Assembly (NCBI GenBank): GCA_026770705.1
Contig: JANJGN010001481.1
Location: 62,001 to 126,000 of the forward strand
Reading direction: 5' to 3'
Source of the DNA: Isurus oxyrinchus
Taxonomy: Eukaryota
DNA length: 64,000 bases
The notes under the pieces were generated by a model that made no database searches, had not been told where the DNA came from, and was given only the letters and a program-made list of their open reading frames with translations. A program made the position numbers and the translations under genes. This document shows, one piece after another, positions 1-64,000 of this stretch (position 1 is the first letter of the stretch; each line of letters starts with the position of its first letter).

Positions 1-20
1 GAATACTTTTATATTTACAG

Positions 21-478
21 TTGTTGAACTCAATATTCAGACCGGAAGGCTGTAAGGTGCCTAGTCGGAAGATGAGGTGTTGTTCCTCCAGTTTGCGTTG
101 GGTTTCACTGGAACAATGCAGCAAGCCAAGGACAGACATGTGGGCAAGAGAGCAGGGTGGAGTGTTAAAATGGCAAGTGACAGGGAGGTTTGGGTCATTC
201 TTGCGGACAGACCGCAGGTGTTCTGCAAAGCGGTCGCCCAGTTTACGTTTGGTCTCTCCAATGTAGAGGAGACCACATTGGGAGCTGCGAATGCACAGGA
301 CTAAACTGAGGGAAATGCAAGTGAAATGTTGCTTCACTTGAAAGGAGTGTTTGAGCCCTTGGACGGTGAGGAGAGAGGAAGTGAAGGGGCAGGTGTTGCA
401 CCTTCTGCGGTTGCATGGGAAGGTGCCGTGGGAGGGGGTTGAGGTGTAGAGAGTGATGGAGGAGTGGACCAGGGTGGG
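21..478 (-). mobile_element. Penelope-like element fragment (GIY-YIG endonuclease C-terminal part)
   Basis: Near-identical to the endonuclease region of the PLE copies at 5193-5693 and 18420-18900 (YIGETKRKLGDRFAEH...LNIEFNN), with frame disruptions. Confidence 0.85.
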
Positions 479-1078
479 ACAAGGGTAAGGGGATTGGTAG
501 TGTGATTTTCCCTCATTCTGCCGTGTGTTCCCCATTCTTAACCAAGTGTACTTTGAAAGTCTATATAATCTCAGTGTAATCCTAATGTTATAAATTCATT
601 TGTGACTTGAATAAACTCAGCTTTTCTCTTGCATCAAAACCAGGTGTCTGCTGTACTTTGTCACAAGCCCCAAATAAGTCCAAGGTCTAGAACCCAGGGA
701 GAGGGAGCGATTCGAACCGCTCAGAAGTCACAGGTGAATCTGACACACACACCACCACCCCCTACAGATGGCACTGATCTTGTTTGATGGACAGTCCATT
801 GGGGAATGAAAGCAGCTTCTAATTTTACTGATCAACTAGCGTGACCAGGATTTTCCAGACTTTGGAGCTATTGGATTCAATCTCAAAAACAAAGTTTTCA
901 CAACAAGGACCGAACACGCTCTCGATATGTGCTTGATCATTCGAAAAGAGTGTCACAACCTCTCTATCCCCGAGGTGATCCCATAGGGTATAAATTAGAG
1001 GATCTGGGACTGTATCAGCTCACAGTTAAATGCAGAGAGATTGCCTTAAGCACCAAGGGAAACATCACTTCACAGAAT

Positions 1079-3285
1079 ATGCTTCTCCCAATTCAAGTCG
1101 CTCAGAAAATATATTACATGATCCTTGCTGTTATTGGTGTTCAAGGTAAGCAACTGTAACCATTGAAGCTGTGTAAATGTGTGTGTGTGCCCCTCTCTGG
1201 ATTTATTTGTGGTTGATAATGTTAAATGCGGATCCAGTGTACACAGTATCCAGACACCCGACCTGTGATATCACCTTCTACACAGGAGCATCAAAAAGTT
1301 GTTGCAACATTAATTGACGGAAATGAATATTTCTGTTTAAGACCCATAGCCAAGTGAAATGATCACATTTAGTGTAATACTGTAGAATATGGTCACAACA
1401 ATCAGTGCTGGAAACTGTTGTGGATTTTTGTGGAGGGGACATGAGTCATTGTGGAATTTTACTGTGTGTGGATCCACAACCAAAAAGCTCCGTCTGACCT
1501 CACTGTGTTACTGGGAGCACCTGTGAGCGCACAATAGTACTGAGCGTGGACCATTAATTGAGTAAAATAAGCGTCGTTTTAATATAAATTTTGAAATGTT
1601 GATTTTAGGTCATTGACCTCTCCATCCCATTGAACTGACACTTCTTCCACAGATGGTAATAAGTTGCAAAGGGGTCACAATTGTTGAAGTTTCGCTCTAA
1701 GAGGAGAAACTGAAATCCATCAACATTTTTCCATTTTCTATTGAACTACCCAAACAGGAACGTTACTTAACTATTTACTGACAGTTACCCAGCAGGTCAG
1801 CAACAGTATCAATAACGTCCAATATTTACATTCAATATTGATTGATTCAAATCAATATTTAACAGTATCAAATTGACTGTATCATGGGGATCCTTTATTC
1901 TGAGTATTGTTACAGGAAACACTCTGCATGTTATAACGTTAATTCATCCCCTTCCCCCAACATATCTGTGACAAGCTGAGAGCCATGAGTGCTGAGTTTT
2001 ATTATCTGTCTATTTCTCATGATTAATATTGGACTTAATGTGTAGGATTTGGGTCAGCACTCTTTATGAAGGGACAGAGAGAGAGAACATAACAACAATA
2101 ACAGACATGTTGGCCTGACATCAGTGGTACTCAGATCTATTATAAATGATGTGCACTGGGCACTTAGAAATATGGGGCAAGATTCGGAAGAGTTGACATT
2201 GATTTTGAAAGGGAAGTCATGTTTGACAAATCTCTGATTTTTAAAAAACATTATTGACTGACCCAAACGCAACCCACACTTTTATGGCCCTAAAATCCTG
2301 TCATTATCGTCTAGCTCAGGCACAGAGAATGTCGTACAGTCATGTCCATCTATTTTCCCTTTTCTCTCTTACAGTTAATTTACTGGCAACTGTGATCCTA
2401 TCCAGGGGAAAGTGTGGTCTCTCCACCTGCATCACTCGTTATCTGGTGGCCATGGCAATAGCGGATTTACTGGTCATCATCACTGAGGTCATACTGTTTC
2501 AGGTCAATTTTTATTACTTCCCAAGGTGTTTCCTGGACATCACCCCTGTGTGTACTGTTACCTACATCCTGAGACGTGCAGCCATTGACTGTTCAGTCTG
2601 GTTCACCGTCACTTTCTCCTGTGACCGATTTGTGGCCATTTGCTGCCAGAAGCTGGGAACAAAATATTGCACCGGGAAAACTGCGGCTGTGGTCCTAGCA
2701 ACAACCGGCACTCTGCTCTGTGCAAAGAACATCCCCTTCTACTTCACATTTGAACCTGGAATGATAATCGACAATGTACCGTGGTTCTGTTACGATAATC
2801 CAAGCTATTATACTGATCCCGGATGGATTGGATTTGACTGGTTTGATACAGTTTTAACCCCAATGATCCCAATCGCTTTCATTCTGTTCCTCAACACCCT
2901 GACAGTCAGACACATTTTAGTGACCAGTCGAGTCCGTAAGGGTCTGAGGGGTCAGAGCAAGGGAGAGAATCACAGTGACCCAGAGATGGAGAGTCGAAGG
3001 AAGTCTGTGATTTTACTCTTCACCATCTCGGGCAGCTTCATCCTCCTGTGGTTGCTGTTGGTTATCGATTTCTTATATTACACCATCACAGGAACAGACA
3101 TCAATTATTACACTGTATCGGAATATACATTTCAACAATTCGGGTATATGCTGCGGAATTTAAGTTGCTGCACAAACACATTTATTTATGGGGTGACTCA
3201 GTCCAGGTTCAGGGAGCAGGTCAAGAGCGCTGCCAAATACCCGGTTACTTCGATTATTCGGTTCATGAACAAACCGAATAACTGA
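1079..3285 (+). CDS. Two-exon class A GPCR, GPR139/GPR142-like (exon 1 1079-1145, exon 2 2375-3285, ~325 aa)
   Basis: Exon 1 MLLPIQVAQKIYYMILAVIGVQ ends in G|gtaag. A polypyrimidine tract plus acag acceptor at 2374 rejoins in phase 1 to VNLLATVIL. Seven hydrophobic segments with MAIADL (TM2), DRF (TM3), P in TM5 and NTFIY (TM7). The family call is from recognition, not a search. Confidence 0.85.
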
Positions 3286-3514
3286 AAGCAGGTCCATGGC
3301 AGGTTCCACTGTTTCCAGTCCATTCAGAGAAGATTGATCCCCAAATCTCGCAATGGACACATGACCAAGATCGGTGCAGGGCCGGGCGGGTTTGTGGTGG
3401 TCGGAGGGCTGGAGGCAGTCCTTTTGAAGGCACTGCCTGAGGTGGGGTGGCAGAGGCATAAACCCTCACAACATTTATAAGGTGTTTCCATGGGCACTTG
3501 AAACACTGTAGCAC

Positions 3515-3625
3515 ACAGGGCTAGGGGGCCAAGTGCTGAAAAATGGGATTAGAATAGATAGGGGCTGGATGGCCAGCATGGACACGATGGGCCGAAGGGC
3601 CTGTTTCTGTGCTGTATAAGTCTAT
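3515..3625 (+). mobile_element. 3' tail of a CR1-type LINE or a related SINE
   Basis: GGACACGATGGGCCGAAGGGCCTGTTTCTGTGCTGTAT resembles the conserved 3' terminus of elasmobranch CR1/HER1-HE1 elements (recalled consensus). Confidence 0.6.
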
Positions 3626-3647
3626 CAGCATTTTTCTTCAAATCAGG

Positions 3648-4345
3648 GAGATTCAGGTTCGGTCTGTCCGCAAGCTTAACCCAGACCTCCCTGTCGCTTG
3701 CCATTTCAACACTCCACCCTGCTCTCTTGCCCACATGTCTGTCCTTGGCTTGCTGCATTGTTCCAGTGAAGCCCAACGCAAACTGGAGGAACAACACCTC
3801 ATCTTCCGACTAGGCACCTTACAGCCTTCCGGACTGAATATTGAATTCAACAATTTCAGAACATGAACTCTCTCCTCCAAACCCACCCCCTTCCCGGTCC
3901 CCTTTATCCAATCATTTAGAAATTTTTTATAACTGTATTTTTTTTCTTTTCCCTCCTATTTTTGAATTAATTTCGATCCATTGTTTCATCTCCACCATTT
4001 AGCCTGCTTTGATCCCTTCCCCCCACCCCTCCCCCACTAGGGCCATCAGCCACTAGCTTGCTACCCTTAATGTCCCCATTAGCACATCCTTTAGATAATA
4101 TCACCACTGTCACCATCCATTGTCCATTTGTCTATGATGTCTTTGGCAGATTCCTCTTGGCCTCCACCTATCACTGGCCCCCCTAGCGAGCTCTCCTGCC
4201 CAACCCCCATCTACCAGCTTATATCTCATCTAATTTCTATATGTCTTAGTCCTGAGGAAGGGTCACTCGGACTCGAGACGTTAACTGTTTCTCTCTCCGC
4301 AGACGCTGTCTGACCCACAGAGTTTTCCAGCTATTTTTGCTTTGG
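3648..4345 (+). mobile_element. Penelope-like element 3' fragment (endonuclease end plus 3' UTR with degenerate hammerhead motif at 4248-4286)
   Basis: Encodes RSVRKLNPDLPVACHFNTPP...SGLNIEFNNFR. The UTR differs from the minus-strand copies and ends in CTGAGGA-AGGGTC..GACTC-GAGACGTTAACT. Confidence 0.8.
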
Positions 4346-4419
4346 CTCTAGATTCAGGTTCAACTGACCCGACAAATCCACCTTCAACAAACCCATCTCC
4401 CTCACCTCGCCTCTCCCCT

Positions 4420-4620
4420 ACCCTCCTTGCTGACCCTCAGTTAGCACCCCCCGTGCTTTGACCCTTGCCCCCTCCTTGTTGTCCCTAAGTTAGCACCCAC
4501 CGTCATTTGACCCTTGCCCCCTCCTTGTTGACCATCAGTTAGCCCCCTGTCCTTTCACCCTTGCCCCCACCTTGTTGACCCTCAGTTAGCCCCACACCCA
4601 CTATCCTTTGACACTTGACT
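4420..4620. repeat. Degenerate ~47-bp tandem repeat, ~4 copies
   Basis: Recurrent TTTGACCCTTGCCCCCTCCTTGTTGACCCTCAGTTAGC. Confidence 0.7.
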
Positions 4621-4629
4621 CCTGTCGGT

Positions 4630-4725
4630 TGAGCTGCGCTTGCGCGGGCCGCCTCTGTGGCCCTCACCTCCTCTCTGTGATCTCACTTCCTCCCCTCCAC
4701 GTTGCCCTCTGGGAATTGTAGTCCT
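4630..4725. promoter_or_regulatory. Cluster of housekeeping-promoter motifs (NRF1-like, ETS, ZNF143/THAP11)
   Basis: TGCGCTTGCGC 4635-4645, CACTTCC 4684-4690, and CTGGGAATTGTAGTCC 4709-4724 (= GGACTACAATTCCCAG). Confidence 0.5.
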
Positions 4726-4740
4726 CCCCCAGCCACCAGA

Positions 4741-6992
4741 GGAAAAGAGAGGACGTTTCGAGTCCTCATGACCCTTCGACAGAACTAGGTGAATCTAAGG
4801 AAGGGGTGAAATATAAGCTGGTTTAAGGTGGGGGTGGGGGGTTGGGGGGAGAGGTGTGGGTTGGGTGGGGGGAGAGAAGTGGAGCGGGGGGTGTGGTTGT
4901 AGGGACAAACAAGCAGTGATAGAAGCAGATCAACAAAAGATGTCACAGACAACAGAACAAAAGAACACATAGGTGTTAAAGTTGGTGATATTATCTAAAC
5001 GAATGTGCTAATTAAGAATGGATGGTAGGGCACTCAAGGTACAGCTCTAGTGGGGGTGGGGGGAGCATAAAAGATTTAAAAATATTTAAAATTAATGGAA
5101 ATAGCTGGTAAAAAGACAAATCTATATAATTTATTGGAAAAAAAACAAAAGGAAGGGGGAAACAGAAAGGGGGCGGGGATGGGGGAGGGAGCTCACGACC
5201 AAAAGTTGTTGAATTCAATATTCAGACCGGAAGGCTGTAAGGTGCCTAGTCGGAAGATGAGGTGCTGTTCCTCCAGTTTGCGTTGGGCTTCACTGGAACA
5301 ATGCAGCAAGCCAAGGACAGACATGTGGACAAGAGAGCAGGGTGGAGTGTTAAAATGGCAAGCGGCAGGGAGGTTTGGGTCATTCTTGCGGACAGACCGC
5401 AGGTGTTCTGCAAAGCAGTCGCCCAGTTTACGTTTGGTCTCTCCAATGTAGAGGAGACCACATTGGGAGCAACGAATGCAGTAGACTAAGTTGGGGGAAA
5501 TGCAAGTGAAATGTTGCTTCACTGGAAAGGAGTGTTTGGGCCCTTGGACGGTGAGGAGAGAGGAAGTGAAGGGGCAGGTGTTACATCTTTTGCGTGGGCA
5601 TGGGGTGGTGCCATAGGAGAGGGTTGAGGAGTAGCGGGTGATGGAGGAGTGGACCAGGGTGTCCCTGAGGGAATGATCCCTGCGGAATGCCACCGTGGGA
5701 GTGAAAGTGAAGATGTGTTTGGTGGTGGCATCATGCTGGAGTTGGCGGAAATGGCGGAGGATGATCCTTTGAATGCGGAGGCTGGTGGGGTGATAAGTGA
5801 GGACAAGGGGGACACTATCATGTTTCTGGGAGGGAGGAGAAGGCGTGAGGGCGGATGCGCGGGAGATGGGCCGGACACGGTTGAGGGCCCTTTCAACGAC
5901 CGTGGGTGGAAAACCTCAGTTTAGGAAGAAGGAGGACATGTCAGAGGAACTGTTTTTGAAAGTAGCATCATCGGAACAGATGTGACGGAGGCGAAGGAAC
6001 TGAGAGAATGGGATGGAGTCCTTACAGGAAGCGGGGTGTGAGGAGCTGTAGTCGAGGTAGCTGTGGGAGTCGGTGGGTTTGTAATGGATATTGGTGGACA
6101 GTCTATCACCAGAGATTGAGACAGAGAGGTCAAGGAAGGGAATGGAAGTGTCAGAGATGGACCATGTGAAAATGACGGAGGGATGGAGATTGGAAGCAAA
6201 ATTAATAAATTTTTCCAAGTCCCGACGAGAGCATGAAGCGGCACCGAAGTAATCATCGATGTACCGGAGAAAGAGTTGTGGAAGGGGGCTGGAGTAAGAC
6301 TGGAGCAAGGAATGTTCCACATACCCCATAAAGAGACAGGCATAGCTGGGGCCCATGTGGGTACCCATAGCCACACCTTTTATTTGGAGGATGTGAGAGG
6401 AGTTGAAGGAGAAATTGTTCAACGTGAGAACAAGTTCAGCCAGACGGAGGAGAGTAGTGGTGGATGGGGATTGTTCGGGCCTCTGTTCGAGGAAGAAGCT
6501 AAGGGCCCTCAGACCATCCTGGTGGGGGATGGAGGTGTAGAGGGATTGGACGTCCATGGTGAAGAGGAAGCGGTTGGGGCCAGGGAACTGGAAATTGTTG
6601 ATGTGACGTAAGGTGTCAGAGGAATCACGGATGTAGGTGGGAAGGGACTGGACAAGGGGAGAGAGAAGGGAGTCAAGATAACGAGAAATGAGTTCTGTGG
6701 GGCAGGAGCAAGCTGAGACGATCGGTCTGCCAGAGCAGTTCGGTTTGTGGATTTTGGGTAGGAGATAGAAGCGGGCCGTCCGAGGTTGGGCGACTATCAG
6801 GTTGGAAGCTGTGGGAGGGAGATCCCCAGAGGAGATGAGGTCAGTGACAGTCCTGGAAACAATGGCTTGATGTTCAGTGGTGGGGTCATGGTCCAGGGAG
6901 AGGTAGGAGGAAGTGTCTGCGAGTTGACGCTCAGCCTCCGCGAGGTAGAGGTCAGTGCGCCAGACAACAACAGCACCACCCATGTCAGCGGG
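4741..6992 (-). mobile_element. 5'-truncated Penelope-like element P0 (RT + GIY-YIG + 3' UTR), disrupted
   Basis: RT motifs GRPIVS, MDVQSLYTSIP, GVAMG, RYIDD, FLD and endonuclease motif NLVYCIRCSQCGLLYIGETKR. Premature stop at 5916-5918. Confidence 0.93.
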
Positions 6993-7270
6993 AAGGGGGG
7001 AGTGGAAGGAGGGGGGAAGGAGAAGGGGAAGGGGTGGGGGGAGGGTGCAGTGAGTGGGGGAATGGGGGGAGCGAGTGGGGGCAGTGGGATGGAGGGTGAG
7101 TGGTTGGAGGGGGTGGGGGGCCTGGGGGGTGGGGGAGGGGGTGGGGGTATTGGGGGCAGTTGGGGATGGGTGGAGTGGGGAGGGGTCAGTGGGGGGTGGG
7201 GGGGGTGGGGGGAGTGGAGAGGGGGGAGTGGGGGGTGGGGGGAGTGGGGGGTGTAGAGAGAGAGAGAGAG
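6993..7270 (+). repeat. G-rich low-complexity tract plus (AG)n; other copies at 13643-13866, 20220-20473, 30305-30778, 37131-37388, 43768-43971, 50935-51604, 59205-59851
   Basis: Runs of G3-G6 separated by short spacers. Always followed by (AG)n and TTGCTAGTTTCCC. Confidence 0.9.
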
Positions 7271-7569
7271 TTTGCTAGTTTCCCTCCAGCCTGTGTATGA
7301 AGATTTGCTTCACACAAACCTCCCCGAAAGGACTTGCGCTTCTTATTTGAAGTGTTAACGCGCCAGCTTATATCTCATTTGGAAGGTGATTATTATTCTG
7401 GTTGGATTTGTTAATATTATTTTTGATTGGCCAGCTGGATTTTACCATTTCACAGTGAGGTAATTTGGTAAAGGAGAGAGAGAGCGGTTAATGATGGATT
7501 CTTCATGGAGATTTGGAGCTGACCAGCTCACAGCCCTATCAGGACTGGCTCCTGGTTTCATGTCCGAGT

Positions 7570-7720
7570 CCCTGTGAACACCAGCAGCGCAGGGACAAGC
7601 CGCAGTGTCTGTGGGAACATTGGAAAAGCACAGATTAGGCACTGCTGGAATGAGATGAACTCTCAGAACAGTTTCAAATAGGTGCGATAGGCCGGGGGGG
7701 AGGGGGTTGCCCTGTATAAT
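7570..7720 (-). pseudogene. Ghost V-segment relic with heptamer; other copies start at 14163, 20771, 31075, 37686, 44269, 51902, 60151
   Basis: Translates as ...NLCFSNVPTDTAACPCAAGV then CACAGGG-ACTCGGACA, versus the real V ...LTDTAVYYCAAGE then CACAGAG-ACTCAAACA. No nonamer. Confidence 0.65.
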
Positions 7721-7955
7721 CCGCAGCTTATTCCAGCCTCTTTGTTTTTATTGGTCTTCATTATGGAAAGGATTTGCTGTGGGAGGTAGGTTTGGACTTG
7801 TCATTCAGGTCAGACTGAAAGGCGTTGGGACGTTTTATCCACTGGGAAGGTTGCAGTAAAAACCACATAGATCTTCACCAATATCCAGGTGGTTGCAGCA
7901 CCACCACTTACTGGAGTTTACAGAGGTTTTAGCTCCCAGTAGAACAGAGTGGGGA

Positions 7956-7994
7956 TGTTTTTGAACAAGATCTACACCTGTTTGAGTCTCTGTG
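7956..7994 (-). promoter_or_regulatory. 23-RSS of V1; identical copies at 14548-14586, 21156-21194, 31460-31498, 38071-38109, 44656-44694, 52287-52325, 60536-60574
   Basis: Heptamer CACAGAG, 23-nt spacer ACTCAAACAGGTGTAGATCTTGT, nonamer TCAAAAACA, directly after YYCAA(G/S)E. Confidence 0.93.
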
Positions 7995-8924
7995 TTCACC
8001 AGCAGCGCAGTAATAAACCGCAGTGTCAGTCAGCTCCACGCTCAGTATTTTCAGGCTGCACAACTTAATCTCGGTTCTGGTGACATTAAACCTCTTCTTG
8101 AACCCCTCTTCAGGCCTGGGCTCTGAGGTACGCACCGAGGTGACCATGAGCTGCAGCCCTGCTCCGGGGTGCTGCCGATACCAGTACATGTAGGTCTCGC
8201 TGGTATCGTTCTGGTAACAGCCCATCTCCACCGTGTCCCCCTCTCTAACGGACAGACGGCTCGGCCACTGGGAAACCAGGGCGCTCCTGCAGGAGGCTGA
8301 GGAGGGAGGTGAGAGACAGAGCGGATCAGAAATGAACTGGCACCATCAGGATGTGGAGAAAGCTATTGTCGAATCTCACAGCGCAGCTCTCGGTCGCTCA
8401 GCTCCCTTCACCCAGAAACAGAACCATAATGTCTGGGTGCCCAGTGTCGCCCCAGCTCAGTGGTAGCGGCGCTCTCTGGAGATACTTGTCCTGGGTGCAG
8501 ATTTGTGTGCAATACTCCTGCCCAGCAGCTTCCCATACCCCACACCGCTAACTCTGCCGCGTTCGCCGCGCCCCACACACTTTAACTCTCCAGTGAGACG
8601 GAATCTTCCTGCTCAGTGAGGCTGCTCACCTCCCCAGCTCGGCTGCCAAGGGGCTTTGCATTTGTATGTAGTCCTATCCCCTTTCCCTCAACCCTTTGTC
8701 CAGCAGATATTCCCCGCCCGTCTATTGTTCCCAGTTACTTTGGCAGAATGCAACTTCCGCACTATGACTGGCAACACCGAGCTCAACAATATCCAATTCT
8801 ACAAATGATCCAACTGAATGAATTGTCGCTTCAGCAACAGGGAGCCCTTTCCCCCTTACAAATATTCATTGTAACCTGGTAGCAGCAGCAGCAACAGTGG
8901 AGAGAGATTCACTGTCCAGCCCAT
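7995..8924 (-). CDS. TCR V gene segment V1, type A, probably TCR-beta (leader 8876-8924, V exon 7995-8296)
   Basis: Spliced MGWTVNLSPLLLLLLPASCRS-ALVSQWPSRLSVREGDTVEMGCYQNDTSETYMYWYRQ...DTAVYYCAAGE. Canonical Cys/Trp/Cys, GT-AG phase-1 intron, 23-RSS. Confidence 0.92.
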
Positions 8925-9025
8925 GATGCGGGACTTTCACACGCTCTCTCAAACTCGCAGCTTCGCCCGCTTTCACAGACTGGAGTTATACTGCCGCTGC
9001 GCCTCGTGATATGGCTGCGTGCGGA

Positions 9026-9035
9026 AGTGATGTCA
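9026..9035. promoter_or_regulatory. TCR V-beta promoter decamer (CRE-like) overlapping an ETS site; copies at 15618, 22226, 32530, 39141, 61606
   Basis: AGTGATGTCA matches the AGTGAYRTCA decamer of V-beta promoters, here inverted relative to the gene. It sits within CGGAAGTGATGTCA ~100 nt upstream of the ATG, with TATAA (minus strand) at 8986-8990. Confidence 0.75.
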
Positions 9036-10164
9036 TTGGAAGCTCACTCAACAGGACAGGTCCTTGCTGATCAAAGCACAGCAGGTGGCCCTTCCGTAGC
9101 CGGCCAGGTGAGAAGGATGAATATCCAGCTCTGACTGCCATGTGGAAATTGGATCCATGGCCGGAATTTACTCAGGGGCTTTTGTTTCCTTATTTGTTCC
9201 CGGGATGTGGCCTTCACTGGCCCAGCCCAGCAATTATAGCCCGTTCCTAACTGGGAAGGAATGTTCCAGTCAAAGCGCCCTAGGAAGGTCCTGCCTCGCT
9301 TGTTGAATGTCGCCCCGCCTTTCGCTTGGCTGTGGAAGTGGCTGCATATCATGGAGGTCCAGAGAAAACCCCCTCCCCCATTGTCCCTCCAAACAAGGCA
9401 GATGACTCTTTCCTGCCTGGTCACTGGGTGGGGTTAACAATACAGGTGGTCAGGCTGCCTGGCAATGTGCATTGTGTTACAGATGATTGGTTGCAAAGAT
9501 TGGAACGCATGTGGCCTGTGGAGAGATAGTTCATGTGGAAACCCTGTCCAATCCTCTCGAGTTGGTCTAATGTCTCCACTCGGCAGCTCAGGCTCTCTGC
9601 ACAGGGAACTGACTTTGACGTCCCATAACAAGCTATTGCTCTTACCCGACAGTATAAGTAGCAGCGAGGAAACACGGACAGCCATTATTCAGCCAGATCA
9701 AGCTGCGAGCCGATCTGATAGATATGTTCCACATTAGGGCCATGGTTAGATTTGGGACTGAAGCTTTTCCCCTTGACAATAATCTAAGGGAACGGGGGTC
9801 GCCGATTAAAGTGGATTCATAAACGGCCGACAGGGGAGATTCAGGTGATTTTTAATTCTAACTGATTGTGTTATTAAGAGGTTACAGGAAGCAGATACAG
9901 CGGGAACTTTGAGAAGAGATTTGAATGGAACATTATTTCCCTGTCGCTTTGAGGGAATGGAATTACTGAGAAGGGATATGAAGCAGTTTGAACTGAACAC
10001 TGTCCCCGTGTTAACCTTCATCTTTCACTCGAGCTAATTCCCTCCGCTTTGGGAGGTGCTGAGTTTGGGGTTCCGAACTGTTGAGAAGCTGAGACATTGT
10101 TCTAGCCAGTCACAATCTTGTGGGAAATCCGACACCCTTCATCAATGATCTGGTGACTTTTACC

Positions 10165-13100
10165 AGATCCCCAGAGGAGATGAGGTCAGTGACAGTCCTG
10201 GAAACAATGGCTTGATGTTCAGTGGTGGGGTCATGGTCCAGGGAGAGGTAGGAGGAAGTGTCTGCGAGTTGACGCTCAGCCTCCGCGAGGTAGAGGTCAG
10301 TGCGCCAGACAACAACAGCACCACCCTTGTCAGCGGGTTTGATGACAATGTCAGGGTTGGACCTGAGAGAATGGAGTGCAGTAAGTTCAGAGAGAGACAG
10401 GTTAGAATGGGTGAGAGGAGCAGAGACATTGAGACGACGAATGTCGCGCCGACAGTTCTCAATGAAAAGATCAAGAGAAGGTAAGAATCCAGAGGGAGGC
10501 GTCCAGGTGGAGGGAGAATATTGGAGGTGGGTAAAAGGATCCGTTGAACTGGGAGAGGACTCCTGCCCAAAGAAGTGAGCCCGGAGATGAAGACGGTGGA
10601 AGAAGAGTTCAGCATCATGCTAAGCCCGAAATTCATTGAGGTGAGGGCGTAAGGGTATGAAACTAAGTCCTTTGCTGAGCACTGAACGTTCAGCATCGGA
10701 GAGGGGAAGGTCAGGGGGTATAGTGAATACACGGCTGGGGCTGGGATTGGAAGATGGGGTGGGGATGGAGGGACAGGCTGGGGTGGAGGGTCCTAGATGG
10801 CTGTGGGTGTCGATGAGTTGTTGGAGCTTGCGTTCCTTAGCACTTGAGAGAAAGAGAAAAAGTTTCTTGTTGAGGCATCGGATAGGACGAAGAATAAAAT
10901 GAAACTGGGGGCATGCGCAGCTTTGAAAAAGGGTACGGCGGTGCTGCTGGAGGGAGAGGTCGTGTGTGTTCATATGGCGGCGCATGGCACTGAGTGTGGA
11001 TTTCAGAATGTGATGGGAACACCAGTCCGAGAAACGTTTTATGTCCCGGAAATATCTCTAATCCTGGGTGGGTTCGAAACCTTGAGGGGTGGAATTTCAG
11101 TTGAAATCCACGTGAGGTAATTCAGAAATGGAGACAGTCACTGAGAAAGGAGATATGGCTGTGAAAGCGGGTTTTAATAAACACCTTGTCAAACACCAGG
11201 AGAGAAATGGAAAGCAATGAAGGTGAACAAGGCAAAAGAGAGATATGGACATCATGTCGCAGAGACGAACAGAACTTCTTCAAGGAGGTAGGCATTTCTG
11301 GAAGAGCAGGGGCAGTCAATTAATCACAGATAAAAACAAAAAAACTGCGGATGCTGGAAATCCAAAACAAGAACAGAATTACCTGGAAAAACTCAGCAGG
11401 TCTGGCAGGATCAGCAGAGAAGAAAAGAATTGATGTTTCGAGTCCTCATGACCCTTCGACAGAACTAGGTGAATCCAAGGAAGGGGTGAAATATCAGCTG
11501 GTTTAAGGTGGGGGTGGGGTGGGGGTGAGAAGTGGAGGGGGTGGTGTGGTTGTAGGGACATTAAGCAGTGATAGAAGCAGATCAACAAAAGATGTCACAG
11601 ACAACAGAACAAAAGAACACATAGGTATTAAAGTTGGTGATATTATCTAAACGAATGTGCTAATTAAGAATGGATGGTAGGGCAATCAAGGTACAGCTCT
11701 AGTGGGGGTGGAGGGAGCATAAAAGATTTAAAAATATTTAAAAATAATGGAAATAGCTGGTAAAAAGACAAATCTATATAATTTATTGGAAAAAAAAATG
11801 AAGGGGGAAGAAACAGAAAGGGGGTGGGGATAGAGGAGGGAGTTCCAGACCTAAAGTTGTTGAATTCAATATTCAGACCGGAAGGCTGTAAGGTGCCTAG
11901 TCGGAAGATGAGGTGTTGTTCCTCCAGTTTGCGTTGGGCTTCACTGGAACAATGCAGCAAGCCAAGGACAGACATGTGGGCAAGAGAGCAGGGTGGAGTG
12001 TTAAAATGGCAAGCGGCAGGGAGGTTTGGGTCATTCTTGCGGACAGACCGCAGGTGTTCTGCAAAGCGGTCGCCCAGTTTACGTTTGGTCTCTCCAATGT
12101 AGAGGAGACCACATTGGGAACAACGAATGCAGTAGACTAAGTTGGGGGAAATGCAAGTGAAATGCTGCTTCACTTGAAAGGAGTGTTTGGCCCTTGGACG
12201 GTGAGGAGAGAGGAAGTGAAGGGGCAGGTGTTACATCTTTTGTGTGGGCATGGGGTGGTGCCATAGGAGGGGGTTGAGGAGTAGGGGGTGATGGAGGAGT
12301 GGACCAGGGTGTCCCGGAGGGAACAATCCCTGCGGAATGCCACCGTGGGAGTGAAAGTGAAGATGTGTTTGGTGGTGGCATCATGCTGGAGTTGGCGGAA
12401 ATGGCGGAGGATGATCCTTTGAATGCGGAGTCTGGTGGTGTGATAAGTGAGGACAAGGGGGACCCTATCATGTTTCTGGGAGGGAGGAGAAGGCGTGAGG
12501 GCGGATGCGCGGGAGATGGGCCGGACACGGTTGAGGGCCCTGTCAACGACCGTGGGTGGAAAACCTCGGTTAAGGAAGAAGGAGGACATGTCAGAGGAAC
12601 CGTTTTTGAAAGTAGCATCATCGGAACAGATGCGACGGAGGCGAAGGAACTGAGAGAATGGGATGGAGTCCTTACAGGAAGCGGGGTGTGAGGAGCTGTA
12701 GTCGAGGTAGCTGTGGGAGTAGGTCGGTTTCTAATGGATATTGGTGGACAGTCTATCACCAGAGATTGAGACAGAGAGGTCAAGGAAGGGAAAGGAAGTG
12801 TCAGAGATGGACCACGTGAAAATGATGGAGGGATGGAGATTGGAAGCAAAATTAATAAATTTTTCCAAGTCCAGACGAGCACTTGAAGCAGCACCGAAGT
12901 AATCATCGATGTACCGGAGAAAAAGTTGTGGAAGGGGGCCGGAGTAGGACTGGAACAAGGAATGTTCCACATACCCCATAAAGAGACAGGCATAGCTGGG
13001 GCCCATGTGGGTACCCATAGCCACACCTTTTATTTGGAGGAAGTGAGAGGAGTTGAAGGAGAAATTGTTCTGTGTGAGAACAAGTTCAGCCAGACGGAGG

Positions 13101-13642
13101 AGAGTAGTGGTGGATGGGGATTGTTCGGGCCTCTGTTCGAGGAAGAAGCTAAGGGCTCTCAGACCATCCTGGTGGGGGATGGAGGTGTAGAGGGATTGGA
13201 CGTCCATGGTGAAGAGGAAGCGGTTGGGGCCATGGAACTGGAAATTGTTGATGTGACATAAGGTGTCAGAGGAATCACGGATGTAGGTGGGAAGGGACTG
13301 GACAAGGGGAGAGAGAAGGGAGTCAAGATAACGAGAAATGAGTTCTGTGGGGCAGGAACAAGCTGAGACGATCGGTCTACCGGGACAGTTCTGTTTGTGG
13401 ATTTTGGGTAGGAGATAGAAGCGGGCCGTCCAAGGTTGGGCAACTATCAGGTTGGAAGCTGTGGGAGGGAGATCCCCAGAGGAGATGAGGTCAGTGACAG
13501 TCCTGGAAACAATGGCTTGATGTTCAGTGGTGGGGTCATGGTCCAGGGAGCGGTAGGAGGAAGTGTCTGCGAGTTGACGCTCAGCCTCTGTGAGGTAGAG
13601 GTCAGTGCGCCAGACAACAACAGCACCACCCATGTCAGCGGG
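10165..13642 (-). mobile_element. Circularly permuted Penelope-like element P1 (RT-EN, UTR, then N-terminal part), disrupted
   Basis: ORF pieces at 12731-13912, 12170-12589, 11664-12173, 11122-11319 and 10620-10985. Nonsense codon after STNIH. Confidence 0.92.
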
Positions 13643-14586
13643 AAGGGAGGAGTGGAAGGAGGGGGGATGGAGAAGGGGAGGGGGAGGGGGGAGGGAGTGG
13701 GGGGAGGGTGCAGTGAGTTGGGGAATGGGGGGAGTGAGTGGGGGCAGTGGGAGGGAGGGTGAGTGGTTGGAGGGGGTAGGGGGGACTGGGGGGTGGGGGG
13801 GTGGGGTGAGTGGGGAGGGGGGAGTGGGGGGTGGGGGAATGGGGGGTGTAGAGAGAGAGAGAGAGTTTGCTAGTTTCCCTCCAGCCTGTGTATGAAGATT
13901 TGCTTCACACAAACCTCCCCGAAAGGACTTGCGCTTCTTATTTGAAGTGTTAACGCGCCAGCTTATATCTCATTTGGAAGGTGATTATTATTCTGGTTGG
14001 ATTTGTTAATATTATTTTTGATTGGCCAGCTGGATTTTACCATTTCACAATGAGGTAATTTGGTAAAGGAGAGAGAGCGGTTAATGATGGATTCTTCATG
14101 GAGATTTGGAGCTGACCAGCTCACAGCCCTATCAGGACTGGCTCCTGGTTTCATGTCCGAGTCCCTGTGAACACCAGCAGCGCAGGGACAAGCCGCAGTG
14201 TCTGTGGGAACATTGGAAAAGCACAGATTAGGCACTGCTGGAATGAGATGAACTCTCAGAACAGTTTCAGATAGGTGCGATAGGCCGGGGGGAGGGCGCT
14301 GCCCTGTATAATCCGCCGCTTATTCCAGCCTCTTTGTTTTTATTGGTCTTCATTATGGAAAGGATTTGCTGTGGGAGGTAGGTTTGGACTTGTCATTCAG
14401 GTCAGACTGAAAGGCATTGGGACATTTTATCCACTGGGAAGGTTGCAGTAAAAACCACATAGATCTTCACCAATATCCAGGTGGTTGCAGGACCACCACT
14501 TACTGGAGTTTACAGAGGTTTTAGCTCCCAGTAGAACAGAGTGGGGATGTTTTTGAACAAGATCTACACCTGTTTGAGTCTCTGTG

Positions 14587-15516
14587 TTCACCAGCAGCGC
14601 AGTAATAAACCGCAGTGTCAGTCAGCTCCACGCTCAGTATTTTCAGGCTGCACCACTTGGTGTTGTGTCTTGTCACTTCAAACCTCTGCTTGAACCCCTC
14701 TTCAGGCCTGGGCTCTGAGGTACCCACCGAGGTGACCATGAGCTGCAGCCCTGCTCCGGGGTGCTGCCGATACCAGTACATGTAGGTCTCGCTGGTATCG
14801 TTCTGGTAACAGCCCATCTCCACCGTGTCCCCCTCTCTAACGGACAGACGGCTCGGCCACTGGGAAACCAGGGCGCTCCTGCAGGAGGCTGAGGAGGGAG
14901 GTGAGAGACAGAGCGGATCAGAAATGAACTGGCACCATCAGGAGGTGGAGAAAGCTATTGTCGAATCTCACAGCGCAGCTCTCGGTCGCTCAGCTCCCTT
15001 CACCCAGAAACAGAACCATAATGTCTGGGTGCCCAGTGTCGCCCCAGCTCAGTGGTAGCGGCGCTCTCTGGAGATACTTGTCCTGGGTGCAGATTTGTGT
15101 GCAATACTCCTGCCCAGCAGCTTCCCATACCCCACACCGCTAACTCTGCCGCGTTCGCCGCGCCCCACACACTTTAACTCTCCAGTGAGACGGACTCTTC
15201 CTGCTCAGTGAGGCTGCTCACCTCCCCAGCTCGGCTGCCAAGGGGCTTTGCATTTGTATGTAGTCCTATCCCCTTTCCCTCAACCCTTTGTCCAGCAGAT
15301 ATTCCCCGCCCGTCTATTGTTCCCAGTTACTTTGGCAGAATGCAACTTCCGCACTATGACTGGCAACACCGAGCTCAACAATATCCAATTCTACAAATGA
15401 TCCAACTGAATGAATTGTCGCTTCAGCAACAGGAAGCCCATTCCCCCTTACAAATATTCATTGTAACCTGGTAGCAGCAGCAGCAACAGTGCAGAGAGAT
15501 TCACTGTCCAGCCCAT
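14587..15516 (-). CDS. TCR V gene segment V2, type A (leader 15468-15516, V exon 14587-14888)
   Basis: Intact frame. CDR1 TSETY, CDR2 GTSEPRP, HV4 FEVTRHNTKW, 23-RSS. Confidence 0.92.
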
Positions 15517-16765
15517 GATGCGGGACTTTCACACGCTCTCTCAAACTCGCAGCTTCGCCCGCTTTCACAGACTGGAGTTATACTGCCGCTGCGCCTCGTG
15601 ATATGGCTGCGTGCGGAAGTGATGTCATTGGAAGCTCCCTCAACAGGACAGGTCCTTGCTGACCAAAGCACAGCAGGTGGCCCTTCCGTAGCCGGCCAGG
15701 TGAGAAGGATGAATATCCAGCTCTGACTGCCATGTGGAAATTGGATCCATGGCCGGAATTTACTCAGGGGCTTTTGTTTCCTTATTTGTTCCCGGGATGT
15801 GGCCTTCACTGGCCCAGCCCAGCAATTATAGCCCGTTCCTAACTGGGAAGGAATGTTCCAGTCAAAGCGCCCTAGGAAGGTCCTGCCTCGGTTGTTGAAT
15901 GTCGCCCCGCCTTTCGCTTGGCTGTGGAAGTGGCTGCATATCATGGAGGTCCAGAGAAAACCCCCTCCCCCATTGTCCCTCCAAACAAGGCAGATGACTC
16001 TTTCCTGCCTGGTCACTGGCTGGGGTTAACAATACAGGTGGTCAGGCTGCCTGGCAATGTGCATTGTGTTACAGATGATTGGTTGCAAAGATTGGAACCA
16101 GTTGGCCGCATGTGGCCTGTGGAGAGATAGTTCATGTGGAAACCCTGTCCAATCCTCTCGAGTTGGTCTCATGTCTCCACTCGGCAGCTCAGGCTCTCTG
16201 CACAGGGAACTGACTTTGACATCCCATAACAAGCTATTGCTCTTACCCGACAGTATAAGTAGCAGCGAGGAAACACGGACAGCCATTATTCAGCCAGATC
16301 AAGCTGAGGGCCGATCTGATAGATATGTTCCACATTAGGGCCATGGTTAGATTTGGGACTGAAGCTTTTCCCCTTGACAATAATCTAAGGGAACGGGGGT
16401 CGCCGATTAAAGTGGATTCATAAACGGCCGACAGGGGAGATTCAGGTGATTTTTAATTCTAACTGATTGTGTTATTAAGAGGTTACAGGAAGCAGATACA
16501 GCGGGAACTTTGAGAAGAGATTTGAATGGAACATTATTTCCCTGTCGCTTTGAGGGAATGGAATTACTGAGAAGGGATATGAAGCAGTTTGAACTGAACA
16601 CTGTCCCCGTGTTAACCTTCATCTTTCACTCGAGCTAATTCCCTCCGCTTTGGGAGGTGCTGAGTTTGGGGTTCCGAACTGTTGAGAAGCTGAGACATTG
16701 TTCTAGCCAGTCACAATCTTGTGGGAAATCGGACACCCTTCATCAATGATCTGGTGACTTTTACC

Positions 16766-19700
16766 AGATCCCCAGAGGAGATGAGGTCAGTGACAGTCCT
16801 GGAAACAATGGCTTGATGTTCAGTGGTGGGGTCATGGTCCAGGGAGAGGTAGGAGGAAGTGTCTGCGAGTTGACGCTCAGCCTCCGCGAGGTAGAGGTCA
16901 GTGCGCCAGACAACAACAGCACCACCCTTGTCAGCGGGTTTGATGACAATGTCAGGGTTGGACCTGAGAGAATGGAGTGCAGTAAGTTCAGAGAGAGACA
17001 GGTTAGAATGGGTGAGAGGAGCAGAGACATTGAGACGACTAATGTCGCGCCGACTGTTCTCAATGAAAAGTTCAAGAGAAAGTAAGAATCCAGAGGGAGG
17101 AGTCCAGGTGGAGGGAGAATATTGGAGGTGGGTGGAAGGATCCATTGAATGGGGAGAGGACTCCTGCCCAAAGAAGTGAGCCCGGAGACGAAGACGGCGG
17201 AAGAAGAGTTCAGCATCGTGCCAAGCCCGAAATTCATTGCGGTGAGGGCGTAAGGGTATGACACTAAGTCCTTTGCTGAGCACTGAACGTTCAGCATCGG
17301 AGAGGGGAAGGTCAGGGGTATAGTGAATACACGGCTGGGCTTGGGATTGGAAGATGGGGTGGGGACGGATGGACGGGCAGGGGTGGAGGGTCCTAGATGG
17401 CTGTGACGGTCGATGAGTTGTTGGAGCTTGCATTCCTTAGCACTTGAGAGAAAGAGAAAAAGTTTCTTGTTGAGGCATCGGATAGGACGAAGAATAAAAT
17501 GAAACTGGGGGCACGCGCAACTTTGAAAAAGGGTACGGCGGTGCTGCTGGAGGGAGAGGTCGTGTGTGTTCATATGGCGGCGCATGGCACTGAGTGTGGA
17601 TTTCAGAATGTGACGGGAACACCAGTCTGAGAAACGTTTTATGTCCCGGAAATATCTCTAATCCTGGGTGGGTTCGAAATCATGAGGGGTGGAATTTCAG
17701 TTGAAATCCACGTGGGGTAATTCGGAGACGGAGACAGTCACTGAGAAAGGAGATATGGCTGTGAAAGCGGGTTTTAATAAACACCTTGTCAAACACCAGG
17801 AGAGAAATGGAAAGCAATGAAGGTGAACAAGGCAACAGAGAGATATGTACATCGTGTCGCAGAGACGAACAGAACTTCTTCAAGGAGGTAGGCATTTCTG
17901 GAAGAGCAGGGGCAGTCAATTAATCACAGATAAAAACAAAAAACTGCCAGCATCGGGGGAGTAGAAAAGAGTTGACGTTTCGAGTCCTCATGACCCTTCG
18001 ACAGAACTAGGTGAATCCAAGGAAGGGGTGAAATATAAGCTGGTTTAAGATGGGGGTGGGGGGTTGGGGGGAGAGGTGTGGGTTGGGTGGGGGGAGAGAA
18101 GTGGAGGGGGGTGGTGTGGTTGTAGGGACAAACAAGCAGCGATTGAAGCAGATCAACAAAAGATGTCACAGACAACAGAACAAAAGAACACATAGGTATT
18201 AAAGTTGGTGATATTATCTAAACGAATGTGCTAATTAAGAATGGATGGTAGGGCACTCAAGGTACAGCTCTAGTGGGGGTGGGGGGAGCATAAAAGATTT
18301 AAAAATATTTAAAAATAATGGAAATAGCTGGTAAAAAGACAAATCTATATAATTTATTGGAAAAAAAAACAAAAGGAAGTGGGAAGAAACAGAAAGGGGG
18401 TGGGGATGGGGGAGGGAGCTCACAACCTAAAGTTGTTGAATTCAATATTCAGACCGGAAGGCTGTAAGGTGCCTAGTCGGAAGATGAGGTGTTGTTCCTC
18501 CAGTTTGCGTTGGGCTTCACTGGAACAATGCAGCAAGCCAAGGACAGACATGTGGGCAATAGAGCAGGGTGGAGTGTTGAAATGGCAAGCGACAGGGAGG
18601 TTTGGGTCATTCTTGCGGACAGACCGCAGGTGTTCTGCAAAGCGGTCGCCCAGTTTACGTTTGGTCTCTCCAATGTAGAGGAGACCACATTGGGAGCAAC
18701 GAATGCAGTAGACTAAGTTGGGGGAAATGCAAGTGAAATGCTGCTTCACTTGAAAGGAGTGTTTGGGCCCTTGGACGGTGAGGAGAGAGGAAGTGAAGGG
18801 GCAGGTGTTACAATTTTTGCGTGGGCATGGGGTGGACCCATAGGAGGGGGTTGAGGAGTAGGGGGTGATGGAGGAGTGGACCAGGGTGTCCCGGAGGGAA
18901 CAATCCCTGCGGAATGCCACCGTGGGAGTGAAAGTGAAGATGTGTTTGGTGGGGGCATCATGCTGGAGTTGGCGGAAATGGCGGAGGATGATCCTTTGAA
19001 TGTGGAGGCTGGTGGGGTGATAAGTGAGGACAAGGGGGACACTATCATGTTTCTGGGAGGGAGGAGAAGGTGTGAGGGTGGATGCGCGGGAGATGGGCCG
19101 GACACGCTTGAGGGCCCTGTCAACAACAGTGGGTGGAAAACCTCGGTTAAGGAAGAAGGAGGACATGTCAGAGGAACTGTTTTTGAAGGTAGCATCATCG
19201 GAACAGATGCGACGAAGGCGAAGGAACTGGGAGAATGGGATCGAGTCCTTACAGGAAGCGGGGTGTGAGGAGCTGTAGTCAAGGTAGCTGTGGGAGTCGG
19301 TGGGTTTGTAATGGATATTGGTGGACAGTCTATCACCAGAGATTGAGACAGAGAGGTCAAGGAAGGGAAGGGAAGTGTCAGAGATGGACCACGTGAAAAT
19401 GATGGAGGGGTGGAGATTGGAAGCAAAATTAATAAATTTTTCCAAGTCCCGACGAGAGCTTGAAGCAGCACCGAAGTAATCATCGATGTACCGGAGAAAG
19501 AGTTGTGGAAGGGGGCCGGAGTAGGACTGCAACAAGAAATGTTCCACATACCCCATAAAGAGACAGGCATAGCTGGGGCCCATGCGGGTACCCATAGCCA
19601 CACCTTTTATTTGGAGGAAGTGAGAGGAGTTGAAGGAGAAATTGTTCAGTGTGAGAACAAGTTCAGCCAGACGGAGGAGAGTAGTGGTGGATGGGGATTG

Positions 19701-20219
19701 TTCGGGCCTCTGTTCGAGGAAGAAGCTAAGGGCCCTCAGACCATCCTGGTGGGGGATGGAGGTGTAGAGGGATTGGACGTCCATGGTGAAGAGGAAGCGG
19801 TTCGGGGCAGGGAACTGGAAATTGTTGATGTGACGTAAGGTGTCAGAGGAATCACGGATGTAGGTGGGAAGGGACAGGACAAGGGGAGAGAGAAGGGAGT
19901 CAAGATAACGAGAAATGAGTTCTGTGGGGCAGGAGCAAGCTGAGACGATCGGTCTACCGGGGCAGTTCTGTTTGTGGATTTTGGGTAGGAGATAGAAGCG
20001 GGCCGTCCGAGGTTGGGCGACTATCAGGTTGGAAGCTGTGGGAGGGAGATCCCCAGAGGAGATGAGGTCAGTGACAGTCCTGGAAACAATGGCTTGATGT
20101 TCAGTGGTGGGGTCATGGTCCAGGGAGAGGTAGGAGGAAGTGTCTGCGAGTTGACGCAGAGCCTCTGTGAGGTAGAGGTCAGTGCGCCAGACAACAACAG
20201 CACCACCCATGTCAGCGGG
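16766..20219 (-). mobile_element. Circularly permuted Penelope-like element P2 with uninterrupted 596-aa RT + GIY-YIG ORF (18420-20210)
   Basis: All RT motifs, the Cys-rich linker CPRKNCNTC (Neptune-like) and the GIY-YIG domain lie in one frame. The N-terminal part at 16766-17919 is frameshifted. Confidence 0.94.
17970..18008 (-). ncRNA. Minimal type I hammerhead ribozyme motif in the PLE UTR; copies at 4752-4786, 11428-11466, 34882-34920, 41551-41589
   Basis: AGTT-CTGTCGA-A-GGGTC-ATGAG-GACTC-GAAAC-GTC-AACT. Helix I is AGTT/AACT, helix II is GGGTC/GACTC, with palindromic ACGT and a GUC cleavage triplet. The core reads CUGUCGA rather than CUGANGA. Confidence 0.65.
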
Positions 20220-21194
20220 AAGGGGGGAGTGGAAGGAGGGGGGACGGAGAAGGGGAGGGGGAGGGGGGAGGGAGTGGGGGCAGGGTGCAGTGAGTGGGAG
20301 AATGGGGAGAGTCAGTGGGGGCAGTGGGAGGGAGGGTGAGTGGTTGGAGGGGGTAGCAGGGACTGGGGGGTGGGGGAGGGGTGTGGGGGTATTGGGGGCA
20401 GTGGGGTGTGGGGGGAGTGGGGAGGGGGGAGTGGGGGGTGGGGGGAGTGGGGGGTGTAGAGAGAGAGAGAGAGTTTGCTAGTTTCCCTCCAGCCTGTGTA
20501 TGAAGATTTGCTTCACACAAACCTCCCCGAAAGGACTTGCGCTTCTTATTTGAAGTGTTAACGCGCCAGCTTATATCTCATTTGGAAGGTGATTATTATT
20601 CTGGTTTGATTTGTTAATATTATTTTTGATTGGCCAGCTGGATTTTACCATTTCACAATGAGGTAATTTGGTAAAGGAGAGAGAGCGGTTAATGATGGAT
20701 TCTTCATGGAGATTTGGAACTGACCAGCTCACAGCCCTATCAGGACTGGCTCCTGGTTTCATGTCCGAGTCCCTGTGAACACCAGCAGCGCAGGGACAAG
20801 CCGCAGTGTCTGTGGGAACATTGGAAAAGCACAGATTAGGCACTGCTGGAATGAGATGAAGCCTCAGAACAGTTTCAAATAGGTGCGATAAGCCGGGGGG
20901 AGGGGGCTGCCCTGTATAATCCGCCGCTTATTCCAGCCTCTTTGTTTTTATTGGTCTTCATTATGGAAAGGATTTGCTGTGGGAGGTAGGTTTGGACTTG
21001 TCATTCAGGTCAGACCGAGAGGCGTTGGGACATTTTATCCACTGGGAAGGTTGCAGTAAAAACCACATAGATCTTCACCAATATCCAGGTGGTTGCAGCA
21101 CCACCACTTACTGGAGTTTACAGAGGTTTTAGCTCCCAGTAGAACAGAGTGGGGATGTTTTTGAACAAGATCTACACCTGTTTGAGTCTCTGTG

Positions 21195-22124
21195 TTCACC
21201 AGCAGCGCAGTAATAAACCGCAGGGTCAGTCAGCTCCATGCTCAGTACTTTCAGGCTGCACAACTTAATCTCGGGTCTGGTGACATTAAACCTCTTCTTG
21301 AAACCATCTTCATAGGTGGGATTCGAACCAGTAACCGAGGTGACCATGAGCTGCAGCCCTGCTCCGGGGTGCTGCCGATACCAGTACATGTTGATATGCT
21401 CAGTGTCGTTCTGGTAACAGCCCATCTCCACCGTGTCCCCCTCTCTAACGGACAGACGGCTCGGCCACTGGGAAACCAGGGCGCTCCTGCAGGAGGCTGA
21501 GGAGGGAGGTGAGAGACAGAGCGGATCAGAAATGAACTGGCACCATCAGGATGTGGAGAAAGCTATTGTCGAATCTCACAGCGCAGCTCTCGGTCGCTCA
21601 GCTCCCTTCACCCAGAAACAGAACCATAATGTCTGGGTGCCCAGTGTCGCCCCAGCTCAGTGGTAGCGGCGCTCTCTGGAGATACTTGTCCTGGGTGCAG
21701 ATTTGTGTGCAATACTCCTGCCCAGCAGCTTCCCATACCCCACACCGCTAACTCTGCCGCGTTCGCCGCGCCCCACACACTTTAACTCTCCAGTGAGACG
21801 GAATCTTCCTGCTCAGTGAGGCTGCTCACCTCCCCAGCTCGGCTGCCAAGGGGCTTTGCATTTGTATGTAGTCCTATCCCCTTTCCCTCAACCCTTTGTC
21901 CAGCAGATATTCCCCGCCCGTCTATTGTTCCCAGTTACTTTGGCAGAATGCAACTTCCGCACTATGACTGGCAACACCGAGCTCAACAATATCCAATTCT
22001 ACAAATGATCCAACTGAATGAATTGTCGCTTCAGCAACAGGGAGCCCATTCCCCCTTACAAATATTCATTGTAACCTGGTAGCAGCAGCAGCAACAGTGG
22101 AGAGAGATTCACTGTCCAGCCCAT
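21195..22124 (-). CDS. TCR V gene segment V3, type A (leader 22076-22124, V exon 21195-21496)
   Basis: Intact. CDR1 TEHIN, CDR2 TGSNPTY, HV4 FNVTRPEIKL, 23-RSS. Confidence 0.92.
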
Positions 22125-23365
22125 GATGCGGGACTTTCACACGCTCTCTCAAACTCGCAGCTTCGCCCGCTTTCACAGACTGGAGTTATACTGCCGCTGC
22201 GCCTCGTGATATGGCTGCGTGCGGAAGTGATGTCATTGGAAGCTCCCTCAACAGGACAGGTCCTTGCTGACCAAAGCACAGCAGGTGGCCCTTCCGTAGC
22301 CGGCCAGGTGAGAAGGATGAATATCCAGCTCTGACTGCCATGTGGAAATTGGATCCATGGCCGGAATTTACTCAGGGGCTTTTGTTTCCTTATTTGTTCC
22401 CGGGATGTGGCCTTCACTGGCCCAGCCCAGCAATTATAGCCCGTTCCTAACTGGGAAGGAATGTTCCAGTCAAAGCGCCCTAGGAAGGTCCTGCCTCGGT
22501 TGTTGAATGTCGCCCCGCCTTTCGCTTGGCTGTGGAAGTGGCTGCATATCATGGAGGTCCAGAGAAAACCCCCTCCCCCATTGTCCCTCCAAACAAGGCA
22601 GATGACTCTTTCCTGCCTGGTCACTGGGTGGGGTTAACAATACAGGTGGTCAGGCTGCCTGGCAATGTGCATTGTGTTACAGATGATTGGTTGCAAAGAT
22701 TGGAACCAGTTGGCCGCATGTGGCCTGTGGAGAGATAGTTCATGTGGAAACCCTGTCCAATCCTCTCGAGTTGGTCTAATGTCTCCACTCGGCAGCTCAG
22801 GCTCTCTGCACAGGGAACTGACTTTGACGTCCCATAACAAGCTATTGCTCTTACCCGACAGTATAAGTAGCAGCGAGGAAACACGGACAGCCATTATTCA
22901 GCCAGATCAAGCTGAGTGCCGATCTGATAGATATGTTCCACATTAGGGCCATGGTTAGATTTGGGACTGAAGCGTTTCCCCTTGACAATAATCTAAGGGA
23001 ACGGGGGTCGCCGATTAAAGTGGATTCATAAACGGCCGACAGGGGAGATTCAGGTGATTTTTAATTCTAACTGATTGTGTTATTAAGAGGTTACAGGAAG
23101 CAGATTCAGCGGGAACTTTGAGAAGAGATTTGAATGGAACATTATTTCCCTGTCGCTTTGAGGGAATGGAATTACTGAGAAGGGATATGAAGCAGTTTGA
23201 ACTGAACACTGTCCCCGTGTTAACCTTCATCTTTCACTCGAGCTAATTCCCTCCGCTTTGGGAGGTGCTGAGTTTGGGGTTCCGAACTGTTGAGAAGCTG
23301 AGACATTGTTCTAGCCAGTCACAATCTTGTGGGAAATCGGACACCCTTCATCAATGATCTGGTGA

Positions 23366-24123
23366 CACGCTCAGTATTTTCAGGCTGCACCACTTGGTGT
23401 TGTGTCTCGTCACTTCAAACCTCTCCTTGAACCCCTCTTCAGGCCTGGGCTCTGAGGTACCCACCGAGGTGACCATGAGCTGCAGCCCTGCCCCGGGGTG
23501 CTGACGGTACCAGGACATGGAGCTGTCACTGCTGTCGTTCTGGTAACAGCCCATCTCCACCATCTCCCCTTTTCCCACGGACAATCTCTTGGGCCACTGG
23601 GTAATGAGAGCGCTCCTGCAGACAGCTACAGAGAAACACTTTTATTACATTAAAAAACAAACCACAGACACATAGGGTCAAACATCAACTTTCTGGTGAT
23701 GGGGCCGGTTCTGTACATGTTAAACCACTAGAATCCGTAGAATTGGATTGGGGGACTGTGCCTGCCCATCTCTGGCGAGGCCATTTCCAATTAAACCCCC
23801 ACTCCCGTGCCCTTTACCGTCAGCCCGAGCAATATTACCCCATTTGGAAATTTACCCCGTCCCTTGTGTGGGGCACAAGTTGCAGCTGCTTCCCCAGCCT
23901 CTCATGCAATGTATTCTCCAGACCACAGCCACTCACTGCTTCAGTCAGTAAGGAACCTGCTCAATCTCTTCACTGACCGAAGCCTTTCTGCAGCTTCTAA
24001 TGCTCCAAGAATTGAAGTTTCCCCCCAAAAGCAGGTTTAGAGCGGCCAGGGTTGGCCTACAAAGGATGAAAAGTAACCTGGGAGCAGCAGAAACATGAGG
24101 TACAGGAAAGCACTGTGCAGCAT
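23366..24123 (-). pseudogene. 3'-truncated TCR V pseudogene V4, type B (leader 24078-24123, V remnant 23366-23625)
   Basis: MLHSAFLYLMFLLLPAVCRS-ALITQWPKRLSVGKGEMVEMGC...WCSLKILSV, then non-V sequence. The YYC motif and RSS are missing. Confidence 0.9.
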
Positions 24124-24377
24124 GATGCTGGAATCATGAACCACCCTGGGTCAATCCTTCTGCTCCATCCCAGCTCTCAGACAGACACACTGCAGCTCCA
24201 AATCCACTGTCACTCCTCTCGGGTTTGGGGGTGTGGAGACGACAACATTTCAGCAACACCCACAAGGTGTTTACTGGCCCGTTTCTTACCCGAGACAAAC
24301 AGCCACCCCTTTTCCTGTCTGTGGATAGCAGAATGATAAGTACACGGCGTTGTCTGGCAAGGTGCAGGACATTGCAT

Positions 24378-25755
24378 GCACTGTCAGAGGGTCAGTACTG
24401 AGGGAGTGCTGCACTGTCAGAGGGTCAGTACTGAGGGAGTGCTGCACAGTCGGAGGGTCAGTACTGAGGGAGTGCTGCACAGTCGGATGGTCAGTACTGA
24501 GGGAGTGCTGCACTGTCGGAAGGTCAGTACAGAGGGAGAGCTGCACTGTCAGAGGTTCAGTACTGAGGGAGTACTGCACTGTCAGGTGGTCAGTACTGAG
24601 GGAGTGCTGCACTGTCAGAGGGTCAGTTCTGAGGGAGTGCTGCACTGTCAGAGGGTCAGTACTGAGCGAGTGCTGCACTGTCAGAGGGTCAGTAAAGAGG
24701 GAGTGCTGCACTGTCAGAGGGTAAGTACTGAGTGAGTGCTGCACTGTCGGAAGGTCAGTTCTGAGGGTGTGCAGCACTGTCGGAGGGTCAGCACTGAGGC
24801 AGTGCTGCACTGTTGGAAGGTCAGTTCTGAGGGAGTGCTGCACTGTCAGAGGGTCACCACTGAGGGCGTACTGCACTGTCAGAGGGTCAGCACTGAGGGA
24901 GTGCTGCACTGTCAGAGGGTCAGTACTGGGGGAGTGCTGCACTGTTGGAGGGTCACTACTGAGGGAGTGCTGCACTGTCAGCAGTTTAGCACTGAGGGAG
25001 TGCTGCACTCTCGGAGGGTCAGTACTGAGGGAGCCCTGCACTGTCAGAGGGTCTGCACTGAGGGAGTGCTGCACTGTCAGAGGGTCTGCACTGAGGGAGT
25101 GCTGCGCTGTCGGAGGGTCAGCACTGAGGGAGTGCTGCACTGTCAGAGGGTCAGTACTGAGGGAGTGCTGCACTGTCGGAGGGTCAGCACTGAGGGAGTG
25201 CTGCAATGTCGGAGGGTCAGCACTGAGGGAGTGCTGCACTGTCAGAGGGTCAGTACTGAGGGAGTACTGCACTGTCGGAGGGTCAGTACTGAGGGAGTAC
25301 TGCACTGTCGGAGGGTCAGTACTGACGGAGTGCTGCACTGTTGGAGGGTCAGTACTGAGGGAGTGCTGCACTGTCAGAGGGTCAGTAATGAGGGTGTACC
25401 GCACTGTCAGAGGGTCAGTACTGAGGGAGTGCTGCACTGTTGGAGGGTCTGCACTGAGGGAGTGCCGCACTGTCAGAGGGTCAGTATTGAGGGAGTGCTG
25501 CACTGTCAGAGGGTCAGCACTGAGGGAGTGCTGCACTGTCGGAGGGTCAGTAATGAGGGTGTACCGCACTGTCAGAGGGTCAGCACTGAGGGAGTACTGC
25601 ACTGTCAGAGGGTCAGTACTGAGGGAGTGCTGCAGTGTCGGAGGGTCAGTACTGAGGGAGTGCTGCACTGTCGGAGGGTCAGCACTGAGGGAGTGCTGCA
25701 CTGTCAGAGGGTCAGTACTGAGGGAGTGCTGCACTGTCAGAGGCTCAGCACTGAG
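24378..25755. repeat. 33-bp minisatellite (~42 units)
   Basis: Unit CACTGTCAGAGGGTCAGTACTGAGGGAGTGCTG. Confidence 0.95.
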
Positions 25756-26204
25756 ACAGTGCTGTGTGATGAAATCGTCAGCATCGAAGGGGTTTCCAAT
25801 GTTGCAGAGTTCATACTGAGGTTCCGCTGTATTCCATGAATCTATAATGTGGAGATGCTGCACTCTCCAATGTACTGAGTGAACCCTACACTGTCTTCCG
25901 ACTGCCACGTGAAGCAGATCTTCCAGAATCGAAGCAACGTAGAAATGGTGTGGGGCATACGCTGTTGAAGAGGCACAAGGAGAGTACAGACAAAAGATAC
26001 AAGACAAGAGATCCCGAATAACTAAGGAGCAATGCAAGAGGAGCCAAGGGCAGGGACAGTGGTTGCAGCCATGCTCCTGGCTGAGTTTTAATGACAAAAT
26101 AATGAAAACCTCCAGCCAAAAAAGCAAACAAATAACATGAAAACAAAGATCCGAGGCAACAGAAACAACAGGATGAAATGGTGGGGGTGGGGGTTTCATA
26201 ATCT

Positions 26205-27690
26205 GCAGCTGTTGAATTCAGAGCTGAGCCTGAGGTGCGGTGAAAGGCCTGGTGCTGAGGCTGGGCCAGTTGCCTTTGGAAGGGGACAGGGTGCCACAGG
26301 AGTTAGAGGAGTCGGCCAGGGTGCTGCAGAGTGAACGCTGATAGAGAAGCGGAGGTCAAGCTGTGTTTGGCTTAAGGGCTGTGCTGAGGCTGGTTGAAAT
26401 GGGTCAAGGTGTTGACTTGAATGTGAATTCTAATGGGTTGGGGAGTGAGGAGGACAGAAATCTGGCCACAGTTCTCGGGGAGAGAGGGAAAGGATTAAGA
26501 GTACATGAGTGTGAAATGGGTCATGCATGAGTGAGAGCCTCCTCAAATGCAGTGAGTCAGGAGCGATCCTCGGTTGAGGAAAAGGAAGACATATGTGAAG
26601 CAATGTTGTGGAAGGTTGCAGAGTCGGAAATGATGCAAGCGAGACAGGAAAGGGGAGAATCGATTGGAGTCCTTACAGTAGGATGTGTGTGAGGAAGTGC
26701 AGCCACAGTCAGTGAAGATGTGGAAGTGTGCGGGCCCTTGGTGATTATTAGTAGGTTGACTACCCCCCCGAAATGGAGGCATAGAAGGTGAGGAAGTGAA
26801 GTGAATTGTGGAAAGTGAAGTCGATGGAGGGCTGGAAACTGGAAGGAAAGCTGATGAAGGATTCTGGTTCTGCATGAGGGCAGGAAACACCATCGATGTG
26901 TACTTTGTGGGGGGGGTGGGGTGTAACAGCCTAGGTAGGAGGCAGAGTAGGGCTGGAAAAGGGAACGTCCCACATAACCCACAAAGAGACAGGTATAATT
27001 GGGATTTACCATAACAACACCTTTTATTTCGAGGAAGTGAGATGTACTAATGGAGGCAATGCTCAATTCCAGAACAAGTTCAGCCAAGGTTCTGATCTCA
27101 ATCCTTTCCCTCTCTCCAAAAACCACGACCCCTGATTTCCATTCTCCCCGCTTCCCAACCCACTCGATTTCATATTCAAAGGAACGTCTTGGGCCAGCGC
27201 TGTTGAAAGCGGAGTGATTGAGTCGCTGTCCAAGGGAGAATCAGAGAGCACTCTGACCATTCTGGTAGGATATTGAGGTGTAGAGGTATTGGATGCCCAC
27301 AGTGGACAGGTGGCCTCGAAGACCTTCGTATTGTTCAAGTCACATAGGGGCCATCACAAGAGGCACAGATGTGGGTGGGGAGAGGCTGGACAAGTGGAGA
27401 AAAGATTGAGTGAATATAGGAAGCAGTAAGTTCAGTTCTGCAGGAGCAGGCTGAAGATGGGGCTACCAGGGGAGTCCTGTTTGTGGATTATAGAAAGGAG
27501 ATGGAAGTGAGCTGTTGAGCATTGGCCAACTATGCGTTGCAAAGCTGTGGAGGAAAGGCCTCCAGTGGAACTAAAGTCAGCAGCAGTGCTGAAAGCAATG
27601 GCTTGATGCTCCGTGGTGGGGTCATGGTTCAGAGGAGCTAGGAAGGAGTGCCTGGGAGCTGACATTCATCCTCTGCATGTAGAGGTCTGT
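26205..27690 (-). mobile_element. Old degenerate Penelope-like RT relic; copies at ~47573-49058 and ~55007-56494
   Basis: Fragments LNHDPTTEHQAI, TLAELVLE, HFLEIKGVVM..PNYTCLFVGYV and FSPFLSRL match the young PLE protein, with many frameshifts. Confidence 0.8.
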
Positions 27691-28069
27691 ACAGCGTACA
27701 CCGATAGCAGCAACTTCTCAGCAGTTCTGATAGAAAGATTATTGAACATTATTCTCACCAGACGTCGAAGCCACAGTGCAGAATGTGCTACACATCACTG
27801 CATGGTGTGTACTACATTGAGGATGTTACCCTGCTAGCTTTTTCATTCGAAGCAGAAACCCCCCTTCATATCACCGCCAACCATACCTGCCCACCCAGAT
27901 TTCTTAAAACAAGAATCACGGTGTTGCAACTGGAGTGAGCTGGTTCTCTCCAGCGTTCCCACACAGAGCGCCCAAGTGAAATGGAATAGATCCCCAGTCA
28001 CCATCCACACTCTCAACACATGGGGCGCTAGAGCAGGAAACGGCTGACTGGTGAAAACTGAGGACACTG

Positions 28070-29850
28070 CGGGGAAACCTGTCATTGAAGCCAAGTGACC
28101 CAGAGGGACCCGAGCAAGAAACCTCTGAATGCACCGGGAGACGCCAGGAACAAGTTCCAAGAGGCTGTCAGGGCGGTGCAGCCTAGATCTGACCAGAATG
28201 ACTGCTGGTTACAACTCAGCCAGAACACCCAGGTGTCCTACCACACGGGGAATGGCAAGGGGCATACATGTCGCTATCAGAAAGGGAACAGGTCACTCGG
28301 TGAAGAAAGCTGCTCAATTCAAAAGAGAGGCGGGGGAGGTCATCACTGACTGCAATAAGCTGCTGGTGAGATGGTGTCACATTGGGTGGTACTCTAGGGA
28401 GAAGACTGTTACCGAGGAAGCGCCAGGCATCCGGCAGAGGTGCTGCCTGTCATGGGCAGAGTGAAATTCGAATGAGCATTGGAGGGGTTTCTGAAAGCTG
28501 TGGAATCACCAGCAATTATGGGCAGAGCTCCAGGGGCTGATGATATACCACCTTGAAATCATCAAGCACAGGACATTAGCTCTCCTGCAGCATCTGCATG
28601 AAGTGGACTGGAGCGAGCGGGCAGCTGCCCAGGTATCTGTGTGTTGCAAAGATGCACAGGAACCAGGCAGCAATTCTAACAATGATAGAGGAGTCACCCT
28701 GCTGGGCAAGGTAGGAAAGGCATCAGACTGCAGGATTTGGCTGAGAACATCTACCTAGAATCCCAGTGTGACTTCCTCAGTGGAAGACCTCCAGCTGACA
28801 TGACCTCTGAGTCAGGCAGCAGCAAGAGAAATGCCGTGACCACGGAGACCACGACACATTCCAGTCAGGCAGCCCATGAAGCCTTTCACCCCATGTGATG
28901 AGTGGCAGTCTGTCTAGGGTGCTGGAGAGAACTGGCTGTCACCAAATATTCTGGATGTGATCTTCTCTTCCCACAGCAACATACTAGGTAAACTCAGCTG
29001 CGACAACTGGACATTGGAACCCTTTAAGACCCACAGTGTTACAGGCAGAGCGTCGAGCAGCTCCGGCAGTGTTTGACCTGTTCATTTTCTAGCTGCTGTC
29101 ATGTGCTGACAGGTCACCTACAGATGGGGGAACTACTTACCGATCAGAACAGATGGGAAAACATGTGTTGCTCTGAGATCCATGGCACCAAGCCCTCAGC
29201 AGTGAGTTACTCACGGCTGACATCCCGCACTTACAATCCATACTGAGGAACAGCAGCAGCGCGATACAGGCAGAGCAGCTCACACCTGTAAATAATTCCG
29301 CTTGTGTATCAGCAACAGGAAGAAACATGTCCTGGCCTATGAAGTTGCCATGCCACCATTGATAGCTCCTCTTACCTAGGCTCCACAATCACCAGCAATC
29401 TGTCACTTCATGTCCAAACCAGCACACACACTGCACAAGCTCTGACTGTGATGAAACAGTGTAAGATATTGTGAGGTAACATCAACCTTACCAAGAACTT
29501 TGTCAAAGCCGCATTGGCAGGTGTGCTCCAATCTACACGGTGAGACCTGAGCACCATGGGCTAGGCAGGAAGACAGGCTCTCTCAGGCGTCTCCTCAGCA
29601 TCTCTCACCAGGGGCAAGGTCACCATGTCAGCCACTTCCATCAGCGCACACTCATTACTAATCCATGGATACCCTGGGCAAGCCCCTCCACGTTCACCGG
29701 ATGGGGAGGTGGTTGTACACTCAACGCCCCTCCTGCACAGTCAGTTGGCCACTGGGTCACCACATCTTGGCCATTCACACCTCTGTTACGAAGACAATTG
29801 CAAAGGCAGAACTGAAGCTGGAGGGAGTGGACGTTGCAAACAGGACGATG
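28070..29850 (+). mobile_element. Degenerate RTE-clade LINE relic; copies at ~49440-50330 (internally deleted) and ~56875-58650
   Basis: Frameshifted remnants GRAPGADDIPP-EIIK, NNDRGVTLLGKVGK, ESQCDF, YLGSTITSNLSL, HVHRM and YED(N/T)CK, in the order expected for RTE reverse transcriptase. Confidence 0.7.
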
Positions 29851-29851
29851 G

Positions 29852-29941
29852 TCTCTGGCCTGTGGGGATGGGACTGTTTGGGTTCTCTTAGCTCAGGTTG
29901 TCTCTGGCCTGTGGAGGTGGGGCTGTTTGGGTTCTCTTAGT
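29852..29941. repeat. 49-bp VNTR (~2 units here, ~5 at 50333-50569, ~4 at 58655-58842)
   Basis: Unit GTCTCTGGCCTGTGGAGGTGGGACTGTTTGGGTTCTCTTAGCTCAGGTT. Confidence 0.9.
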
Positions 29942-31498
29942 CCATCTCTCCCCAGTGGATTTGTCCCTCGCCCATGGATCCCTCCTTTCTCTCTCTCTGC
30001 CCTCTCGGTTCCACATTGTGTGCAGAAACAGAAAGTTCCTCCATCTGTGGAGGGGACTGAGGAGAGACGGAGGCCACAGTGAATGGTTCACATTCCGCAC
30101 CCACTGCCTTCATTGTCCGCAAACGGCAGCGGAGGTGGAGAAGCCAGGGTCTGGGCTCTTGAGCCACACCGGGTGATGCTGGACAGAGGGTTGACCCGAC
30201 ACGGCCACAAACCATTTCCCACACACCCATATCCTCACCTGAAACACTGAATCACTCACATCATTGATGTTTGAATGTTCCCCAAGTCTGAACGGGGTTT
30301 GTTTGGTGGGAGGGAGGAGTGTGGGAAGGGAGGAGTGTGGGGAGGGGGGAGTGGGGGAGGGAGTGGGTGGAGTGGCCGGGGGGTTAGTGTGGGGAGTGGG
30401 GGAGGGAGTGGGGGGAAGGGGGGAGTGGGTGTAGGGGGAACAAAGTGGGGGAGGGGTGAATGCAGGAGGGATTGGGGGGAGGGGGGAAGGACGGAGTAGG
30501 TGGAGGGGGGACTGGGGGGTGGGGGTATTGGGGGCAGTGGGGGGTGGGGGGAGTGGCCGGGGGGTTAGTGTGGGGAGTGGGGTGGTGGGGGGAATGGGGG
30601 TGGGGAGAGTGCGGGAGGGAGTGGGGGGAAGGGGGAAGGGGGGAGTAGGTGGAGGGGGGACAGAGGGGGGAGGGAGTGGGGGCAGTGGGGGGTGGGGAGG
30701 GGGGAGTGGGGGGTGGGGGAGTGGGGAGGGGGCAGTGGGGGGTGGGGTGAGTGGGGGGTGTAGAGAGAGAGAGAGAGTTTGCTAGTTTCCCTCCAGCCTG
30801 TGTATGAAGATTTGCTTCACACAAACCTCCCCGAAAGGACTTGCGCTTCTTATTTGAAGTGTTAATGCGCCAGCTTATATCTCATTTGGAAGGTGATTAT
30901 TATTCTGGTTTGATTTGTTAACATTATTTTTGATTGGCCAGCTGGATGTTACCATTTCACAGTGAGGTAATTTGGTAAAGGAGAGAGAGCGGTTAATGAT
31001 GGATCCTTCATGGAGATTTGGAGCTGACCAGCTCACAGCCCTATCAGGACTGGCTCCTGGTTTCATGTCCGAGTCCCTGTGAACACCAGCAGCGCAGGGA
31101 CAAGCCGCAGTGTCTGTGGGAACATTGGAAAAGCACAGATTAGGCACTGCTGGAATGAGATGAAGCCTCAGAACAGTTTCAAATAGGTGCGATAGGCCGG
31201 GGGGAGGGCGCTGCCCTGTATAATCCGCCGCTTATTCCAGCCTCTTTGTTTTTATTGGTCTTCATTATGGAAAGGATTTGCTGTGGGAGGTAGGTTTGGA
31301 CTTGTCATTCAGGTCAGACTGAAAGGCATTGGGACATTTTATCCACTGGGAAGGTTGCAGTAAAAACCACATAGATCTTCACCAATATCCAGGTGGTTGC
31401 AGCACCACCACTTACTGGAGTTTACAGAGGTTTTAGCTCCCAGGAGAACAGAGTGGGGATGTTTTTGAACAAGATCTACACCTGTTTGAGTCTCTGTG

Positions 31499-32428
31499 TT
31501 CACTCGCAGCGCAGTAATAAACCGCAGGGTCAGTCAGCTCCACGCTCAGTACTTTCAGGCTGCACAACTTAATCTCGGATCTGGTGACATTAAACCTCTT
31601 CTTGAACCCCTCTTCATAGGTGGGATTCGAACCGGTAACCGAGGTGACCATGAGCTGCAGCCCTGCTCCGGGGTGCTGCCGATACCAGTACATGTAGTTC
31701 TCGCTGGTATCGTTCTGGTAACAGCCCATCTCCACCGTGTCCCCCTCTCTAACGGACAGACGGCTCGGCCACTGGGAAACCAGGGCGCTCCTGCAGGAGG
31801 CTGAGGAGGGAGGTGAGAGACAGAGCGGATCAGAAATGAACTGGCACCATCAGGATGTGGAGAAAGCTATTGTCGAATCTCACAGCGCAGCTCTCGGTCG
31901 CTCAGCTCCCTTCACCCAGAAACAGAACCATAATGTCTGGGTGCCCAGTGTCGCCCCAGCTCAGTGGTAGCGGCGCTCTCTGGAGATACTTGTCCTGGGT
32001 GCAGATTTGTGTGCAATACTGCTGCCCAGCAGCTTCCCATACCCCACACCGCTAACTCTGCCGCGTTCGCCGCGCCCCACACACTTTAACTCTCCAGTGA
32101 GACGGACTCTTCCTGCTCAGTGAGGCTGCTCACCTCCCCAGCTCGGCTGCCAAGGGGCTTTGCATTTGTATGTAGTCCTATCCCCTTTCCCTCAACCCTT
32201 TGTCCAGCAGATATTCCCCGCCCGTCTATTGTTCCCAGTTACTTTGGCAGAATGCAACTTCCGCACTATGACTGGCAACACCGAGCTCAACAATATCCAA
32301 TTCTACAAATGATCCAACTGAATGAATTGTCGCTTCAGCAACAGGAAGCCCATTCCCCCTTACAAATATTCCTTGTAACCTGGTAGCAGCAGCAGCAACA
32401 GTGGAGAGAGATTCACTGTCCAGCCCAT
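31499..32428 (-). CDS. TCR V gene segment V5, type A (leader 32380-32428, V exon 31499-31800)
   Basis: Intact. CDR1 TSENY, CDR2 TGSNPTY, HV4 FNVTRSEIKL, ends CAASE, 23-RSS. Confidence 0.92.
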
Positions 32429-33677
32429 GATGCGGGACTTTCACACGCTCTCTCAAACTCGCAGCTTCGCCCGCTTTCACAGACTGGAGTTATACTGCCG
32501 CTGCGCCTCGTGATATGGCTGCGTGCGGAAGTGATGTCATTGGAAGCTCCCTCAACAGGACAGGTCCTTGCTGACCAAAGCACAGCAGGTGGCCCTTCCG
32601 TAGCCGGCCAGGTGAGAAGGATGAATATCCAGCTCTGACTGCCATGTGGAAATTGGATCCATGGCCGGAATTTACTCAGGGGCTTTTGTTTCCTTATTTG
32701 TTCCCGGGATGTGGCCTTCACTGGCCCAGCCCAGCAATTATAGCCCGTTCCTAACTGGGAAGGAATGTTCCAGTCAAAGCGCCCTAGGAAGGTCCTGCCT
32801 CGCTTGTTGAATGTCGCCCCGCCTTTCGCTTGGCTGTGGAAGTGGCTGCATATCATGGAGGTCCAGAGAAAACCCCCTCCCCCATTGTCCCTCCAAACAA
32901 GGCAGATGTCTCTTTCCTGCCTGGTCACTGGGTGGGGTTAACAATACAGGTGGTCAGGCTGCCTGGCAATGTGCATTGTGTTACAGATGATTGGTTGCAA
33001 AGATTGGAACCAGTTGGCCGCATGTGGCCTGTGGAGAGATAGTTCATGTGGAAACCCTGTCCAATCCTCTCGAGTTGGTCTAATGTCTCCACTCGGCAGC
33101 TCAGGCTCTCTGCACAGGGAACTGACTTTGACGTCCCATAACAAGCTATTGCTCTTACCCGACAGTATAAGTAGCAGCGAGGAAACACGGACAGCCATTA
33201 TTCAGACAGATCAAGCTGAGGGCCGATCTGATAGATATGTTCCACATTAGGGCCATGGTTAGATTTGGGACTGAAGCTTTTCCCCTTGACAATAATCTAA
33301 GGGAACGGGGGTCGCCGATTAAAGTGGATTCATAAACGGCCGACAGGGGAGATTCAGGTGATTTTTAATTCTAACTGATTGTGTTATTAAGAGGTTACAG
33401 GAAGCAGATTCAGCGGGAACTTTGAGAAGAGATTTGAATGGAACATTATTTCCCTGTCGCTTTGAGGGAATGGAATTACTGAGAAGGGATATGAAGCAGT
33501 TTGAACTGAACACTGTCCCCGTGTTAACCTTCACCTTTCACTCGAGCTAATTCCCTCCGCTTTGGGAGGTGCTGAGTTTGGGGTTCCGAACTGTTGAGAA
33601 GCTGAGACATTGTTCTAGCCAGTCACAATCTTGTGGGAAATCGGACACCCTTCATCAATGATCTGGTGACTTTTACC

Positions 33678-36600
33678 AGATCCCCAGAGGAGATGCGGTC
33701 AGTAACAGTCCTGGAAACAATGGCTTGATGTTCAGTGGTGGGGTCATGGTCCAGGGAGAGGTAGGAGGAAGTGTCTGCGAGTTGACGCTCAGCCTCCGCG
33801 AGGTAGAGGTCAGTGCGCCAGACAACAACAGCACCACCCTTGTCAGCGGGTTTGATGACAATGTCAGGGTTGGACCTGAGAGAATGGAGTGCAGTAAGTT
33901 CAGAGAGAGACCGGTTAGAATGGGTGAGAGGAGCAGAGACATTGAGACGACTAATGTCGCGCCGACTGTTCTCAATGAAAAGTTCAAGAGAAGGTAAGAA
34001 TCCAGAGGGAGGGGTCCAGGTGGAGGGAGAATATTGGAGGTGGGTGGAAGGATCCATTGAATGGGGAGAGGACTCCTGCCCAAAGAAGTGAGCCCGGAGA
34101 CGAAGACGGCGGAAGAAGAGTTCAGCATCGTGCCAAGCCCGAAATTCATTGCGGTGAGGGCGTAAGGGTATGACACTAAGTCCTTTGCTGAGCACTGAAC
34201 GTTCAGCATCGGAGAGGGGAAGGTCAGGGGTATAGTGAATACACGGCTGGGCTTGGGATTGGAAGATGGGGTGGGGACGGAGGGACGGGCAGGGGTGGAG
34301 GGTCCTAGATGGCTGTGACGGTCGATGAGTTGTTGGAGCTTGCATTCCTTAGCACTTGAGAGAAAGAGAAAAAGTTTCTTGTTGAGGCATCGGATAGGAC
34401 GAAGAATAAAATGAAACTGGGGGCGCGCGCAACTTTGAAAAAGGGTACGGCGGTGCTGCTGGAGGGAGAGGTCGTGTGTGTTCATATGGCGGCGCATGGC
34501 ACTGAGTGTGGATTTCAGAATGTGACGGGAACACCAGTCTGAGAAACGTTTTATGTCCCGGAAATATCTCTAATCCTGGGTGGGTTCGAAATCATGAGGG
34601 GTGGAATTTCAGTTGAAATCCACGTGGGGTAATTCGGAGACGGAGACAGTCACTGAGAAAGGAGATATGGCTGTGAAAGCGGGTTTTAATAAACACCTTG
34701 TCAAACACCAGGAGAGAAATGGAAAGCAATGAAGGTGAACAAGGCAACAGAGAGATATGTACATCGTGTCGCAGAGACGAACAGAACTTCTTCAAGGAGG
34801 TAGGCATTTCTGGAAGAGCAGGGGCAGTCAATTAATCACAGATAAAAACAAAAAACTGCCAGCATCGGGGGAGTAGAAAAGAGTTGACGTTTCGAGTCCT
34901 CATGACCCTTCGACAGAACTAGGTGAATCCAAGGAAGGGGTGAAATATAAGCTGGTTTAAGGTGGGGGTGGGGGGTTGGGGGGAGAGGTGTGGGTTGGGT
35001 GGGGGGAGAGAAGTGGAGGGGGGTGGTGTGGTTGTAGGGACAAACAAGCAGCGATTGAAGCAGATCAACAAAAGATGTCACAGACAACAGAACAAAAGAA
35101 CACATAGGTATTAAAGTTGGTGATATTATCTAAACGAATGTGCTAATTAAGAATGGATGGTAGGGCACTCAAGGTACAGCTCTAGTGGGGGTGGGGGGAG
35201 CATAAAAGATTTAAAAATATTTAAAAATAATGGAAATAGCTGGTAAAAAGACAAATCTATATAATTTATTGGAAAAAAAAACAAAAGGAAGTGGGAAGAA
35301 ACAGAAAGGGGGTGGGGATGGGGGAGGGAGCTCACAACCTAAAGTTGTTGAATTCAATATTCAGACCGGAAGGCTGTAAGGTGCCTAGTCGGAAGATGAG
35401 GTGTTGTTCCTCCAGTTTGCGTTGGGCTTCACTGGAACAATGCAGCAAGCCAAGGACAGATATGTGGGCAATAGAGCAGGGTGGAGTGTTGAAATGGCAA
35501 GCGACAGGGAGGTTTGGGTCATTCTTGCGGACAGACCGCAGGTGTTCTGCAAAGCGGTCGCCCAGTTTACGTTTGGTCTCTCCAATGTAGAGGAGACCAC
35601 ATTGGGAGCAACGAATGCAGTAGACTAAGTTGGGGGAAATGCAAGTGAAATGCTGCTTCACTTGAAAGGAGTGTTTGGGCCCTTGGACGGTGAGGAGAGA
35701 GGAAGTGAAGGGGCAGGTGTTACAATTTTTGCGTGGGCATGGGGTGGACCCATAGGAGGGGGTTGAGGAGTAGGGGGTGATGGAGGAGTGGACCAGGGTG
35801 TCCCGGAGGGAACAATCCCTGCGGAATGCCACCGTGGGAGTGAAAGTGAAGATGTGTTTGGTGGGGGCATCATGCTGGAGTTGGCGGAAATGGCGGAGGA
35901 TGATCCTTTGAATGTGGAGGCTGGTGGGGTGATAAGTGAGGACAAGGGGGACACTATCATGTTTCTGGGAGGGAGGAGAAGGTGTGAGGGTGGATGCGCG
36001 GGAGATGGGCCGAACACGCTTGAGGGCCCTGTCAACAACAGTGGGTGGAAAACCTCGGTTAAGGAAGAAGGAGGACATGTCAGAGGAACTGTTTTTGAAG
36101 GTAGCATCATCGGAACAGATGCGACGAAGGCGAAGGAACTGGGAGAATGGGATGGAGTCCTTACAGGAAGCGGGGTGTGAGGAGCTGTAGTCAAGGTAGC
36201 TGTGGGAGTCGGTGGGTTTGTAATGGATATTGGTGGACAGTCTATCACCAGAGATTGAGACAGAGAGGTCAAGGAAGGGAAGGGAAGTGTCAGAGATGGA
36301 CCACGTGAAAATGATGGAGGGGTGGAGATTGGAAGCAAAATTAATAAATTTTTCCAAGTCCCGACGAGAGCTTGAAGCAGCACCGAAGTAATCATCGATG
36401 TACCGGAGAAAGAGTTGTGGAAGGGGGCCGGGGTAGGACTGCAACAAGGAATGTTCCACATACCCCATAAAGAGACAGGCATAGCTGGGGCCCATGCGGG
36501 TACCCATAGCCACACCTTTTATTTGGAGGAAGTGAGAGGAGTTGAAGGAGAAATTGTTCAACGTGAGAACAAGTTCAGCCAGACGGAGGAGAGTAGTGGT

Positions 36601-37130
36601 GGATGGGGATTGTTCGGGCCTCTGTTCGAGGAAGAAGCTAAGGGCCCTCAGACCATCCTGGTGGGGGATGGAGGTGTAGAGGGATTGGACGTCCATGGTG
36701 AAGAGGAAGCGGTTGGGGGCAGGGATTGGAAATTGTTGATGTGACGTAAGGTGTCAGAGGAATCATGGATGTAGGTGGGAAGGGACTGGACAAGGGGAGA
36801 GAGAAGGGAGTCAAGATAACGAGAAATGAGTTCTGTGGGGCAGGAGCAAGCTGAGACGATCGGTCTACCAGGGCAGTTCTGTTTGTGGATTTTGGGTAGG
36901 AGATAGAAGCGGGCCGTCCGAGGTTGGGCGACTATCAGGTTGGAAGCTGTGGGAGGGAGATCCCCAGAGGAGATGAGGTCAGTGACAGTCCTGGAAACAA
37001 TGGCTTGATGTTCAGTGGTGGGGTCATGGTCCAGGGAGAGGTAGGAGGAAGTGTCTGCGAGTTGACGCAGAGCCTCTGTGAGGTAGAGGTCAGTGCGCCA
37101 GACAACAACAGCACCACCCATGTCAGCGGG
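33678..37130 (-). mobile_element. Circularly permuted Penelope-like element P3 (sister copy of P2, 1-nt frameshift near 36725)
   Basis: ORFs at 35332-36696 and 36648-37121. Same junctions and UTR variant as P2. Confidence 0.93.
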
Positions 37131-38109
37131 AAGGGGGGAGTGGAAGGAGGGGGGACGGAGAAGGGGAGGGGGAGGGGGGAGGGAGTGGGGGCAGGGTGCA
37201 GTGAGTGGGAGAATGGGGAGAGTGAGTGGGGGCAGTGGGAGGGAGGGTGAGTGGTTGGAGGGGGTAGCAGGGACTGGGGGGTGGGGGAGGGGTGTGGGGG
37301 TATTGGGGGCAGTGGGGGGGTGGGGTGAGTGGGGAGGGGGGAGTGGGGAGTGGGGGAGGGAGTGGGGGGTGTAGAGAGAGAGAGAGAGGTTGCTAGTTTC
37401 CCTCCAGCCTGTGTATGAAGATTTGCTTCACACAAACCTCCCCGAAAGGACTTGCGCTTCTTATTTGAAGTGTTAACGCGCCAGCTTATATCTCATTTGG
37501 AAGGTGATTATTATTCTGGTTTGATTTGTTAATATTATTTTTGATTGGCCAGCTGGATTTTACCATTTCACAATGAGGTAATTTGGTAAAGGAGAGAGAG
37601 CGGTTAATGATGGATTCTTCATGGAGATTTGGAGCTGACCAGCTCACAGCCCTATCAGGACTGGCTCCTGGTTTCATGTCCGAGTCCCTGTGAACACCAG
37701 CAGCGCAGGGACAAGCCGCAGTGTCTGTGGGAACATTGGAAAAGCACAGATTAGGCACTGCTGGAATGAGATGAACTCTCAGAACAGTTTCAAATAGGTG
37801 CGATAGGCCGGGGGGAGGGGGCTGCCCTGTATAATCCGCCGCTTATTCCAGCCTCTTTGTTTTTATTGGTCTTCATTATGGAAAGGATTTGCTGTGGGAG
37901 GTAGGTTTGGACTTGTCATTCAGGACAGACTGAGAGGCGTTGGGACATTTTATCCACTGGGAAGGTTGCAGTAAAAACCACATAGATCGTCACCAATATC
38001 CAGGTGGTTGCAGCACCACCACTTACTGGAGTTTACAGAGGTTTTAGCTCCCAGTAGAACAGAGTGGGGATGTTTTTGAACAAGATCTACACCTGTTTGA
38101 GTCTCTGTG

Positions 38110-39039
38110 TTCACTCGCAGCGCAGTAATAAACCGCAGGGTCAGTCAGCTCCACGCTCAGTATTTTCAGGCTGCACAACTTAATCTCGGGTCTGGTCACA
38201 TTAAACCTCTGCTTGAACCCCTCTTCAGGCCTGGGCTCTGAGGTACCCACCGAGGTGACCATGAGCTGCAGCCCTGCTCCGGGGTGCTGCCGATACCAGT
38301 ACATGTCGGTCGCGCTGGTATCGTTCTGGTAACAGCCCATCTCCACCGTGTCCCCCTCTCTAACGGACAGACGGCTCGGCCACTGGGAAACCAGGGCGCT
38401 CCTGCAGGAGGCTGAGGAGGGAGGTGAGAGACAGAGCGGATCAGAAATGAACTGGCACCATCAGGAGGTGGAGAAAGCTATTGTCGAATCTCACAGCGCA
38501 GCTCTCGGTCGCTCAGCTCCCTTCACCCAGAAACAGAACCATAATGTCTGGGTGCCCAGTGTCGCCCCAGCTCAGTGGTAGCGGCGCTCTCTGGAGATAC
38601 TTGTCCTGGGTGCAGATTTGTGTGCAATACTCCTGCCCAGCAGCTTCCCATACCCCACACCGCTAACTCTGCCGCGTTCGCCGCGCCCCACACACTTTAA
38701 CTCTCCAGTGAGACGGACTCTTCCTGCTCAGTGAGGCTGCTCACCTCCCCAGCTCGGCTGCCAAGGGGCTTTGCATTTGTATGTAGTCCTATCCCCTTTC
38801 CCTCAACCCTTTGTCCAGCAGATATTCCCCGCCCGTCTATTGTTCCCAGTTACTTTGGCAGAATGCAACTTCCGCACTATGACTGGCAACACCGAGCTCA
38901 ACAATATCCAATTCTACAAATGATCCAACTGAATGAATTGTCGCTTCAGCAACAGGAAGCCCATTCCCCCTTACAAATATTCATTGTAACCTGGTAGCAG
39001 CAGCAGCAACAGTGCAGAGAGATTCACTGTCCAGCCCAT
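38110..39039 (-). CDS. TCR V gene segment V6, type A (leader 38991-39039, V exon 38110-38411)
   Basis: Intact. CDR1 TSATD, CDR2 GTSEPRP, HV4 FNVTRPEIKL, 23-RSS. Confidence 0.92.
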
Positions 39040-40288
39040 GATGCGGGACTTTCACACGCTCTCTCAAACTCGCAGCTCCGCCCGCTTTCACAGACTGGAG
39101 TTATACTGCCGCTGCGCCTCGTGATATGGCTGCGTGCGGAAGTGATGTCATTGGAAGCTCACTCAACAGGACAGGTCCTTGCTGACCAAAGCACAGCAGG
39201 TGGCCCTTCCGTAGCCGGCCAGGTGAGAAGGATGAATATCCAGCTCTGACTGCCATGTGGAAATTGGATCCATGGCCGGAATTTACTCAGGGGCTTTTGT
39301 TTCCTTATTTGTTCCCGGGATGTGGCCTTCACTGGCCCAGCCCAGCAATTATAGCCCGTTCCTAACTGGGAAGGAATGTTCCAGTCAAAGCGCCCTAGGA
39401 AGGTCCTGCCTCGGTTGTTGAATGTCGCCCCGCCTTTCGCTTGGCTGTGGAAGTGGCTTCATATCATGGAGGTCCAGAGAAAACCCCCTCCCCCATTGTC
39501 CCTCCAAACAAGGCAGATGACTCTTTCCTGCCTGGTCACTGGGTGGGGTTAACAATACAGGTGGTCAGGCTGCCTGGCAATGTGCATTGTGTTACAGATG
39601 ATTGGTTGCAAAGATTGGAACCAGTTGGCCGCATGTGGCCTGTGGAGAGATAGTTCATGTGGAAACCCTGTCCAATCCTCTCGAGTTGGTCTAATGTCTC
39701 CACTCGGCAGCTCAGGCTCTCTGCACAGGGAACTGACTTTGACGTCCCATAACAAGCTATTGCTCTTACCCGACAGTATAAGTAGCAGCGAGGAAACACG
39801 GACAGCCATTATTCAGCCAGATCAAGCTGAGTGCCGATCTGATAGATATGTTCCACATTAGGGCCATGGTTAGATTTGGGACTGAAGCTTTTCCCCTTGA
39901 CATTAATCTAAGGGAACGGGGGTCGCCGATTAAAGTGGATTCATAAACGGCCGACAGGGGAGATTCAGGTGATTTTTAATTCTAACTGATTGTGTTATTA
40001 AGAGGTTACAGGAAGCAGATACAGCGGGAACTTTGAGAAGAGATTTGAATGGAACATTATTTCCCTGTCGCTTTGAGGGAATGGAATTACTGAGAAGGGA
40101 TATGAAGCAGTTTGAACTGAACACTGTCCCCGTGTTAACCTTCACCTTTCACTCGAGCTAATTCCCTCCACTTTGGGAGGTGCTGAGTTTGGGGTTCCGA
40201 ACTGTTGAGAAGCTGAGACATTGTTCTAGCCAGTCACAATCTTGTGGGAAATCGGACACCCTTCATCAATGATCTGGTGACTTTTACC

Positions 40289-43200
40289 AGATCCCCAGAG
40301 GAGATGAGGTCAGTAACAGTCCTGGAAACAATGGCTTGATGTTCAGTGGTGGGGTCATGGTCCAGGGAGAGGTAGGAGGAAGTGTCTGCGAGTTGACGCT
40401 CAGCCTCCGTGAGGTAGAGGTCAGTGCACCAGACAACAACAGCACCACCCTTGTCAGCGGGTTTGATGACAATGTCAGGGTTGGACCTGAGAGAATGGAG
40501 TGCAGTAAGTTCAGAGAGAGACAGGTTAGAATGGGTGAGAGGAGCAGAGACATTGAGACGACTAATGTCGCGCCGACTGTTCTCAATGAAAAGATCGAGA
40601 GAAGGTAAGAATCCAGAGGGAGGGGTCCAGGTGGAGGGAGAATATTGGAGATGGGTAAAAGGATCTGTTGAACTGGGAGAGGACTCCTGCCCAATGAAGT
40701 GAGCCCAGAGACGAAGACGGCGGAAGAAGAGTTCAGTATCATGCCGAGCCTGAAATTCATTGAGGCGAGGGCGTAAGGGTATGAAACTAAGTCCTTTGCT
40801 GAGCACTGAACGTTCAGCATCGGAGAGGGGAAGGTCAGGGGGTATAGTGAATACACGGCCGGGGCTGGGATTGGAAGATGGGGTGGGGACGGAGGGACAG
40901 GCAGGGGTGGAGGGTCCTAGATGGCTGTGGGTGTCGATGAGTTGTTGGAGCTTGCGTTCCTTAGCACTTGAGAGAAAGAGAAAAAGTTTCTTGTTGAGGC
41001 ATCGGATAGGACGAAGTATAAAATGAAACTGGGGGCACGCGCAGCTTTGAAAAAGGGTACGGCGGTGCTGCTGGAGGGAGAGGTCGAGTGTGTTCATATG
41101 GCGGCGCATGGCACTGAGTGTGGATTCCAGAATGTGATGGGAACACCAGTCCGAGAAACGTTTTATGTCCCAGAAATATCTCCAATCCTGGGTGGGTTCG
41201 AAACCATGAGAGGTGGAATTTCAATTGAAATCCACGTGGGGTAATTCGGAGACGGAGACAGTCACTGAGAAAGGAGATATGGCTGTGAAAGCGGGTTTTA
41301 GTAAACACCTTGTCAAACACCAGGTGAAAAATGGAAAGCAATGGAGGTGAACAAGGCAAAAGAGAGATATGGACATCGTGTCGCAGAGACGAACAGAACT
41401 TCTTCAAGGAGGTAGGCATTTCTGGAAGAGCAGGGGCAGTCAATTAATCACAGATAAAAACAAAAAACTGCGGATGCTGGAAATCCAAAACAAGAACAGA
41501 ATTACCTGGAAAAACTCAGCAGGTCTGGCAGGATCAGCAGAGAAGAAAAGAATTGATGTTTCGAGTCCTCATGACCCTTCGACAGAACTAGGTGAATCCA
41601 AGGAAGGGGTGAAATATCAGCTGGTTTAAGGTGGGGGTGGGGTGGGGGTGAGAAGTGGAGGGGGGTGGTGTGGTTGTAGGGACAAACAAGCAGTGATAGA
41701 AGCAGATCAACAAAAGATGTCACAGACAACAGAACAAAAGAACACATAGGTGTTAAAGTTGGTGATATTATCTAAACGAATGTGCTAATTAAGAATGGAT
41801 GGTAGGGCACTCAAGGTACAGCTCTAGTGGGGGTGGGGGAGCATAAAAGATTTAAAAATATTTAAAAATAATGGAAATAGCTGGTAAAAAGACAAATCTA
41901 TATAATTTATTGGGAAAAAAAATGAAGGGGGAAGAAACAGAAAGGGGGTGGGGATAGAGGAGGGAGTTCATGACCTAAAGTTGTTGAATTCAATATTCAG
42001 ACCGGAAGGCTGTAAAGTGCCTAGTCGGAAGATGAGGTGTTGTTCCTCCAGTTTGCGTTGGGCTTCACTGGAACAATGCAGCAAGCCAAGGACAGACATG
42101 TGGGCAAGAGAGCAGGGTGGAGTGTTAAAATGGCAAGCGGCAGGGAGGTTTGGGTCATTCTTGCAGACAGACCACAGGTGTTCTGCAAAGCGGTCGCCCA
42201 GTTTACGTTTGGTCTCTCCAATGTAGAGGAGACCACATTGGGAACAACGAATGCAGTAGACTAAGTTGGGGGAAATGCAAGTGAAATGCTGCTTCACTTG
42301 AAAGGAATGTTTGGGCCCTTGGACGGTGAGGAGAGAGGAAGTGAAGGGGCAGGTGTTACATCTTTTGTGTGGGCATGGGGTGGTGCCATAGGAGGGGGTT
42401 GAGGAGTAGGGGGTGATGGAGGAGTGGACCAGGGTGTCCCGGAGGGAACGATCCCTGCGGAATGCCACCGTGGGAGTGAAAGTGAAGATGTGTTTGGTGG
42501 TGGCATCATGCTGGAGTTGGCGGAAATGGCAGAAGATGATCCTTTGAATGTGGAGTCTGGTGGTGTGATAAGTGAGGACAAGGGGGACCCTATCATGTTT
42601 CTGGGAGGGAGGAGAAGGCGTGAGGGCGGATGCGCGGGAGATGGGCCGGACACGGTTGAGGGCCCTTTCAACGACCGTGGGTGGAAAACCTCGGTTAAGG
42701 AAGAAGGAGGACATGTCAGAGGAACCGTTTTGGAAGGTAGCATCATCGGAACAGATGCAACGGAGGCGAAGGAACTGGGAGAATGGGATGGAGTCCTTAC
42801 AGGAAGCAGGGTGTGAGGAGCTGTAGTCAAGGTAGCTGTGGGAGTCGGTAGGTTTCTAATGGATATTGGTGGACAGTCTATGACCAGAGATTGAGACAGA
42901 GAGGTCAAGGAAGGGAAAGGAAGTGTCAGAGATGGACCACGTGAAAATGATGGAGGGATGGAGACTGGAAGCAAAATTAATAAATCTTTCCAAGTCCCGA
43001 CGAGAGCATGAAGCGGCACCGAAGTAATCATCGATGTACCGGAGAAAGAGTTGTGGAAGGGGGCCGGAGTTGGACTGGAACAAGGAATGTTCCACATACC
43101 CCATAAAGAGACAGGCATAGCTGGGGCCCATGCGGGTACCCATAGCCACACCTTTTATTTGGAGGAAGTGAGAGGAGTTGAAGGAGAAATTGTTCAGCGT

Positions 43201-43767
43201 GAGAACAAGTTCAGCCAGACGGAGGAGAGTAGTGGTGGATGGGGATTGTTCGGGCCTCTGTTCGAGGAAGAAGCTAAGGGCCCTCAGACCATCCTGGTGG
43301 GGGATGGAGGTGTAGAGGGATTGGACGTCCATGGTGAAGAGGAAGCGGTTGGGGCCAGGGAACTGGAAATTGTTGATGTGACATAAGGTGTCAGAGGAAT
43401 CACGGATGTAGGTGGGAAGGGACTGGACAAGGGGAGAGAGAAGGGAGTCAAGATAACGAGAAATGAGTTCTCTGGGGCAGGAGCAAGCTGAGACGATCGG
43501 TCTACCGGGGCAGTTCTGTTTGTGGATTTTGGGTAGGAGATAGAAGCGGGCCGTCCGAGGTTGGGCGACTATCAGGTTGGAAGCTGTGGGAGGAAGATCC
43601 CCAGAGGAGATGAGGTCAGTGACGGTCCTGGAAACAATGGCTTGATGTTCAGTGGTGGGGTCATGGTCCAGGGAGAGGTAGGAGGAAGTGTCTGCGAGTT
43701 GACGCTCAGCCTCTGTGAGGTAGAGGTCAGTGCGCCAGACAACAACAGCACCACCCATGTCAGCGGG
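40289..43767 (-). mobile_element. Circularly permuted Penelope-like element P4 (sister copy of P1)
   Basis: ORFs at 42856-43758, 41968-42714 and 40234-41109. Shares the STNIH-stop with P1. Confidence 0.93.
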
Positions 43768-44694
43768 AAGGGGGGAGTGGAAGGAGGGGGGAAGGAGAAG
43801 GGGAGGGGGGAGGGAGTGGGGGAAGGGTGCAGTGAGTGGGGGAATGGGGGGAGTGAGTGGGGGCAGTGGGAGGGAGCGTGAGTGGTTGGAGGGGGTAGGG
43901 GGGACAGGGGGTGGGGGGGTGGTATTGGGGGCAGAGGGGGGTGAGGAAGTGGTGGGTGTAGAGAGAGAGAGTTTGCTAGTTTCCCTCCAGCCTGTGTATG
44001 AAGATTTGCTTCACACAAACCTCCCCGAAAGGACTTGCGCTTCTTATTTGAAGTGTTAACGCGCCAGCTTATATCTCATTTGGAAGGTGATTATTATTCA
44101 GGTTGGATTTGTTAATATTATTTTTGATTGGCCAGCTGGATTTTACCATTTCACAATGAGGTAACTTGGTAAAGGAGAGAGAGCGGTTAATGATGGATTC
44201 TTCATGGAGATTTGGAGCTGACCAGCTCACAGCCCTATCAGGACTGGCTCCTGGTTTCATGTCCGAGTCCCTGTGAACACCAGCAGCGCAGGGACAAGCC
44301 GCAGTGTCTGTGGGAACATTGGAAAAGCACAGATTAGGCACTGCTGGAATGAGATGAAGCCTCAGAACAGTTTCAAATAGGTGCGATAGGCCGGGGGGGG
44401 AGGGGGCTGCCCTGTATAATCCGCCGCTTATTCCAGCCTCTTTGTTTTTATTGGTCTTCATTATGGAAAGGATTTGCTGTGGGAGGTAGGTTTGGACTTG
44501 TCATTCAGGTCAGACTGAAAGGCGTTGGGACATTTTATCCACTGGGAAGGTTGCAGTAAAAACCACATAGATCTTCACCAATATCCAGGTGGTTGCAGCA
44601 CCACCACTTACTGGAGTTTACAGAGGTTTTAGCTCCCAGTAGAACAGAGTGGGGATGTTTTTGAACAAGATCTACACCTGTTTGAGTCTCTGTG

Positions 44695-45492
44695 TTCACC
44701 AGCAGCGCAGTAATAAACCGCAGGGTCAGTCAGCTCCACGCTCAGTATTTTCAGGCTGCACCACTTGGTGTTGTGTCTTGTCACTTCAAACCTCTCCTTG
44801 AACCCCTCTTCAGGCCTGGGCTCTGAGGTACCCACCGAGGTGACCATGAGCTGCAGGCCTGCCCCGGGGTGCTGCTGATACCAGGACATGGAGCTGTCAC
44901 TGCTGTCGTTCTGGTAACAGCCCATCTCCACCATCTCCCCTTTTCCCACGGACAATCTCTTGGGCCACTGGGTAATGAGAGCGCTCCTGCAGACAGCTAC
45001 AGAGAAACACTTTTATACATTAAAAAACAAACCACAGACACATAGGGTCAAACATCAACTTTCTGGTGATGGGGCCGGTTCTGTACATTTTAAACCACCA
45101 GAATCCGTAGAATTGGATTGGGGAACCGTGCCCACCCATCTCTGGCGAGGCCATTTCCAATTAAACCCCCACTCCCGTGCCTTTACCGTCAGCCCGAGCA
45201 ATATTACCCCATTTGGAAATTTACCCCGTCCCTTGTGTGGGGCACAAGTTGCAGCTGCTTCCCCAGCCTCTCATGCAATGTATTCTCCAGACCACAGCCA
45301 CTCACTGCTTCAGTCAGTAAGGAACCTGCTCAATCTCTTCACTGACCGAAGCCTTTCTGCAGCTTCTAATGCTCCAAGAATTGAAGTTTCCCCCCAAAAG
45401 CAGGTTTAGAGCGGCCAGGGTTGGCCTACAAAGGATGAAAAGTAACCTGGGAGCAGCAGAAACATGAGGTACAGGAAAGCACTGTGCAGCAT
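44695..45492 (-). CDS. TCR V gene segment V7, type B, intact (leader 45447-45492, V exon 44695-44996)
   Basis: MLHSAFLYLMFLLLPAVCRS-ALITQWP...NDSSDSSMSWYQQ...DPAVYYCAAGE, 23-RSS. Confidence 0.9.
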
Positions 45493-45746
45493 GGTGCTGG
45501 AATCATGAACCACCCTGGGTCAATCCTTCTGCTCCATCCCAGCTCTCAGACAGACACACTGCAGCTCCAAATCCGCTGTCACACCTCTCGGGTTTGGGGG
45601 TGTGGAGACGACAACATTTCAGCAACACCCACAAGGTGTTTACTGGCCCGTTTCTTACCCGAGACAAACAGCCAAACCTTTTCCTGTCTGTGGATAGCAG
45701 AATGATAAGTACATGGCGTTGTCTGGCACGGTGCAGGACATTGCAT

Positions 45747-47125
45747 GCAGTCAGAGGGGCAGTACTGAGTGGGTGCTGCACTGTCAGAGGGTCAGTACTG
45801 AGGGAGTGCTGCACTGTCGGAGGGGCAGTACTGAGAGGGTGCTGCACTGTCGGAGGGTTAGTACTGAGGTAGTGCTGCACTGTCGGAGGGTCAGTACTGA
45901 GAGGGTGCTGCACAGTCGGAGGGACAGTACTGAGGGAGTGCTGCACAGTCGGATGGTCAGTGCTGAGGGAGTGCTGCACTGTCAGAGGGTCAGTACAGAG
46001 GGAGTGCTGCACTGTCAGAGGGTCAGTACTGAGGGAGTGCTGCACTGTCAGAGGGTCAGTAATGAGGGTGTACCGCACTGTCAGAGGGTCAGTACTGAGG
46101 GAATGCTGCACTGTCAGAGGGTCAGTACTGAGGGAGTGCTGCACTGTCAGAGGGTAAGTACTGAGTGAGTGCTGCACTGTTTGAGGGTCAGTACTGAGCG
46201 AGTGCTGCACTGTCAGAGGGTCAGTACTGAGGGAGTGCAGCACTGTCGGAGGGTCATTACTGAGGGAGTGCTGCACTGTCGGAAGGTCAGTTCTGAGGGA
46301 GTGCTGCACGGTCAGAGGGTCAGCACTGAGGGCGTACTTCACTTTCAGAGGGTCAGCACTGAGGGAGTGCTGCACTGTCAGAGGGTCAGTACTGGGGGAG
46401 TGCTGCACTGTCGGAGGGTCAGTACTGATGGAGTGCTGCACTGTCAGCGGATTAGCACTGAGAGAGTGCTGCACTCTCGGAGGGTCAGTACTGAGGGAGC
46501 CCTGCACTGTCAGAGGGTCTGCACTGATGGAGTGCTGCACTGTCAGAGGGTTTGCACTGAGGGAGTGCTGCACTGTCAGAGGGTCTGCACTGAGGGAGTG
46601 CTGCACTGTCAGAGGGTCAGTACTGAGGGAGTACTGCACTGTCAGAGGGTCAGTACTGAGGGAGTGCTGCACTGTCGGAGGGTCAGCACTGAGGGAGTGC
46701 TGCACTGTCAGAGGGTCAGCACTGAGGGAGTGCTGCACTGTCGGAGTGTCAGCACTGAGGGAGTGCTGCACTGTCAGAGGGTCAGTAATGAGGGTGTACC
46801 GCACTGTCGGAGGGTCAGTACTGAGGGAGTGCTGCACTGTCGGAGTGTCAGTACTGAGGGAGTGCTGCACTGTCAGATGGTCAGCACTGAGGGAGTGCTG
46901 CACTGTTGGAGGGTCAGTACTGAGGGAGTGCAGCACTGTCGGAGGGTTAGCACTGAGGGAGTGCTGCACTGTCGGAGTGTCAGCACTGAGGGAGTGCTGC
47001 ACTGTCAGAGGGTCAGTACTGAGGGAGTGCTGCACTGTCGGAGTGTCAGCACTGAGGGAGTGCTGCACTGTCAGAGGGTCAGCACTGAGGGAGTGCTGCA
47101 CTGTCAGAGGCTCAGCACTGAGACA
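45747..47125. repeat. 33-bp minisatellite (~42 units)
   Basis: Same unit as 24378-25755, with a different order of variant units. Confidence 0.95.
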
Positions 47126-50100
47126 GTGCTGTGTGATGAAATGGTCAGCATCGAAGGGGTTTTCCAATGTTGCAGAGTTCATACTGAGGTTCCGCTGTAT
47201 TCCGTGAATCTATAATGTGGAGATGCTGCACTCTCCAATGTACTGAGTGAACCCTACACTGTCTTCCGACTGCCACGTGAAGCAGATCTTCCAGAATCGA
47301 AGCAACGTAGAAATGATGTGGGGCATACGCTGTTGAAGAGGCAAAAGGAGAGTACAGACAAAAGATACAAGACAAGAGATCCCAAATAACTAAGGAGCAA
47401 TGCAAGAGGAGCCAAGGGCAGGGACAGTGGTTGCAGCCATGCTCCTGGCTGAGTTTTAATGACAAAATAATGAAAACCTCCAGCCAAAAAAGCAAACAAA
47501 TAACATGAAAACAAAGATCCGAGGCAACAGAAACAAGAGGACGAAATGGTGGGGGTGGGGCTTTCATAATCTGCAGCTGTTGAATTCAGAGCTGAGCCTG
47601 AGGTGCGGTGAAAGGCCTGGTGCTGAGGCTGGGCCAGTTGCCTTTGGAAGGGGACAGGGTGCCACAGGAGTTAGAGGAGTCGGCCAGGGTGCTGCAGAGT
47701 GAACGCTGATAGAGAAGCGGAGGTCAAGTTGTGTTTGGCTTAAGGGCTGTGCTGAGGCTGGTTGAAATGGGTCAAGGTGTTGACTTGAATGTGAATTCTA
47801 ATGGGTTGGGGAGTGAGGAGGACAGAAATCTGGCCACAGTTCTCGGGGAGAGAGGGAAAGGATTAAGAGTACATGTGTGTGAAATGGGTCAGGCATGAGT
47901 GAGAGCCTCCTCAAATGCAGTGAGTCAGGAGCGATCCTCGGTTGAGGAAAAGGAAGACATATGTGAAGCAATGTTGTGGAAGGTTGCAGAGTCGGAAATG
48001 ATGCAAGCGAGACAGGAAAGGGGAGAATCGATTGGAGCCCTTACAGTAGGATGTGTGTGAGGAAGTGCAGCCACAGTCAGTGAAGATGTGGAAGTGTGCG
48101 GGCCCTTGGTGATTATTAGTAGGTTGACTACCCCCCCGAAATGGAGGCATAGAAGGTGAGGAAGTGAAGTGAATTGTGGAAAGTGAAGTCGATGGAGGGC
48201 TGGAAACTGGAAGGAAAGCTGATGAAGGATTCTGGTTCTGCATGAGGGCAGGAAACACCATCGATGTGTACTTTGTGGGGGGGGTGGGGGGTAACAGCCT
48301 AGGTAGGAGGCAGAGTAGGGCTGGAAAAGGGAACGTCCCACATAACCCACAAAGAGACAGGTATAATTGGGATTTACCATAACAACACCTTTTATTTCGA
48401 GGAAGTGAGATGTACTAATGGAGGCAATGCTCAATTCCAGAACAAGTTCAGCCAAGGTTCTGATCTCAATCCTTTCCCTCTCTCCAAAAACCACGACCCC
48501 TGATTTCCATTCTCCCTGCTTCCCAACCCACTCGATTTCATATTCAAAGGAACGTCTTGGGCCAGCGCTGTTGAAAGCGGAGTGATTGAGTCGCTGTCCA
48601 AGGGAGAATCAGAGAGCACTCTGACCATTCTGGTAGGATATTGAGGTGTAGAGGTATTGGATGCCCACAGTGGACAGGTGGCCTCGAAGACCTTCGTATT
48701 GTTCAAGTCACATAGGGGCCATCACAAGAGGCACGGATGTGGGTGGGGAGAGGCTGGACAAGTGGAGAAAAGATTGAGTGAATATAGGAAGCAGTAAGTT
48801 CAGTTCTGCAGGAGCAGGCTGAAGATGGGGCTACCAGGGGAGTCCTGTTTGTGGATTATAGAAAGGAGATGGAAGTGAGCTGTTGGGCATTGGCCAACTA
48901 TGAGTTGCAAAGCTGTGGAGGAAAGGCCTCCAGTGGAACTAAAGTCAGCAGCAGTGCTGAAAGCAATGGCTTGATGCTCCGTGGTGGGGTCATGGTTCAG
49001 AGGAGCTAGGAAGGAGTGCCTGAGAGCTGACATTCATCCTCTGCATGTAGAGGTCTGTACAGCGTACACCGATAGCAGCAACTTCTCAGCAGTTCTGATA
49101 GAAAGATTATTGAACATTATTCTCACCAGACGTAGAAGCCACAGTGCAGAATGTGCTACACATCACTGCATGGTGTGTACTACATTGAGGATGTTACCCT
49201 GCTAGCTTTTTCATTCAAAGCAGAAACCCCCCTTCATATCACCGCCAACCATACCTGCCCACCCAGATTTCTTAAAACAAGAATCACGGTGTTGCAACTG
49301 GAGTGAGCTGGTTCTCTCCAGCGTTCCCACACAGAGCGCCCAAGTGAAATGGAATAGATCCCCAGTCACCATGCACACTCTCAACACATGGGGCGCTAGA
49401 GCAGGAAACGGCTGACTGGTGGAAACTGAAGACACTGCGGGGAAACCTGTCATTGAAGCCAAGTGACCCAGAGGGACCCGAGCAAGAAACCTCTGAATGC
49501 ACCGGGAGACGCCAGAAACAAGTTCCAAGAGGCTGTCAGGGCGGTGCAGCCTAGATCTGACCAGAATGACTGCTGGTTACAACTCAGCCAGAACACCCAG
49601 GTGTCCTAACACATGGGGAATGGCAAGGGGCATACATGTCGCTATCAGAAAGGGAACAGGTCACTCGGTGAAGAAAGCTGCTCAATTCAAAAGAGAGGCG
49701 GGGGAGGTCATCACCGACGGCAATAAGCTGCTGGTGAGATGGTGTCACATTGGGTGGTACTCTAGGGAGAAGACTGTTACCGAGGAAGCGCCAGGCATCC
49801 GGCAGAGGTAGTGCTGGCCTATGAAGTTGCCATGCCACCATTGATAGCTCCTCATACCTAGGCTCCACAATCACCAGCAATCTGTCACTTCATGTCCAAA
49901 CCAGCACACACACTGCACAAGCTCTGACTGTGATGAAACAGTGTAAGATATTGTGAGGTAACATCAACCTTACCAAGAACTTTGTCAAAGCCGCATTGGC
50001 AGGCGTGCTCCAATCTACACAGTGAGACCTGAGCACCATGGGCTAGGCAGGAGGACAGGCTCTCTCAGGCGTCTTCTCAGTATCTCTCACCAGGGGCAAG

Positions 50101-52325
50101 GTCACCATGTCAGCCACTTCCATCAGCGCACACTCATTACTAATCCATGGATACCCTGGGCAAGCCCCTCCACGGTCACCGGATGGGGAGGTGGTTGTAC
50201 ACTCAACGCCCCTCCTGCACAGTCAGTTGGCCACTGGGTCACCACATCTTGGCCATTCACACCTCTGTTACGAAGACACTTGCAAAGGCAGACCTGAAGC
50301 TGGAGGGAGTGGACGTTGCAAACAGGACGCTGGTCTCTGGCCTGTGGGGATGGGACTGTTTGGGTTCTCTTAGCTCAGGTTGTCTCTGGCCTGTGGAGGT
50401 GGGACTGTTTGGGTTCTCTTAGCTCAGGTTGTCTCTGGCCTGTGGAGGTGGGACTGTTTGGGTTCTCTTAGCTCAGGTTGTCTCTGGCCTGTGGAGGTGG
50501 GACTGTTTGGGTTCTCTTAGCTCAGGTTGTCTCTGGCCTGTGAAGGTGGGACTGTTTGGGTTCTCTTAGTCCATCTCTCCCCAGTGGATTTGTCCCTCGC
50601 CCATGGATCCCTCCTTTCTCTCTCTCTGCCCTCTCGGTTCCACATTGTGTGCAGAAACAGAAAGTTCCTCCATCTGTGGAGGGGACTGAGGAGAGACGGA
50701 GGCCACAGTGAATGGTTCACATTCCGCACCCACTGCCTTCATTGTCAGCAAACGGCAGCGGAGGTGGAGAAGCCGGGGTCTGGGCTCTTGAGCCACACCG
50801 GGTGATGCTGGACAGAGAGTTGACCCGACACGGCCACAAACCATTTCCCACACACCCATATCCTCACCTGAAACACTGAATCACTCACATCATTGATGTT
50901 TGAATGTTCCCCAAGGCTGAACGGGGTTTGTTTGGTGGGAGAGGGAGTGGTGGGGGAGGACGGGGGAGGGAGGAGTGTGGGGAGGGGGAGTGGAGGGAGG
51001 GGAGAGGGTGTGGGGGGAGTGGCCGGGGGTTAGTGAGGGGAGTGGGGGGAGTGTGGGAGGGAGTGGCCTGGGTGTGTGGGGGGAGTGGGTGGGGTGGGGG
51101 AGTGGCGGGGGAAGTGGGAAGGGGGGATGGGGGAGTGGGAGTGGCAGGGGTGTGGGGGGAGTGGGGTGAGTGGAGAGTGGGGAGTGGGTGTGGCAGGGAG
51201 TGTGAGTGGGGGGAGGGGCGAGGGAGGAGTGGGGGTAGGGGTGTGTGAGGGAGGGAGTGGGGGGAGTGACCGTGGGGCGGTTGGGGTGACTGGGGGGTAG
51301 GGGGTAGGGGGGAGTAGGAGTCAGCGTTTGGGAGGGAGTGGGGGGAGTTGGGGGAGGGGGGGAGCGGCGGAGAGGTGGGGGGTGTGCGGTGTGGGAGTGG
51401 CGGGGAGGGGCGAGTGGTGGGTTGGGGGGGCATTGGGGAGGAGTGGGCGGAGTGGTGGGTGTGGTGGGGGGAGTGAGGGTGGTGGGGAAGTGAGTGGGGG
51501 AATGGGGGGAGCGAGTGGGGGCAGTGGGAGGGAGGGTGAGTGGTTGGAGGGGGTAGGGGGGACTGGGGGGTGGGGGAATGGGGGGTGTAGAGAGAGAGAG
51601 AGAGTTTGCTAGTTTCCCTCCAGCCTGTGTATGAAGATTTGCTTCACACAAACCTCCCCGAAAGGACTTGCGCTTCTTATTTGAAGTGTTAACGCGCCAG
51701 CTTATATCTCATTTGGAAGGTGATTATTATTCTGGTTTGATTTGTTAATATTATTTTTGATTGGCCAGCTGGATTTTACCATTTCACAATGAGGTAATTG
51801 GGTAAAGGAGAGAGAGCGGTTAATGATGGATTCTTCATGGAGATTTGGAGCTGACCAGCTCACAGCCCTATCAGGACTGGCTCCTGGTTTCATGTCCGAG
51901 TCCCTGTGAACACCAGCAGCGCAGGGACAAGCCGCAGTGTCTGTGGGAACATTGGAAAAGCACAGATTAGGCACTGCTGGAATGAGATGAAGCCTCAGAA
52001 CAGTTTCAAATAGGTGCGATAGGCCGGGGGGAGGGGGCTGCCCTGTATAATCCGCCGCTTATTCCAGCCTCTTTGTTTTTATTGGTCTTCATTATGGAAA
52101 GGATTTGCTGTGGGAGGTAGGTTTGGACTTGTCATTCAGGTCAGACTGAGAGGATTTGGGACATTTTATCCACTGGGAAGGTTGCAGTAAAAACCACATA
52201 GATCGTCACCAATATCCAGGTGGTTGCAGCACCACCACTTACTGGAGTTTACAGAGGTTTTAGCTCCCAGTAGAACAGAGTGGGGATGTTTTTGAACAAG
52301 ATCTACACCTGTTTGAGTCTCTGTG

Positions 52326-53124
52326 TTCACCAGCAGCGCAGTAATAAACCGCAGGGTCAGTCAGCTCCACGCTCAGTATTTTCAGGCTGCACCACTTGGT
52401 GTTGTGTCTTGTCACTTCAAACCTCTCCTTGAACCCCTCTTCAGGCCTGGGCTCTGAGGTACCCACCGAGGTGACCATGAGCTGCAGCCCTGCCCCGGGG
52501 TGCTGACGATACCAGGACATGGAGCTGTCACTGCTGTCGTTCTGGTAACAGCCCATCTCCACCATCTCCCCTTTTCCCACGGACAATCTCTTGGGCCACT
52601 GGGTAATGAGAGCGCTCCTGCAGACAGCTACAGAGAAACACTTTTATTACATTAAAAAACAAACCACAGGCACATAGGGTCAAACATCAACTTTCTGGTG
52701 ATGGGGCCGGTTCTGTACATTTTAAAACACCAGAATCCGTAGAATTGGATTGGGGAACCGTGCCTGCCCATCTCTGGCGAGGCCATTTCCAATTAAACCC
52801 CCACTCCCGTGCCCTTTACCGTCAGCCCGAGCAATATTACCCCATTTGGAAATTTACCCCGTTCCTTGTGTGGGGCACAAGTTGCAGCTGCTTCCCCAGC
52901 CTCTCATGCAATGTATTCTCCAGACCACAGCCACTCACTGCTTCAGTCAGTAAGGAACCTGCTCAATCCCTTCACTGACCGAAGCCTTTCTGCAGCTTCT
53001 AATGCTCCAAGAATTGAAGTTTCCCCCAAAAGCAGGTTTAGAGCGGTCAGGGTTGGCCTACAAAGGATGAAAAGTAACCTGGGAGCAGCAGAAACATGAG
53101 GTACAGGAAAGCACTGTGCAGCAT
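52326..53124 (-). CDS. TCR V gene segment V8, type B, intact (leader 53079-53124, V exon 52326-52627)
   Basis: As V7 except WYRQ. 23-RSS present. Confidence 0.9.
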
Positions 53125-53378
53125 GATGCTGGAATCATGAACCACCCTGGGTCAATCCTTCTGCTCCATCCCAGCTCTCAGACAGACACACTGCAGCTCC
53201 AAATCCGCTGTCACACCTCTCGGGTTTGGGGGTGTGGAGACGACAACATTTCAGCAACACCCACAAGGTGTTTACTGGCCCGTTTCTTACCCGAGACAAA
53301 CAGCCAACCCTTTTCCTGTCTGTGGATAGCAGAATGATAAGTACACGGCGTTGTCTGGCAAGGTGCAGAACATTGCAT

Positions 53379-54557
53379 GCACTGTCAGAGGGTCAGTACT
53401 GAGGGAGTGCTGCACAGTCGGAGGGTCAGTACTGAGGGAGTGCTGCACAGTCGGAGGGTCAGTACTGAGGGAGTGCTGCACAGTCGGATGGTCAGTACTG
53501 AGGGAGTGCTGCACTGTCAGAGGGTCAGTACTGAGGGAGCGCTGCACTGTCAGAGGGACAGTACTGAGAGAGTGCTGCACTGTTTGAGTGTCAGTACTGA
53601 GCGAGTGCTGCACTGTCAGAGGGTCAGTACTGAGGGAGTGCTGCACTGTCAGAGGGTAAGTACTGAGTGAGTGCTGCACTGTTTGAGGGTCAGTACTGAG
53701 CGAGTGCTGCACTGTCAGAGGGTCAGTACTGAGGGAGTGCAGCACTGTCGGAGGGTCAGTACTGAGGGAGTGCAGCACTGTCAGAGGGTCAGTACTGAGG
53801 GTGTGCAGCACTGTCGGAGGGTCAGTACTGAGGGAGTGCTGCACTGTTGGAAGCTCAGTTCTGAGGGAGTGCTGCACTGTCAGAGGGTCACCACTGAGGG
53901 CGTACTGCACTGTCAGAGGGTCAGCACTGAGGGAGTGCTGCACTGTCAGAGGGTCAGTACTGGGGGAGTGCTGCACTGTCGGAGGGTCAGTACTGAGGGA
54001 GTGCTGCACTGTCAGCGGTTTAGCACTGAGGGAGTGCTGCACTCTCGGAGGGTCAGTACTGAGGGAGCCCTGCACTGTCAGAGGGTCTGCACTGAGGGAG
54101 TGCTGCACTGTCAGAGGGTCTGCACTGAGGGAGTGCTGCGCTGTCGGAGGGTCAGCACTGAGGGAGTGCTGCACTGTCAGAGGGTCAGTACTGAGGGAGT
54201 GCTGCACTGTCGGAGGGTCAGCACTGAGGGAGTGCTGCACTGTCGAAGGGTCAGCACTGAGGGAGTGCTGCACTGTCAGAGGGTCAGTACTGAGGGAGTA
54301 CTGCACTGTCGGAGGGTCAGTACTGAGGGAGTGCTGCACTGTCGGAGGGTCAGCACTGAGGGAGTGCTGCACTGTCAGAGGGTCAGTACTGAGGGAGTAC
54401 TGCACTGTCGGAGGGTCAGTACTGAGGGAGTGCTGCACTTTCGAGGGTCAGTAATGAGGGAGTGCTGCACTGTCGGAGGGTCAGTAATGAGGGTGTACCG
54501 CACTGTCAGAGGGTCAGCACTGAGGGAGTGCTGCACTGTCAGAGGCTCAGCACTGAG
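53379..54557. repeat. 33-bp minisatellite (~36 units)
   Basis: Same unit. Confidence 0.95.
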
Positions 54558-57500
54558 ACAGTGCTGTGTGATGAAATGGTCAGCATCGAAGGGTTTTCCA
54601 ATGTTGCAGAGTTCATACTGAGGTTCCGCTGTATTCCGTGAATCTATAATGTGGAGATGCTGCACTCTCCAATGTACTGAGTGAACCCTACACTTCCTTC
54701 CGACTGCCACGTGAAGCAGATCTTCCAGAATCGAAGCAACGTAGAAATGGTGTGGGGCATACGCTGTTGAAGAGGCAAAAGGAGAGTACAGACAAAAGAT
54801 ACAAGACAAGAGATCCCAAATAACTAAGGAGCAATGCAAGAGGAGCCAAGGGCAGGGACAGTGGTTGCAGCCATGCTCCTGGCTGAGTTTTAATGACAAA
54901 ATAATGAAAACCTCCAGCCAAAAAAGCAAACAAATAACATGAAAACAAAGATCCGAGGCAACAGAAACAAGAGGGTGAAATGGTGGGGGTGGGGCTTTCA
55001 TAATCTGCAGCTGTTGAATTCAGAGCTGAGCCTGAGGTGCGGTGAAAGGCCTGGTGCTGAGGCTGGGCCAGTTGCCTTTGGAAGGGGACAGGGTGCCACA
55101 GGAGTTAGAGGAGTCGGCCAGGGTGCTGCAGGGTGAACGCTGATAGAGAAGCAGAGGTCAAGTTGTGTTCGGCTTAAGGGCTGTGCTGAGGCTGGTTGAA
55201 ATGGGTCAAGGTGTTGACTTGAATGTGAATTCTAATGGGTTGGGGAGTGAGGAGGACAGAAATCTGGCCACAGTTCTCGGGGAGAGAGGGAAAGGATTAA
55301 GAGTACATGAGTGTGAAATGGGTCAGGCATGAGTGAGAGCCTCCTCAAATGCAGTGAGTCAGGAGCGATCCTCGGTTGAGGAAAAGGAAGACATATGTGA
55401 AGCAATGTTGTGGAAGGTTGCAGAGTCGGAAATGATGCAAGCGAGACAGGAAAGGGGAGAATCGATTGGAGCCCTTACAGTAGGATGTGTGTGAGGAAGT
55501 GCAGCCACAGTCAGTGAAGATGTGGAAGTGTGCGGGCCCTTGGTGATTATTAGTAGGTTGACTACCCCCCCGAAATGGAGGCATAGAAGGTGAGGAAGTG
55601 AAGTGAATTGTGGAAAGTGAAGTCGATGGAGGGCTGGAAACTGGAAGGAAAGCTGATGAAGGATTCTGGTTCTGCATGAGGACAGGAAACACCATCGATG
55701 TGTACTTCGTGGGGGGGGGGTGGGGGTTAAAAGCCTAGGTAGGAGGCAGAGTAGGGCTGGAAAAGGGAACGTCCCACATAACCCACAAAGAGACAGGTAT
55801 AATTGGGATTTACCATAACAACACCTTTTATTTCGAGGAAGTGAGATGTACTAATGGAGGCAATGCTCAATTCCAGAACAAGTTCAGCCAAGGTTCTGAT
55901 CTCAATCCTTTCCCTCTCTCCAAAAACCACAACCCCTGATTTCCATTCTCCCTGCTTCCCAACCCACTCGATTTCATATTCAAAGGAACGTCTTGGGCCA
56001 GCGCTGTGGAAAGCGGAGTGATTGAGTCGCTGTCCAAGGGAGAATCAGAGAGCACTCTGACCATTCTGGTAGGATATTGAGGTGTAGAGGTATTGGATGC
56101 CCACAGTGGACAGGTGGCCTCGAAGACCTTCGTATTGTTCAAGTCACATAGAGGCCATCACAAGAGGCACGGATGTGGGTGGGGAGAGGCTGGACAAGTG
56201 GAGAAAAGATTGAGTGAATATAGGAAGCAGTAAGTTCAGTTCTGCAGGAGCAGGCTGAAGATGGGGCTACCAGGGGAGTCCTGTTTGTGGATTATAGAAA
56301 GGAGATGGAAGTGAGCTGTTGGGCATTGGCCAACTATGAGTTGCAAAGCTGTGGAGGAAAGGTCTCCAGTGGAACTAAAGTCAGCAGCAGTGCTGAAAGC
56401 AATGGCTTGATGCTCCGTGGTGGGGTCATGGTTCAGAGGAGCTAGGAAGGAGTGCCTGGGAGCTGACATTCATCCTCTGCATGTAGAGGTCTGTACAGCG
56501 TACACCGATAGCAGCAACTTCTCAGCAGTTCTGATAGAAAGATTATTGAACATTATTCTCACCAGACGTAGAAGCCACAGTGCAGAATGTGCTACACATC
56601 ACTGCATGGTGTGTACTACATTGAGGATGTAACCCTGCTAGCTTTTTCATTCGAAGCAGAAACACCCCTTCATATCACCGCCAACCATACCTGCCCACCC
56701 AGATTTCTTAAAACAAGAATCACGGTGTTGCAACTGGAGTGAGCTGGTTCTCTCCAGCGTTCCCACACAGAGCGCCCAAGTGAAATGGAATAGATCCCCA
56801 GTCACCATGCACACTCTCAACACATGGGGCGCTAGAGCAGGAAACGGCTGACTGGTGAAAACTGAGGACACTGCGGGGAAACCTGTCATTGAAGCCAAGT
56901 GACCCAGAGGGACCCGAGCAAGAAACCTCTGAATGCACTGGGAGACGCCAGAAACAAGTTCCAAGAGGCTGTCAGGGCGGTGCAGCCTTGATCTGACCAG
57001 AATGACTGCTGGTTACAACTCAGCCAGAACACCCAGGTGTCCTACCACATGGGGAATGGCAAGGGGCATACATGTCGCTATCAGAAAGGGAACAGGTCAC
57101 TCGGTGAAGAAAGCTGCTCAATTCAAAAGAGAGGCGGGGGAGGTCATCACTGACTGCAATAAGCTGCTGGTGTGATGGTGTCACATTGGGTGGTACTCTA
57201 GGGAGAAGACAGTTACCGAGGAAGCGCCAGGCATCCGGCAGAGGTGCAGCCTGTCATGGGCAGAGTGAAATTCGAATGAGCATTGGAGGGGTTTCTGAAA
57301 GCTGTAGAATCACCAGCAATTATGGGCAGAGCTCCAGGGGCTGATGATATACCACCTTGAAATCATCAAGCACAGGACATTAGCTCTCCTGCAGCATCTG
57401 CATGAAGTGGACTGGAGCGAGCGGGCAGCTGCCCAGGTATCTGTGTGTTGCAAAGATGCACAGGAACCAGGCAGCAATTCTAACAATGATAGAGGAGTCA

Positions 57501-60500
57501 CCCTGCTGGGCAAGGTAGGAAAGGCATCAGACTGCAGGATTTGGCTGAGAACATCTACCTCGAATCCCAGTGTGACTTCCTCAGTGGAAGACCTTCGGCT
57601 GACATGACCTCTGAGTCAGGCAGCAGCAAGAGAAATGCCGTGACCACGGAGACCACGACACATTCCAGTCAGGCAGCCCATGAAGCCTTTCACCCCATGT
57701 GATGAGTGGCAGTCTGTCTAGGGTGCTGGAGAGAACTGGCTGTCACCAAATATTCTGGATGTGATCTTCTCTTCCCACAGCAACATACTAGGTAAACTCA
57801 GCTGCGACAACTGGACATTGGAACCCTTTAAGACCCACAGTGTTACAGGCAGAGCCGCGAGCAGCTCCGGCAGTGTTTGACCTGTTCATTTTCTAGCTGC
57901 TGTCATGTGCTGACAGGTCACCTACAGATGGGGGAACTACTTACCGATCAGAACAGATGGGAAAACATGTGTTGCTCTGAGATCCATGGCACCAAGCCCT
58001 CAGCAGTGAGTTACTCACGGCTGACATCCCGCACTTACAATCCATACTGAGGAACAGCAGCAGCGCGATACAGGCAGAGCAGCTCACACCTGTAAATAAT
58101 TCTGCTTGTCTATCAGCAACAGGAAGAAACATGTCCTGGCCTATGAAGTTGCCATGCCACCATTGATAGCTCCTCATACCTAGGCTCCACAATCACCAGC
58201 AATCTGTCACTTCATGTCCAAACCAGCACACACACTGCACAAGCTCTGACTGTGATGAAACAGTGTAAGATATTGTGAGGTAACATCAACCTTACCAAGA
58301 ACTTTGTCAAAGCCGCATTGGCAGGCGTGCTCCAATCTACACGGTGAGACCTGAGCACCATGGGCTAGGCAGGAGGACAGGCTCTCTCAGGCGTCTCCTC
58401 AGCATCTCTCACCAGGGGCAAGGTCACCATGTCAGCCACTTCCATCAGCGCACACTCTTTACTAATCCATGGATACCCTGGGCAAGCCCCTCCACGTTCA
58501 CCGGATGGGGAGGTGGTTGTACACTCAACGCCCCTCCTGCACAGTCAGTTGGCCACTGGGTCACCACATCTTGGCCATTCACACCTCTGTTACGAAGACA
58601 CTTGCAAAGGCAGACCTGAAGCTGGAGGGAGTGGACGTTGCAAACAGGACGATGGTCTCTGGCCTGTGGAGGTGGGACTGTTTGGGTTCTCTTAGCTCAG
58701 GTTGTCTCTGGCCTGTGGAGGTGGGACTGTTTGGGTTCTCTTAGCTCAGGTTGTCTCTGGCCTGTGGGGATGGGACTGTTTGGGTTCTCTTAGCTCAGGT
58801 TGTCTCTGGCCTGTGGAGGTGGGACTGTTTGGGTTCTCTTAGTCCATCTCTCCCCAGTGGATTTGTCCCTCGCCCATGGATCCCTCCTTTCTCTCTCTCT
58901 GCCCTCTCGGTTCCACATTGTGTGCAGAAACAGAAAGTTCCTCCATCTGTGGAGGGGACTGAGGAGAGACGGAGGCCACAGTGAATGGTTCACATTCCGC
59001 ACCCACTGCCTTCATTGTCCGCAAACGGCAGTGGAGGTGGAGAAGCCAGGGTCTGGGCTCTTGAGCCAGACCGGGTGATGCTGGACAGAGGGTTGACCCG
59101 ACACGGCCACAAACCATTTCCCACACACCCATATCCTCACCTGAAACACTGAATCACTCACATCATTGATGTTTGAATGTTCCCCAAGTCTGAACGGGGT
59201 TTGTTTGGGGGGAGGGAGGAGTGTGGCGAGGGAGGAGTGGAGGGAGGGGAGAGGGTGTGGGGGGAGTGGCCGGGGGTTAGTGTGGGGAGTGGGGGGAGTG
59301 TGGGAGGGAGTGGCCTGGGTGTGTGGGGGGAGTGGGTGGGGTGGGGGAGTGGCGGGGGAAGTGGGAAGGGGGGATGGGGGAGTGGGAGTGGCAGGGGTGT
59401 GGGGGGAGTGGGGTGACTGGAGAGTGGGGAGTGGGTGTGGCAGGGAGTGTGAGTGGGGGGAGGGGCGAGGGACGAGTGGGGGTAGGGGTGTGTGAGGGAG
59501 GGAGTGGGGGGAGTGACCGTGGGGCGGTAAGGGTGACTGGGGGGTAGGGGGTAGGGGGGAGTAGGAGTCAGCGTTTGGGAGGGATTGGGGGGAGTTGGGG
59601 GAGGGGGGGAGCGGCGGAGAGGTGGGGGGTGTGCGATGTGGGAGTGGCGGGGAGGGGCGAGTGGTGGGTTGGGGGGGCATTGGGGAGGAGTGGGCGGAGT
59701 GGTGGGTGTGGTGGGGGGAGTGAGGGTGGTGGGGAAGTGAGTGGGGGAATGGGGGGAGCGAGTGGGGGCAGTGGGAGGGAGGGTGAGTGGTTGGAGGGGG
59801 TAGGGGGGACTGGGGAGTGGGGGAATGGTGGGTGTAGAGAGAGAGAGAGAGTTTGCTAGTTTCCCTCCAGCCTGTGTATGAAGATTTGCTTCACACAAAC
59901 CTCCCCGAAAGGACTTGCGCTTCTTATTTGAAGTGTTAACGCGCCAGCTTATATCTCATTTGGAAGGTGATTATTATTCTGGTTTGATTTGTTAATATTA
60001 TTTTTGATTGGCCAGCTGGATTTTACCATTTCACAGTGAGGTAATTTGGTAAAGGAGAGAGAGAGCGGTTAATGATGGATTCTTCATGGAGATTTGGAGC
60101 TGACCAGCTCACAGCCCTATCAGGACTGGCTCCTGGTTTCATGTCCGAGTCCCTGTGAACACCAGCAGCGCAGGGACAAGCCGCAGTGTCTGTGGGAACA
60201 TTGGAAAAGCACAGATTAGGCACTGCTGGAATGAGATGAACCCTCAGAACAGTTTCAATTAGGTGCGATAGGCTGGGGGGAGGGGGCTGCCCTGTATAAT
60301 CCACCGCTTATTCCAGCCTCTTTGTTTTTATTGGTCTTCATTATGGAAAGGATTTGCTGTGGGAGGTAGGTTTGGACTTGTCATTCAGGACAGACTGAGA
60401 GGCGTTGGGACATTTTATCCACTGGGAAGGTTGCAGTAAAAACCACATAGATCGTCACCAATATCCAGGTGGTTGCAGCACCACCACTTACTGGAGTTTA

Positions 60501-60574
60501 CAGAGGTTTTAGCTCCCAGTAGAACAGAGTGGGGATGTTTTTGAACAAGATCTACACCTGTTTGAGTCTCTGTG

Positions 60575-61504
60575 TTCACTCGCAGCGCAGTAATAAACCG
60601 CAGTGTCAGTCAGCTCCACGCTCAGTATTTTCAGGCTGCACAACTTACGGTCGGGTCTGGTCACATTAAACCTCTTCTTGAAACCATCTTCAGGCCTGGG
60701 CTCTGAGGTACCCACCGAGGTGACCATGAGCTGCAGCCCTGCTCCGGGGTGCTGACGGTACCAGTATATGTTGATATGCTCAGTGTCGTTCTGGTAACAG
60801 CCCATCTCCACCGTGTCCCCCTCTCTAACGGACAGACGGCTCGGCCACTGGGAAACCAGGGCGCTCCTGCAGGAGGCTGAGGAGGGAGGTGAGAGACAGA
60901 GCGGATCAGAAATGAACTGGCACCATCAGGATGTGGAGAAAGCTATTGTCGAATCTCACAGCGCAGCTCTCGGTCGCTCAGCTCCCTTCACCCAGAAACA
61001 GAACCATAATGTCTGGGTGCCCAGTGTCGCCCCAGCTCAGTGGTAGCGGCGCTCTCTGGAGATACTTGTCCTGGGTGCAGATTTGTGTGCAATACTCCTG
61101 CCCAGCAGCTTCCCATACCCCACACCGCTAACTCTGCCGCGTTCGCCGCGCCCCACACACTTTAACTCTCCAGTGAGACGGACTCTTCCTGCTCAGTGAG
61201 GCTGCTCACCTCCCCAGCTCGGCTGCCAAGGGGCTTTGCATTTGTATGTAGTCCTATCCCCTTTCCCTCAACCCTTTGTCCAGCAGATATTCCCCGCCCG
61301 TCTATTGTTCCCAGTTACTTTGGCAGAATGCAACTTCCGCACTATGACTGGCAACACCGAGCTCAACAATATCCAATTCTACAAATGATCCAACTGAATG
61401 AATTGTCGCTTCAGCAACAGGGAGCCCATTCCCCCTTACAAATATTCATTGTAACCTGGTAGCAGCAGCAGCAACAGTGGAGAGAGATTCACTGTCCAGC
61501 CCAT
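60575..61504 (-). CDS. TCR V gene segment V9, type A (leader 61456-61504, V exon 60575-60876)
   Basis: Intact. CDR1 TEHIN(I), CDR2 GTSEPRP, HV4 FNVTRPDRKL, 23-RSS. Confidence 0.92.
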
Positions 61505-62745
61505 GATGCGGGACTTTCACACGCTCTCTCAAACTCGCAGCTTCGCCCGCTTTCACAGACTGGAGTTATACTGCCGCTGCGCCTCGTGATATGGCTGCGT
61601 GCGGAAGTGATGTCATTGGAAGCTCACTCAACAGGACAGGTCCTTGCTGACCAAAGCACAGCAGGTGGCCCTTCCGTAGCCGGCCAGGTGAGAAGGATGA
61701 ATATCCAGCTCTGACTGCCATGTGGAAATTGGATCCATGGCCGGAATTTACTCAGGGGCTTTTGTTTCCTTATTTGTTCCCGGGATGTGGCCTTCACTGG
61801 CCCAGCCCAGCAATTATAGCCCGTTCCTAACTGGGAAGGAATGTTCCAGTCAAAGCGCCCTAGGAAGGTCCTGCCTCGGTTGTTGAATGTCGCCCCGCCT
61901 TTCGCTTGGCTGTGGAAGTGGCTGCATATCATGGAGGTCCAGAGAAAACCCCCTCCCCCATTGTCCCTCCAAACAAGGCAGATGACTCTTTCCTGCCTGG
62001 TCACTGGGTGGGGTTAACAATACAGGTGGTCAGGCTGCCTGGCAATGTGCATTGTGTTACAGATGATTGGTTGCAAAGATTGGAACCAGTTGGCCGCATG
62101 TGGCCTGTGGAGAGATAGTTCATGTGGAAACCCTGTCCAATCCTCTCGAGTTGGTCTAATGTGTCCACTCGGCAGCTCAGGCTCTCTGCACAGGGAACTG
62201 ACTTTGACGTCCCATAACAAGCTATTGCTCTTACCCGACAGTATAAGTAGCAGCGAGGAAACACGGACAGCCATTATTCAGCCAGATCAAGCTGAGAGCC
62301 GATCTGATAGATATGTTCCACATTAGGGCCATGGTTAGATTTGGGACTGAAGCTTTTCCCCTTGACAATAATCTAAGGGAACGGGGGTCGCCGATTAAAG
62401 TGGATTCATAAACGGCCGACAGGGGAGATTCAGGTGATTTTTAATTCTAACTGATTGTGTTATTAAGAGGTTACAGGAAGCAGATACAGCGGGAACTTTG
62501 AGAAGAGATTTGAATGGAACATTATTTCCCTGTCGCTTTGAGGGAATGGAATTACTGAGAAGGGATATGAAGCAGTTTGAACTGAACACTGTCCCCGTGT
62601 TAACCTTCACCTTTCACTCGAGCTAATTCCCTCCGCTTTGGGAGGTGCTGAGTTTGGGGTTCCGAACTGTTGAGAAGCTGAGACATTGTTCTAGCCAGTC
62701 ACAATCTTGTGGGAAATCGGACACCCTTCATCAATGATCTGGTGA

Positions 62746-63502
62746 CACGTTCAGTATTTTCAGGCTGCACGACTTAATTTCGGGTCTGGTGACATCAAAC
62801 CTCTCCTTGAACCCCTCTTCAGGCCTGGGCTCTGAGGTACCCACCGAGGTGACCATGAGCTGCAGCCCTGCCCCGGGGTGCTGTTGATACCAGTACATGG
62901 AGCTGTCACTGCTGTCGTTCTGGTAACAGCCCATCTCCACCATCTCCCCTTTTCCCACGGACAATCTCTTGGGCCACTGGGTAATGAGAGCGCTCCTGCA
63001 GACAGCTACAGAGAAACACTTTTATTACATTAAAAAACAAACCACAGGCACATAGGTTCAAACATCAACTTTCTGGTGATGGGGCCGGTTCTGTACATTT
63101 TAAACCACTAGAATCCGTAGAATTGGATTGGGGAACCGTGCCTGCCCATCTCTGGCGAGGCCATTTCCAATTAAACCCCCACTCCCGTGCCCTTTACCGT
63201 CAGCCCGAGCAATAATACCCCATTTGGAAATTTACCCCGTCCCTTGTCTGGACACAAGTTGCAGCTGCTTCCCCAGCCTCTCATGCAATGTATTCTCCAG
63301 ACCACAGCCACTCACTGCTTCAATCAGTAAGGAACCTGCTCAATCTCTTCACTGACCGAAGCCTTTCTGCAGCTTCTAATGCTCCAAGAATTGAAGTTTC
63401 CCCCCAAAAGCAGGTTTAGAGCGGCCAGGGTTGGCCTACAAAGGATGAAAAGTAACCTGGGAGCAGCAGAAACATGAGGTACAGGAAAGCACTGTGCAGC
63501 AT
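62746..63502 (-). pseudogene. 3'-truncated TCR V pseudogene V10, type B (leader 63457-63502, V remnant 62746-63005)
   Basis: Same truncation point as V4 (GATCTGGTGAC|ACG). No YYC motif or RSS. Confidence 0.9.
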
Positions 63503-63757
63503 GGTGCTGGAATCATGAACCACCCTGGGTCAATCCTTCTGCTCCATCCCAGCTCTCAGACAGACACACTGCAGCTCCAAATCCACTGTCACTCCTCTCG
63601 GGTTTGGGGGTGTGGAGACGACAACATTTCAGCAACACCCACAAGGTGTTTACTGGCCCGTTTCTTACCCGAGACAAACAGCCAACCCTTTTCCTGTCTG
63701 TGGATAGCAGAATGATAAGTACACGGCGTTGTCTGGCACGGTGCAGGACATTGCATG

Positions 63758-64000
63758 CACTGTCAGAGGGGCAGTACTGAGGGAGTACTGCACTGTCAGA
63801 GGGTCAGTACTGAGGGAGTGCTGCACTGTCGGATGGTCAGTACAGAGGGAGTGCCGCACTGTCAGAGGTTCAGTACTGAGGGAGTACTGCACTGTCAGGT
63901 GGTCAGTACTGAGGGAGTGCTGCACTGTCAGAGGGTCAGTTCTGAGGGAGTGCTGCACTGTCAGAGGGTCAGTACTGAGGGAGTGCTGCACTGTCAGAGG
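63758..64000. repeat. 33-bp minisatellite, runs off the window end
   Basis: Same unit. Confidence 0.93.

Follow-up and report, generated by a model that had tools for sequence, protein, structure and literature searches.

How can two V pseudogenes that end at the same base carry different sequence within a few dozen nucleotides of that end? The question arises in the window, by which we mean the whole 64,000-nt stretch of Isurus oxyrinchus DNA analysed here (contig C1481). Six-frame translation revealed ten V-domain exons in it, all on the minus strand. Two of them, V10 and V4, are truncated at a common junction, and the region that we take to be HV4 by V-domain numbering encodes FDVTRPEIKSC in V10 and FEVTRHNTKWC in V4. 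Our answer, to which we assign a probability of about 0.8, is that V10 and V4 belong to a set of eight copies of a single truncated V, and that their HV4 differences come from ordinary germline conversion and unequal crossing-over acting across the whole array. The features on which the argument draws are given here in window coordinates, with the C-type genes of the other contigs at the end.

63457..63502, minus strand: V10 leader exon, B type, intact, phase 1, with an in-frame splice to the V exon
62746..63005, minus strand: V10 truncated TRBV exon, B-type from FR1 to CDR2, without the second Cys and the RSS
62751..62804 (maximal) and 62776-62794 (minimal), minus strand: A-type HV4 patch of V10
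62805 and 62750, minus strand: borders of the V10 patch, a B-type base and a truncated-class base, respectively
62745..62746, minus strand: truncation junction, common to eight assembly copies, with 1-nt microhomology
60877..62745, minus strand: V10 post-junction DNA, consisting of ordinary upstream sequence, leader and intron of V9, the A-type V that comes next
60575..60876, minus strand: V9, intact A-type TRBV exon, with a 23-RSS from 60574
60770..60787, minus strand: C-type CDR1 cassette (DTEHIN) of V9; maximal tract 60744-60800
24078..24123, minus strand: V4 leader exon, B type, intact
23366..23625, minus strand: V4 truncated TRBV exon, with B-type HV4 and intact-type ILS
21195..21496, minus strand: V3, intact A-type exon, with a C-type CDR1 cassette at 21390-21407
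44695..44996, minus strand: V7, intact B-type exon, the untruncated counterpart of V4 and V10
52326..52627, minus strand: V8, intact B-type exon
40281..44736, minus strand: 4456 nt of the V7-V6 unit (V 3' end, RSS and spacer) absent from the V4-V3 and V10-V9 units
14587..14888, minus strand: V2, intact A-type exon with B-type HV4, a reverse exchange seen in 1 of 27 A genes
24377-25764, 45750-47189, 53374-54566 and 63756-64000: 33-nt tandem repeat
Contig C163 at 291.6, 482.8, 559.5, 802.6 and 968.9 kb, and contig C1134 at 13.5 and 55.9 kb: C-type V genes

The census was seeded with a framework-2 pattern, which had 55 matches on three contigs of the 4.98-Gb assembly, and the surrounding stretches were then retrieved. 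It comprises 56 V exons of this TRBV family (38 on C163, 8 on C1134 and 10 in the window), a number that leaves aside two 5'-truncated fragments found later and could miss more diverged copies. Classified by their 5' ends, the exons are 27 A, 14 B, 7 C and 8 truncated ones (P), the last with a B-type 5' end. A leader, a V exon with both Cys and Trp, and an RSS with a 23-nt spacer were found in 27/27 A and 11/14 B genes; with an open frame, YYC and RSS, these make 38 apparently functional V genes. The best matches of the intact V proteins were TCR-beta V regions, which places the family in TRBV. V7, aligned over 98% of the query, has 65% identity with a nurse-shark TCR-beta chain; its identity with horn-shark proteins is 62-67%, and the leader-V boundary is the same as in nurse-shark and horn-shark TCR-beta. 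A PDB search returned generic V-domain matches and nothing more specific. The 48 untruncated copies encode 43 distinct V proteins. None of the window V exons is identical to one on the other contigs, the nearest differing at 4-15 positions.

A D segment (12/23 RSS), six J-like segments and a C-beta exon sit on contig C2826, where a 36-nt satellite precedes the D segment; the same satellite fills the end of C163. It is plausible that the V array is joined to this D-J-C cluster, the contigs having no physical join in the assembly. On C163 the satellite (1003128-1117549, sampled stretches) starts about 11 kb past the last V and was present in every sample to the contig end, and on C2826 it occupies 35512-51000, where it borders the D segment on the upstream side. 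The satellite between V and D-J-C may exceed 100 kb. At least three C-beta exons are present in the assembly (C2826:21900, C31:1200298 and C31:1329803). The two on C31 have opposite orientations and lie among other TRBV-like exons, and the assembly may hold more than one TRB locus. The window also contains a decayed V from a separate family (~1500-1800, minus strand); it has a YYCAL-type end with a heptamer, together with stops and frameshifts, and recurs after several V blocks (C163:526.7 kb, C163:578.3 kb and C1134:40.5 kb). An open TRBV exon of a different family, with a YVEQ start and a canonical RSS, lies upstream of a C-type gene at C163 ~799.1-799.4 kb. The 33-nt tandem repeat, variable in copy number, lies upstream of the promoters of B-type and truncated V genes.

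V10 (63005-62746) and V4 (23625-23366) have the same last base on the minus strand and the same sequence beyond it, with 7 differing sites in 1846 nt. Neither qualifies as a functional TRBV gene: both are cut in FR3, lack the second Cys and the RSS, and meet two stops after the junction. An exact 24-nt junction pattern had 8 matches in the 4.98-Gb assembly and its reversed control had 0, so that the two pseudogenes counted in the first-pass annotation become eight. These RSS-less remnants are interspersed with working V genes in the same orientation. The DNA beyond the junction is an ordinary A-gene upstream region, about 99% identical to that of other A units; it starts 2003 nt before the A-gene anchor and occurs 26 times in the retrieved DNA. 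Compared with the V7-V6 unit, 4456 nt are missing from the truncated units; compared with a short C-A arrangement, 145 nt are missing. The break ends share 1 nt of microhomology, and the 300-nt windows around them have no local similarity longer than 8 nt. Given an identical junction in eight copies and so little homology at the ends, a single origin is much the likeliest history, and the annotation's proposal of one origin for V4 and V10 holds for all 8/8 copies. The truncation thus likely arose once, as judged from the sequence. Since B and P exons both often come about 1900 nt after an A gene, the junction could equally be the place where a 4-kb tandem duplication was joined. Three samples from three studies, one of which may be the assembly's own source, have public contigs that also cross the junction; no RNA run was listed among the public runs containing the sequence. 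One of these contigs, 2004 nt long, reaches the next A exon, and two have allele combinations missing from the assembly, as read from variant tables.

Recurrent deletion mediated by repeats or by RSSs was rejected, there being no homology longer than 8 nt at the ends; a heptamer-like motif was seen only in the RSS that belongs to this V, about 42 nt into the deletion. The spacer exists in a long form (6.6 kb) and a short one (2274 nt), and only 10 nt separate the boundary between the two from the distal breakpoint (window 40281-40290 and the equivalent site in short C-A units). This proximity to another rearrangement boundary indicates that the spot was rearranged at least twice.

The exons of V4 and V10 differ at 14 sites. 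Nine of these are in HV4, 26-49 nt from the junction, which confirms the contrast that had drawn attention to the pair; one is 5 nt from the junction (ILS in V4, ILN in V10) and four are 139-149 nt away. A-type HV4 was found in 3/8 P copies, namely V10, C163:322.7 kb and C163:513.2 kb. All three retain a B-type base 9 nt to the left of HV4 and, 5 nt from the junction, the base of ILN, so that the patch is bounded at 19-54 nt. Three changes separate V10 from two intact A genes within the 54-nt HV4 interval, and three separate it from the B genes V7 and V8 elsewhere in the exon. Runs of A-diagnostic sites were non-random by permutation in V10 (p = 0.015) and in the other two patched copies (p = 0.002 and 4e-5). 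This is the signature of germline conversion: a few dozen nucleotides that agree with a paralogue, flanked on each side by bases typical of the recipient. The downstream A neighbour has a PDRK HV4 in 3/3 patched P copies and in 1/5 other P copies, as against 8/27 A genes overall. The common left boundary, the common core and the PDRK neighbour suggest one conversion followed by duplication and edits, and the three A-type patches may be a single event.

The annotation had regarded V10 as the converted copy. V4, too, may have been back-converted, being the sole P copy with ILS, the intact-type base 5 nt from the junction, and identical to intact B genes over the interval. Neither MYW, which had been read as an A-type mark, nor ILN, which had been thought private to V10, is diagnostic, since both are present across intact and truncated classes: MYW also in 4/14 B, 2/7 C and 4/8 truncated copies, and ILN in 7/8 truncated, 3/14 B and 1/27 A copies. 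Both remnants do have an open frame up to the junction, as had been stated, and meet their two stops beyond it. With 0 private substitutions in V4 and 2 in V10, each about 4-5% likely to create a stop, open frames are expected by chance and are uninformative on function. We therefore rejected them as a functional signal, the more so as 2/8 P copies are broken further, by a stop or a 13-nt deletion.

A B framework with A-type HV4 occurs in 3/8 truncated copies vs 0/14 B genes (Fisher p 0.036, or 0.015 with C genes included). We make no claim of selection against this combination in working genes, as the patches are possibly one event. Two 5'-truncated V fragments retain an intact 3' end and RSS (C163:811024-811200 and C1481:131428-131556), and the HV4 haplotype of the first is identical to that found in one truncated copy, the one at C163:322.7 kb.

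Exchange extends beyond these patches. Of 26 minor alleles in the P exons, 19 also occur in the 48 untruncated V genes (p0=0.163, p=2e-10), and when the HV4 tract is collapsed to one event, 11/18 are still common with untruncated genes (p=2e-5, or 0.012 at doubled p0). Alleles are thus shared across lineages beyond recurrent mutation, as germline conversion predicts. Among the eight 2.8-kb units, 356/595 informative site pairs fail the four-gamete test, and Rm is 15 (14 without CpG sites). A permutation test does not separate the 8 flanks beside P copies from the 17 flanks of other A genes (p 0.23), and in the same comparison no allele was both private to the P-adjacent flanks and common to them. 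No exchange in FR1 was found in 22 B or truncated copies despite 16 A/B diagnostic sites, as homology-dependent exchange predicts for the region in which A and B have diverged most. In the truncated units, the fraction of incompatible site pairs rises from 0.23 under 30 nt to 0.76 over 1 kb. This distance effect comes mostly from HV4 sites, and the non-coding flank alone has no decay. In simulations without recombination (gamma shape 0.03, two states, long tips), the incompatible fraction had a mean of 0.51 and a maximum of 0.63 vs 0.60 observed; with shapes from 0.1 upwards it never exceeded 0.58 (60 runs per setting). Under extreme mutation-rate variation the flank signal alone is not watertight, and the firm evidence for exchange is the clustered HV4 tract. 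The patches and the alleles common with untruncated genes point to sequence exchange after truncation, as conversion or as two successive crossovers. This reading, well supported, is what the annotation had argued from V4 and V10, and it now extends to patches in 3/8 copies and to 19/26 alleles.

A tree of the P copies built from the flanks was rejected, the flanks being too scrambled to order events. Nor does a comparison of Rm in the exon (9 in 324 nt) vs the flank (12 in 1888 nt) decide for exon-targeted exchange, as it depends on marker density. Among A genes FR1 has a diversity of 0.000 and the flank one of 0.006, vs 0.16 in CDR1, 0.24 in CDR2 and 0.12 in HV4, and the loop diversity is mostly in codons that alter amino acids. 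This pattern suggests homogenisation opposed by selection at the loops of working copies.

The C-type genes bear on whether broken copies also give sequence away. Compared with A, B and the horn-shark protein, all seven lack a base close to the start of the exon (a 1-nt frameshift), and no leader-like exon was found within 6 kb upstream of any of them. Their 18-nt CDR1 cassette is identical in 6/7 and has two changes in the seventh. The same cassette occurs in 3/27 intact A genes (V3, V9 and the one at C163:324.9 kb), and the last matches two C copies over 57 nt. Since 24/27 A genes and both outgroups have a TS-type CDR1, C to A is the simpler direction. The C-type genes are the best candidate donor of the CDR1 cassette, with direction and timing inferred from sequence comparison; the source could be a working C donor now lost, or the cassette could derive from A. 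For donation by the P copies, the candidates are ILN in four untruncated genes and an HV4 Ser codon in one. That codon is present in two P copies and one intact A gene. One public contig seemingly joins it to B-type HV4 and the junction, as inferred from tables, and it would be P-enriched if that single contig is read correctly. Of the donor or recipient role that had been proposed for the pseudogenes, the recipient side is shown, with patches in 3/8 P copies; donation by P amounts to unpolarised candidate alleles. A highly diverged CDR2 cassette (TGSNPTY or TGSKPTY) is restricted to A genes, in 8/27 including V3 and V5 of the window, and no source framework for it was found among the recovered V exons.

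Could the mosaic be produced in some other way? The reading that the truncation arose repeatedly in V genes that already differed, or that the HV4 match is recurrent point mutation, can draw on the distal spot, which broke at least twice with its second boundary 10 nt away. We give it practically no weight, because the proximal breakpoint is base-identical in eight copies with only 1 nt of microhomology; independent truncations, which the annotation had named as the finding that would overturn it, are disfavoured on the same ground. A pre-existing difference is opposed by the presence of A-type HV4 in 0/21 untruncated V genes with a B or C framework, and point mutation is implausible for seven clustered changes in V10 that are every one the A allele. 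An assembly or polishing artefact of near-identical repeats is also very improbable, if somewhat less so. The units are 94-99% identical, the flank polymorphisms are near linkage equilibrium even at short range, and the private HV4 haplotype of V10 is known from the assembly alone. However, two more P copies, both on a different contig and each distinguished by private bases, have the same patch; 27/27 A exons are without a frameshift, which argues for base accuracy; and public contigs from other samples repeat the junction, ILN and the distance to the following A gene.

Two further readings grant the exchange and give the pseudogenes a role. In one, they template somatic, AID-driven conversion of rearranged TCR-beta V in thymocytes, as in birds. 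RSS-less V remnants interspersed with working genes fit this, and PMC5931798 describes AID expression in nurse-shark thymus and mutation of the alpha, gamma and delta chains. However, the observed patches sit in genomic copies, 38 V genes with an open frame and RSS in this family alone render a donor pool unnecessary where the avian system has one or few rearranging V, and the same paper reports no evidence of mutation in 56 nurse-shark TCR-beta sequences from six families, a small sample from another species. We regard this reading as highly unlikely, and somatic conversion in Isurus oxyrinchus TRBV is not indicated. The loose likeness to avian pseudo-V reservoirs that had been suggested is not supported, given the same 38 genes, the unmutated nurse-shark clones (PMC5931798) and the scrambling of the non-coding flanks. 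In the other, the pseudogenes are a selected germline library of cassettes that stores CDR1 and HV4 variants and widens the inherited repertoire. We consider this unlikely. In its favour are the CDR1 of frameshifted, apparently leaderless C genes in 3/27 intact A genes; ILN, 5 nt from the junction, in 7/8 P and four untruncated genes; the HV4 Ser codon in two P copies, one intact A gene and the truncated public contig with B-type HV4; and 43 distinct V proteins among 48 untruncated copies. Against it, there is no signal of selection (a truncated copy carries 0.88 private substitutions on average, against 0.71 for B and C genes and 0.33 for A genes), 2/8 truncated copies are further broken, the donor could be a working C ancestor, and no pseudogene source was found for the CDR2 cassette of 8/27 A genes. 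In addition, the three TEHIN A genes each lie right behind a truncated copy, so that one event may explain them all.

The reading that we prefer remains germline conversion and unequal crossing-over across the array, which act regardless of coding state; the non-coding flanks are scrambled as well. The founding break would have happened once in a B-type V, as a 4.46-kb or 145-nt deletion or as the junction of a 4-kb tandem duplication, and the unit of truncated V plus A-type V would then have been amplified. One or a few short tracts probably entered P copies from an A-type V with a GTC-ACC-AGA-CCC-GAG-ATT HV4 core. Later tracts may have come from B or C genes, probably including the ILS of V4. 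The truncated copies would be passive recipients, and pseudogene-to-working donation is probably a by-product, best seen as the C-type CDR1 in V3, V9 and one more A gene. In the A genes, FR1 and flanks would be homogenised while diversity persists in CDR1, CDR2 and HV4, which suggests selection on working copies. A bolder version, which we hold only tentatively, is that broken V genes form an active germline library in which C genes gave CDR1 to A genes and P copies return HV4 and FR3 alleles, the repertoire being built from modules shuffled on fixed frameworks. If this is true, the shuffling of CDR1, CDR2 and HV4 would be the germline equivalent of what conversion does in birds, found in the most ancient lineage that has TCRs.

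The common junction is a natural lineage tag that reveals exchange into V genes beyond the reach of protein selection, and it makes the truncated class a neutral control for conversion in an antigen-receptor array. If donation from pseudogene to gene is true, dead V genes feed the inherited repertoire. Because a small set of shuffled cassettes yields 43 V proteins, studies of shark TCR cDNA that lack the complete germline array could take such variants for products of somatic hypermutation or somatic conversion. The finding is germline gene conversion of an already-known kind in a new and unusually clear setting. Our literature search, whose coverage mostly excluded subscription journals, returned nothing on germline conversion in cartilaginous-fish TRBV.

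In chicken, each locus has one working V, which is converted somatically, and germline upkeep of the pseudo-V donors was reportedly described by McCormack in 1993. Like the chicken pseudo-V genes, the shark P copies are RSS-less remnants near working V genes and exchange cassettes in the germline; unlike the chicken loci, the shark array has about 38 rearrangeable V genes, and it is known from genomic copies. The role of chicken pseudo-V genes as somatic donors is stated in PMC5224512. Within sharks, the array resembles the nurse-shark TCR-beta V5 family and horn-shark TCR-beta in the V7 identities given above and in the leader-V boundary, and differs in having at least 56 copies in repeated blocks and two pseudogene classes. 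Human IGHV has 12 VH3 and 13 VH4 pseudogenes with a common truncation point (PMC2212390). As in the shark, one ancestral truncation spread through duplication there; the human truncated copies form their own clade, whereas the shark P copies are mosaics with flanks inseparable from those of working units. In the MHC, short conversion tracts pass among paralogues and the tree position of a pseudogene shifts by exon, as reported in PMC12674619. Conversion in immune multigene families (MHC, TRBV and TRBC) resembles that in the shark array, with short non-allelic tracts between neighbours, pseudogenes included. TRBV conversion is called documented, yet secondary to birth-and-death evolution, in PMC2685407. 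In contrast to that account, the shark array looks strongly concerted, with FR1 invariant across 27 A genes and flanks 99.4% alike, while old CDR1, CDR2 and HV4 cassettes are reshuffled.
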